Shown: positions 1 through 64,000 of the stretch, piece after piece
How positions within the stretch are numbered: position 1 is the first letter of the stretch
Layout of the letters: each line of letters begins with the position of its first letter
Assembly (NCBI GenBank): GCA_951406725.2
Contig: OX597817.1
Coordinates: 105,958,001-106,022,000, forward strand
Length of the DNA: 64,000 nucleotides
Reading direction: 5' to 3'
Source: Octopus vulgaris
Taxonomy: Eukaryota
Made by a program: the position numbers and the translations under genes
Notes under the pieces: model-generated
What the model saw: the letters and a program-made list of their open reading frames with translations, nothing else
What the model was told of the DNA's origin: nothing
Databases searched by the model: none

Positions 1-2559
1 AGATGTAACACAGATGATAATGTAACAGTTTTTTTACAAACATCAGTAACAAAATAAACATGAACAGTAATGTGAAACATAGTTCACATAGTAACACCAG
101 TGACAACAGATGTAACAAATGTTAACATGAGAAACAATTGCAATAATGACATTTGTAACAAAGTGTCATGAGGAACAGTTTTAATTTTTGGAATGGTTTA
201 GTCAAAATAAAGCAGATGCTTCTTGGATGTTTGTTGGTATGGTTGATGTTTGTGAACATTTTCAAGTCCATGCAAAGCAGGAACAATATGAGGACAGACA
301 GAATTGAAGAGGGTCCTCATTCTATAAGATAAAGATAAGGAGGAAATTGTCAGTGCAGGGCTGGAAGAGTGGGGAGGGAAGTATATGTCAAGGGTTGCCA
401 AAGGGGGTCCGAGCGACTTCCTAGGGTTCGGCGAGGAATTACAGGGGTCGATGATAGCCAAGAGGTCGAATGGAGGTCGGCGTGTGAAAGACCAGCTCAC
501 CCAGATGAACTGCTTCAAATACTTAGTCAGTGCAATGCTCATCCCTCACATTGATGTTGTCAATTTCAATAAAAGATATTCCAGCAATATAATGTATTTT
601 TCACATTTCCTAACCATGAAAACAATTTCATAAAAATTGAAATTTTAATAATGTACACGAAGTTTTAAATGTAAAAAGTGTGTCATCTTCAATAGAATTT
701 CTAGATTTGTCGTACATGTATATTTTAGCTAACATTTTAATTGCCAGCCTCAGTATCCAGTATGCATTTAAGATATGGTATGGAAGGGTAGGGTATTAAA
801 ATATTTTAAATGAGGAGGGTGGTCAATGCGGAAGGACAAATGGCTAAAGAGGGCCAATGGTCGAAAAAATTTGGCGACCTCTAGTTATAGGTGATAAAAG
901 ACAATTGTATTGAGTGGGCCTGAGTAAAGACAGTCTGAAATTAGCTAGCTCCAACGAGCTAAGGCTATTGCAATAATGGTAGAAACACTTCAGGTACAAA
1001 GACAAGCAACCAAGGGCATGGAAAAGTAAAGCAGTATCTGTAGATTTTCCATACTTATTTTGTAAAGTATGTGATGGCTGGAAGTTTAAGAGAATCATGA
1101 AATATATAATTTCATTTGAAATTGTATTTTTTCTCAAGGATTTGATTTATCTGATGATGTCAAATTATACAGGTTGTACTGAAGGTGTAATTTTTGGAGA
1201 GAACATCATCAAATATTATATTCTTTGTTATACACTTGCCACCGGTTCTACTTTGAGTGTTGTTATCTATTATTTTTATTTTTATATGTATAAAGAACTG
1301 AAAAACTTCAACTATGGAATGAAGTCAAAGATATAATCTATCCATAATTTTATTTTGTTATGGCTCAACAACATTAGTAAAGTTTTATCAAATCTAAATT
1401 ATTTTACTAATGATAAAAAGCATCATCGTCATCATCATATAATGTCAATGTTCTATAACGGCATGGTTGGATGATTTGATAGAATCCAAAGAGTCTAAGG
1501 ACTGCATCATGCTCCATTGTCTTCTTTGGTATGGTTTCTGTGACTGGGTACTCTTCCCAATGCCAATTTTACAGGAAATATAAATTTTGTGCATAAAAAA
1601 GATCATCTTAGTTTAATTTCATGGTTAAATTTTCATGTACAGAAACTGTAGCTGAATAACATCATAGATTAGAATCAATAAAAGTAATGATATATAACTT
1701 ATTGATTAATTGGACAATATCTCATACATCATCATCATGTGTTTCCAGAAGGTTAAATAAGTACACTGGATAGGCTTCCCCATGATCTATTTTCTAGTTT
1801 TTGGAACTTATCTCTACTAGTTAACATTACATTCATCATACCTCTATGAGGTAGAAATAGTAGTCAAATCTCACTTTATCACATACCTCATTATTTTTTA
1901 TCCACTATTTTTTATCCATCTATTTTCTTTGTAATGTAGATCCAGATACACTAGCTCTTATAAACAAAACCGGAATGTCACAGCTAAAATGCTTGTCATT
2001 AAACAAGGGGGTGTTGAAAGATTCCTGGCTTTGGGTAAAAAAAAATACAGGAGGATCAGTTCATTATGATTTTATGCAACATATTCTCCTCTCAGATTCA
2101 CACACTTATTGCAGTGGTCCTTCAGTTTTTCTAAGGCCTGTGAAAGAACTTGGAAGATTGGGCTTCCAACCAGGCCTTTCACCATATCCCTAAAACCAGG
2201 AACTTTTCAGCACCCCTTCATATAGCATCTATTTTCTTTGTAATGTAGTTCTAGATACAATAGGCCCAATAAACAAAAGATGGGTATCACAGCTAAAATG
2301 CTTGTAATCATATGTCTATTTAATCAGGACTAAGATGAAACAATACTGCTTAAAGCAGTGGTACAGGAGTGACTTCTATTGGTTCAGAGTGCTTCTTAAT
2401 AACCATATTGTCTGGACAGTTAAATGCCATGTGGTGTTACTGCTCCATGGATACACAACCCACTGCTTCTTTAGCAATTAGGCTATAATTCCAATGACAC
2501 AACTGTAATACCAATAAGACACAATATGGGTAATAGCATGAATATTATAAGAAGCAATC

Positions 2560-3010
2560 TAGGAAATATCATAAACTATAGTATAAGACAATGTAAGTAG
2601 TCAATAACAGAAAATGTAACTAAAGCTGTAATGCAACATGTAATAAAGGCTGTAACATGAATAAACAGAAACAGTAATATAACATGCAATACATACAATA
2701 GTACAGCTAAACAAAAAAAGCTGTAAAATGATACAATAATACATGTAGTAGAAGTTGTAATGCAACATATGATAAACGTATCATGAATAAACAGGAATAG
2801 AAACAACATGTAAGAGAAGCTGTAAAATGATACAGTAACACATGTAGTAAAAGCAATAGCACACGTATTGAAGCTGTAATATAACTAAGCAGACATAGTA
2901 ACACAACATGAAATAGAAATTGTGACACAACATAAAAAGGAGGCAATGGTAACACAGGTATAAAGCTGTAATACAAAAAAACATACCAAGTAACATGAAT
3001 ATTAAAACCA
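2560..3010. repeat. Degenerate tandem repeat (aagctgtaa..aacatg units, roughly 115-130 bp higher-order period)
   Basis: aagctgtaaaatgataca-x-taa-x-acatgtagta occurs near 2717 and 2817. Similar gtaaca/acatg-rich sequence lies at 1-180. Confidence 0.6.
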
Positions 3011-3585
3011 CAACCTTTAGAATAAAAAGCCATGGACATTCCACTTTTATAAATTTTCACATTCATATTTTCATGCATAAATTTATAGATCTCCAAAGCA
3101 CTATTTCATTATGTTAAGGATTACAATTATGTCTTCAGTTTCATTCCATAGTTAAGACTGTCTGAAGCATAATACACCGCCACACGAACATCATGGAAAG
3201 CAGAATAATATTGTAGATAATAAAACACAAGCAGTAACATATGTAACATGAACAGCAATACAACCATAATTCAGCTACTATTCAAGTAGTTAAATAACTA
3301 GTAAAAACAGTAATTCTTTTCAATGTGGGACCTAGGAAGAGGAGGAGTTTTCTCTTCTTAGGCCCCACATGAGGTGATGAGGCTCAATATTCTATCCAGT
3401 TCAACACAGTCATTTGGTTCTGGGATACCTTTACTGGTGCCTAACTTGTTGCAAGCATTCAGCTCAGCCCCACAGTTTGTACCCTACCCATGTTTTTCTT
3501 GTGGGCATTGACTTGCAGATATTCAAGCTAGGCATCAGCCATATCAATCTTATAAGTCTGGAAAGGTCTGCAAAGGTCATGATGC

Positions 3586-3990
3586 TTATCTATTATATAA
3601 AATCTGTTGTCTGTCTGTGTGTGTGTCTTCTAGGATCTTGGGCATTCTCCATCCGATTGCGCTCAAATTTGATATGTAGATACCAACGGTATCAGGGTGT
3701 GTATAAGTCTTGAAAAAAATTACAAAAATCGATTCCAGGTGAGAATGCGATCGATAAAACCGTAGGAACGTGCATTTGTAAAATCATTTTTCTTGGAATA
3801 GAAAAAAAAGTCTATCTTTATTTCTTCTTTTGCTGGTGTCTCAAATTTAGGTTAAATCAGTGTTTCTCAAAGGGGAGGCCTATGGGACAGTCGGACAAGT
3901 TGTTTTGAGAAAATTTGGTTTAAATGTTTGACAACTCAGCACCATCCATTGGACGGAAGGCATTTTACTCGTTTAACATAAACACATAAA
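3586..3990 (+). mobile_element. Probable non-autonomous Helitron-like fragment
   Basis: Starts tatctattatataaaa followed by ctgtctgtgtgtg and a ccgattgcgctcaaatttg motif, a layout typical of invertebrate non-autonomous Helitrons. 3' end not identified. Confidence 0.35.
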
Positions 3991-4451
3991 AGGTATTACC
4001 ATCAGTTTTGACAATAAGTATTCAGCTGTTCAATGAACAGGGCTACCTGTTTGTTAAATTAACATGTAAGACATCAGTGTGTCTTAATGTAATTCTCAGG
4101 TAGAGCCTGCATGATACCTGTGACAAGGTTGAACTTGTAGATTACAGGTGTAATCCTTGTGATGGATTTGCACACAATTTCTGATTCTCCAATTTCACTC
4201 ACAATGCTTGAGTTGACTTGAGGCTATGATAAAAGACACTTGTCCAAGATGCCATGCAGTGGGAACAAACCCAGGGCCTTGTAAATGCATAGCAAATATT
4301 TTAAGCATTCAGCCATAGTTAATACATGCAATAATAGTTATAAAAATGATTGGCCAAAGAAAGAGTAATGTAGACATTGTGACAAATAATAACACAAAAA
4401 GTATCAGATAAAGTAGCAAAGGAAGGAAATGCAGAAAATGACTAAAACAAT

Positions 4452-4665
4452 AAATAATCCTTTCTTCTGTAGGCACAAAGCCTGAAATTTGGGGGCAGGG
4501 GATTAGTCGATTACATCAACCCCAGTGTTTAACTGTTACTTTATCAATCCCAAAAAGATGAAAGGTAAAGTCAACCTTGGTGGAATTTGAACTCAGAATG
4601 TAGCAATGGGTGAAACACCGATAAGCATTTCACCCAGTGTGCTAATGGCTCTGCCAGTTTGCAAG
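4452..4665 (-). mobile_element. SINE family A copy
   Basis: Reverse complement of the recurring core ctggcaga..ttagca..ttctgagttcaaattcc..gtcgactttgcctttcatcc..gataaaataagtaccag seen more than 12 times in this window. Confidence 0.75.
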
Positions 4666-5411
4666 CAGTAATGGAAGAACAGTATTAAACCAGCATAACT
4701 TAATTTATTACATTTGGATATTTGGCTTCAAATAACTGAATACAATCCAAAATATTGCAAAACTTTGCTACACAACTTCCCTTTTAATGATACCCCATTT
4801 TAATAATATTTTTTAAAAATCATAAAAACAAAAATTTAATTATTAATTATGCAAAATGAATACTAAACATTCATAATGATTATTTTAAATGTTTAATACC
4901 CACACACACTTTGATAATGTGCATTTAAGTGTTTGTTCATTCATTCACTCATTCAGTTAGTTTGTATATTGATGTGGTGCATGCATACTGTATTCACCTT
5001 CTCTCCATTTCTCTTTCATCTTGAAACATATCAATCAATTCGTCCTTCCAATCAGACTGGTTAATTTTGGAAATTTCTAGCTGAATCTGGTGTATTTCAA
5101 CACAACATAGGTAATGAAAATAGTCACCTTGGGAATAGCTGTAAAGCTACTTAATTTTAAAAATACTGTAGCATATTCTAGCTAGTTTCTCATTATTGGT
5201 TGTTTTATAATTTTGATGAGCTGAACCAATCACACAGCAAGGCAAAATGACTGGCAAATTTAAGGAATAACCTCATTTAACAATTTGCTTCTCTTCTAGC
5301 AGCTAGATATTTGGAAACAACTGAAATGCTAAGTTGAGGTATTCTTGTAATAGCAGATGTTTCTAAATAACATTTCTATACAACACTTGCCTCAAATAAT
5401 GTTTAAAAACT

Positions 5412-5632
5412 TTAACCCTTTACATAACAATCCATCTAAAACTGCCCCTGGTCCTACAATACAAACCATTTTCTTTAAAATGATTTAAAACCTTCCATCA
5501 AAATTTCATGCAAATTTATGCTCCAGCTTAATAACAACAAAGTTATCTGACAAAATTCTTCTTTATTTTCAAAATTAATCGAAAGAAAGGCAGTATATTT
5601 CATGAAAAATATAGTATTGAAGTGGAGTTAAA
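5412..5632. mobile_element. Degenerate copy of the TTAA MITE family
   Basis: Starts ttaaccctttac, with internal similarity to 10028-10248 (aaccttccatcaaaatt, aagttat, aattaatcgaaag). Right end decayed. Confidence 0.5.
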
Positions 5633-6279
5633 CATAATCAGATCACGTATTAGAATTGTGTACATGTAATGCCCATGCCAGCATCAAGCCAATAAAAGAA
5701 ACTCTATGTGATTTAGCTGCCACTTCTAGCAGCTAAATCTAGATGGTCTTGCAAAGAATGCCTTTGATCATAGGCCTACTTTGTCAAGGCTGACCTGGGA
5801 TTAAACAACCACAACAACAGCATGCTAGCAAAGAAAATCAAATGCACGATGATAAAAACAATGATGAAGATGGTGATGATGATGAGGATGGTGATGATGA
5901 TCATGATAATAATCATGACAATGACTACAACTAAGAATCTGAATTGTTAGGAAAATATTATTGATGAAGACAAAATATTACATTGTTAGCTGAGATGAGT
6001 AATGGACTATTTCAAATGACATTGAATGAAAAAAGTTATCTTCACTGAAAGATTAATCTATTAATAAAAACAACTATTATCAATAAATCCAAGAAATATC
6101 TTGATTTATTCCTTTAAAACCACTGACAAAAGGAAACAGATAAAGGAAATTTCAGTTTGATCAAATAACTTAATTTGAACTATGATAAAACAGGTGTAAA
6201 AGCTTAAAAAAAAAGCTATAGCTAACACACTCACAAGCAAGAAAGACTGAGTAACAAATGCCATGCTTTTGCAAAATGT

Positions 6280-6365
6280 TTACGTGTTCACATAGCTGCA
6301 TGCAGACAGGGTCACTCTCTGAGCCCTCCTGCCCTGGACCCAGTAGAACATCCAGTGTTTGATAG
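6280..6365 (-). CDS. Candidate last coding exon of the PTN/MK-like gene (TIKHWMFYWVQGRRAQRVTLSACSYVNT*)
   Basis: Strong pyrimidine tract and acceptor (ctctctgtctttctctccAG) about 320 nt after the exon-5 donor, phase-compatible, ending in TAA at 6280-6282. The peptide has no family similarity, so the call is uncertain. Confidence 0.35.
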
Positions 6366-6685
6366 CTGGAGAGAAAGACAGAGAGAGAGGAGGCTACACC
6401 AGCATTGTGCTGGTACTTCTTTTCAATTAATCCTTGTAAAGATGAAAGACAAGAGTACCTTGGCAGGATTTGAACTCAGGAGTGCAGAGAGTTAGAACAA
6501 ATATCACAATACATTCCATCCAACCCTCTAATAACTGCCAGTCAACCACCTAATAGAAACAGGTGTAGGGTTTAGTAATTTACAAAAACTATAGCAATGC
6601 AAGGAAACTCAGGCATCAACAATAACAAGTGCTGATAAATTCAAGAAAAAAATTTTTTAAAAAAAGTTAAATCATATTAACTCAC

Positions 6686-6820
6686 TTCGGCGACAGGACT
6701 TGCTTATTGTCTTTTCCTTTTCACAGCTATTTGGATCCCCTCGACGTAAAGTTAGAACACGGACCTTTTTATTAGTGACAGGGTCACAGGCAGACCACTC
6801 ACCCTTCTCATATTTACACT
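6686..6820 (-). CDS. PTN-like: Pleiotrophin/midkine-family gene, coding exon 5: PTN/MK C-type domain 3 (KCKYEKGEWSACDPVTNKKVRVLTLRRGDPNSCEKEKTISKSCRR)
   Basis: Missing from the ORF track. ttttAG acceptor and GTGAGT donor; 135 nt, phase 1-1. Clear paralogue of exon 4 with identical length and Cys spacing. Confidence 0.9.
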
Positions 6821-8431
6821 CTAAAATCAGTAAGGATAATTAATTTCAACTGGAATAGGAATATTACAGAAATTTAATGTTCTGCTATAAGTTTTCAAAT
6901 GCATACAAGTTAGATTAGAAAAAATATATATAATGGAACACCTCGTATAACAATGCACAATATCACTTTTTAGTTATATGCATTGGCTAATTATAGTCAG
7001 TGATCTGAGAAATTCTAAGATTATATCTGCTTTTGTTTCAACACAATATCAGAGAAATATTTAAGGAAATAATACTTTTATAGTATATTGAAGGTAATAA
7101 TACTTTTATAGTATGCTGTATATTGTTTATATCGCTTCTAAAAAATATAAATATAGAGATTTTTATTTCAAGTTTTAGTTTTTACAGATTACTTCATCAA
7201 AATGATTTATTTGTAAAAATATCAGCAGCAAGCTCGATTCATAGATTAATTTCTATTATAACTGACAAAAAAATTTTTAGTAATTTTTTTTTCCCCCCAC
7301 TAGCTGTGAAGTCAAGATTCATTATAAAGCTGTCAGAAAACAAATTGCTTATATTTTTAGAGTAAACTTTAAGCTAATGAATAAAACAATTTTTTTACTT
7401 CATGAATAATAATTTGGTATGTACAAATTGTATGACTTAGCAGAAACACAAATAACACATCTCCTTATCATTATTCCATCACTGAAATGATAATTTCTTT
7501 TAACTATACTTACTAGAGCTTTATTTTATTTTATTTTATTTATTTATTTATTTATTCATTACCTTAGACTGAACACAGAACAATCTAGAACAGAGAACCA
7601 AAGGAAATACTATAAAGCATTTATAGAGCTATTCTTTAACTACTAAACTCTTGCTCCAAATATTCTCCTTTACATCCTCATGAAAATAGAAATAAGGATA
7701 GTTTTTTTTTAGTGTATAATGTATTAATGTTGCCTATTTTGTATGTTGGAACTGGGTAAATATCATGTTATATATTGTATACATGTTTAGTTAGAAGCAA
7801 CATCTACTGAAGATTATCCAAAAAAATTATATAGAATACTATCCCTTATATGATGAATAGGAAGAGGATGAGATGCAGGAAGATAAAGATGGTGATGATG
7901 ATGTTGACAATGACGATGATGATGATGATGATGATGTGTAACCCTCATTTTCAGAAACTGCCAACATATATCTGACATAACTGATAAAAAGTAACTGGAG
8001 AAGGTAAGGCAAAAAGGGGTAAGTTGGAATGAATTAGTTTTGTAAAATGTTTAAAAGTATATGTTTTGCATGGTCATATACTCTATTTTATTAAATATGA
8101 ACAATTTTTTTGGCATTATTATTATATTAATGTATAAAACTATCATGGTTGGAGGGAGCGGTTGCTAATATTCAGTTACAAAGTTGGACACTTTTAGTAA
8201 GTATAACAGAAATAAATTAATAATAACTAATATCATATAAATTAAGAATAGTAATGTAAATTACACTTGTAGAAAATTTGACTGCTTTCATATTATATCA
8301 GTGTATATATATGCATATACATACATATACATACATGCACATATACACACACATATATATATATATATATATCCATGCATGCATGTGGCATATATGTATG
8401 TATATGCTCAAACATGTACATGATTCGGATG

Positions 8432-8474
<43 letters not shown>

Positions 8475-8842
8475 GTATGAAATTATATGTAAATATATAT
8501 TTGGTCTAGAAGAGGCAGTACCAATGACTTTTGCAGGCCTTTCAAGGCCATTGAGCTTGACAAACTAGATGTTTTATATATAGTGAGACAAATCTAAATT
8601 CATTACTGAACACATCACTACGTTACCTAAGTCTTTTTAGTTGAACAGTCTTGAGATACTCTAAATAGAAGGCATGCTAAAACAATCAGGTATTTCTAAC
8701 TGGTTCTCAGTTTACTCCTTATCAAGGACAGAAAATATTTTAGAAGTCTAAATTGTAGATTAAATAATATTTTACATTATAAGTACCAGTTTGAGATAGA
8801 AAAGAGAAACAGATCCATTGGTAAGATTGTTTTACACACACA

Positions 8843-8843
<1 letters not shown>

Positions 8844-8897
<54 letters not shown>
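8844..8897. repeat. (CT)n microsatellite
   Basis: Pure CT run. Confidence 0.95.
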
Positions 8898-8901
<4 letters not shown>

Positions 8902-9108
8902 AGGTCCTTAGACATTCCAGCTCTTAATGCTGAAAAATTCTGGCAGATAATTCATTTATAAAATATAGATAAGTTTATTTAGTTGACAAGCAATTAAACA
9001 AATGATTTAAACATATTCAGTGGGTTAATTTTGATTTAATCTGTTAATCTGTTCATCTCTCTACAAACTGACTCTGTAAAACAAAGGTTTGAAATGTTGC
9101 TAACTTAC

Positions 9109-9243
9109 TTAATTTGCATGTTTTTGTTAATGTCTTCTCCTTTTGACATCTGTTTGGGTCTCCACGCCTTAGTTTTAACACCCTTGTTTTTTCATTTGTC
9201 TGGGCATCACATTGGGACCAAGGGCCTCGGGTATATTTACATG
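9109..9243 (-). CDS. PTN-like: Pleiotrophin/midkine-family gene, coding exon 4: PTN/MK C-type domain 2 (ACKYTRGPWSQCDAQTNEKTRVLKLRRGDPNRCQKEKTLTKTCKL)
   Basis: ttgtAG acceptor and GTAAGT donor; 135 nt, phase 1-1. Same 4-Cys CKY/W/CD pattern. Confidence 0.9.
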
Positions 9244-10027
9244 CTACAAACAAATTCTAAACATTATGGCCATATAAATAAAATATAAAGCATTCATTTA
9301 GAACTCCTCAAGCTTAAAAGCTGTAAATTATGCAAGCGATTCTGTATAACCGAATATAATATGAGTCGCCACAAACACACATACACATGTGAAATGTATA
9401 GAAAACCCTATTGGTGTTGGATATTCAATAGATAAAGTCAATGCCTTGTCAGTTTTAAAACACAAACCTTCTTTGTCATACACGTAATTATATTTTCTTA
9501 TTAACAAATTTTTATAATAAATGATCCACATTTAGGGGTTTTGTTTGTTTTTTATTTTACATCTTTTCAAAAGTGGTACTTTACATATTATAAAGTATAA
9601 TATATTATAAATACAGCTCCAAAATAAAATTCATGTATATTCTGACTTCATTACATACAAACTAACAGTAAAAGCTAAACAAAGATTTGAAAAAAAGAAT
9701 AAACTCTAAATTTGTGAGAAAGGGAAAAGAAACCAAACCCCCCAAAAAAAAGAACAATTATACTAAACCAAGAAAGGAGTAATTGTGGTGGGTAAAAACC
9801 TAAACAGATTAAAATTTCACTGTTAATCTAGAAATGTATGAAATAAATCAATACTCTATGTTTATATTATCTTCCAAATAGACATCACCAGCTCTTAGTA
9901 CTGTACAGATTTCTTATATCTTATTTATTCCTTTTATCTAAACATAGCATACACTCAGTAAAATTATAATTCCCTCTGCCACACTCAGACATCATATAGA
10001 ACAAAGTTATTTACAACATTCACTTAA

Positions 10028-10248
10028 CCCTTTCGTTACCAACCCGGCTGAAACCAGCTCTGGCTCTGAGTACAAATGTTTTGTTTTCATAAGTTTGGAA
10101 TTAAAAATCTTCAACCAAACCTTAGTCACAATTTATGTTCCTAACACAATCTGAATGATAACTAAGTTATTTTACTAAATTCTTTGTTATATTTAAAGTA
10201 ATTGAAAGAAACACAGAACATCTCAACAGAAATACAGTAACAAAAGGG
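10028..10248. mobile_element. piggyBac-like MITE (221 bp)
   Basis: TIRs ccctttcgttac / gtaacaaaaggg with a perfect TTAA target site on both sides. Confidence 0.8.
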
Positions 10249-11423
10249 TTAAACATTTGGAATTGTGTTTCACCACAAACTGAATGGTAAGATTTCTCAG
10301 AAATAAACATCCCCTTTACATTAAAATTGTAGCCAATGAGAGGATGAAGATTCAGTTTCAAACATATATCATTAACCATCATCAGATAGTGCAACAATAA
10401 GTTCTCTATAAAGGTTAAATGAAATGATATATTTTGTAATACTGATTTGTCTTTTTTTTTTTATATTTTTATTGTCTTTTCAAATCCTTCATACGTTTAC
10501 AATTACAATTTTTCTTTTACAAATTACTTGTTCACAGACTTTTATTGAATCAATATCAGTATCATTAATGTCCTTTTTTGCTATCAATCTCCAAAGGGAG
10601 AAAACGTGATGTGCTTCAACACTCAGTGACCTTTGTGCAAGGAGTCAACTTGAAGGCCATGAGCCAGCAGCTTCTCCTGACAAACATTCAGCCACATAAA
10701 CATTAACAACACAACTACACCCATTAAATATTTTGATCAATTCAAAAAGATTACAGTATATCAGTTTAGTTTTGACTGTATGAATTCCAAAACCACTAGA
10801 AAATATGCTTCCTTACAATAGTTTTGCTTATCATCCGGATATATCTCCAGGATATGATATCCTCTACATTAGTTTATAAACATAGCATACACTTGGTAAA
10901 GTTATAATTTTTCAGATTCTTGACCTCATCTTTAGAGCTGAAACATTTCTTAATACTTACATCTTAAGCTACTTTATAAATAGTTTGATTTCTGATTGTC
11001 ATCAGGTTTCTTACTCCTGGGTATATGCATACTACAGGAGTAGATGCATCAGTGGCCAAGCAGATAAAACCATTACTACCCATGCTTTAAAAATCAAGGT
11101 TTGTTTGTACATTAATACAATATACATATCCAGGAATAAGGCACTGATGATGATTAGAGATTAAAACAATTAAAACCTGGTGTAGATGAAAATATGTAAA
11201 ATAAGATTTCATCTTTACAGATGATGTTGACAGTCTAAAAAATGACAATCTTATTAACAATAGCATTTGATAGCATATACTAACATTTTATAATATAAGG
11301 TTTTTTTCTATAAAATGAGACTCCTAATTCAATTATTATATGACTCAATACATTCTGTATTAATATCTATGAGAATTACAAATTTTTTGGATGGAATCTA
11401 ATACTTGTAAGAGTTAATCTAAT

Positions 11424-11640
11424 AATCCTTTCTAATATAGACACAAGGCCTGGAATTTGGGGTGAGGGAGCAAGTCAATTAGACTGAACCCAGTATGCAA
11501 CTGGTACTTAATTTATTGACCCTGAAAGGATGAAAGGCAAAGTCAATGTCAGTGGAATTTGAACTCAGAACAGAGCAACAGACAAAATACTGCTAAGCGT
11601 TTTTCCCAGCGTGCTAATGATTCTGCCAGCGTGCCACCTT
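11424..11640 (-). mobile_element. SINE family A copy
   Basis: Same core (ctggtacttaatttattgaccctgaaaggatgaaaggcaaagtc on +). Confidence 0.8.
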
Positions 11641-11961
11641 AAGAGTTTGCCATATAATAATCTGATACTTGTACTAATCACAAGATCAATCATATTTACT
11701 CTCACAACTAGAGACTGAACCAAATAAACTTGATTTGATTCTTTGTTAATTAGGATAAATACTGAAGTATTTTTAGAATGAAATATTTGGTGTAACATAG
11801 TCTAGGAGACACTTATTTATATGTGATAACTTGTCCATTGGCTTAAAAAAGTATCAACATTGCAAGACAGGCCAATTGTTCCACAACTGCCCTTGCATGC
11901 TTCCATAACTTAACATCATTAACATTTATGTATTCATATACACATGTACATACCACAAAGT

Positions 11962-12350
11962 GGAGGCGCAATGGCCCAGTGGTTGGGGCAGCGGACTCGC
12001 AGTCGTAGGATCGCAGTTTCGATTCCCAGACCGGGCGTTGTGAGTGTTTATTGAGCGAAAACACCTAAAAAGCTCCACGAGGCTCCGGCAGGGATGGTGG
12101 TGATCCCTGCTGTACTCTTTCACCACAACTTTCTCTCACTCTTACTTCCTGTTTCTGTTGTACCTGTATTTCAAAAGGGCCGGCCTTGTCACTCTCTGTG
12201 TCACGCTGAATATCCCCGAGAACTACGTTAAGGGTGCACATGTCTGTGGAGTGCTCAACCACTTACACGTTAATTTCATGAGCAGGCTGTTCCGTTGATC
12301 GGATCAACCAGAACCCTCGTCGTCGTAACCGACGGAGTGCTTCCATCCAC
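11962..12350 (+). mobile_element. tRNA-derived SINE family C
   Basis: tRNA-like head with A-box (tggcccagtgg) and B-box-like gtttcgattccc. A related copy lies at 34656-34945. Confidence 0.75.
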
Positions 12351-12720
12351 ATACCACAAAATAAAAACACAAAAATAACATGCAAATAACACGCACACAG
12401 AAGAAGATAAAAATCCTTTGAGTCATCAACTATATAGAAGACAGGACATATTAAGAGACATCATCTAAACAATGATAGTATTGAGTTTCTGGAGTCTTCA
12501 AGCATTAATGATCTTTCTTAATTACTGTAGATATGAATGTTTAGAATAGAACCAATTCTTCTTTTTAATTAATTGCTGGGTATTTTGATAGATGATGTTC
12601 AAAATTTACCAATGCTAACATATTTGTGTCGAGGCTGATAGAAGTGAGGTAGAAAGATTTCTGAATATCATAGGTGTTCTGTCACCCTTGTTCTTAGTTT
12701 TCTAATGATCACCTGCTTAA

Positions 12721-13792
12721 CCCTTTCGTTACCAAACCGCCCAAACCCGTCCGAATTTACCTATTCATATTTAAATGAGAATATCAGAGCAAATCTCTTT
12801 AGTACATTCGTGAAAACACGTGATTATGCTTCGTAAACAGTTCATCTACAGTTTTGTACAAAGATCGACGTGTAATTTGAATTCCCTGAATTTCGGGAGA
12901 TTTTTTTCCACATTTTTTTCGGCATCGATTTTTCTTCAACTTTGAAAATAGATAGGAGTTTCATGTTATCAAGCATTGATTCCGAATTGGAAAATTTGTG
13001 AAACAAATACTGGTTACTGTTGTGGATTTAGTTTTTATACATGGAAACTAATGTTAGTCAGCATGGCTTAGGGTATGATGTGGTCTGGAAGTTATTGTTT
13101 GAAGCGATCAATGCGGAAACAAACTTACGCAGAACGTAAACAAACACAAAATGGGGGTTCAGATTTCGGAAAATTTGTGAAGCAAATACTGGGTACTGCG
13201 TGAATTTAGTTTTTATACAGGGTAAATAATGTTAGTCAGCATGGCCTAGGGAACGATGTGGTCTGGAACTTATCACTTCCATACCATAACCAGGGCCGTA
13301 TATTATTTTTTGACCGATTTCTTTAGTTCGGTCAAACTTACGGTGGATTCCAATATTTCAGTTTAATCCACCTTTATGGTACACCTGTTGTGCATTAAAT
13401 TCAACTGATGATATAGAGATGTGCACAATTCTTCTTTATCAAAATTTTGTTGCATACCCATTTGAATACTAGTTGATGATTCATTTTCTATGGTGATGTT
13501 TAAAAAAATTTTAATATTTTTACCTTTTGCTCATTTTAAAATTTTAATATTTTTACCTTTTGCTCAATTTACCTGGATTTACCTGTAATTAAAGTCACTT
13601 TGAGACAAAAGTTTTGCAATAGAATCGATTAAGAACCCTTTCTTTAATTATGTTCCAAATATCACATTAATATGTTGATAAGTAAAAAAGTTACAGTTAT
13701 TTAATGAAACAAGCCTAGATTCATGATTATTTTAGAATTTAATTGAAACTCATGAGGGGTGTATTTTGGTCAGAAATATAGTAACGAAAGGG
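12721..13792. mobile_element. Non-autonomous piggyBac-like element (about 1.07 kb), same TIR family as 10028-10248
   Basis: TTAA|ccctttcgttac ... gtaacgaaaggg|tt, a perfect 12-bp TIR. Internal direct repeats about 180 bp apart (about 12985-13100 and 13165-13275). No transposase ORF. Confidence 0.75.
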
Positions 13793-13858
13793 TTGTGGTT
13801 GTCGTTGATAAGTGATACATACTCACATGTTACACACACACACACACTCAGAGACATA

Positions 13859-13902
<44 letters not shown>

Positions 13903-13992
13903 TAAATATATATATTGCGAAATTTGATTTAATGCTAAATTGAATTTTTCCCTGTAAGTTTGGAATTATACTCCCTAATATTATTATTATGC

Positions 13993-14028
<36 letters not shown>

Positions 14029-14715
14029 GTACATATATACATACACACACACACGCAACACATTTATATATATATACATATATATTTGTACATACACATC
14101 ACACTCATGCACACACACACTCACACACACATGCATGCAGGAGGAAGAAATGAGAAAACAGATGCAAATGGAGAAACATTTGCCAATGCTGTTATACAGT
14201 GGGAATACAACAGAGCAAAACTACTTTATTGATGATGCAAAGCAAAGTTTCTTGGGTTCTGACCAAATACTTTTGTAATTAAGTCACCATTTTTCTCACT
14301 ATATTTAAAGAAGAGGATGGTAATCTTTCATATATTTAAGTTTAATTCAATTAATCCCATGTTAGAAAAGTTCGTTTATTGAAAGTTACAAAATTTTTAT
14401 GAGTAAAGGATTTAAGAATGACTGCTGTTGTTGTCTTAGTAGATATATAAGTCCATTTGCAGTTACAATAATAGAGTACAACAAATGTACACAGCCATCA
14501 TCTACAATGTACAATTACAAATACATCTATGCAGACAAAATTATAATAAAAAGAAGCAATATATAACCACAGTTGCAATATACAACAAGTGTATGCAACT
14601 AAAGTGAAGTTATTGCATGCAGCAGCAGTTATGGAATTTTCTGTTATCACATTTTTTTTTAATTAATTTTTTTGCTGTAGATTTTACAGACTAGGCAGGG
14701 AATTTAAAAACTTAC

Positions 14716-14856
14716 CCTTTCCTTGTTTACAACCCTTAGATTTTATTCTAGTTTCAGGGCATTTCTTTGGATCGCCTTTCTTCAACATCATTGTCATATT
14801 TTTGGTGCTGGTGTTGGGATCACAAGCAGACCAAGTCCCTTTCATATACTTACATT
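14716..14856 (-). CDS. PTN-like: Pleiotrophin/midkine-family gene, coding exon 3: PTN/MK C-type domain 1 (ECKYMKGTWSACDPNTSTKNMTMMLKKGDPKKCPETRIKSKGCKQGK)
   Basis: ttacAG acceptor and GTAAGT donor; 141 nt, phase 1-1. Carries the CKY-x4-W-x2-CD...L-K-K...C...K-x-C signature of the PTN/MK C-domain. Confidence 0.9.
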
Positions 14857-14982
14857 CTGTAACAAAAGAAATAGAAAAGTAACTCTTACACATTGTACAA
14901 CATTATATATTGCAAGATATCAGAATTAGATGAAAAAATCTTAATTGAAAACATCAAAACATCACTTGCATTGTAACATTCT

Positions 14983-15210
14983 TTTCTACTCTAGGCACAA
15001 GGCGTGAAATATTGGTGGTGGTGATGGGGGAGGGGGCAGTCAATTAGATCGACCCCCCCCTCCAGTATGCAATTGGTACTTAATTTATCAACCCCGAAAG
15101 GATGAAAGGCAAAGTCGACCTTGGCAGAATTTGAACTCAGAATGTAAAGACACAAAATACTGCTAAGCATTTCGCCTGGCATGCTAACGTTTCTGCCAGC
15201 TAGCCACCTT
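14983..15210 (-). mobile_element. SINE family A copy
   Basis: Well-preserved core ccccgaaaggatgaaaggcaaagtcgacc..atttgaactcagaa. Confidence 0.8.
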
Positions 15211-16745
15211 GTATTGTAACATTAAAACTACAAAGCACTAAGGGATGCTTTATGTAGATGCTTGACCTACTAAAAGCAGTAGTCAAATCTTCCTTAAATT
15301 ACACATCACTCTATTTGAAAAGGATACATTGCTTCTAATCATACCCTATTATCTTAAAAGTAGAAAAGATGCATTGGACAATGTAAATATACAAAATAAT
15401 AGGATGGTCATAGTAGGAGCACAGCTCAGTTAGGGCTGACTCGGTTTTAATAACAGGAAGCCTACTTACAAAATCAGACCAAAACAATAAGGTTAGCTTA
15501 CTTCAACATAGGGGTACATATGATTATGATAATATGTTTGCTCTTAATCAAAGAAAATTGAGTAAATTCTTATGTAATTCTGGAGGCCATTAGAATCAAT
15601 TATATCACATGATTACATCTTGTGACTATTTACTTTGTAGTTACAGAAGATAGCATCTATGTAACTGCTTGATCAGTTACAAATAGCAGCCAAACCACCC
15701 TCAAATAATAGGCTGTTGTCTTAAAGAAAGAGAGAAGGTGAGAGGGAATGAGAGAGATAGAATTTTAGTCCTGGCCAAACAAAATTAAGGAAGGGTCGAG
15801 ATTGGAACAGTTTTGATTATAGTTCTGTCTGCTCAATCAAAACCAACTTGGAACTAAGTAACTACTTAGTTTACCACTATAAAATGTCAGTAACAATATC
15901 AATATATATGACACCTTTTCCTTTAAAAACATAGAGTTGATTCTGTTTAATTACTTCTGTAATTGAAAATCTCATGCTATTAACAGAATTTGCAAGATAG
16001 GTGATAAATTACAAGATTCCAATATGCTGTCAGTAGTAAAGCATTGTGATATTTCACACATATACTAGATACAGATGAAAGCAAAAATAAAATTTTATAT
16101 ACAATACATTTTATGTAAACATAAATTACTTATCTTCCACCCAGTTCATGCTGTTTCTTTGATATATTATTGGTATGACAATTGTTTCACTTATCCCCTA
16201 TGAGGTTTTTGCAGTTGCTTTTGATATTTTTCAATTACCCATTCTTAACTTGACAAAGACTTTCACACAATTTGAATTACTCAATGATAACAACTTAGAG
16301 GATGCAGAAAAACTTACTGGGTCCATCACAGAATGAAATAGTTGATAATGAAAACAACAAGATAACATCCTTTGTCTAAAAAATATCGTTTGGTAATATT
16401 TATCTACAATGAAAACTTATCTATTGAAGAGTTTTATTACACTATTAGAAATAAGATAAAATTCAATTAAAAGAGTAATGTGAACACATTTAATTTTTTA
16501 ACATTGGTTACTTGTAAAACACAAGGCGCTGCCTTCTGTCATTCTTATTCATCATCAAAACAGAAGCTTCTAGAATCACCTAATTCATCCTAAGTCAAAT
16601 ATATGTTCAATTTTAGCATACATTGGGCTAAATGTTTACTCAAAATCTAAAACAAAAACAAAAACAAACGTGCATAATTAACTGAGATTGGCATCATTTA
16701 CTAATGTAAATGACGTTGATTAACTGAAAGTTAATTGTATATACA

Positions 16746-17130
16746 GGCGCAGGAGTGGCTGTGTGGTAAGTAGCTTGCTTACCAACCACATGGTTCCGAG
16801 TTCAGACCCACTGTGTGGCACCTTGGGCAAGTGTCTTCTACTATAGCCTCAGGCTGACCAAAGCCTTGGGAGTGGATTTGGTAGACGAAAACTGTAAAGA
16901 AGCCTGTCGTATATATGTATAAATGTATGTGTGTATATGTTTGTGTGTCTGTGTTTGTCATCCATCTTCCCCCCCGCCAACATCGCTTGACATCCGACGT
17001 TGGTGTGTTTACGTCTCCATAACTTAACAGTTTGGCAAAAGAGACCAATATGATAAGTACTAGGCTTAAGGCAGTGCTCCAGCATGGCCACAGTCAAATG
17101 ACTGAAACAAGTAAAAGATTAAAAGATAAA
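16746..17130 (+). mobile_element. tRNA-derived SINE family B
   Basis: Head ggcgcaggagtggctgtgtggtaag..ggttccgagttcagaccc..caccttgggcaagtgtcttctactatagcc. Related copies at 46720-47107 and 61127-61293. Confidence 0.8.
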
Positions 17131-18804
17131 AAAGATTCACATAGATTCTATGCTAAACCAGTGTCTCTCGTGATAATAGGCTGGGAAAAATGAAAAAAGA
17201 GATGGAGAAATTTCTACATTTAATAAAACTGAGATGGTTTAAACTTTTAAAACTTGTCCAATACTATAACAAAGAAGGAAGAAGTATATGGATATAAGCT
17301 CTATTTTATCTTCTTGTTACTAAAGAGAGTGGAGCATAATGTTTCCACAATATTTTGGTTGGCTTTTATTCTGTTGTTCTGAGAACCATGGTTCTGAGAA
17401 ATGGCTTGGTATTTTGAAAACATGCAATTAACAGACTGATGAAATTAATCAGAATTGCTTGTACATGTTCTGATAAAAATTTTTTACTAAAATTTCTTTT
17501 AACTAATTATCTATATGTAATTTCTATCATTTTCCGTGTATTGATGTAATTGACTTAATCCCTCCCCAAAATTGCTGGCCTTGTGCCAAAATTTGAAATC
17601 ACTATTTAAGTTGATATTATGATATATTTTATGGCAAAGTAGTTTTGCTGAATTTTTTTCTTTCCTAAACTTTCTTTTTTCCATTCTAGCATGGCCAATA
17701 TTATATTATTAGAGTAAATAATTTTACAGTTAGCTGTCCTGGGAGTGGCACATTTTTCTAGCTTGACTTGATCAAGCAGATTAAGGTACATTATTAAGAA
17801 GTGTAAATGTTATGTATTTGATCTTCAAAAGTGGAAACTTACAGATGTACCAATCTTAAGAGGATTTAAACATAACATATACATAGAAAGGTCACTTTAA
17901 ATTAGAGACATCTGTAACATGTTGCTTTCAAAAGTCAGAATGTATAGATTTGAGAATGTAGTGAAGCACAGTATATATTCTGAGGTGGTGTTAGTAGATG
18001 AGTAACTATAGAATAAATGCAACTGCAGTGAAGTAACTTGATACCTGACCCACTTTAATATGAAAAGACAAATGCTGAAATAATTGAAATGGATCATTAT
18101 TTGTAATTGAATAAGTAAATAAGAAGATGAATTGGAAATCAATATTTATTAAATTAGTTTTGAAGTCACTGAAGATCACTTGAATTTTTGAAAGAAATGT
18201 TTAATTGATAGCTGGGCTCAGAACAAATTATCATTTTATGCCTCATGCTTTAGACACGGGTGGAGAAACTTTTACATACAAAGAGCAAATTGAGAACTTT
18301 GGGTGTATCTGTGCTGAGAAAAATAATGAATCTTTAATGTTACAAATTCATAAGTGCATAGCTTATATTAAATTACTGTTTTGGTCTTAAGGCATAACAC
18401 TTAATACCAACCTGCCTACCTACCTAAGATCACCTCTAGTTGTGATACTAAACCACTCATTTTAAATTATTCCTATTTAATATAAAAACCATCTATCATA
18501 ATTTTATGTAACAACTTTTCATCAAGTTATGTTACAAATGCTAACTTCATAATGAAACAGTTATTTCATTAAATCTGTCTTAACTCTTGTTTATTTCCCA
18601 AAAATAGTGTATGTCAGTAGAAATAAAGTCATGAAAGAATTAAACTGATTCTTACATATGGAATTTTAAAGATTTCATTGGTAGACCATTTCAAATTTTA
18701 ATGTGAGTGAAATTTTGCCCATGAGTAGAAGTTCTCCACCTCTTGAACTTTCTTTAATAATCACAGTATGTATAGAAGAACAAGATAATGTTTCTATTCT
18801 TATA

Positions 18805-18916
<112 letters not shown>

Positions 18917-21900
18917 CATGTGTGTGTGTGTCACTTGGAAAATATTCAACATAGTAACAAACAGAATTTATACATCAGTTTTTATTTATAGAGCATTATA
19001 GTAGGCAATGAAGTGTAGTAGAGATGTTTTGGAGAACTCAGTCTGAGACCATGTATTCCCTAGCTTATGTTGATATATTCTTTGCACCATGAGCAATAAA
19101 CTCATTGGACATTTTCATTTCAATGAGAAGACCAACTGAACAATGAAAAGTTCACTAGATTTAAGAGGGCACTAGTGACAATTTCATTTCAATTATTGCT
19201 ATTCCTGTACTTGTATCCAGTTTTGCCTCATTTTGATCATATAAATTGGTTTGGTTAGTAATTGTCTCTTATTGATTGCTAGATGGCATGGTCAATAATT
19301 TCTTAGAATGACCAATATTGACCAAAATAAGACTTTTTTTTCAACATTCAGCTCTTGAAAGTTTATTGTTCAAGATGATTCCAACTGCAACTTAAAATTT
19401 TAATGTGTGCTCTGTTATAAATATCAGCATGGCCATTAATCACCTCTTGACTGATACTAACAATCATTAAAAGTCAAATTAGTAGTGATAAATCATTAAT
19501 TAATAATTTAGATTAACCACAACAAAGACCAGTGATGTATAAACAAAATTTGAACAAGCAATGACAACAGTAGTTATACCTTGTTAATTTACTGTGAATG
19601 AGTGTGTGAGCATATTTATATATAAATATGTGTTACACGAAAGGTTAATTAATCATGTTACTCAAAAGTTTCAGCAATAAAGTTATTTGTCAGATTTTAT
19701 GATAATTTGGTTACAAAGTTTAGAAGAATAAGAACACTCTTAACCATTCTCAAACATAGAGATTTTCATTAGTTTCAGAATGCTTTCCAAAACTTTGGTG
19801 AGCATAATACTTGAAATTGAAAGCTCAAATATAAATAGATATTAAACATTATTTTGGTCAATATTGATCATGTTGAGAAATTATTGACCATACTGTGTAG
19901 CAATCAACAAGAAACAGAGCACTAACCAAATCATTTTGCATACATTATTAAAACTGGAATTATGGAAAACTGGATACAAGTAAATGAATAGCAATAATTA
20001 ATATGATATTGAAGGGTATAGAATAGTTATAGTTACTTCTCTGAGAACTATTTAAAAAATTTTAGGAAGATTTTGAAACTAATAAAGATATTCATTGGAA
20101 AATCTCCAAAGAGAGATAAGGTAAGTTCAAAATTTCCTTACTTCCCCACTCCCATCTTTCACACCTAGGATCATTGTTGAAATATCAAATTGTCCCAATA
20201 CTCGACAGGTACTTTATGTTATCAACCTTAAAAGGATGAAAGAACAGAGTTGATCTCTGTGTTATTTGAACTCATAGCGTAAAAGGGCCACTACTAAATA
20301 CTCCTCTAATAATTTTGCCAATAAAGTATTTAAAAAGATATGAACTATTGAGAATGAAATGGAGATTCCAGATTGAAGAGAATTCAGACAAAATTTAAAC
20401 AAAATCTTATGTTGACTATATTTCCTATTGAAGTAAATCAAGATTTTTTTTATATTTTTGGATGAAACAAAAAGCACTTCATATATTTTGCTTAAATATG
20501 AATCATCACATAAGTTCTTGGATCAATGGCACCATTTAATAAACAAAGAAATTTTTCTGATCTAATTGTGATCAATATTAATAAAGTTATTGCCACAGTA
20601 GTTGCAGAAAGAGTAATAAATTCTGAAGTTTAATAATGTTCAAAATTATTAACAAAAAAAAGTTATATCACAATAAAAGAAAAATAAATTGTTGTGAATA
20701 ATAACATAAGAACACATCATGTGGAAAGTGTTATGTTCTTTGACCTAAAAAGGGAAAACAATATATCCATTTTCCTCCCTCCTCACCAACTGCCAAACAT
20801 CATTAAAGAATTCTTTTCTTTGTAGAGAAATAACTAGATAATAAAAAAAAATTGTTGCTAAATACATAGTGTAACAATTAAAATCATCCAGAAAAATATT
20901 TATGAGTATTGAATGAAAGATTAATGTTATTTACAGAAAATATGAGAGAATTATCAGTACATTTCTTAAAATGTTAGTCTGGAACAAAAATGTGCTGTTT
21001 TGTTATATTAAATAATTGCTTCTATTGAAGATATAAATTTACTTCTAAATTATGTCTTAGCAAAGTTTCTTCAATTGATTTCAAACACAAAAATGGCTAT
21101 TTGCTTTGCCTTTAAGTAGACAGAGTAATTGATTAATGAAGTAAATTTAATGTAAAGTAGATTCTGCACCAAAATTTTGCAAAACATGCTAATATTTGGA
21201 AAACCATGCCAATGTTTTCCAAAACTCACTCAAATTCTAAAAGCCTGCCAAAATGTGTGCAGAGTTCTGTATTTTCTATATTTCTATAATCTAGAATGTT
21301 TTGAAATAAAAAAAATCAATAGCTGCTTGCACAACAATTTTTTACAAAGCAGTATTTTACAAGAAGGAAAAAGAATAAAGGTTTTTATTTATATCAAAAT
21401 ACTTTGAACTTTAGCAATAAACATTTTCAAGTAAATCTATTAGCTCATTCATATGCTTTCTGAGTTAAATATGAAAATTTTCAGTACAATATTGTTATTA
21501 ATGCTTCAAACTAGTTAGATGTAGGCAAAAATTAGATGTAAGGTTAAGATACCAATGAGTAAAAGTAAAAACGAGACACTTTGGCCTTTTTAAACAGAGA
21601 TTGGTTGTAAGAGGGAAATAGAGTATTCAGTCATGTATTACCCAGAAAAGCTTTTCAGTTTTCTAATGTTGATCATTTATAATTGGAATATTGAGTAAAT
21701 TATGGTTACTTATGCAGCGTTTCTCATTAAAAAGAGCTAAGGACTGTTAGGATTGAAAAAGAGGTGGACAAATCACTTTGTTTAATAAATTTATAATGAT
21801 AGCTTTAATCTTTTCAATTTGTCCATGGTGATGGTAAAAAAAGAAGAGTTATGTAAATGCAAGCTCTATTTTGTCAAAATAAAAAAATAAAGAAGTAAAA

Positions 21901-24900
21901 AAATTTCCCTAATATTTTCGTTTAATAAGAGCTTGGCACTTAGAGGACCACTTCTGCAGAAGATATGCTGTTTTGAACTGCATGTCTTGGTACCTATATT
22001 TTAAGATTTTGGTCAGTTATTGCAAATGTTTTAAATTTATTTACATATATTAAAAAATGTAATATGCCACATATATTTCATATATTCAATAGCACACTGA
22101 CAGAGTATTGCTATGAATGATTGCTTGACCAATTTCTTGCCACAGACATGAAATAGCAGCCACTTTACCTTCACTTCAACTAGCTTTTCCTTAGAATAAA
22201 TGAAAGCCCTTGTCAATTTACCAGTGACAGCATTTGAATTTATTACCTCTGATTCAAAGAGATATGTGTCTAGTAGTACTGTATACATGCCAACATAGCC
22301 ATCATCATAGCACTTTGAAATGTTACTGTCAGTGAAAATGTTTGTAAAATTTACATCCTTACCCTCATACTCAAAGTATATGGTAAACAGGCCTTCTCAC
22401 CAAGTATTTTTCATCACTATAGTGCAGTTTGTTGGGCTCCAATGTCACTGATATGCCTGCAGACACTAGGAAATATTTGATGACATTGTTTTTTACAGTA
22501 TGTTGGAGAATCTGTTCCAGCACTGAGTCAGCATGAGAACGCATATCTCTGAGCAGTGAGGGAAATGTGTGGGAAATTGTAGAAAAAATGTAAACTAGCA
22601 TTTGTCAGTTTAAGGGGTTCTGTTGTTGTTGTTGTTGTTGTCGTCGTCGTCATTGTCATTATCGTTGGGTAAGAGTCTTCTACCTTAGACTTAGACTTAC
22701 CACAACCTTGTCTACAGAATTAATCCCAAACAAGTCATCCATTTCTCCCCATAACAAGCAGTGTACAATCTATAGATGGGGAGTATGTTGTTGACTGAAA
22801 CTAAGTGAAAGGCTGCCATGTGCATATACATGTATGTGTGTGTCTTTTACTGATTTACATTTCTGAAGGATATGAACATTGACGTGAAAATGAAGTTAGT
22901 GCTTTATGAATAGAGTTCCTTAAAATACTTGTTTTGTATCCATGTTACACACACTCCCTTGTCACTTGCTATCAGAAATGCACTGAACCAATCTAAAGCT
23001 ACTATTGTTCACCAACTGTGATACTACTTGAAATGATTGGGTATGTAAGTATTTTGTTAGGTATGCAGGTATTTGTAAATACCTCATGGAGTGACGACTG
23101 TGCTCTGGATAATTATGGGCTGCCCTTTGGCAAGGTATAGCATGCATTCAACCACCCTGCCAGGGATACAGCAAAGCCAAGGTGGATTGTGAAGAGGTAG
23201 CAGAAGAGCTCAACTGAACCAATGGTGCTTCTTACATTGATGCTGAGCAGAGGAATCCTAGAAGATCAATTGTCAGGATCATCAAGCTCTTTCAAAGGGA
23301 GTAACTGCAATGCATCAATAGGGGGGACATCCATGGATGTGTAATCAGTTGATTCAAATTCATAATAATGGAATTGGATGGAGACAGAGAGTCTTGGGAA
23401 TCCATGAAAATAATGATGAAAAAAAATATATGAAAATATATTTATTGTAGATGAAGCTTCAGAAATTGTTGGATTTTGGAATCAAAGCTCTGCTTCAGAC
23501 ATCCTATTTCTCCAGTCTTTCACCGAAAAGATTTTAATTTTTTCAAATACCTAGACAGTTGCTTGAATAGCACACATTTCCAAAACCAGACAGTGTCACA
23601 GAAGCTTTCAAAGAGTTTATAGATTCTATAAACACATTCATTTCTACATGACAGGAATCTATAGTCTTACTACATTTGTACTGAATTAAATGGAGCCTAC
23701 TTTGATTAAAGCATAGTTTTTCACCTTTGCTTTATATCTTTTCAAACATTGATCCTTCATCATCATCATCATCATAATCATCATCATGAATTCAAGACAA
23801 CAAAGCAATGAGACTGAAAACTTTTACAAAACTCTTCAAGATTATTATTTAAAAACAGCCATTATGCTCAGGAGCATTTTCAATATATCAACAATCCTAT
23901 GAGAATAACCAGATATAATTACATCATCATCCTCATCATTATCAGCACCACCACCACCAACTGCCTCCACCACTGCCACTGCCATCATCACCACCACCAT
24001 TATTATTCACCATAGAAATAGAACAAATTACTTTAAAACAACATTAGGAATTTAAACACAAGGATAAATAATCCAGAATTTTAAACAGTTTTGAAGCAAG
24101 GACAATATAAAAACTGACCTTCACAGTAACAGACAGCCAATAAATACTCCTGCACAGACCCAGTGATAAATAGGCCAGTCTATTGCAAGAGTTAATTTAT
24201 TGAGAATGAAATCATGGCAAATACAGTATTGTCCATAATTATCAAATTTAATAAGTTAGTGGTTATGAAATGTAGGCTACTATACTCTGACCTACTACCA
24301 CTAATAAATTTATCCGTTATCTCAAGTCTGAAATTATATAACCATTACCATTCATATGGTAATCATGAAATGTAATTTCTATGCCATTTGCATTTCACAT
24401 GTATTTCAATAGTTGTGTGATTTTATGACTGATAAAGCATTCAAGAGGATGATTTTCTATAGCAATTTCAAAATGTCTGAACTATATAAATTGGGTACAT
24501 TTAAGATTGTTTTCCTTCTATTTTCCAAATCATGAGTAACATTATCTCTTTTTCTTTTTCTTCTTTCTCTCCACTCCTCTTTTACTTGGATAGTATAAGT
24601 AATTATTCTGATTATCCCCCTGCTCTAATAGTCTTTACTGAATGTATACAACAGAGAAAAAGACTTGTCTGATTATGAAACTAGTTGGAAATATTAAACA
24701 TTGAATATACAAACAATATAACTTTTTGAGTTACATGTCTATGATAACTTTTCAGTGAAAAGGAAAAAAGTGAAAAAGACAGGATATAATTTTTACATAA
24801 TTTCCTCCCTCATAGGAAAAATAAATGAAACAATAAATAACCAGCTTTGTTTTACTAGTATAATGTCTTGGAAGATAAGCTGTCTCAGATTCTAAATCCT

Positions 24901-24963
24901 ATTAAATTCTGTCTTTCATAATGCTTTGCTAAACTCCTGGCTATATCTTCAGATTAGCTGTTA

Positions 24964-26062
24964 AGTGATGAGTTGGCAGAGCCATTTGCATACCAGACAG
25001 AATGCTTAGTGGCATTTCATCTGTCTTTGCATTCTAAGTTCAAATTCTACTGAGGTCAACTTTGCCTTTCATCCTTTAGGGATTGATAAAATAATTACCA
25101 GTTAAACACTAGAAGTAATTAACTTACCCCAACTCCCAAAACTGCTGGCCTTGTGGCAAAATTTTAAATCACTATCTTCAGATTAACTACATTCATTGTT
25201 TTTCAAACTTTTTCAATAACCACCCACTTTCTTTCACTGCCATTTTTCCAATGACTCCTCGTTATAATTCAACAAAATGAAACACACCACAAAGTATTTC
25301 TCCCAACAACTACTTACTGTTAACAATTACTTGCACATAAGACATGTTCTTCAATGGAGTGTCAAAACATTCCAAGCACTAAAACTGGTTTCAAATTTTG
25401 GCACCAGGCCAGTAATTCTGAGGGAAGGAGTGAGCCAGCTACATTGACCCCAGTGCTCAAATGGAACTTATTTTATCAACCATGAAAGGATAAAATTCAA
25501 AATCAACCTCATTGAAATTTGAAATCAGAACGTAAAGACAAACAAAATGCCACAAAGCATTTTGTCTGGCATGCTAACAATTCTACTAGTTCACCAACTT
25601 ATTTCAAGTACAGATATTTGTTTCATATTTTAGCAGAAGGATAGCAATTTCATTGAAGTGATTAAGCCAATTACATCGACTCCAGTGCTCAACTGATACT
25701 TATGTTATCAACCCCAAAAGGAGGAGAGGTGTAGTCAACTCCAGCAGCATTTGAACTCAGAATATAGAGTTGGAAATAATTTCACTAAGCATTTTGTCCA
25801 GTGTGGTAACAATCCTGCCAGCTTGCCATCATTTGAGCATTAATATTACCAGATGGTTTAGGATGGCAAACTGGTAGAGAAAATGCTTAGTGGTATTTTT
25901 TCCAACTTTACAGTCAGAGTTCAAATGCTGCTGGGGTCAACATCACTTTTGTTCCTTTCTGAGTTGATAAAATAAGTACCAGTTGAACACTGAGGTCAAT
26001 TTAATCAACTTACCGGCTTCAAAGAAATGGCTGGCCTTGTGATCAAGTTTGAGACCAATATT
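24964..26062. mobile_element. Cluster of four SINE family A copies in +/-/-/+ orientation (about 24964-25175, 25385-25600, 25615-25830, 25860-26062)
   Basis: Each carries the family A core or its reverse complement. Confidence 0.75.
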
Positions 26063-26169
26063 GCCAGGGGATTTGCATAAAGAATAAAAATTGAAAATAT
26101 GTTTCGAAAACAATACTTTTGTATATCATTTATTATTTACAAGCATATGTAGCATATATTCTCATTGTA

Positions 26170-26621
26170 TTAATATCTACTTTTCCATGATTGCATGGGT
26201 TGAACGAAATTCACTGAGGCAGATTTTCTATAACTGGATGCTCTTCAGTTTTATTTATTTATTTATTCAAATTTCAAAGTCTGTTATTGTTAATATTGGT
26301 GACACACAAAAGGCATCTGTGCTAGTGGCATGTAAAAGACATTCATGCCACTGACTCATAAAAAGCACCTGTGCAAGTAACATGTAGAAGGCACTTGTGC
26401 CAGTGACACATGAAAGGTACCCTTGCTGGTGACACATAAAAGGCACCCATACCAGTGACACATTAGAGGCACCCATGTATACTCTATGGAGAAGTTAGTG
26501 TTAGGAAGGGCATCCAGCTGTAGAAACCAAGCCAAAACAGACTGGAGTTTGGTGCAGCTCTCCAGCTTACTAGTTCCAGTCAAACTGTCTAACCCATGCT
26601 AGCATGATAAACAGATGCTAA

Positions 26622-26660
<39 letters not shown>

Positions 26661-26670
26661 GTGATGATTA
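26170..26670. mobile_element. Interspersed repeat family D with (GAT)n end and internal 23-25 bp tandem units (aaaaggcacccatgccagtgacac-like)
   Basis: gttaggaagggcatccagctgtagaaacc..aacccatgctagcatg..atgatgatg. Opposite-orientation relatives lie near 1420-1580 and 30385-30600. Confidence 0.6.
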
Positions 26671-28233
26671 TCATTGTTATTGTGATTATGGCTAACTAAA
26701 CAATTCAGCATAATATTAAATTAAAACTGTTTTGAAGTTAATATTAAAATAATAGTCAAAGACTAAAAAGCTGTACAGATGCATTTATCACCACCCTTCT
26801 TCGTCCCCAGTACCCACATAAAGATTTTCATCCTTCCCAGAGTGTGATACTGCCAATTTTGAGAAGCACGGAGCTATACTCTCACAATACTATAAAATAG
26901 TAGTGAGGCTAATGAACAAATCACCATTTACATGCAGCATGTAATTATATGAATCACTAATAGTTGGAAAACATATTCTTTTTAAATATACTTCTAACAC
27001 ATATTAATGAAATATTGCTTTAATTAATGCAAATAAATTATGAATTCACTGCAAGTTTTATTGATTTCCCAGTTGAGCTTAATCTCTTGCACTGATCAAT
27101 TAGTGCATTACAAATGTAAGTCTATGTTTTTACTATGTTATAGTTTCAATAAGTATAAATGAATGATTGTCTCCACAAATTTCTTAACACTGCTCATAAA
27201 ACATGCCAAAATTATTAGAGCATTTGTTAAGTTAATGTTATGTCGAGTCTCTTTCATAGGATTCTAAAATCCTACGTACCTTTCGTTTCTTACCTCCATA
27301 ACCTCACTATCTCCAAGGTAATATTGGTGGCATAGTTTCAACATCAATTAACTTCTTGGCAGTATCTTTTTCAATAGAGGTCACTTTTATGCTGGATAAA
27401 TAAGATGTTCCTTACCTTTCCAGTCTTTGTATTTCATTTATCAAGTTACTTCTTACTTATTCATTATTAGTTTGTAGTTTATTTAGAATTATTTAACTGA
27501 ATTACATTTTTTTTTTTCGTTTCTTGTTTGAATTATATACTTCTAGCAATATATCTCATTTGCTATGCCACCTGCAGGGAACTCATTACCTTAAAAACTT
27601 TACGCTCTCTACTTTTATTCTCATCTATTACAATCTATTGTAACAGTCCACTTTTCTAACAATATGTTCATTATCCTTGTTACTGCCTTTTTCCTAAAAC
27701 CCTTTTAAGAAATGAATCCAAAAAAGGAGTCTCTACATGGTTGCTCAAAATAACAGCCAAATTCCTTCAGATAATACATCCTACAATCTTTAAAAAAGGT
27801 AGGACATATTCAACAATGAATATCTAAGATCACAAGAGGAATGTTTGTGATCCTAGATCAAGTTGGTTAGGAATGAGCTGGGCTAAAGAACAACAACAAC
27901 TTTTGACAAGTGCTATCCTTTAACACATGATATTCATTGTTATTTAATGCAGAGTGGCAGAAAGAATTGAACATCTTACTAAATCAAAGAATTTGTTTCT
28001 GCCTTAAGGGATGATAGGAATTTTGTTCAAATCCCTTTCCAGTTTCCAAAGTTCAATAAAATAGAAACCTTGTCATGCTGGGACCTTCTATATAGTTCTC
28101 AAGCCACTAGAAATAGTCAAAATTTTTTCAATTCACACTCTACAATCTTAAAAACAAAGGACACATTTGCCAATGCCAAGCATCATGCTTGAAACTCAAG
28201 AGTACCAACGAATTTGAATCAACCTCTTTTGAT

Positions 28234-28235
<2 letters not shown>

Positions 28236-28272
<37 letters not shown>

Positions 28273-28333
28273 CATACATACATACATACATACATACATA
28301 CATACATACATACATACATGCATACATACATAC
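28236..28333. repeat. (AT)n plus (CATA)n compound microsatellite
   Basis: Direct reading. Confidence 0.95.
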
Positions 28334-29033
28334 CAATGTATGATAAGGAATTTATTGATAAGAACATTTATGCGTGTCACCTTAGTGTATGGCCTACTCG
28401 CCATATACATTTTAGCATGTAGTCTACCTCTACTACAAGAATTTTATACTGCATGATGATATAACAAGTTGAATATTATTAAATAATGATTTATTATTGA
28501 GGACATACAGTTGATCATAAAAATCTAAATCAAAATTTGAATCCTTTAATGAGACATGCTTCGTATATCATTTTGGAATGCTACAAACAAATCTACTGCA
28601 TCTTTTCTCAGTACTTTCTAGCAACTGTGATCAATGTGTGACTAGAAAAGTTCACTACTGACACTTAGAGGGTTAAAAAAGGTAAGCACGGGTAATAAAT
28701 TCATAACATGAAAGGTCACTTTACAGCGTTGAATACAGCTACTTTGTTAGACAACATGCGAAAGTAGCACCTGTTTATGAAATTTCTGCTATGACAAATG
28801 TTATCAAATGTAAAAATAACATTTGTAGTTTCATATTTAATTTTACTATAAACTACAGAAAGACTGACATAATAGCTATTTGCAAATATAAAGAAAGCAT
28901 ATATGAAAATGCACATGTAACTGAGTGCAAGTAAAAAATGTAAAAAAATGATCTACCTCATTTGTCATTCCTGATGAAAACGAATTGAATGACAATCTTG
29001 TAAAGAAAGAAAGACACGTATGAATCAGCTTAC

Positions 29034-29234
29034 CTTTGCCTCCAGCTCGTTTTTTCTTGTCTTTGTTCATTTTATTATTCACCATATCATTGCTTTCACA
29101 AGGTATTGTGCAAGAGAATGTTTTCTCTTTTTTACCACAATTACTTCCTGTTCTCCGGCCAATTTTTTTACCAGATCCACAGACACCCCCATTTACTTTG
29201 CATTCATCAAAAACCCATTTGGAACAACTTTTTC
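29034..29234 (-). CDS. PTN-like: Pleiotrophin/midkine-family gene, coding exon 2: PTN/MK N-terminal domain plus basic linker (RKSCSKWVFDECKVNGGVCGSGKKIGRRTGSNCGKKEKTFSCTIPCESNDMVNNKMNKDKKKRAGGK)
   Basis: ttgtAG acceptor and GTAAGC donor; 201 nt, phase 1-1. The six-Cys pattern C-x2-W-x4-C-x6-C-G-x-G-x3-G-x-R-T-G-x2-C-x5-K-T-x2-C-x-I-P-C matches the pleiotrophin N-domain as I recall it (CGEWQWSVC...GDCGLGTREGTRTGAEC...KTQRCKIPC). Confidence 0.9.
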
Positions 29235-30064
29235 CTACAAAATAAAAGAAAGTATGCATTTTAAGTCAATTTTTTTTCTATAACTGGCCATTATGTTTCA
29301 GATATGAAAAAATAATTTTAGTTGAAGAAAATACACAAGGCTAACTACCCATACACTAAAATATAATATAACCTCCAAAAGTAATGTAAAGTTGAAACAT
29401 ATTTCTATGCAGTGAAATGGAGACAATGCATATCTGAAGTGGAAAAATAGGAACATGAGTTGCTTATTTCTCTTGGTGAAGAATCTTATTTGTATGTTAG
29501 CAACAACTAAACCATTTTCCTTCAGTAAAGTGAAGACTGGAGATATTTAATGTAGTGGAGCAAGAAATTTTAGATAATTAAAATTAATTAAAAACAGGAT
29601 CACTAGGAAGTGAGTTAGAGTATAGTCAGTACAGTGCAAACTGAGGGTATGCTTTGGTCTTGTTAGACCTCATTAGCAAAACACAGTCTAACTGCTATTG
29701 CCAGATCTTAGATGACTAGAGATGAATGTAGAATTTTAGAGAATGAGCACTGAGCAGTGTAATAATTTAAAAGAATGACTGCTGGGTTGGGAATACCAAG
29801 GGTGCTTAACTATTTACCTTTAGTCTATCTCCACTTCATTTCACAGCTAAACATGTGAGAGTACCCGATAACATCAAATGCAAATAAAAAATTATTCACT
29901 TGAAATTTTGTTCCAACAGATTATACGTATCTAAATTTCCAAGTTCAATATAAACTAACTAGAAACATTTATATTAAAATCACACTTTTAACAACAAAAA
30001 AATACTGAATGGAACTAGCTAACAGATAATAGAGGTTCTAAAATGCCTGATCACATAAAAATAT

Positions 30065-30240
30065 TATTTCAAATTTTGACAAAAGCCCAATAATTTCGGG
30101 GGTGTTGATTGCACTGGCCCAATACTCAACTGGGCCCCAAAAGGATAAAAGGTGAAGTCAACCTAGGTGGAATTTCAACTCAGAATGTGAAGATAGAGAA
30201 AATGCTGCTGAGCTAACAATTCTGCCAGCTCACTATCTTT
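30065..30240 (-). mobile_element. SINE family A copy (internally deleted)
   Basis: aaaaggataaaaggtgaagtcaacc..ggaatttcaactcagaa..ttctgccagctcac. Confidence 0.65.
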
Positions 30241-30904
30241 GATCGCGTAAAAGTATTGAAATAGCATATACAAGGTTTAACAGAATTCTTTATATTCTGA
30301 AAAGAAACTGTTGTCTTCAACTGAAATCATACAATACTTTATTGTGATTAGCTGACAACAGATTCAACTTCCAACATGAAAATCATCATCATCATATTGA
30401 TGTCCACTTTTCCATGTTTGCATTAGTTGGATAAAATTTATTGTTGCAGATTTTCTATGGCCAGGTGCCTTTCTTGTTGCCAAACCTCACTTATTTCCAA
30501 AGAAGGTAATTTTTTCTTTAAGGCCAGACATGATCTCACAGAATAGTGAAAGTCAATGATATTGCTTCTATGACAGTGACAATCATTTAAAGCGATACCA
30601 AAACAGAGAGGAACAAACGTCCATACACCCACACTCCAACACACATAGATGTGTATTTTACACACACACGTGTACATACAAAACAGCCTTCTTTCAGTTT
30701 CCATCAGTCAAATCTACTCGTAAGTCTACTGTTGACCTGTAATTATAGTAAAAGTCACTTGCCCAAGGTGCCACACATGCATAAACACACTACATAAAGG
30801 TAAAGTAAGTTACCTTCTGAAGTCATACTGACTCATAAGGGCTGGTTTTCTGGTTTCATGGCGTATATATTCCCTACCTGGATGGGATGCTGCTCTGTTG
30901 CAGG

Positions 30905-31048
30905 ATTACTCATTTTTGCCAGCTGAGTGAACTCGAACAATGTGAAATGAAGTGTTTTGCTCTAGAACATATGTTACCTGGTCCAGGAATCGAAACCACA
31001 ATCTTATGATCATGAGTCCAACACCCTAACCACAAAGCCACGCATCTC
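30905..31048 (-). mobile_element. SINE family C-related head fragment
   Basis: Reverse complement of gtggctttgtggttagggtgttggactcatgatcataagattgtggtttcgattcctggacc. Confidence 0.6.
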
Positions 31049-31556
31049 CACAAACACACTACATTCACAACATACACCCACACACACACACATTCACAAA
31101 CTTGAATACCAATTACAGACATTGAGACAACCTAAAATTCTATACCCATAAGCTAAAATTACTCTTTTGAAACAGAAGACTTGACTAACTAAATAATTTC
31201 TAAATAATTCCAAGTAATCATGACATGTAGAACAAATTTTAAATATATTTTTCATAACTAACATACATGACAAGCTGAATAAGCTCCAAGCAAAGAACTC
31301 CAAATCAACTTAACTAGTACAATAGGCTTTAAGCCATTAACCTAAGTTGAATGATTAACATTCTTAGAATATCTTTTTTATAAATTTCAAAATATCAAGC
31401 TTAGTTAGATCAAGTTTGAAACATTAAAAAGCAAAAATAAATAAATAAATAAAAAAACACGAAAATTATATGCAACAGCAATTCACAAATGTTTCAATAT
31501 ATAACATGATTAATCAAAATATATTTTGTAGAATATTTTCATGATAATCTGCTTAC

Positions 31557-31659
31557 TTTTTAATGCAGCTGCTGGTTTGTCTGCTTGTTGGGCTTTAGCT
31601 ACATCTGTCACTCCAAAAGAGACAGACAGAACACATGTAATAATCCACAGCAGTTTCAT
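31557..31659 (-). CDS. PTN-like: Pleiotrophin/midkine-family gene, coding exon 1: signal peptide MKLLWIITCVLSVSFGVTDVAKAQQADKPAAALK(R)
   Basis: Missing from the ORF track and read by hand. Acceptor tttcAG lies 4 nt upstream of the ATG (31659). It has a hydrophobic signal-peptide core with A-K-A at a likely cleavage site and a GTAAGC donor. 103 nt, phase 1, joins exon 2 in frame (a+ga = Arg). Confidence 0.85.
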
Positions 31660-32406
31660 GATGCTGAAATATAAATAGATAAATTAATTAATCAGTTAAT
31701 TTGAAAAAGAAACATCAACTTCATGAGTTTTGCTCCCCTACACAAGGAGATCTTCAATTAACTATGGATTTAGCATTTTCTTCTGAGCATTACAGGATTA
31801 GAAAGAGAGAGAGAAAAGAAATCTGTATCTACAAGTATACATTAAGTATGAGGGTGTCTTGATCTTTGAGAAAAAGCAATGAAATTTTTCTCAAATATCA
31901 GCCTATCCTCTCTTAGAAAAGGAAGAACATCAGATACACAGCACAAAACAAAAAAAGACTGAAGAGTTATTGGCTGAAGTAACTTACATTAGAGGTCTCT
32001 ATCAGATATGACCTGATACTAAAGAACAAGTATGACAGATGAACCAACAAGAGAGTCCTCTAAGCAGTCACTCAATAAGCTTCAAATACCTGCCAATTTT
32101 GTCTCAAATCACACTCTACTGTCTGAAACAGTGGTTCTCAACCATTTTTTACTTATAGACCAATTTAGGCCTCTTTGATTCTTATTTTACTTAGGTGGAT
32201 CTTCATAAACATTCGATGTTTAGAAAGTTCTATTATATTTTAAAAATTAAATATCATTAGGGATTGTATAAAAAACATTTTAAAATATCTGGTGTATTGT
32301 TGAAGTATAAGTAATTTATTGCAGGTAAACTTTAACAAAAAAATCTTATATAGATCCCAAGGGTCGTATGAACCCTGGTTGAAAAGGAAATAAGGATGTA
32401 TTAGAT

Positions 32407-32527
32407 CAATGCTCTGCAACCTTTTTTCACTTGCAGCACACTTATATTCTTTTCAAAATTCAGCAGGACACCTGACCTAAAAATATAACTAAAAGTATAG
32501 GGAAAGTATACCGTTTGTGGAGCACTG
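32407..32527. mobile_element. hAT-type MITE (121 bp)
   Basis: Imperfect TIRs caatgctctgcaacc / gtttgtggagcactg flanked by an exact 8-bp target-site duplication, tattagat. Confidence 0.75.
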
Positions 32528-32841
32528 TATTAGATAATGGAGTCTAAGTTACTAAAATAGTCTAAAAAAATAATAATAAACAGAAGGATCATAGTTGGAA
32601 TGCTTTGGATTAAGTCTGCTCAGTCAGGGATAATCTAGAGCTAAACAATAGCAACAAGTATGATAAAAATATCCTTAAGTAATTGTGGTTCCACTGATGA
32701 CTAGCATCTTCATGAAGTGAATTTAGAAGAGTTTAGCCTAGAATAAAGTATTTGTTCTTCTTGAATCTCTCACAATATGAAGATGTTAAGGTAAATATTT
32801 CAAACTAAAGAATCATTTGTTAATTGTACAATTAATTCTTT

Positions 32842-33060
32842 AAGATGGTGAGCTGGCAGAATCATTAGCATGCTGGGGAAAATGCTTAGTGGCGTATTGT
32901 CCGTCTTTACTTTCTAAGTTCAAATCCCTTCGAGATTGACTTTGCCTTTCATCATTTGAGGGTCAATAAAAAAAATACCAGTTGAACACAGGGGTCAATC
33001 TAGTTAACTTATCCTCGCCACCTCAAATCGCTGGCCTTGTGCCAAAACTTGAAAGCAATT
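32842..33060 (+). mobile_element. SINE family A copy
   Basis: ggtgagctggcagaatcattagca..tttgcctttcatc..ctggccttgtgccaaaa. Confidence 0.8.
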
Positions 33061-33124
33061 ATACAAGGTTCCTGTATGAGGTAGACCTAAACATACAAAA
33101 GACAGGATGGTCATGGCTAGAGCA

Positions 33125-33370
33125 CCTTTGACCGATGCACAGAGAAGAGCAGAAAGAGCAGGAGATACAGTAAATGATGTTGCTAGAAGTGCGGGTAAAG
33201 GAGTCAGTGATATGATAAGGACGATGATGGGTGCCTGTGAGGATGGTGGTGTTGGAGAGATAGGGACAAGTGGGCAAATACAGCGGCGTGGGCGGGAGCA
33301 CGGGAACGAGCCGGGCTGGGAGGTGGGGTTAGGGAAGAAATTGTGGACCAGGTCACGTAGGTTGTAGGCT
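33125..33370 (-). mobile_element. Penelope-like retroelement fragment (GIY-YIG endonuclease N-terminal part)
   Basis: Translation TCPYLSNTTILTG..YHITDSFTRTSSNIIYCISCSFCSSLCIGQ matches the PLE motif FTCxSxNxIYxIxCxxC..YIGxT. Truncated. Confidence 0.75.
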
Positions 33371-33607
33371 CATTTGGAGGAGGGGAAGGTAAGCTCCGAG
33401 CCTTCCGGTGACTCCAGTCCGACCCCTCCACTTCGCACATCTTCCCCAAACTACCTTCATTTACTACATTGGCACGGGCTGAAGGCGAAGGAAGTGAACA
33501 AAAAAGATTAAATTATGTAGTTCTTAGAGCCATTGGCGTCTATTTCTAGCATGTGACGCCACTCATTAGTGCCCTTATTATAATTATATTTATACAATTA
33601 TTTATTT

Positions 33608-33692
<85 letters not shown>

Positions 33693-33731
33693 TGTGTGTG
33701 CATATATACATAAAATATATATATATAAGTA

Positions 33732-33828
<97 letters not shown>

Positions 33829-33871
33829 CATTGTGTGTGCATATAAACATAAAAATATATATATATAAGTA

Positions 33872-33958
<87 letters not shown>
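33608..33958. repeat. Compound (TG)/(TA)/(GA)/(TC) microsatellite with a duplicated spacer (gacattgtgtgtgcatat..aagtatctctc)
   Basis: The spacer occurs twice, near 33688 and 33827. Confidence 0.9.
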
Positions 33959-33960
<2 letters not shown>

Positions 33961-34655
33961 AATAGATTGATACATACATACATACATGGGCACACACATG
34001 CACGCGCACACACACACACACACTCACATGCATGCACCCACATCAATACCTCGATTAACAAAATTAATGTTCCTCTTTTTTAAATATCTTTGTTATGAGG
34101 TAAAGGCAAAAAACAGTTTTCATGCAGATTAGGTTTTTTTTTTTATTAATTATTGAAATAAATGGAAATTTACATTACAGCATGTCTACAAAGGAAAAAT
34201 CGTTTGAACAAATTTATATATATAATTCAATCAAAAGCATTATACACTTTCTTTATTTCATCAAACATACACAGACACCACTCATACACATGCATACATT
34301 TATATGATAAATACCACATGTCTTACAATAAACACTACTTGCTCTGATATACAGTACACACATGCACACATGCATGCACTCACTCACACACATACATACA
34401 TTAATATGCGAAATATTTCACGCACAAAACTCTTTGAACATTATATACATTCACAGACAAATATCCACATAAAGTGATACCAGTTTCCCTTTGGACAAAC
34501 TCAGCACAAATAACACAGATGTATACACACACCCATCAATTTGTCGGCTCCTGATTCCCCAACCCTACACATACACATACAAAAAACAAGCGTTTTCCAT
34601 ACATCCGCTGTTCACTTTCATCTCACACATTAACAGACATAATCAACCCCTTTGA

Positions 34656-34945
34656 AGGCACGTGGTTAAGTGGTTAGGACAATCGGCTCACGAGCGTAAG
34701 GTTGTGAGTTCGATTCTCGGCAGCGCGTTGTGTCCTTGAGCAAGACACTATATTTCATGTTGCTTTAGTCCACTCAGCTGGAGAAAATGAGTAACACCTG
34801 TATTTCAAAGGGCCAGCTTTATTACATTCTGAATTTCCTTGAGAACTACATTAAGGGTATCTGTGTCTGTGGGGTGCTCAGCCACTTACACGCTAGTTTC
34901 ATGAGCCAGCTGTTCCGTTTGTGGCATCGACTGGAACCCACGTCA
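34656..34945 (+). mobile_element. tRNA-derived SINE family C
   Basis: ggcacgtggttaagtggttagg..gagttcgattc..ccttgagcaagacac..gagaactacattaaggg, sharing its 3' part with 11962-12350. Confidence 0.7.
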
Positions 34946-36901
34946 TGGAGTATGCCAGTTACTAAATCCTAATTTCAGACACACATACACACACACACAC
35001 ACACTATTTTCCTTTATTTGCAAAACGCAAACACACAAACACAATAAATCATAAGCGCATACGAACAATCACACATACAAACGAATTAACACTACTTACC
35101 TTCTCTATATGCAATGCACACACACACACGCATACATTAAAACAATAAATCACACACACACACACATACATTAAAAGCAATAAATCACACACACACATAC
35201 ATTAAAACAATAAATCTTACACAAACATACATATGTTGACGCAAACATAATAGTCCAGCTACCTATATTTTTGACCCAACAATGTTGTAACCCATACACA
35301 AACGTATACTATAAGACAGAGGCACATAATGTATACACAGCAATTCTATACACACACATACACACATATATATACACATACATACATACATACATACATA
35401 CATACATACATACATACATACATGCATACATGCATGCATGCACGCACAATACATAAACTCACACACTGGAATACACATAGATCTCTATCTGAACATTAAA
35501 TACAATATTTAAGGACCTCTAAAACAGGGGTTCACTCAAGGCTTCAGTCTGGGTTCAGAGATCCAATGAGAGAAGGAGCAATGTTTAATATCTAACAAGT
35601 CCTATTAAAAAAGAAAGAAGAGAAAAAGAAATGGAAACCTCCCCACTCTGCATCCAAATATATTGAGGTGGGAATCTTCCATGTCAGCCAACTGAAAAGT
35701 CTTGCCCAGCAGATCAAATCCTGCTAGATCAAATCAACATAGTATTTGCTCTCCTGAAAGTCAATAAAATGAGTGTCCTACTAGAGTTGAAATAATTACC
35801 GAGGGAAAGAAGATGGTAGAGAGATGACTTAAGAACCCTTGATTCCAGCTGCTCGAACATAATTTCTTCTTCTAACTTCTTCACTTCCAAACTGTACTTT
35901 AGAAACTATAGATTTTGGCATCTGGTCAACTCAAGAGTGCCATAAAACTTGTTGAGAATTGCTTGTTAATCTATGCAGATGACAATAAATACACACACAC
36001 ACACGCTCACACACCAACAGTCACACATGCACACACACGCATACACTCACACAATTATAAAATCAAGCACGCATAGTATCTGGATTATGTTTCCTTTTTC
36101 CTTCCTAATACAAGGAAATTGCTCTCATATGATTTTGAGATAGAATTGATGGTATGAAGATAAATTACAAATTCTTTCTTTTCGTCGTATTTAGCTTGAT
36201 GCCCAGCGTTGTTTTTTTTTAATGATCAACTTAGCACCTAACTATTCTGTGGTTGGTAAAAATAAGTAAATATATGATACAAGAATTTAAGGAAGGTTGA
36301 TGGAGAAAAAAGGTCTATGATAAGAGGAAACCAAAACACTGAAAGGAAACTATTTCTAAGTAAGATAAAGATTGGTAAGAAATATTTCCTGAGGAAAAAA
36401 AATTGCAAGGAAATTGTGAATTCAAGTCGAAAACGTATTTTCCAGTAAATCCATTTCTGATAATTTTACCATTATCCCAACTTCTCAAAGCTGGTGCCCA
36501 TTTCCTCAACAATTTCCTCTCATCAAACATCTCATCCTGATATATTATTCAACACACTTGCTTCCTTTCCCCAACCACATTAAGCAGCTGATTTTTCTTT
36601 CTTTTGGCTTGACCATCATCCAATCTTCTTGCTAAGGTCATTCAAATGTAATAAGTTGACAGCTTCTCATTGCTATCTGCCAGCCATTATTATTGGAGTT
36701 AAGATAGGGAAGATAAATTTGCTATTAAAATAACACGATAAACAAATGAAGAAGAAATTGGTATCTAATTTTATCTGCTCCTTTACAGAAACTTTACCAA
36801 TTTCCTACATAGGTTTGTGTACAAACACATGACCCAGTGAGGAAACCTCTAGGGAAATCTCTAGTAATAGCAACCAAATTTCTCTCAAATCATACTATAT
36901 A

Positions 36902-36956
<55 letters not shown>

Positions 36957-38099
36957 CTATATCTTTATTGCCCACAGGGGGCTAACGATTCTGCCAGCTC
37001 GCCGCCCTAATATATATATATACACACACATATATATATATGACAATTGAAATGATTCAAGAGGGTTGACCTAGGACTAAAATAACAATGATACACTAAA
37101 AAACACAGACACACGTGATTTATTTTCTTGTGTGTGTGTGTGTAATTCTTCAATATTTATCTCCAAATAAATTAAATACGTAGACTATTTTAACACGTAC
37201 TTAAATGAATAATGCACCTTAGTTCAGTGGTTCTCAATATTTTTGATTTCATGATGCACTGGAGATCAAACAAAAACACATCTGAGGCAGTTTACGTCGA
37301 AAGTTAAAAGTAAAAAGGTTCAATTCTTTGCCTGTCTAAAGCATTTTCATAAATTTGTCCTAAACGTACACGCTTGTGTTCAGTCTCTTCAGACTCTTGC
37401 TTGAAACGGATGCTCCCGTGCTTGTTCTAGTAATTCAACCATTTTGCTCCTGTCTACGCCGTACCCTAAACCTTCCCATCATTTTTTTCTCTTGTTAGCT
37501 TACCTCATCTATAAGTTTCTATAGATCAGATGATTATTGCACTAAAGTGCATGCGTTAAGTAATGAACAATATAAAAATTAAAATATAAAACAAAAGATT
37601 ACATATTTTTAGTTCTCCAACCACCATCGCTCTTAGTAACACGACGACGACCACTACCCCTAGTAACACGACAACCACCTCCACACTTCTTATCAGCAAC
37701 AAGGTTCAGTCCAAATTATTTGCCGATCGAGATTATTTTCATTGCTTTTCTTTTTTTTCATTTCATTTTAGCTCAACTAGCCATCTGATTGTATGTCTTT
37801 TGATATACCTGTAGATCTGTCTTATATACTTACCTCCGACCATACTTATACATATACAATCCGCCTATCTATTTAGCTATCCATTTTTCTTTCTATCAGT
37901 CTACTCGGACAATACGGGTACATATTTAAACCTAACAACAATAACAAAAAGAAACAAAACAAAACAATGACTATATCAAGTCACTCATCCGTCTAACTTC
38001 TATCCGTTCATGTAGCTATCTATGGGGATAGATAGATAGATACATTGACGAGTAAAGGATATAGAAACGTTTGAACATTAAACCTGCAACAACAAATAA

Positions 38100-39300
38100 C
38101 TCCTAATATTCTATTAGATGACGTTTAAAATTATGTAACTGCACAGACGTGCTATTTGAAATATATCGACGCATCACGACAAGTTTGAGTGTTTTCCCCG
38201 CCCACGTTTCTTTCAGTAAACATACACACACATCTCTATTTCTCTCTCTCCCCTCCTCTCAACAATTCACATTCTCCTGTGCCAAACACGTTCTATTTCT
38301 GTCTCTCTCTATCTCTTCCTTCAAGTAACTATTTAAGAATGTAACATATCGATCCCTTTCTCCTAGCTCTCGCCACTGACACTCTTCCCTCTCTTCCTTT
38401 TCGCCTTTCCCTTCAACTAACCACATAGCAATGGCATCATATATTTGGGCTAAATGTATTAATATCTAGATCTACATTTATTTGAAAACAACATCAAGAA
38501 ACATATGCCGAAACCGAATTTAGATCGCTGAATCATCTTGAAAACTAAAGCCTGTAAGAAACAAGCCAGAGATAAAACTATCGAATGAGTGACTTGTAGG
38601 ATTTGGTATCACTTTATTTGCTCGAATTTTTCAATAAATTTTATGTTTGTTCATAATGGATTCAAAGACAAAAATGTATTTACAGAGAAAACTGAATGAG
38701 AACACTTTAAGAAACTGAAAACCGATTACATTCAACCAAAAGACGAAAACAACTCGGTTATGAAAACTTTAATTTGGGGACGAAAATGATACATGTTCAG
38801 CCAACCATCTGCGGTTTCTACAAATTAAAATTTTTTTTTCATGGCTTCGAAAAGACTGTGGGCAATCAATGTACCATACTCTTTCGATAAACTGATAACG
38901 TCTGGAAATTTTTTGATAACGAAAAGTTAAACACGATGTTGACGGGCGCATTCCAGCGAGAAAAGTATGACATAAATGTCATTAATGAAGCTCTCGAAAA
39001 TTACTAAGCCCATTTTGTCGAGAAGGGGGAGCAGGATAAAATTCAAAACCTATGGTGCTTTGTGGATGGTCGGAAGCTATCACAAAAGTGAAATTTTCAA
39101 ATTCCCGTCAAAAATGTCAAATCGGCTTCAATAGTACGAAGAGCATCTTTACCGACCAGTTCAGTGTTGACTGCTTCGCACACCCTGACTAGATCTGGGA
39201 GTCGCGCCAGTAGAACGCTCCATCACTAACATATAAGTACAACGCAAAGAAAAGCACCACCAAGCGTTATAGAAATGCAATAACGGGTGGTTTAAAATAC
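38100..39300 (-). promoter_or_regulatory. Candidate promoter / non-coding first exon region of the PTN/MK-like gene
   Basis: The ATG exon starts with a splice acceptor, so an upstream 5'UTR exon is implied. This segment is locally CpG-rich and non-repetitive, with a TATA-like cttatat (about 39231-39237, minus) and a cg|GTAAAG donor at 39152. An alternative strong donor gag|GTAAGT lies near 37833. Confidence 0.3.
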
Positions 39301-40299
39301 ACAACAAAACCTCTGTTACATGTAATTACTCAAACGTGATGGTGAAATTTAGGGTCAGTAACATCAAACCAACGGGTGATGCTGCTGCTAATGCTTGAGG
39401 GGAACATAGTGATAGTAATAAACTTTGGTGCATGACCATATCGTTTGTTTTTTTTCTTATCATAATATATATATATATTGATCATAATTCTAGCATTTAT
39501 AGAAACTTAAAAGATAAAAGCTTCCGACATATTAAGAAAAATCTCGACGATTTCAAAATAATGTATTTATTTCAATACTAGATCTGTTTCGAAAGTTTAA
39601 AATTATTATTATGTATCTTCATCTCATTTTTTGTTTGCCATTATTATCATTATCATTACCATTATCATTATAATCGTTACCGAAAATTTATTTACTCCAC
39701 ATGATTCTTTATCACAACCTTTTGTGTTGACTGACAGATAAAGATTTCTGGTGAGGCTGTCTTAGCAAATGTAAACAAAGCAATATATATATACACAACA
39801 CTACTTTTATTAATTCCAACACTTGGTGTGCACCTGCCAGTCCCACTGGCGAATTGCTGTGGGTAGACATAAATTTTTCAGCAGTGAAACTGTGCTCTTG
39901 CTGCAATATTATAGAGCACTAATTTTGTCGCGATCCATTTTCCATAACAGAAACTAAGAAAACATTTCTTTAAAATTCAAGCCATAACTTTAAGATATTA
40001 TTGGAGAATTTTAACCTTTAAGGAATTGATCAGTCCGTACCTCTCAGCTCAAGTAGTTTTACAACTGACTATTTTGACTTCATTCTTATCCGAAAGTACC
40101 CATGAATGTAGATACATTGGACAAAAATAAACATAAATTTTTTGTGGTCAATCCGTTTCAATGTAGTGACATTAAGAATTCTTTCGTTGGGTACTCTCTC
40201 AATTCATGACTACAAATGCTATCCATTTGCTAAAAGTATATTTTTCGTAAAGCTGATTTTAATGTCAAAGGGCGATATTTATATAGTATAGAATGGAAT

Positions 40300-41382
40300 T
40301 TTTTTCGTGACTGAATAACTATTAATGAATGTCTTGATTTGTCTTACCATTTATATATAAGTATATTCGAAACTAGATAAGCGAAAGAATTTTTGAAATA
40401 CCAGCAAGGTAAAAAAAAATAATGTTCAAAAAATGTTTGAATTAATCCATCTGTCTCTAACAAACGAAGCTTGAAAAATTATAGCAATAAACTTTTGGAA
40501 AAAGAAATTTCTACTTTAAAATCTAAAGATTCTTAAGAAATTTTTCAGCTACGTGAGTAACATATTTAAATATGTTTAAATATAGACTACCAATAAAATC
40601 CAGTAATGCATATGAAATGATTTGGGATAACGATCAGAAATCAAAATGTCTTTTATTATTCAATACCTGCAATACTAATATTATGAAATCTTGAATGACA
40701 AATCCATCGATGATTCTTTTATTTTTCATGCTATAAAAACTCTCAAAATGAAATATACTTGTAGGCTAAAAATATTCCAACTGTGCACATTAGACACTCG
40801 GGTTATACATTTAGTAAACTTTTTAGCATCTATTTAGAGAATTTATATTTGAATGACTATGTTGTCATGCCTGTTTATAAAAGGGGTGCCCAGTCAAACA
40901 TTAAAAATTATTACCCTATATCATAAAACATGTTGTTTGATCGAAATATTTTGCTTTAAAACTTAACGCTACATGTAATGCACATATTTGTGAATCACTA
41001 ACCAGCCTGGATTTAATAACCTTAACGTAGTCGTACGCGCGAGACGCTCCAACTGACAAATTATTGGAGAATTTTAACAATTACTTCTCTCAAAGTGGAT
41101 AATGATATTAGTAAAAGAAAACGAGTATAAACTGTAAATTTAAATATTCATGACGATTATATTAAAATACAAATGAACTGAAAAATATTTCAGCTGTAGC
41201 ATTGTTTAAATATATCTTTAGCTGTCTTGTACTTTAGTGTACAAACTATGGTTTGAAGGTCTCTGTCGACAAATATATTACCATTTCGTTCTCAGTGGAC
41301 TTCGTTACCTTCGTGAAGGATGCAAAGAACTTGTTATCTTAAATATATTAAGTATATTTGACATTGTTATCAAGGGATACAG

Positions 41383-41416
<34 letters not shown>

Positions 41417-41860
41417 AAAGCCTTCGACGATAGAAATATTGAATTCCATAGTTGCATGTATAAAACATGCATTGAATTATATGATATTTTTCCTACTTTT
41501 CACTCTGTTGTCTTGAATCCAAATTTCATTTGTACGATAGACTTAGTTGAAAGACTCCAAAAATATTTCTCGAAATGCCTTTCTAGTTTCAAGAATTTCA
41601 CTTACAAGCAATGATTAGAAAAAATTGGCAGACTTCATTGGAAACAGTGCATCGTAAATAGACGTTCGGTCACAAAATGTTACTTAAAATCGAGGTTTCC
41701 TTTTCCAACTACATTTCTTTGCCAGATTTGTGAACATGCAACTACAGCATTGGTGCATCCACTTATAAGTATGAATCTTGTGTTCTTATTACTTTAGTAA
41801 GCATGTCATAGAAATATGGAACTCATTGCTTTGGCTAATGAAGTTTATGGAAATAGTAAT
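40300..41860 (+). mobile_element. Highly decayed CR1/Jockey-group LINE reverse-transcriptase remnant
   Basis: Scattered motifs on +: VMPVYKRGAQSNIKNYYPIS (about 40864-40923, cf. VTPIFKKG..NYRPISL), ISKAFD (about 41412) and TALVHPLI (about 41743, cf. LVRPxLEY). Many stops and frameshifts. Confidence 0.5.
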
Positions 41861-42089
41861 AACAGTCGATTTAAAAATTCATTAAGTCAACTAAATTTCT
41901 ACGCAAATTGTTGTAGTAAATATTTTTAAAACATTTATTTAACTTACACAAATTTCCACTTATCCTGCTGGTATTATGGCTTTGTTATTGCAATTTTTGT
42001 GCTAAATTTCTGAACTATCTGCTGCTGCTGCTACTGCTACTACTACTACTACTACTATTACTACTATAAAGCGATTCACAGTCGCTGGA

Positions 42090-42243
42090 AGGCCGCGAAC
42101 GGGTAAAAACGAAATGCTCAGTGGCATTCTGTCCGTCTTTGCTTTTCATTCTTGTGGGGTCGAAAAATAAGTACCAATTGAGTGAGTACTGGGGTCGATG
42201 TAATCATCCCCCTCACCCCTTCAGATTGCTGGCCTTGGGCCTA
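42090..42243 (+). mobile_element. SINE family A copy (partial)
   Basis: aaatgctcagtggcatt..ggggtcgaaaaataagtacc..gctggccttgggcc. Confidence 0.65.
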
Positions 42244-43550
42244 TTGTAGTGTCACGAGTGGTCTTATGGTGTTTCGTCGATGTTGTTATGGTAGCTGGTT
42301 GACTTAATGCATGAATAAATGTTTCTTGGCTGCGTGTAGAAGTAACTGAACAACACAAATGAACAATTTAACTGAAGAAGTCATAACGACGTACAGAGTG
42401 ACAAACTACGTTGGGAATTTTACAGTTAACAACGACAATAATTACAGACTCGGAGAAAGGAAAAACCGAGCCGTGTTCGAAGAAGTAACTTATGAATCAT
42501 AGTGTGAATGTTTAGTTCAGTCTGTCCAAGAACCTGGAATTGTCTGTGCAAATGTCCGGAACCGTCGGATGGCGAGAATGGAGACACATGTCGCTCGGCT
42601 GCCGCAACATTCTGCTAGGCAAGAGGTGAGACATGTGTACGAGTCGGCCGCTCTCAACGCTCTGAGATTACAGAAGGCTATTGGTACGGCATCATGCAGG
42701 TTACCCAACATATCTGAAAACAAACGTGCTATCTTCGTGGCGACAGAGGTTCTTGGTCATCTATCTGAGTGAGACGTCTGCCTTAGCTGTCTTCTTGGGT
42801 CGTCTGCCGGGACCGTCTATGGCAAGAGTGGAGGCGTATATCGCTCAGCCGCCTTTCAATTCTGTAAAGAGCGTAGGCACCAAAGAAACAAGAAGATTCT
42901 GGAAGATTGAATCATGCAATGGCTTTACGCTGATTAGCTGCTTAATAGACTGATCACATGAAACTACTATGGTTTGGTTGTGGTGTCTGACCAACTACCG
43001 AGCGATTAGAAAAAGATTAATACAACCATTTGTGCACAACAAAATAAACTTATTCCAAGTATAAGCTATATTGATCAGATGCTGTGTTGACTATGAGCCA
43101 ACAAAGGACCAGGAGTCAAGGGAACTGTGTAGAGGGTTCGAAAATGGCCAAAATTGTGACTTTATTACTGTGACTTGTTTTCCTGTGACTTTATTACCGG
43201 TCACTCTGTAATCTATTTACAGGCACTTCCTGCGTTACGGCTGCCTCAGGGTACGAGATTTTGCACTTACGAAAATTGTAAATAATTTATTCGTTTATTG
43301 GCCACAAGGGCTAACAAAAATCAATTAAAACATAAAGGGACAAAACACAGGACGAAAGTTACAAAGGTGGGGATACAGTCTGTAATTTCGTGCTTACGGA
43401 AACTCGAATATATTTAGCACTTCAAAATCTACATTTTCTTCTTAGCCAAAAAGTGGCTTCCCGGTGTTTTAATTAAGATCAAAATATGCTAAACAATTTG
43501 AAAAACTACAATCAATACATGCATATATATATATACATATATATATGCAT

Positions 43551-43605
<55 letters not shown>

Positions 43606-44432
43606 TTATTTCTTAATTTGTTATTATATGACGGAACGCACGCATCCATTTTTAAGTAAGTTTGTTCTTAATATTAATAATGATGGGCACTCTTAACCTT
43701 TCTGTCCCCCTCCCTTTCTCAGCCTTCTTTCTTTCTGGTTTCCTTTTCTTCTACCTTACTGTCTCTCCCTCTCTCTCTCTCTCTCATTCTTCATTCTTTC
43801 TGGTTTTCTCTACAACCATTCCCTTTTTTCTCTCCTTTTCTTTTACTCCTCCTCCTCTGTCCCGTTGCTGACCAGCGACGAGAAAACTACTGTCTTTCTG
43901 ACCTCGCTTCCTTCGAGTGTAGACGGCTTTCCTGTGTCTCTCCTTCGCCGTTCTCAAAAAGCGTTCGTTATATTTTCTCTCGTTTGGCTTAACAGCCCTC
44001 AATGTCTGTGTTACTGTTAGTCTCCTTGTCCTGTCTTTTACTGTTTATATTTTGTGCTGTCTTTACTGTCCTCTTTTTGTTACCATTTTTACCCCTCCGC
44101 AAAAAATCTCTAATTTTATTTCATTTGCCTTTTGCGGGAAGGAATGTTTCAACGGAGTCGTGTCTCACCTTTACCTTCGAAACGCGGAGTAGATGAAACA
44201 GAGACTACTGAAGAGGGGGGATTTTCCTTGTGTTGTATGTCTTGTACTCTATTTTTTCGTTGTTTAAGAAAAATGTCCATTTCCTTGGTTTTGTGTTTGT
44301 TTTCGTTTCTCATTGTGTTCGACGTTTTTTTGGGGGGTGTCCTGTACCCATATATGCATGCATATATACATGTAGATGTAGGTACGTACATATATGTATG
44401 TATATATGCATATGTTTTATTTATTAATTTGT

Positions 44433-44473
<41 letters not shown>

Positions 44474-45119
44474 CATGTGCGTGTGTGCTTTTGTATACGT
44501 TATTGGATCACAAAGAGTATCTTAAGTGTATGTATATACGTATGTATGTATGTATGGATGGATGGATGTAGGTTGGTGGGTGTTTATTTATATATCTACA
44601 TACAAACATACATACGCACACACATACACAAGCATGCATGCATGCATACATACATACATACATACATACATACATACATACACTTTAGTTAGTTAAAATA
44701 TGTTTGTGACACATTTCAACAGCTATAAATCAGTCTTCACCACTGCCGCTACCATCAGCGTTTAAACCAATACAGCCACTGCCATTACCAGCCTGCCAAC
44801 AGCTTAACGACCAACAAGAACTGCAACAAGATAAGCAACTTCATTTAAAATAAATGGACAATGACATGAGATAATGTGGTACTCTAGTGTATTTTAAAAC
44901 ATGAATGAAATGCCTTTGATCTTAGGTCAGTGAAGATTGACTTGAGGCTAAGCAGTAACAACAATACAATTAACAAGACAATATGAAAATCTGCTACCAT
45001 CAACATTACCCACCCTCATCACCACAAACACTAATGCCAATGCAACTAACACGTCCAATACCACCACTACCTATCTACCAATTTTTTGAATAACCAGCTG
45101 CCAACAACAAAAATACAAT

Positions 45120-45880
45120 CAGGCATGGTAACAATGTAGAGGATCAGACTCGATCTACAATGACGTAAAATATTATGGCAATACAAAGAGAGAGGAGAAA
45201 AAAACAAGGCGATTTACCGAAAAAGGAAAGTGAAACTTCAAATGAAAAACTTTTAGGAGCTGGTTTAAGGAAGCGTTTGAAGCTGCGCGACATAAAAATG
45301 ACTGATGAAGCTGCCAGTGCTAATGCAGACTGATACTAGTTGTCCTGAGCATCTGAGAGTGTGGGTAGAGCAAGAAATGACTGCTAAAAGGGGGATACCC
45401 ACCAGAGCAAGTATGTAATATTAATGAAACTGCACTTTTCTGGAAGTGCACGCATGTTAAAACTTTTTTATTTCTCGGAAAGAAAAGTCAACACCAGGAT
45501 TTAAAGCTTCCAAAAATCATCTACACTCCCTCTGGGAGAAAATGCCACTCCCAAAATCCAGGGACTTTCAAAGCTTACTCAAAGTTTAATCAACCTCAAA
45601 TTTGGCGCTTAAATAAGGAGGCAGGTATGTCAAAGAATCTTTTCAAACAATGATTTACAAACGTTTTTTTTTCTTGTCCTGTTATATTGAAAGGTACATT
45701 ACCAAACATATTTCCAACGAAGCACTGCTCGTTTTAGACAACGCACCAAGCCTCTCGGTGAACTTAAATGAGCTTTCTAATAATGTGGGAGTAGAATGTA
45801 TCCCCAATAATACAATTTTATTGCTCTAGTCAATGGGTCAAAGTGTGATACCTAATTTCAAGGTACATAATCTGAGAAAT
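45120..45880 (+). mobile_element. Tigger/pogo (CENP-B/DDE_1) transposase remnant
   Basis: Decayed motifs on +: NINETALFWK (cf. N-x-DETGLFWK), ALLVLDNAP, and PNNTILLL*SMGQSVIPNFK (cf. PPNTTSLLQPMDQGVIxxFK). Confidence 0.7.
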
Positions 45881-46719
45881 TAATATGGTTTGAACAACTT
45901 ATGTATGTATGTATGTATGCTGTTCAGTTTTATTTCAAATTTTCTTGCCAATAGAAAAGAGTCAATTTCTAACCTAGATCGAAGGCTCCATTGGAGCTTC
46001 AACAACATTAACATTGTATCTGTGTGTGTATGTGTGCATGTGTGCAATATTTGAAGTTCGTGCATGATCAGATTTATATGTTTTGCTTTATGTACGTATT
46101 GTCATGCATGTAGTTGCTTGTCAGGACATGCGCATAGATACACAAATGCTATCTTCTGGAAAGTTCTACACATTTTTACAGTTCCATTGATCAGGCTTGA
46201 ATATGTATGTGTTTATGTATGTATGTATATATGCATGCATGTATGTATGTATGTATGTATGTATGTATGTATGTATGTATGTATGTATGTATGTATGTAT
46301 GTATGTATGTCATTGCCTTGTGAATCTATGTTTATATTTATGTCTGTAAACATTTACATATGTCTTGTATATCTACACGTGTAAATATGTACACACTACA
46401 AGCTAAACTTCTGGAATGTTTTACATATTTCCCTGGAGCTATTTATTTTGTAATCTGTCATGTTCTTTTGGGTTGAAACTAATTGGCTCAGCACCAAACT
46501 TCTCAAGCTTGATGCTGAGACATTTATGTTCAACAAGAAAAAACAAGTTTCTCAAGCTTGGCGCTGAAACAGTTATTTACACAGCAAGAATCTCAATAAA
46601 CACAAATATATACCTAGAGTTATAGTCCAAGTAGTAATTTTCTTGCTTTCTACAAATGTTCGAAATAGATGTTCACGGTTTTACAATCTGCAGATCTTGG
46701 GGATCTAAAATTGTTTACC

Positions 46720-47107
46720 TTTTAATCTTTTACTCGATTCAGTCATTAGACTGCGGCCATGCTAAGGCACCGCCTTGAAGAATTTTCTAGTCGAATGAAT
46801 CGACCACAGTATTTTTTTTTTTTTGAAGCCTTGTACTTATTCCATCTGTTTCTGTTGCTGAACCGATAAGTTATGGGGATGTAAACACACCAACACAGGA
46901 TGTCAAGCGGTTGTGGAGGTCAAACACACACACACACTTATACGACAGACTTCTTTCAGTTTCCGTCTACTAAATTCACTCACAAGACGAAAATCTTTAG
47001 TCGACCCGAGCTGGAGTAAGAGACATATGCCCAAGGTGGCCCGCAGAGGGACTGAACCTGGTATCATGTGGTTGGAAAGGAAGCTTCTTACTACACAGCC
47101 ACGCCTG
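46720..47107 (-). mobile_element. tRNA-derived SINE family B
   Basis: Reverse complement of the 16746-17130 family. Confidence 0.75.
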
Positions 47108-47475
47108 TTTAGGATTTATTTTTTATTTTTTTTTTTAGAATTTTGAAATCGGTGCAGTCAAAAGGTTAGAACAAGGGTGGAGAAAATAGATGTGGACGAA
47201 ACATGTCACCTACAGTACACGTCTGCAATCTTTTTAACGCTATCCGCTTTCTTGATTGCATTTGTATTTTCTTCATCCTACCTTCGATCACCTGCAATTA
47301 GTATTTCTGTAGCTTGGTTGTGTTGTGTCTATTTCTTTACCTATCGGATTTTCGCCGCTTGTATTGCAATAAAAATCTGCGAAGCCTCTTATACTTCAAG
47401 ATATGTTCAAGTATATGAATGAACTGAACCTCTCAGCACAAGAAATCGAAGCAGATTGCAAGGTCTTGAGAGGGT

Positions 47476-47522
<47 letters not shown>

Positions 47523-47559
47523 GAAAAGATCTCACTTTGAAAAACACTGAACTGAAAAA

Positions 47560-48030
47560 GAACATTTCTCTTCATTTCTCCTACTTTTGGAAAGAATCGA
47601 CCCATCAAGAGGAGGAAGAGGTTGGGAATCATCTGTTGGAACTTAAGAATACGTTAGAAAAGTAGATGCCGAAGGAAACTGTTGGTGGCCAGATTCAGCA
47701 ACCATTCTCATCGAACTCTTGAAGAAGAGTTGCTGGAACTACAAAGTAACGAAACCAGCAAATTCTTTTCTCTGGTCCTATTTCTCGCTAGACGTTAAAA
47801 CGGCTAACTCCATACTCTCAATTTGCAAAGAAAGCCGTCGAATGAATAATTACATTTCTCACAAGTTATCTATGTGAAACTGCATTTTCTACTGCGCTAC
47901 GTATAAAAAAAAATAAAACCAGGCACAGAATAGAGTCAAGTCTTGTTCATAGCAAGAGATTGGCAATCAAAATACTAAACAAAACATCGAGAAACAAGAG
48001 AAAAATAAGCAACAGCAAAAGTCATTAATT
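47560..48030 (+). mobile_element. hAT (Buster/Charlie-type) transposase C-terminal remnant
   Basis: LEEELLELQSNE and TFLTSYLCETAFSTALRIK..RHRI resemble the hAT dimerisation motif F-x-TTYLCExxFSxL..K.KxRNRL. Interrupted. Confidence 0.65.
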
Positions 48031-48240
48031 TTGATGTTCTCTATTTTGTGTAAACCATGTTTGTTGTTAATCATGCGAAGATAGTGATAGTCATGAAGAT
48101 GTTTTTTAATTGACTATAAATTGGATTGCGTTTTCTATCTTTTTCCCCCTTTCTTCCGTTCTTTTTTTTTTTTTTTTTGCTCAATTTCCTCTATAAAGAA
48201 AAACGCATAAGAAATTACTTCAAAACTACTTTTCTGCTTT

Positions 48241-48416
48241 TGAATAACATTACGGAAGATTTCAGGTGTGGTAGCTGATTTAACTCGTCATCAAAGGGTT
48301 GCTGAACTACACACACACACACACACAAATGTGTGTCTGTGTGTGTGTAGTTCAGCAACCCTTTGATAACGAGCTAAATCAGCTACCACACCTGAAATCT
48401 TCTGTAATGCTATTCA
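48241..48416. repeat. Near-perfect inverted repeat (about 78-bp arms) centred on a CA/TG microsatellite
   Basis: tgaataacattacggaagatttcaggtgtggtagctg...gctgaactacacac | gtgtgtagttcagc...cagctaccacacctgaaatcttctgtaatgctattca. Confidence 0.95.
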
Positions 48417-48959
48417 CACACATCTGCGAAGACACTCCATTTAAGAGAAGAAAAAGAAACAATTAATTGATTTCAAACTTCCAATGTTTTTCAGTTATAC
48501 GCTCTGGTGGTGGGAAAGGCTTTGTGTGTAAACCATGAGAGCTATTTCCAGCTAGAATTTCAAAAGAAGTTCGAAGTGTCTTCATTTTCATCCTGGAAAT
48601 TTCTACGATGACACTAGTGCCAATATGTATCAGCTCTTGCTCTTCCCTGCAAAAGACACTTCAATATTGCTTCACTTTTATAAGCCTGTACTCGATTGGC
48701 GTAGAGCAAGGCATCTGTGGTTGCTTTCGAACTGGAGAGAAGTCTTTGTTCCTCCCTGGATAGTACTATTCGCCTCAAACTGAAATAGACCCTGCCAAGG
48801 TCCGACCTCGTCACTGGATGCGAGGAATTAAGGATATAAGTAGCTCAGACTGCATCTGGTAAACACTGTACTAGGGGCACAAGAAGACTAAAGTCAGCAC
48901 TCAGTACTAGAGTGATGGAATGTGAGAAACGTTATCACTGGAATATCAGATGACCTCTA

Positions 48960-49550
48960 GGAGATGAGCAACACACAAAACAACAGTGACTAACAAAGAA
49001 CTGTTGAGACTCCAAGTGTATTCAAGGCCTTCAGCAAAAAGAAAAGAAAATACGAAACAAGGCGCAGAACAGGATTAAAATGAATTCGTGTTAGCTTTCC
49101 GTTGTCGTCGACGTAAAGTATCCTGCATTATTAGAGCCACAAACGTCACTTCAGTCTGCCAACACTGGCTAGCAAGAAGCGAGAAAACAGTTGTAATACC
49201 AATTCTGCAAAGGCATTCAATCTTTATCTGATACACAGAAAACTTGTGGATTTACGAAGGGATCAAAAAAGCTTCCACTGCAACTCGGAGTAAGACAGAG
49301 CAATGTAAGCCATAACAGACGAGAGCAGTAAAGTTCAAGAGTAGCAGATAGAGAGATGAAGGAAACACTATGTTGATATCTATTCCAAAGAAAACAACAT
49401 CTCAGATAGTGCACAAGATGTCGAGGAGTGCCTGTCTGTCATTGAACTGATGTAGTTCCAACTGTTGAACAGCTAACTAAAGCCAACAACATTCTACTTA
49501 CAAACAAGGCACCAAGATCAGATGGTATTGCACCAGAAATCATCAATCAC
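48960..49550 (+). mobile_element. RTE-clade LINE remnant
   Basis: PTVEQLTKANNILLTNKAPRSDGIAPEII (about 49458-49545) matches the LINE motif PTxxExxKAI..L..GKAPGxDGIPPE. An opposite-strand RT-like fragment (TRSDLGRVYFSLRR..LLYA) lies at 48614-48814. Confidence 0.6.
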
Positions 49551-50279
49551 TTGCACATACACACACACCCACACACACACACACAATTATTTTCAACCAA
49601 TTAACTAGTAGTAAAAGAAGGCATTTTGTGTTTGCACATGCGTGTTTTTGACAAATTAATGTTGCTTTGCGCAAATTGGTAATTTGAATTTAAAAAAGAT
49701 AATAAAAGAATAAAAGAAATATTTAAATCAATATTATGTTATAATGTAATTATAGTTTTATAATTTAATTTTGTTATAACTTTGGTGAAACAAGTTTTGT
49801 GTGCTATTGTATTCATATAGAAATTTTGGCTTTATAATAGTATATTGCCCATCAATTTTACATTACATATGTTGTTCCTCGATGATAACATGAAAAATAT
49901 CGACAATAGTCATAGAAATATTTGAAATTTGGTTTTATTCCTTCAATCACAAATGTAGTAATACTCATTTGCTTGTTATGTAAGAATTTTTTTTTGCAAA
50001 TGTGGCAAAGAAGCCTTCGAAGACGAAAGACCAACTTGGAAGGATACTTTTATATAGGAAAACCAAAGATCTCCAGTTGTTCAAGATACTGAACGGAAGG
50101 CTTAGAAAGGGTCTAAACTCCAGTCAAGTGCTGATACTGAAGGTTGCGTGAAGACGACCTCTTACAATATATCCTTTAGCATAGCACACAAAACAATGGA
50201 TGCTGCTATAGTAACCATTATTAAAGAAGTTGTTATAAGGAAGAATTCTGAATGTATTCTTTACGTAACTTCTTTAAAT

Positions 50280-50490
50280 TCATCTCATCTAGGTCATCCC
50301 ATAGGACGACCCAAGACTGTTTCTACACGTTTTCCCCATTCATCTCGATCTTCCATAATGGTCCTCTGTTCATGTACCCCTTCCATACCAGTATCCTTCA
50401 TCAAGCTGTCGATATAAGTTGTCTTCCATACTTCCTTTCTTGGCATCTTCCTTTCGGTATAGAATCAGCATACGCAACAGTCATACCCAG
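50280..50490 (-). mobile_element. RTE-type LINE 3' end
   Basis: Minus translation KTTYIDSLMKDTGMEGVHEQRTIMEDRDEWGKRV matches the typical RTE ORF C-terminus (TYIDxLxxDTG...MEDRxxWR). Confidence 0.65.
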
Positions 50491-51289
50491 AAAGAGCTTC
50501 GGGTTGTAGCAGAGACGACATGGCTAACAAGCAGCGGCTGAATCTGGCTATCATCATGACGAACAACTGACAGCAACACAGCTAATTTCAACAAAACGGA
50601 CTTTCTATAACACATTGACTAACTATAATTTTTCTAATACTATTTCTATAACACCAAACTCCCTCAACAGTTATCGTAATACTAATAACACCAAACTCTC
50701 TCAACTTTTATCGTAATTCTATTAAATAATATTAAAACTCTCAACATTTATTGTGATTTTTCAATTACACCAGTTAATATAACATCCAAACTCCCACAAG
50801 AAATAAAGTTGTTCATAAAACCTCAACAGATTTCGTCATTTTCTTTTGCGTACAACTATTGACCGCCGACACTAGAAATAACAGCAACCAACAGTTAACA
50901 GTCAGCTCCCAACATACAGCTCCTAGCACTTAGCTGATCAGCTCAACTACCATGGCAACCTTCATGCACGAGTCATAGTGTAAACTGAACATAACATTTG
51001 GAACTTATAAAAATTCTCATGGTTTTTGTGATATTATATAACCTTAGTAAAAATGTATTGTTGAATTTTTTTCTACTTAAAGCTAATTCTGCGAGTTAAA
51101 TGGTTTTCTTGAGAATATTTCAGTAAAAATACCATTCTTTTTAACAATATTACAACAGTTACGTTTGATGTCACATCAGTCATGACCGTCAAATACGGTT
51201 TTCAGCTTTCCTATAGAAATGTTTCCTAATGTATGCCAAGTACATATTTTTATACAAACAACTTGTGACAAAAACATACCGGAAATTTA

Positions 51290-51720
51290 CTATGATTTGA
51301 GAAAGTGGATATCAAATCAATAAAAACCCACTCAGTTCTCGGGTTTTGTATTATTATGTAATAACCAATGATGAAAGTTTCAAACAGCTTCTTTTGCATA
51401 CTGAAGGTGATTATCTCGAGATACTTTACAATAACTATTTGATTTTTTTTTCTTTGTTCTTCCGTAGTGTTCCTTAACGATGAGGATCTATAACTAAGAA
51501 ATGAAATGCGTCTATGTTAAATGACTGACTTATTGTCTAAATTTAATGAACTGAAAAATAGATTATTAGTGAAGGGTATTAGAATAATTCAATCTCAAAC
51601 TCTTACTCTAAGATTTCAACTGAAAATTGGTTTCCATAAACCTTTAGGTCACAAAGTTTTCAAAATTTCTCTTAACTTGACACCATTGAAACAAGTAAAG
51701 GAAATTATTTCAAATTAGAT
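51290..51720 (+). mobile_element. hAT (Buster/ZBED8-like) transposase remnant; duplicate at about 56298-56726
   Basis: FKQLLLHTE (cf. LLLHTEVRWLSRG) and MTDLLSKFNELKNRL (cf. YLxDIFxKLNELNxxLQG). Confidence 0.6.
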
Positions 51721-52213
51721 CTCAAGGCGAAGACATTGTTTAAATATAAAATTTTCTGTAATTTTCTGAAGCAATGTTCATACTGCAACCAAATATTCAA
51801 ACATTTGAGGAATTACTGGTTCGTTCTTGTATTTCCAATTTTCGATATGGTCGAAAATGGATTTAGCCATACAAAGGTGCATTGTTCAATAGACAAAAAT
51901 GTAGACGTAACATCTGTGAAAATAGAGACAAAAGGACTCCTCTCTCACTCTTGACTTTGTTTCCACATTACTTTCTGAATAAAAAGACTTTTTTTTTTTA
52001 AACGAAACTTTGAAGAGATATTGTTTTTCGAGGGTATGGATTACAATCATGTTGCTAGTGTTATGTCGTGTTTTAACGACATGAATAACTAGATAAAATA
52101 AGAGATTTTACGAGTGGCTTATTACTCAGGTGGCCATTGCTGGAATACTGACCCTCACTGAATACTTCTTTAAAATATAACAATAAGTATCAAGTAATAT
52201 AATAATTAAAAAG

Positions 52214-52412
52214 AAGGCGGCGAGCTGGCAGAATCTTTAGCATTTCGTCCGTCTTTATGTTCTGAGTGCAAATTCAGAATGTAAAGAGGTCGACTTTGCC
52301 TTTCAATCTTTCGGGATCGATAAAATAAGTACCAGCTGAACTTTGGAGTTAATGTAATTGGCTTCCCACTCGCCCGAAATTACTGGCCTTGTGCCAAAAT
52401 TTAAAACCAATA
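52214..52412 (+). mobile_element. SINE family A copy; duplicate at 57216-57414
   Basis: ggcggcgagctggcagaatc..gtcgactttgcctttc..ctggccttgtgccaaaattt. Confidence 0.8.
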
Positions 52413-52489
52413 TTATAATTGAAGGGAAGTAACTCAATAGATCACATATATCTTAAGATGTAAGACTATTTTACACATGAACAAGTACA

Positions 52490-53990
52490 GGGGTAGACTA
52501 TCCTCATGTTCTTATGGTATTGTTGTGACCTGTATCAGAACTTGTCAGGTTCAGTATCTTAATGGTTTGTTGATTACATGACCACTTCTTGATATAGTCT
52601 TGCCAGCTTCTAGAGACGGCTTATTAGAAGTTGACTGCTCAACTAAGTTGAGCATATTTGGTTCTTCATGAAACATATGTGGTGTTCTCTGTTTGAATTG
52701 ACTATCAACTTTTTTACGATCGAATATATCAATGGTGTCTTCAGTTGTCATCTCGACCATATACCAGCTCAGCTTATCACTTCTGTCTTTGACAGTTGCT
52801 GATATCCATGTTTTATCATTTACTTGCACTGGTATATGATCACCAGGTTCCAACGACGTGAGTGGTTTTCCGGCATGTTGGTCGTATTACTTAAGATGTC
52901 GGCCTTTGACACTCAGCATGTCTCCGATTTTTTTATCTGAGAGTACAGTAGCTGAAATGACGTAAGTAGTATTGTCTTCAAATGACGACTCATCAGGAGG
53001 TGTACAGATGCTTTACCAACTTTGTCTATTGGAGTATTTCGAAAATCTGACTACCAGGCAGGGTAATTTTTTTCCTCTCTCTATTTTTTTATCAGTGTTT
53101 TCATAGCTTTCACTGCAATCTTGGCTTGTTCATTTGATAGTGGAAATCGTGGCTGAATGTGATATGGTGAAAGTCCCACGTTCTGGAAAATTTTTCAAAT
53201 TCTTCAGAAGATAATTGTGAAGCCTTGTGTGAGATAGGAATATCTAGTAACCTATGTGTGACAAAGACTGATTTCAACTTGTTTATAACTGTAAAACTGG
53301 TTTGATCCCTTAATTGCATTATTTCAGCAAATTTTAAGTACGTAATAATCAACTATAACTACGTAATCATCACCATTAATTGAAAATAAATCAACACCAG
53401 CCTTTGACCAACGATCTTCTTGGTATCTCATGAAGCAGTAATAGTCATTTAGTCTGCTCTGAATTTGGTACATATGATACACTTTCCAACTGCTTTCTGA
53501 ATAAGCTTTCAACTTAGTTTTTACAATGGCTTGATATGACTGGTGAACCTTGTCCACTGTTTCATTTCTGAGCGACTCTGAGACGGTTACTCTGTCACTT
53601 TTGAAAAGCAGTCGGTTGTGATATATAATTTCATCACAGATTCCCCAGTATAGTTTCACTGATGGCAGACATTCCTGTTTTGATTTTGGCCAGCTAGTTA
53701 GCACAATGTCACGTGATGTTGGCAGACTAACACTTTGACTTGTTGCTGTCTGAAACTGTTCGTTTTCTTGGTGACATTGGTAGTGAACTGATAGCACTGA
53801 CATCTAGCAATTCATCATAGAGAGGAATGCTCTAGGTAGAGTATCAGCTATAAGTAAATTTATTCTAGGTTTGTAAGTAACTCTGAAATCATATCTTTCA
53901 TTGCAAGGGTAAAATTATTTTCTGTACTCATAGTATGACTTTGACAAAGATGCTTCTGAGAAATTGATACTAATAGTTTAACCATCTGTA
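52490..53990 (-). mobile_element. Ty3/Gypsy LTR-retrotransposon pol remnant (RNase H end, integrase Zn-binding region, rve core), frameshifted
   Basis: RYDFRVTYKPRINLLIADTLPRA (cf. YKPGK..IADxLSR), V-x-ESLR..VHQSYQAIVKTK, WSKAGVDLFSING..YVVIVDYY, and FEKFSRTWDFHHIT. Split across ORFs 53324-53803, 53110-53352 and 52551-52853. Confidence 0.85.
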
Positions 53991-56900
53991 TTCAAAGACT
54001 ATGGCCTGCAGTTTCTTCTTAGGTAGCTATTTTTGATGGGGTGTGGGGGATCCGTTGATGCACGTGATGCATACGCGATGGGATGATCATTTTATAATAT
54101 ATATATGGTCTTACATTTTATCAAATCTCTTCCCGAGAGTATCTGTGTATAATGAGCGAAATGTGCTGTTTGGAATAATATTTGCTTGTGCTGTAGTATC
54201 GAGCCAGAAGTCGATGCTCTGTCTTCTGCTATGTTGACTTGTGTCCAAATAGATGTTACTGCATTCGTTTCTGGTGTGATAACCATCAAGAAATGAACAT
54301 CGATACTGACGAATCGTTTTCCGATGTGCTTATTTCTTAGATACTTTATGATTGGTTAGAACGGCACAAGCTGGCAAAATGATTTTTTTTATGGCATTTT
54401 GTGCATGTATTCCTAGAAGCAGGGCATGTTTTAAGTGGATAAATCCTAGCACATTTACTGCATGAATTTATAAAATCATTTTTGATTTTATTTCTTTGAT
54501 CTTTGGGTGGCGTGCTTTTAAAATGACCTTTTTCTTTTATCTTTTTCGTTTGGTGATATTTATTTTGTCACAGCCAAGACTAAAGCGTCACCAGGGATGC
54601 TTTTTACCTGTGTAGCACTTATTTTTAATCGCTCTTCATTTATTTTTAAACGTTAATTCTGCTTCCTGAAACAGTACCTCAGAAGTACCTTACTTTACTA
54701 TTCCACATACGATGCTATCTGATTAAATCGTCCTGTAAATTTCCAAAATCACTGGCTTTAAGCTTTCAGTTTAATGTCAGAAATGTGTCAAATTTCTCCG
54801 GTGAATAACTGATCTCTACTAAAAACTAAATAGCAGACGTGTGAATTGAGGAGAACGATACAAAATTCTTTTGAAAATTTTTTTCCAAATTCTATCAACA
54901 ATTGTATCAACAAAATATCATTAAATATTCAGTAAGATGTGAAAAAGATGTGAAGAAATATTCAGTAAGATGTGAAGAAACTAAGTTGGAGGAGAGAATT
55001 AATCTGTAAGTAATGTCTTCTATACAACATTCCACCACCACCACCACCCTCTTTTGTTTTACAGGGTAAGTTTCTGCTGAAGTCAACCAACTAAAAACAA
55101 CTAAAGCTCCGTCAAATCACAGCCAGTGTCTAACATAGAAGGGACACATTAGGGAAAGTAATCCTTGATATACAAAAAGTCTGGATAGTCATAGACAGAT
55201 TACTTTTAATGATAGGTCTGTTAACAGTCAGAACTGTCTGAAATTTATTTTTTTCTTTTAAGCATTAAGGGACTGTCAGAAAATTGGAGTCAGTGCTTAT
55301 GTATTTCAAAAATTTTCGAGTTATCTGAAATTTTGAAGTACGTCTCGTGGGATATCCACATGCATTAATTAAACTCATCCCAACTCTACTTATTGATTCG
55401 ATTGTGATAAAAAAAAAGTTGTGTTTGCATATTTACTCAGAAACAATCTTTAAGCGTAAAAATTTGAAGGTACACAACTTTATAACTTACTTTATTTTTT
55501 TACTTGTGTCAGTCATTTGACCGCAGCCATGCTAGAGCATCGCCTTTAGCCGAAGAAATCGACTCCAGGACTTATTCTTTGTAAGCCTAGTACTTATTCT
55601 ATCGGTTGTCAAGCAATGGTGTCGGAGTGGGGAGTACAAACGCAGACGCACAAATATATATTATACTACGTTCCGAGTTCAAGTAATACTAATAACACCA
55701 AACTCTCTCAACTTTTATCGTAATTCTATTAAATAATATTAAAACTCTCAACATTTATTGTGATTTTTCAATTACACCAGTTAATATAACATCCAAACTC
55801 CCACAAGAAATAAAGTTGTTCATAAAACCTCAACAGATTTCGTCATTTTCTTTTGCGTACAACTATTGACCGCCGACACTAGAAATAACAGCAACCAACA
55901 GTTAACAGTCAGCTCCCAACATACAGCTCCTAGCACTTAGCTGATCAGCTCAACTACCATGGCAACCTTCATGCACGAGTCATAGTGTAAACTGAACATA
56001 ACATTTGGAACTTATAAAAATTCTCATGGTTTTTGTGATATTATATAACCTTAGTAAAAATGTATTGTTGAATTTTTTTTCTACTTAAAGCTAATTCTGC
56101 GAGTTAAATGGTTTTCTTGAGAATATTTCAGTAAAAATACCATTCTTTTTAACAATATTACAACAGTTACGTTTGATGTCACATCAGTCATGACCGTCAA
56201 ATACGGTTTTCAGCTTTCCTATAGAAATGTTTCCTAATGTATGCCAAGTACATATTTTTATACAAACAACTTGTGACAAAAACATACCGGAAATTTACTA
56301 TGATTTGAGAAAGTGGATATCAAATCAATAAAAACCCACTCAGTTCTCGGGTTTTGTATTATTATGTAATAACCAATGATGAAAGTTTCAAACAGCTTCT
56401 TTTGCATACTGAAGGTGATTATCTCGAGATACTTTACAATAACTATTTGATTTTTTTCTTTGTTCTTCCGTAGTGTTCCTTAACGATGAGGATCTATAAC
56501 TAAGAAATGAAATGCGTCTATGTTAAATGACTGACTTATTGTCTAAATTTAATGAACTGAAAAATAGATTATTAGTGAAGGGTATTAGAATAATTCAATC
56601 TCAAACTCTTACTCTAAGATTTCAACTGAAAATTGGTTTCCATAAACCTTTAGGTCACAAAGTTTTCAAAATTTCTCTTAACTTGACACCATTGAAACAA
56701 GTAAAGGAAATTATTTCAAATTAGATCTCAAGGCGAAGACATTGTTTAAATATAAAATTTTCTGTAATTTTCTGAAGCAATGTTCATACTGCAACCAAAT
56801 ATTCAAACATTTGAGGAATTACTGGTTCGTTCTTGTATTTCCAATTTTCGATATGGTCGAAAATGGATTTAGCCATACAAAGGTGCATTGTTCAATAGAC

Positions 56901-57491
56901 AAAAATGTAGACGTAACATCTGTGAAAATAGAGACAAAAGGACTCTCTCTCACTCTTGACTTTGTTTCCACATTACTTTCTGAATAAAAAGATTTTTTTT
57001 TAAACGAAACTTTGAAGAGATATTGTTTTTCGAGGGTATGGATTACAATCATGTTGCTAGTGTTATGTCGTGTTTTAACGACATGAATAACTAGATAAAA
57101 TAAGAGATTTTACGAGTGGCTTATTACTCAGGTGGCCATTGCTGGAATACTGACCCTCACTGAATACTTCTTTAAAATATAACAATAAGTATCAAGTAAT
57201 ATAATAATTAAAAAGAAGGCGGCGAGCTGGCAGAATCTTTAGCATTTCGTCCGTCTTTATGTTCTGAGTGCAAATTCAGAATGTAAAGAGGTCGACTTTG
57301 CCTTTCAATCTTTCGGGATCGATAAAATAAGTACCAGCTGAACTTTGGAGTTAATGTAATTGGCTTCCCACTCGCCCGAAATTACTGGCCTTGTGCCAAA
57401 ATTTAAAACCAATATTATAATTGAAGGGAAGTAACTCAATAGATCACATATATCTTAAGATGTAAGACTATTTTACACATGAACAAGTACA

Positions 57492-58994
57492 GGGGTAGAC
57501 TATCCTCATGTTCTTATGGTATTGTTGTGACCTGTATCAGAACTTGTCAGGTTCAGTATCTTAATGGTTTGTTGATTACATGACCACTTCTTGATATAGT
57601 CTTGCCAGCTTCTAGAGACGGCTTATTAGAAGTTGACTGCTCAACTAAGTTGAGCATATTTGGTTCTTCATGAAACATATGTGGTGTTCTCTGTTTGAAT
57701 TGACTATCAACTTTTTTACGATCGAATATATCAATGGTGTCTTCAGTTGTCATCTCGACCATATACCAGCTCAGCTTATCACTTCTGTCTTTGACAGTTG
57801 CTGATATCCATGTTTTATCATTTACTTGCACTGGTATATGATCACCAGGTTCCAACGACGTGAGTGGTTTTCCGGCATGTTGGTCGTATTACTTAAGATG
57901 TCGGCCTTTGACACTCAGCATGTCTCCGATTTTTTTTTATCTGAGAGTACAGTAGCTGAAATGACGTAAGTAGTATTGTCTTCAAATGACGACTCATCAG
58001 GAGGTGTACAGATGCTTTACCAACTTTGTCTATTGGAGTATTTCGAAAATCTGACTACCAGGCAGGGTAATTTTTTTCCTCTCTCTATTTTTTTATCAGT
58101 GTTTTCATAGCTTTCACTGCAATCTTGGCTTGTTCATTTGATAGTGGAAATCGTGGCTGAATGTGATATGGTGAAAGTCCCACGTTCTGGAAAATTTTTC
58201 AAATTCTTCAGAAGATAATTGTGAAGCCTTGTGTGAGATAGGAATATCTAGTAACCTATGTGTGACAAAGACTGATTTCAACTTGTTTATAACTGTAAAA
58301 CTGGTTTGATCCCTTAATTGCATTATTTCAGCAAATTTTAAGTACGTAATAATCAACTATAACTACGTAATCATCACCATTAATTGAAAATAAATCAACA
58401 CCAGCCTTTGACCAACGATCTTCTTGGTATCTCATGAAGCAGTAATAGTCATTTAGTCTGCTCTGAATTTGGTACATATGATACACTTTCCAACTGCTTT
58501 CTGAATAAGCTTTCAACTTAGTTTTTACAATGGCTTGATATGACTGGTGAACCTTGTCCACTGTTTCATTTCTGAGCGACTCTGAGACGGTTACTCTGTC
58601 ACTTTTGAAAAGCAGTCGGTTGTGATATATAATTTCATCACAGATTCCCCAGTATAGTTTCACTGATGGCAGACATTCCTGTTTTGATTTTGGCCAGCTA
58701 GTTAGCACAATGTCACGTGATGTTGGCAGACTAACACTTTGACTTGTTGCTGTCTGAAACTGTTCGTTTTCTTGGTGACATTGGTAGTGAACTGATAGCA
58801 CTGACATCTAGCAATTCATCATAGAGAGGAATGCTCTAGGTAGAGTATCAGCTATAAGTAAATTTATTCTAGGTTTGTAAGTAACTCTGAAATCATATCT
58901 TTCATTGCAAGGGTAAAATTATTTTCTGTACTCATAGTATGACTTTGACAAAGATGCTTCTGAGAAATTGATACTAATAGTTTAACCATCTGTA
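57492..58994 (-). mobile_element. Ty3/Gypsy pol remnant, second copy within the tandem duplication
   Basis: Identical translated fragments at 57553-57855, 58114-58356 and 58328-58807. Confidence 0.85.
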
Positions 58995-60667
58995 TTCAAA
59001 GACTATGGCCTGCAGTTTCTTCTTAGGTAGCTATTTTTGATGGGGTGTGGGGGATCCGTTGATGCACGTGATGCATACGCGATGGGATGATCATTTTATA
59101 ATATATATATGGTCTTACATTTTATCAAATCTCTTCCCGAGAGTATCTGTGTATAATGAGCGAAATGTGCTGTTTGGAATAATATTTGCTTGTGCTGTAG
59201 TATCGAGCCAGAAGTCGATGCTCTGTCTTCTGCTATGTTGACTTGTGTCCAAATAGATGTTACTGCATTCGTTTCTGGTGTGATAACCATCAAGAAATGA
59301 ACATCGATACTGACGAATCGTTTTCCGATGTGCTTATTTCTTAGATACTTTATGATTGGTTAGAACGGCACAAGCTGGCAAAATGATTTTTTTTATGGCA
59401 TTTTGTGCATGTATTCCTAGAAGCAGGGCATGTTTTAAGTGGATAAATCCTAGCACATTTACTGCATGAATTTATAAAATCATTTTTGATTTTATTTCTT
59501 TGATCTTTGGGTGGCGTGCTTTTAAAATGACCTTTTTCTTTTATCTTTTTCGTTTGGTGATATTTATTTTGTCACAGCCAAGACTAAAGCGTCACCAGGG
59601 ATGCTTTTTACCTGTGTAGCACTTATTTTTAATCGCTCTTCATTTATTTTTAAACGTTAATTCTGCTTCCTGAAACAGTACCTCAGAAGTACCTTACTTT
59701 ACTATTCCACATACGATGCTATCTGATTAAATCGTCCTGTAAATTTCCAAAATCACTGGCTTTAAGCTTTCAGTTTAATGTCAGAAATGTGTCAAATTTC
59801 TCCGGTGAATAACTGATCTCTACTAAAAACTAAATAGCAGACGTGTGAATTGAGGAGAACGATACAAAATTCTTTTGAAAATTTTTTTCCAAATTCTATC
59901 AACAATTGTATCAACAAAATATCATTAAATATTCAGTAAGATGTGAAAAAGATGTGAAATATTCAGTAAGATGTGAAGAAACAAAGTTGGAGGAGAGAAT
60001 TAATCTGTAAGTAATGTCTTCTATACAACATTCCACCACCACCACCACCCTCTTTTGTTTTACAGGGTAAGTTTCTGCTGAAGTCAACCAACTAAAAACA
60101 ACTAAAGCTCCGTCAAATCACAGCCAGTGTCTAACATAGAAGGGACACATTAGGGAAAGTAATCCTTGATATACAAAAAGTCTGGATAGTCATAGACAGA
60201 TTACTTTTAATGATAGGTCTGTTAACAGTCAGAACTGTCTGAAATTTATTTTTTTCTTTTAAGCATTAAGGGACTGTCAGAAAATTGGAGTCAGTGCTTA
60301 TGTATTTCAAAAATTTTCGAGTTATCTGAAATTTTGAAGTACGTCTCGTGGGATATCCACATGCATTAATTAAACTCATCCCAACTCTACTTATTGATTC
60401 GATTGTGATAAAAAAAAAGTTGTGTTTGCATATTTACTCAGAAACAATCTTTAAGCGTAAAAATTTGAAGGTACACAACTTTATAACTTACTTTATTTTT
60501 TTACTTGTGTCAGTCATTTGACCGCAGCCATGCTAGAGCATCGCCTTTAGCCGAAGAAATCGACTCCAGGACTTATTCTTTGTAAGCCTAGTACTTATTC
60601 TATCGGTTGTCAAGCAATGGTGTCGGAGTGGGGAGTACAAACGCAGACGCACAAATATATATTATAC

Positions 60668-60830
60668 TACGTTCCGAGTTCAAGTTCCGCCGAGGTCGAC
60701 TTTGCCTTTCATCCTTTCGGGGTCGATATATTAAGTACCAGTTACGCACTGGGGATCGATGTAATCGACTTAATCTCTGTGTCTGTCCTTGTTTGTCCCC
60801 TCTGTGTTTGGCCCCTTGTGGGTAGTAAAG
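60668..60830 (+). mobile_element. SINE family A, 5'-truncated young copy
   Basis: tacgttccgagttcaagttccgccgaggtcgactttgcctttcatcctttcggggtcgat, CpG-intact. Confidence 0.8.
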
Positions 60831-60886
60831 AAATATATATATATATATATATATAAACATATATATATACATATATATATATAAAC

Positions 60887-60945
<59 letters not shown>

Positions 60946-61126
60946 GAATTTACAAAAAAAAAACAGAAGACGAAGACGGGTGTGTAAACAACAAACAGAT
61001 GTATTAGTTTAAAATCTTTTACGTTTCGAGCCTATGCTCTTCGATAGAATGAAACACAGAAAGAAACAGGGAGAGAAAATGGAAAAAGGTTTAGTGGCTA
61101 GCGACCTATCATGGCGAATATATATC

Positions 61127-61293
61127 TACGACAGGCTCCTTTCAGTTTCCGTCTACCAAATCCGCTCACAAGGCTTTGGTTGGCCCGAGGCTATAGTAGT
61201 AGAAGACACTTGCCCAAAGTGCCACGCGGTGGGATTGAAGTCGGAACCATGTGGTTCAGAAGCAAGCTTCTTACCATACAGCCACTCCTGCAC
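61127..61293 (-). mobile_element. SINE family B 5' part
   Basis: Reverse complement of ggtgcaggagtggctgtatggtaagaagcttgcttc..ctttgggcaagtgtcttcta. Confidence 0.75.
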
Positions 61294-61903
61294 CTTCGAT
61301 GGTTTAGTCTTTCGATTTTTTTTTTAAATATTACGTACGATTTCAAATTTAAATGTTGGCGAAATTTCACCTGAAGATAGGGAATTTCCCACCTCTGTTC
61401 AAAGTGGTTGCTTAATCTGTTAGAAATCTCAACCAAATTTCCCTCAAATCAAACCCACTACCTTAAATAAAAGGATATATGGTCTAGATTTACTGGAACA
61501 AAAAACGCAATAGCCATGACTGGAATGCTTTTGTTCCTAGGTTTGTTGAAACCAGGTTGACCTGGAGCAAAATAAAAAGATAGTAACTGATATTGAAATG
61601 TTAAAAACGTACTTTAGTAATTATTTTTTGTCTTTTTCTTCCAAAGTGTTTTCCCCAAGTCTCCAGATTCCAGAATATGCAAAACTCAGTTATGGATCAT
61701 ATCAAGGGCAAATATGATGATCTTGGCCCAATGTCTGCGTAAGTCGCTCAACCTTCTAGAAAGAGCAACTAATATCAAAAGAATAAGAGACTTTGTCTTA
61801 TCTTGTTTGTTATTTGTCTCTATATCAATAAATTTCGATTTATCACATTGGCTTATATAGCTACAAAATGTAGGAGAGGAATTGAGTCAAAATAATTACA
61901 CAA

Positions 61904-61970
<67 letters not shown>
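61904..61970. repeat. (TG)n microsatellite
   Basis: Pure GT run. Confidence 0.95.
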
Positions 61971-61972
<2 letters not shown>

Positions 61973-62875
61973 TGGTTCTTATATTTTGTTGGCCTCTGAA
62001 ATGATAAATGATAAAATCAACATTAGGTGGATTTGAAACCAGAACATAAAGAAAAACACAACTAACTGCTATAAAACGGTGTTTTTCAAAGGATGTGAAG
62101 ACTGATAAAAGAGCAGACACATTGTCTTGTTTAATAAAATCAAAATGGTTTTAAGTTTTTAAAAGCTGTCTAAAATCAAGACAAAGAATGAAGTCTATGA
62201 ATGCAAACTCTGTTTTATCCTCTCACAAATAAAGATGGGTGAATGAAACAAAAAAAATTCCTTATTTTTTGTGTGCAGGATCTGGTAATTGTCAGTCTCA
62301 GAAACACTGCTAATAAGGTAGGGTACCATTTCTTGCTTTCATTATTGTTCTTATGTTACTTTCTATAGGCTGTGTCATATGGTATGTTACTGGGTTAATT
62401 TCCTAATATACCATCCCTGCAACACCATTTTCTTGAATGTTTCTTCTATAATCTATTACACTATTCCTCACTTTTCAAGCTCTTTATTTCCTTGGCAGTC
62501 TTCCACCAATCACCTTTCCTATCAGTAACGCTCTTTAACCTTCTTGACAATGTTGTACACAACCAAGCTGAACATTCCATTACTCTCTCTCTCCTCCCTT
62601 CTCCCTTCTTCTCACCCTACTACTGTATTGCATTGTCTCTCTATTAACTACAATACATTCTTTTGTATTTTCTCATAAAGCAAATGTACTTCCCACCTTA
62701 TGCTATATTGACCACTACTTCATTAAAAGAGAGATGATCTCAAAATAGAAATAAACATAGAAGACAAAGAGGATCCTTAACCTACAAAGGCCTATTTCTT
62801 TTATACTAACTGTACGATAAACATCTTTGGCCCTCTTTGTAATATTGATTACCCCAGGAGGGGAGTACTTTTTAA

Positions 62876-63103
62876 CCCTTTGTCTGTCCTGTATGACAGA
62901 TGTGATACACATGACATATTACCCTGGCATCCCTGCATCACACGATATACATTCTCAATTTTTTCTGCCATAAGTGTAACTTGGTACTTTTGAAAGGAAA
63001 GATTTATATTACTCAGAAGATATGAAACAAGCTAACTAAAGGTCTGAAAATAAAATTGGATGTTGAGGACAAACTTATAAAAATGCTTTGGACATGCAAA
63101 GGG
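62876..63103. mobile_element. piggyBac-like MITE, second family
   Basis: TTAA|ccctttgtctgtcc ... ggacatgcaaaggg|TTAA, with imperfect 14-bp TIRs. Confidence 0.7.
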
Positions 63104-64000
63104 TTAAAAGAAAATTTAGCAACATTACAAATAACTGTTAAACTAATGCTGATGTTGGGAACTGGAGTTAGTAAAATAGTGACAATGAGTAAAAGTCAAT
63201 ACATATAAGTGTATGCGAGTATTGTATTCTGTTCCTTTATTTATTCTATTTTGTTCCTTTACTTGTTTCAATCATTTGGGAGCTATGACCATCCTGGGGC
63301 AACCATATTCATTGATATAGTCAGTTAGATTGTCCTTAGCATTTGACTGGCACTGGTTTTACTCTGGAAGGTAAACAGTGAAGTCCACTTGAATGGGATT
63401 TGGACTCAGAACATCTATCTATCTATCTATTTGTGCATGTGTGTGTGTATGCTTGCATCCATATATGTAGATATGAATGTATATGTATATACATGCACAT
63501 AAGTAAATATATGTATGTATATATATCAATACACTACTTCCATCCATACACACACACACTTTAATACACTTAGTTATATATACAATAATAGTTACTCAGT
63601 AATATTTTAGACTCTACCTTTCATATTTCTGAGGTTGGTAATATAACATACCCTCAAATACTGAGGTCAGTATGATCAACTATACCCTGCGCCAAACCTT
63701 GTGTAAGACATTTTAAACTATTTTTAAATAAATCTGGTTAGGTGAAACAAATCAGTCTACAAACCACACATTTAGTCGTTACAGTATCAGAGCCTGCCTT
63801 TATTATTATAGTACTAAAATTGTTTTGTGGGTATAATTGTTTTTCTAGTGATATGGAGTATGGTTTTCTAGTGAGATGGAGTATACTATATAGTATGTAG
63901 TTACATGTAGTAGTTTATAGCTATGTAAGAAATTGACATTAACGAAATGACATGTCAAAAACTATCAAAACATAAAAATTGTCAAATAGTTTTCCTGCTG

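Follow-up and report, generated by a model that had tools for sequence, protein, structure and literature searches.

The vertebrate growth factors pleiotrophin and midkine (PF05196 plus PF01091; PDB 2n6f, 8voi, 2lut and 1mkc) carry a leader, one N-domain, one C-domain and basic tails. Their C-domain contains four Cys and a Trp and adopts a three-stranded TSR-like fold, and pleiotrophin residues K91 and R92 belong to cluster 2 of its glycosaminoglycan-binding sites (PMC8773689). Drosophila Miple1 and Miple2 and the arthropod PTN_MK_C proteins belong to the same family. According to the available part of the source, both Miples are secreted heparin-binding proteins whose receptor is unsettled, and that part of the text on Miple contains neither RGD nor KGD (0 occurrences) (PMC4224452). 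In a literature search thin on subscription journals and restricted to main texts, no report of RGD or KGD in invertebrate pleiotrophin relatives was found, and PMC7851593 contains the term only among its references.

The window analyzed here (a 64,000-nt stretch of Octopus vulgaris contig OX597817.1, positions 105,958,001–106,022,000) holds exons of a gene on the minus strand that encode a pleiotrophin/midkine-family protein, identical to the annotated Octopus protein P0001 at 238 of 238 residues. Among Atlas clusters, the nearest to the Octopus protein is a PF01091 cluster rich in arthropods (score 0.91). The first coding exon (31557..31659, minus strand) begins with an ATG at 31659, encodes P0001 residues 1–34 and ends at a GT phase-1 donor; its hydrophobic N-terminus, modeled as a helix over residues 3–16, is likely a signal peptide. 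A 201-nt exon (29034..29234, minus strand; phase 1-1, AG/GT ends) encodes the PTN/MK N-terminal domain and a basic linker. The match of this exon to PF05196 is marginal (22.1 bits, cut-off 20.4), and a search with full-length P0001 at E 0.01 does not list PTN_MK_N; P0001 aligns with pleiotrophin 3–110. Three further minus-strand exons, all phase 1-1, each encode a PTN/MK C-domain: C1 (14716..14856, 141 nt, 41.8 bits), C2 (9109..9243, 135 nt, 46.6 bits) and C3 (6686..6820, 135 nt, 49.2 bits), all above the curated cut-off of 25.3 bits for PF01091 (PTN_MK_C). An intron with its GT donor at 6685 then leaves the window (1..6685, minus strand), and the exons for C4, C5 and a terminal domain lie beyond it. 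Neither tblastn nor a six-frame profile scan found a further C-domain or last exon within the window: the scan gave three matches at E <1e-18 and the next at E 1.4, and C4, C5 and the terminal-domain exon had no tblastn match there.

P0001 shares with pleiotrophin and midkine a likely leader, the single N-domain and the C-domain pattern of four Cys and a Trp. However, the vertebrate proteins have one C-domain, whereas the Octopus gene has at least five plus a terminal domain. The vertebrate architecture of one N-domain and one C-domain was not found in the Octopus protein, whose annotated isoforms each contain three to four C-domains and the terminal domain. Exon C2 is missing from isoforms P0003, P0004 and P0005, and exon C3 from P0004 and P0005. 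The symmetric phase-1 exons would permit isoforms differing in domain number, as the annotated isoforms suggest, and this variable domain array is more interesting than the K/RGD triplets discussed below. Tandem C-domains followed by a terminal domain also occur in Gigantopelta aegis (P0006), Mya arenaria (P0009), Haliotis rubra (P0155), Priapulus caudatus (P0022) and Glandiceps talaboti (P0156), which have 4–11 C-domains and, like P0001, loops of the xGD type with K, R or S preceding GD. All five are annotated at source as 'uncharacterized protein', and a search of titles and the opening parts of abstracts found no description of invertebrate arrays of up to 11 C-domains.

A first-pass annotation of this DNA had drawn attention to an integrin-type triplet in each C-domain. 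C1 contains KGD within LKKGDPKKC (P0001 residues 128–130; 14771..14779, minus strand; AAA GGC GAT), C2 contains RGD within LRRGDPNRC (175–177; 9158..9166, minus strand; CGT GGA GAC) and C3 contains RGD within LRRGDPNSC (220–222; 6735..6743, minus strand; CGA GGG GAT). The codons and the reading of all three were confirmed, each interval covering the tripeptide alone, and the triplets do share one position, occupying alignment columns 26–28 of three homologous exons. That they occur in all three C-domains holds for the window but not for the gene: the annotated isoforms include C4 (LKAPSD), C5 (LDSGDR) and a terminal domain (YGDSE), none with K/RGD, and the impression of a complete set arises because the window edge truncates the domain array. 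Within Octopus, the loop thus varies with the domain (KGDP, RGDP, APSD or SGDR), and at least one annotated isoform is without any RGD.

The same annotation took the differing codons of the two RGDs as a sign that the peptide had been kept. The codons do differ, but so do those of the rest of the exon. C2 and C3 encode the same residue at 28 of 44 codons, 17 of those 28 with a different codon, and 16 codons are replaced. Since synonymous divergence runs throughout the exon, the RGD codons behave like its other codons, and codon divergence was rejected as proof of selection on RGD. Moreover, the three triplets sit in duplicated exons and therefore are not independent events.

The reading that we hold to be probable is that the triplets are exon-duplicated copies of the standard invertebrate C-domain loop. 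The K/R residue is likely part of a heparin-binding patch and G-D-P is likely a structural turn, so that RGD is probably incidental and not an integrin signal under selection. R25 and R26 align with pleiotrophin K91 and R92. Both basic clusters of pleiotrophin, K68/K91/R92 and K84/R86/K107 in its numbering, are common to the two proteins; by alignment, the cluster positions are basic at 5/6 in C1, 6/6 in C2 and 6/6 in C3. P0001 as a whole has 79 K+R against 29 D+E. An AlphaFold model of the C-domain (mean pLDDT 91.3) places a strand at 17–26, a loop at 27–34 and a strand at 35–41, and the full-length model gives the same layout in all three C-domains. The C-domains are accordingly predicted to adopt a three-stranded TSR-like fold with four Cys. 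The best fold match is the pleiotrophin C-domain (Z 5.4, rmsd 1.8 A, 43 aligned), and the top four Foldseek rows are midkine/pleiotrophin at E 0.02–0.14; no Foldseek match reached E 0.001, as is expected because the domain has only 44 residues. In the model, R26 is the last strand residue, G-D are the first two residues of an eight-residue loop (block pLDDT 89–96), and the loop lies outside the sheet, with the motif away from the sheet middle, pinned by a disulfide and predicted to be ordered. The topology would place the loop at the pole of the N-terminal Cys.

The molecule is predicted to be a secreted string of small, disulfide-bonded, three-stranded TSR-like domains, each bearing a basic face that corresponds in the alignment to pleiotrophin clusters 1 and 2. 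By analogy with the family, an array of this kind would attach to heparan or chondroitin sulfate chains, its avidity set by domain number, and the symmetric phase-1 exons would allow that number to differ between isoforms. Position 26, at the end of strand 2, would need only a basic or small residue; Gly-27 would leave the strand, and Asp-28 likely caps the turn ahead of Pro-29 and the Cys-32 disulfide. KGD and RGD differ by one K/R exchange at position 26.

A family survey of the loop covered 413 domains in 160 proteins, sampled from the best 150 of 298 hits. The query contained GDP, and xGD is therefore inflated in this sample, falling from 79/135 in the closest stratum to 3/28 in the farthest (best 150 of 298 hits). 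This bias was handled by strata only, a query with the terminal domain alone retrieving just four Octopus proteins. Judged by these sequences, L-[KR]-x-G-[DSN] is the consensus loop of the invertebrate family, and xGD is its commonest form. Among the best 150 of 298 hits, G27 is present in 301/413 domains and is followed by D in 153, S in 43, G in 32, N in 25, Q in 16 and E in 13; N, S, E, Q or G replaces D28 in 129 of the 301, and the residue preceding GD is K in 80, R in 32 and S in 24 of the 413 domains. The first-pass annotation had offered an inherited structural turn as its fallback, and this is the explanation favored by the evidence, with xGD found in gastropod, abalone, bivalve, priapulid and hemichordate relatives. 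The vertebrate loops that it gave, LKRALHN (pleiotrophin) and LKKARYN (midkine), proved correct; in full, KRALHNAEC and KKARYNAQC are one residue longer than the Octopus loop and lack GD.

An unlikely alternative is that the K/RGD loops are working integrin ligands and that the protein bridges proteoglycans, through its basic faces, and integrins of the PS2/RGD class. This alternative adds that KGD is an old invertebrate ligand motif, changed to RGD in Octopus C2 and C3. Like fibronectin FN10, Drosophila thrombospondin and the disintegrins, P0001 carries the tripeptide in a (predicted) extracellular disulfide-rich protein, and the models place the motif within the loop region. Drosophila thrombospondin, an integrin ligand, uses KGD according to the portion of PMC9140312 at hand; the accessible portion of PMC7390872 places an oyster alpha integrin among the RGD receptors and reports that it binds an RGD peptide. 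In human pleiotrophin, integrin alphaM is bound by the corresponding loop, via E98 (PMC10862807). Conversely, the FN10 RGD is carried by a flexible loop that projects from its domain (PMC9140312, same portion), whereas the Octopus R ends a strand, the loop is disulfide-pinned and predicted to be ordered, and Pro follows the motif. The portion of PMC9140312 also describes a conserved KGD in Lar phosphatases that is inaccessible and is no ligand. Pro follows Asp in 3/3 motifs, and RGDPF, which had lost adhesion, was the sole inactive peptide of its series in the available part of PMC9909794, a result limited to HeLa cells and fibroblasts, linear peptides and human integrins.

Residue statistics bear on the integrin alternative from both sides. 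No loop triplet is commoner than [KR]GD, and a basic residue at 26 tends to occur together with Asp-28 among the best 150 of 298 hits, with an odds ratio of 6.3 that is uncorrected for kinship (other basic sites, 0.7–2.5) and of 2.6–10.6 within three identity strata; a tree-based control of this coupling yielded just four independent pairs and had no power. In the same best 150 of 298 hits, D is kept after RG in 32/42 domains against 24/57 after SG; in proteins that have at least three domains, the odds ratio for K/R versus S with D is 1.7 (p=0.19). R is not enriched in [KR]GD (share 0.29 against 0.35 for all domain residues, p=0.19) and D is not preferred after RG over KG (32/42 against 80/114, p=0.55), both among the best 150 of 298 hits. 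Over 903 pairs, covariation ranks G27-D28 second, D28-position 31 fourth and 26-28 fourteenth, a pattern that parallels that of the other D-P-x-T turn at 12–15. Strand 1 contains another [KR]-G-x site, which reads RGD in 6 of 321 domains and KGD in 11 (best 150 of 298 hits). Among those hits, 63 proteins have at least three domains. P0001 is the one protein of the 63 whose [KR]GD loops include three in a row; 4/63 have at least three [KR]GD at any position, and 2/63 have at least two RGD (best 150 of 298 hits).

Nor is RGD conserved in related species, an outcome that the first-pass annotation had named as refuting its proposal. The closest relative of the same architecture among the best 150 of 298 hits, P0002 (1.3 kb contig; 58% identical, same domain order), has loops KGD/KGN/KGD, with KGN thus in one of the two domains that match C2 and C3 at the same place. 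P0020 and P0039 have KGD, and among the matching domains of close relatives RGD is retained only in C3 of O. bimaculoides, a point in favor of an integrin role. RGD occupies the loop in 0/11 domains of P0006, 2/8 of P0009, 1/7 of P0155, 1/5 of P0022 and 0/4 of P0156. A domain tree (37 columns outside the loop, 70 rows) was mostly unresolved, its sole starred join of Octopus with an outside protein being C1 with domain 1 of P0002; the orthology of C2 and C3 therefore rests on domain order and identity (24–26 of 36–37 residues). Isoforms P0004 and P0005 are given as RGD-less. The proposal of a multivalent integrin ligand is therefore not supported, given the lack of R enrichment, the alignment of the R with a glycosaminoglycan-binding residue of pleiotrophin, the Pro after each motif and the KGD/KGN/KGD relative. 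The bolder version, an outside chance, is that invertebrate pleiotrophin/miple proteins have in the [KR]GD loop an old and so far unrecognized site for integrin binding, which vertebrates have lost, and that exon skipping in Octopus would set the number of RGD copies (0, 1 or 2) per molecule to give a tunable proteoglycan–integrin bridge.

It is improbable, too, that the loop is a receptor-contact surface like the 90s loop of human pleiotrophin, engaging a non-integrin receptor or making a non-canonical acidic contact, with the triplet itself irrelevant. A93, H95 and E98 of the pleiotrophin loop touch the alphaM I-domain (PMC10862807), and the Octopus loop varies from one type of domain to another, as could be the case for a surface that confers specificity; but C1–C3 have K, R or S where pleiotrophin has E98, the oyster set lacks alphaI-domain integrins in the part of PMC7390872 available, and no Miple receptor is settled (PMC4224452, in part). 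That C2 and C3 are misannotated or rarely used exons, with RGD copies of little biological weight, is very hard to credit: both are missing from 2/4 annotated Octopus proteins found and the gene models are predictions, but both have canonical AG/GT ends, open frames and all four Cys, they differ at 17 synonymous against 16 replaced codons, and two domains of P0002 match them at the same location.

Most likely, this octopus gene is a pleiotrophin/midkine-family member that has been annotated but not studied. Under the exon-duplication reading, an RGD within a fold rich in K, R, G and D is poor ground for reading function. If the integrin reading were true, the miple proteins of invertebrates would gain a class of receptor that can be tested, and adhesive valency would be tied to the skipping of exons. 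The molluscan and other invertebrate arrays, which reach 11 repeats, offer a natural setting in which to test the effect of domain number on glycosaminoglycan avidity.

The KGD (14771–14779) and two RGD triplets (9158–9166 and 6735–6743) lie on the minus strand of a pleiotrophin/midkine (PTN/MK)-family gene, and the window sequence confirms their coordinates and codons as first reported; all six frames of the window hold 16 [RK]GD triplets, and these three are in open, Cys-patterned exons. The C-domain exons C1 (14856–14716), C2 (9243–9109) and C3 (6820–6686), all minus strand, each have AG/GT ends, a length that is a multiple of 3 and phase-1 junctions, and match Pfam PTN_MK_C at 41.8–49.2 bits (cut-off 25.3). 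Upstream of C1 on the same strand lies exon 2 (29234–29034), which matches PTN_MK_N at 22.1 bits (cut-off 20.4), and upstream of this the first coding exon (31659–31557). The joint translation of the five exons is identical at 238/238 positions to residues 1–238 of P0001, a database protein of 330 residues assigned by NCBI to Octopus vulgaris. An AG acceptor at 31664 precedes the first coding exon, and therefore at least one further exon lies upstream. The intron between exon 2 and C1 contains a 119-residue open frame of protein-like composition (22037–22396, minus strand), for which a Pfam search gave no match. Further upstream of the gene, a tandem duplication of ~5 kb (50676–60685; 99.7% identical) is either recent or an assembly artefact; its broken frames (53324–53803, 52551–52886 and their copies), which we take to resemble an LTR-retroelement pol region, had no Pfam match at E 0.01. 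Dispersed repeats of 150–200 nt in introns and flanks, 78–86% alike (11442–11642, 15062–15210 and 32840–33041; 16745–16920 and 61118–61295), are likely SINE-type elements.

The first-pass annotation read the different codons of the two RGDs as a peptide that was retained while synonymous sites diverged. C2 and C3 share 78/134 bases and encode the same residue in 28/44 codons, 17/28 of which differ synonymously; synonymous change thus runs through both exons without singling out RGD, the pattern of old duplicates under purifying selection over their full length. C1–C3 agree in 17 alignment columns, G27, D28 and P29 among them, but not at position 26. Nor did RGD prove conserved in these close relatives, although O. 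bimaculoides keeps that of C3. Against the KGD, RGD and RGD of Octopus, P0002, a database protein 58% identical and of the same domain order, has the loops LKKGDPS, LRKGNPN and LRKGDPN, and two further relatives (P0020 and P0039) have LRKGDPN; a single K/R exchange divides these loops from that of Octopus. Outside the loop, their domains agree with C2/C3 at 24–26 of 36–37 residues, a relation that the domain tree did not settle. All three proteins carry RGD elsewhere, at a strand-1 [KR]-G-x-W site (YTRGDW; P0002 152 and 197, P0020 108, P0039 49) that reads RGD in 6/321 and KGD in 11/321 domains, which suggests that this fold yields the triplet easily.

A search with a profile of C1–C3 gave 298 representatives at E ≤ 0.001; the 150 best of these, together with added database proteins, formed a family set of 164 proteins. 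In this set a second-round profile detected 429 domains, and in 423 of them the loop is complete. Once 10 domains belonging to three near-identical Octopus proteins were set aside, 413 domains from 160 proteins were compared. Their loop has the consensus LKKGDP. G27 occurs in 301/413 domains of this sample (mainly the best 150 of 298 matches), followed by D (153), S (43), G (32), N (25), Q (16), E (13) or P (10), and GD is preceded by K in 80, R in 32 and S in 24 of the 413. Redundancy-weighted shares are 0.31 for xGD, 0.13 for KGD, 0.07 for SGD and 0.06 for RGD. Across the 413 domains, R is not enriched in [KR]GD (0.29 of basic residues versus 0.35 domain-wide, p = 0.19), and D is in no excess after RG (32/42) over KG (80/114; p = 0.55). 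xGD falls from 79/135 domains in the identity stratum closest to the query to 3/28 in the farthest, while G27 stays at 113/135 and 19/28; the sampling favors domains close to the query, a bias that would overstate rather than understate RGD frequency. By these counts, the K/RGD motif is ordinary for the family. Among others, Gigantopelta, Haliotis, Mya, Priapulus and the hemichordate Glandiceps have xGD, so that the G-D turn is likely about as old as bilaterians.

A C2 model (51 sequences, mean pLDDT 91.3) predicts strands at 2–8, 17–26 and 35–41. The full-protein model (42 sequences, pLDDT 84.6, and a pTM of 0.37 so low that packing between domains is undefined) predicts the same strands in C1–C3, with K128, R175 and R220 as last strand residues, each followed by an 8-residue loop. 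The closest folds to the model are the pleiotrophin and midkine C-domains (Z 5.4, rmsd 1.8 Å, 43 residues). The first-pass annotation asked whether RGD is an exposed loop apex; the predicted motif lies outside the sheet, but at the start of a loop that includes Cys-32. By sequence alignment, R25/R26 correspond to pleiotrophin K91/R92; basic cluster 2 of pleiotrophin consists of these two residues and K68, and cluster 1 of K84, R86 and K107 (PMC8773689); the six cluster positions are kept 6/6 in C2, 6/6 in C3 and 5/6 in C1. Covariation over 903 column pairs, with weighting that took out shared ancestry only in part, ranks W8–R20 first, G27–D28 second, D12–P13 third, D28–position 31 fourth and D12–T15 sixth, with 26–28 at rank 14, a pattern that points to two similar D-P-x-S/T-like turns per domain. 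Asp caps turns in Asx-Pro type turns, and the two-turn pattern would fit such a role.

The gene encodes a multi-domain pleiotrophin relative that probably binds heparin and whose RGD probably arises incidentally, from a basic-cluster residue that stands beside a G-D-P turn. The fallback of the first-pass annotation, GDP as an inherited structural turn, is favored as part of this reading by G27/D28 covariation and by xGD in the named relatives. The protein would be secreted, Asp-28 would cap the turn, and the array would bind glycosaminoglycans with an avidity depending on domain number. Drosophila Miple1/2 are secreted, heparin-binding and dispensable for viability, and the main text of that paper does not mention RGD/KGD (PMC4224452); miple2 knock-down impairs wing-disc regeneration (PMC11597413).

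That the loop is a true integrin ligand is unlikely. A basic residue at 26 accompanies D28 at an odds ratio of 6.3 (298 G27 domains; 0.7–2.5 at nine other basic sites), and the association persists over three identity strata (2.6–10.6), but drops to 1.7 (p = 0.19) for K/R versus S in proteins with at least three domains; a tree control comprised 4 pairs only. This association could stem from shared ancestry of LKKGD, from query bias, from a charge pair within the loop or from a genuine ligand motif. Thrombospondins contain RGD/KGD (PMC3575656), and the Drosophila protein, an integrin ligand, has KGD (PMC9140312). A conserved KGD of Lar-type phosphatases is inaccessible by crystallography (PMC9140312), making conservation alone weak evidence. 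An oyster alpha integrin binds an RGD peptide, and oysters are without alphaI-domain integrins (PMC7390872). Human pleiotrophin binds the alphaM I-domain via E98 in the corresponding loop (PMC10862807), whereas Octopus C1–C3 have K, R or S at this position. Within an RGD-X1-X2 series of linear peptides on human integrins, RGDPF alone gave no adhesion, neither of HeLa cells nor of fibroblasts (PMC9909794). Some other receptor-contact role for the loop is more improbable still.

The motif had been placed in all three C-domains, which is correct for the window, but K/RGD occurs in 3 of at least 5 C-domains: the C4 loop is LKAPSDSSC and that of C5 LDSGDRSMC. No exons for C4, C5 or the terminal domain lie within the window, and the gene extends past its edge. 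Database predictions give the order C1-C2-C3-C4-terminal for P0001, C1-C3-C4-C5-terminal for P0003 (O. bimaculoides) and C1-C4-C5-terminal for P0004 (O. vulgaris) and P0005 (O. sinensis), so that annotated isoforms draw different C-domain subsets and carry 2, 1 or 0 copies of RGD, which is absent from the whole of P0004 and P0005. Comparison of the gene (31659–6686, minus strand) with these four proteins shows that the C-domain exons are all symmetric phase 1-1 cassettes, and the junction residue varies in the way expected of split codons, with K or E ahead of C3. Exon skipping may underlie these isoform differences and would vary the array. Among the matches listed, invertebrate pleiotrophin relatives have up to 11 tandem domains (P0006, P0007, P0009, P0155, P0022, P0156 and others), and 63/160 proteins have at least three in a sample built mainly from the best 150 of 298 matches. 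Several invertebrate relatives have in common a last domain, RCFFG.W...C, that PTN_MK_C does not match, and five Gigantopelta domains cluster with strong support in the domain tree, which points to lineage-specific expansion. It is this variable domain array, rather than a motif commonplace in the family, that is worth following.
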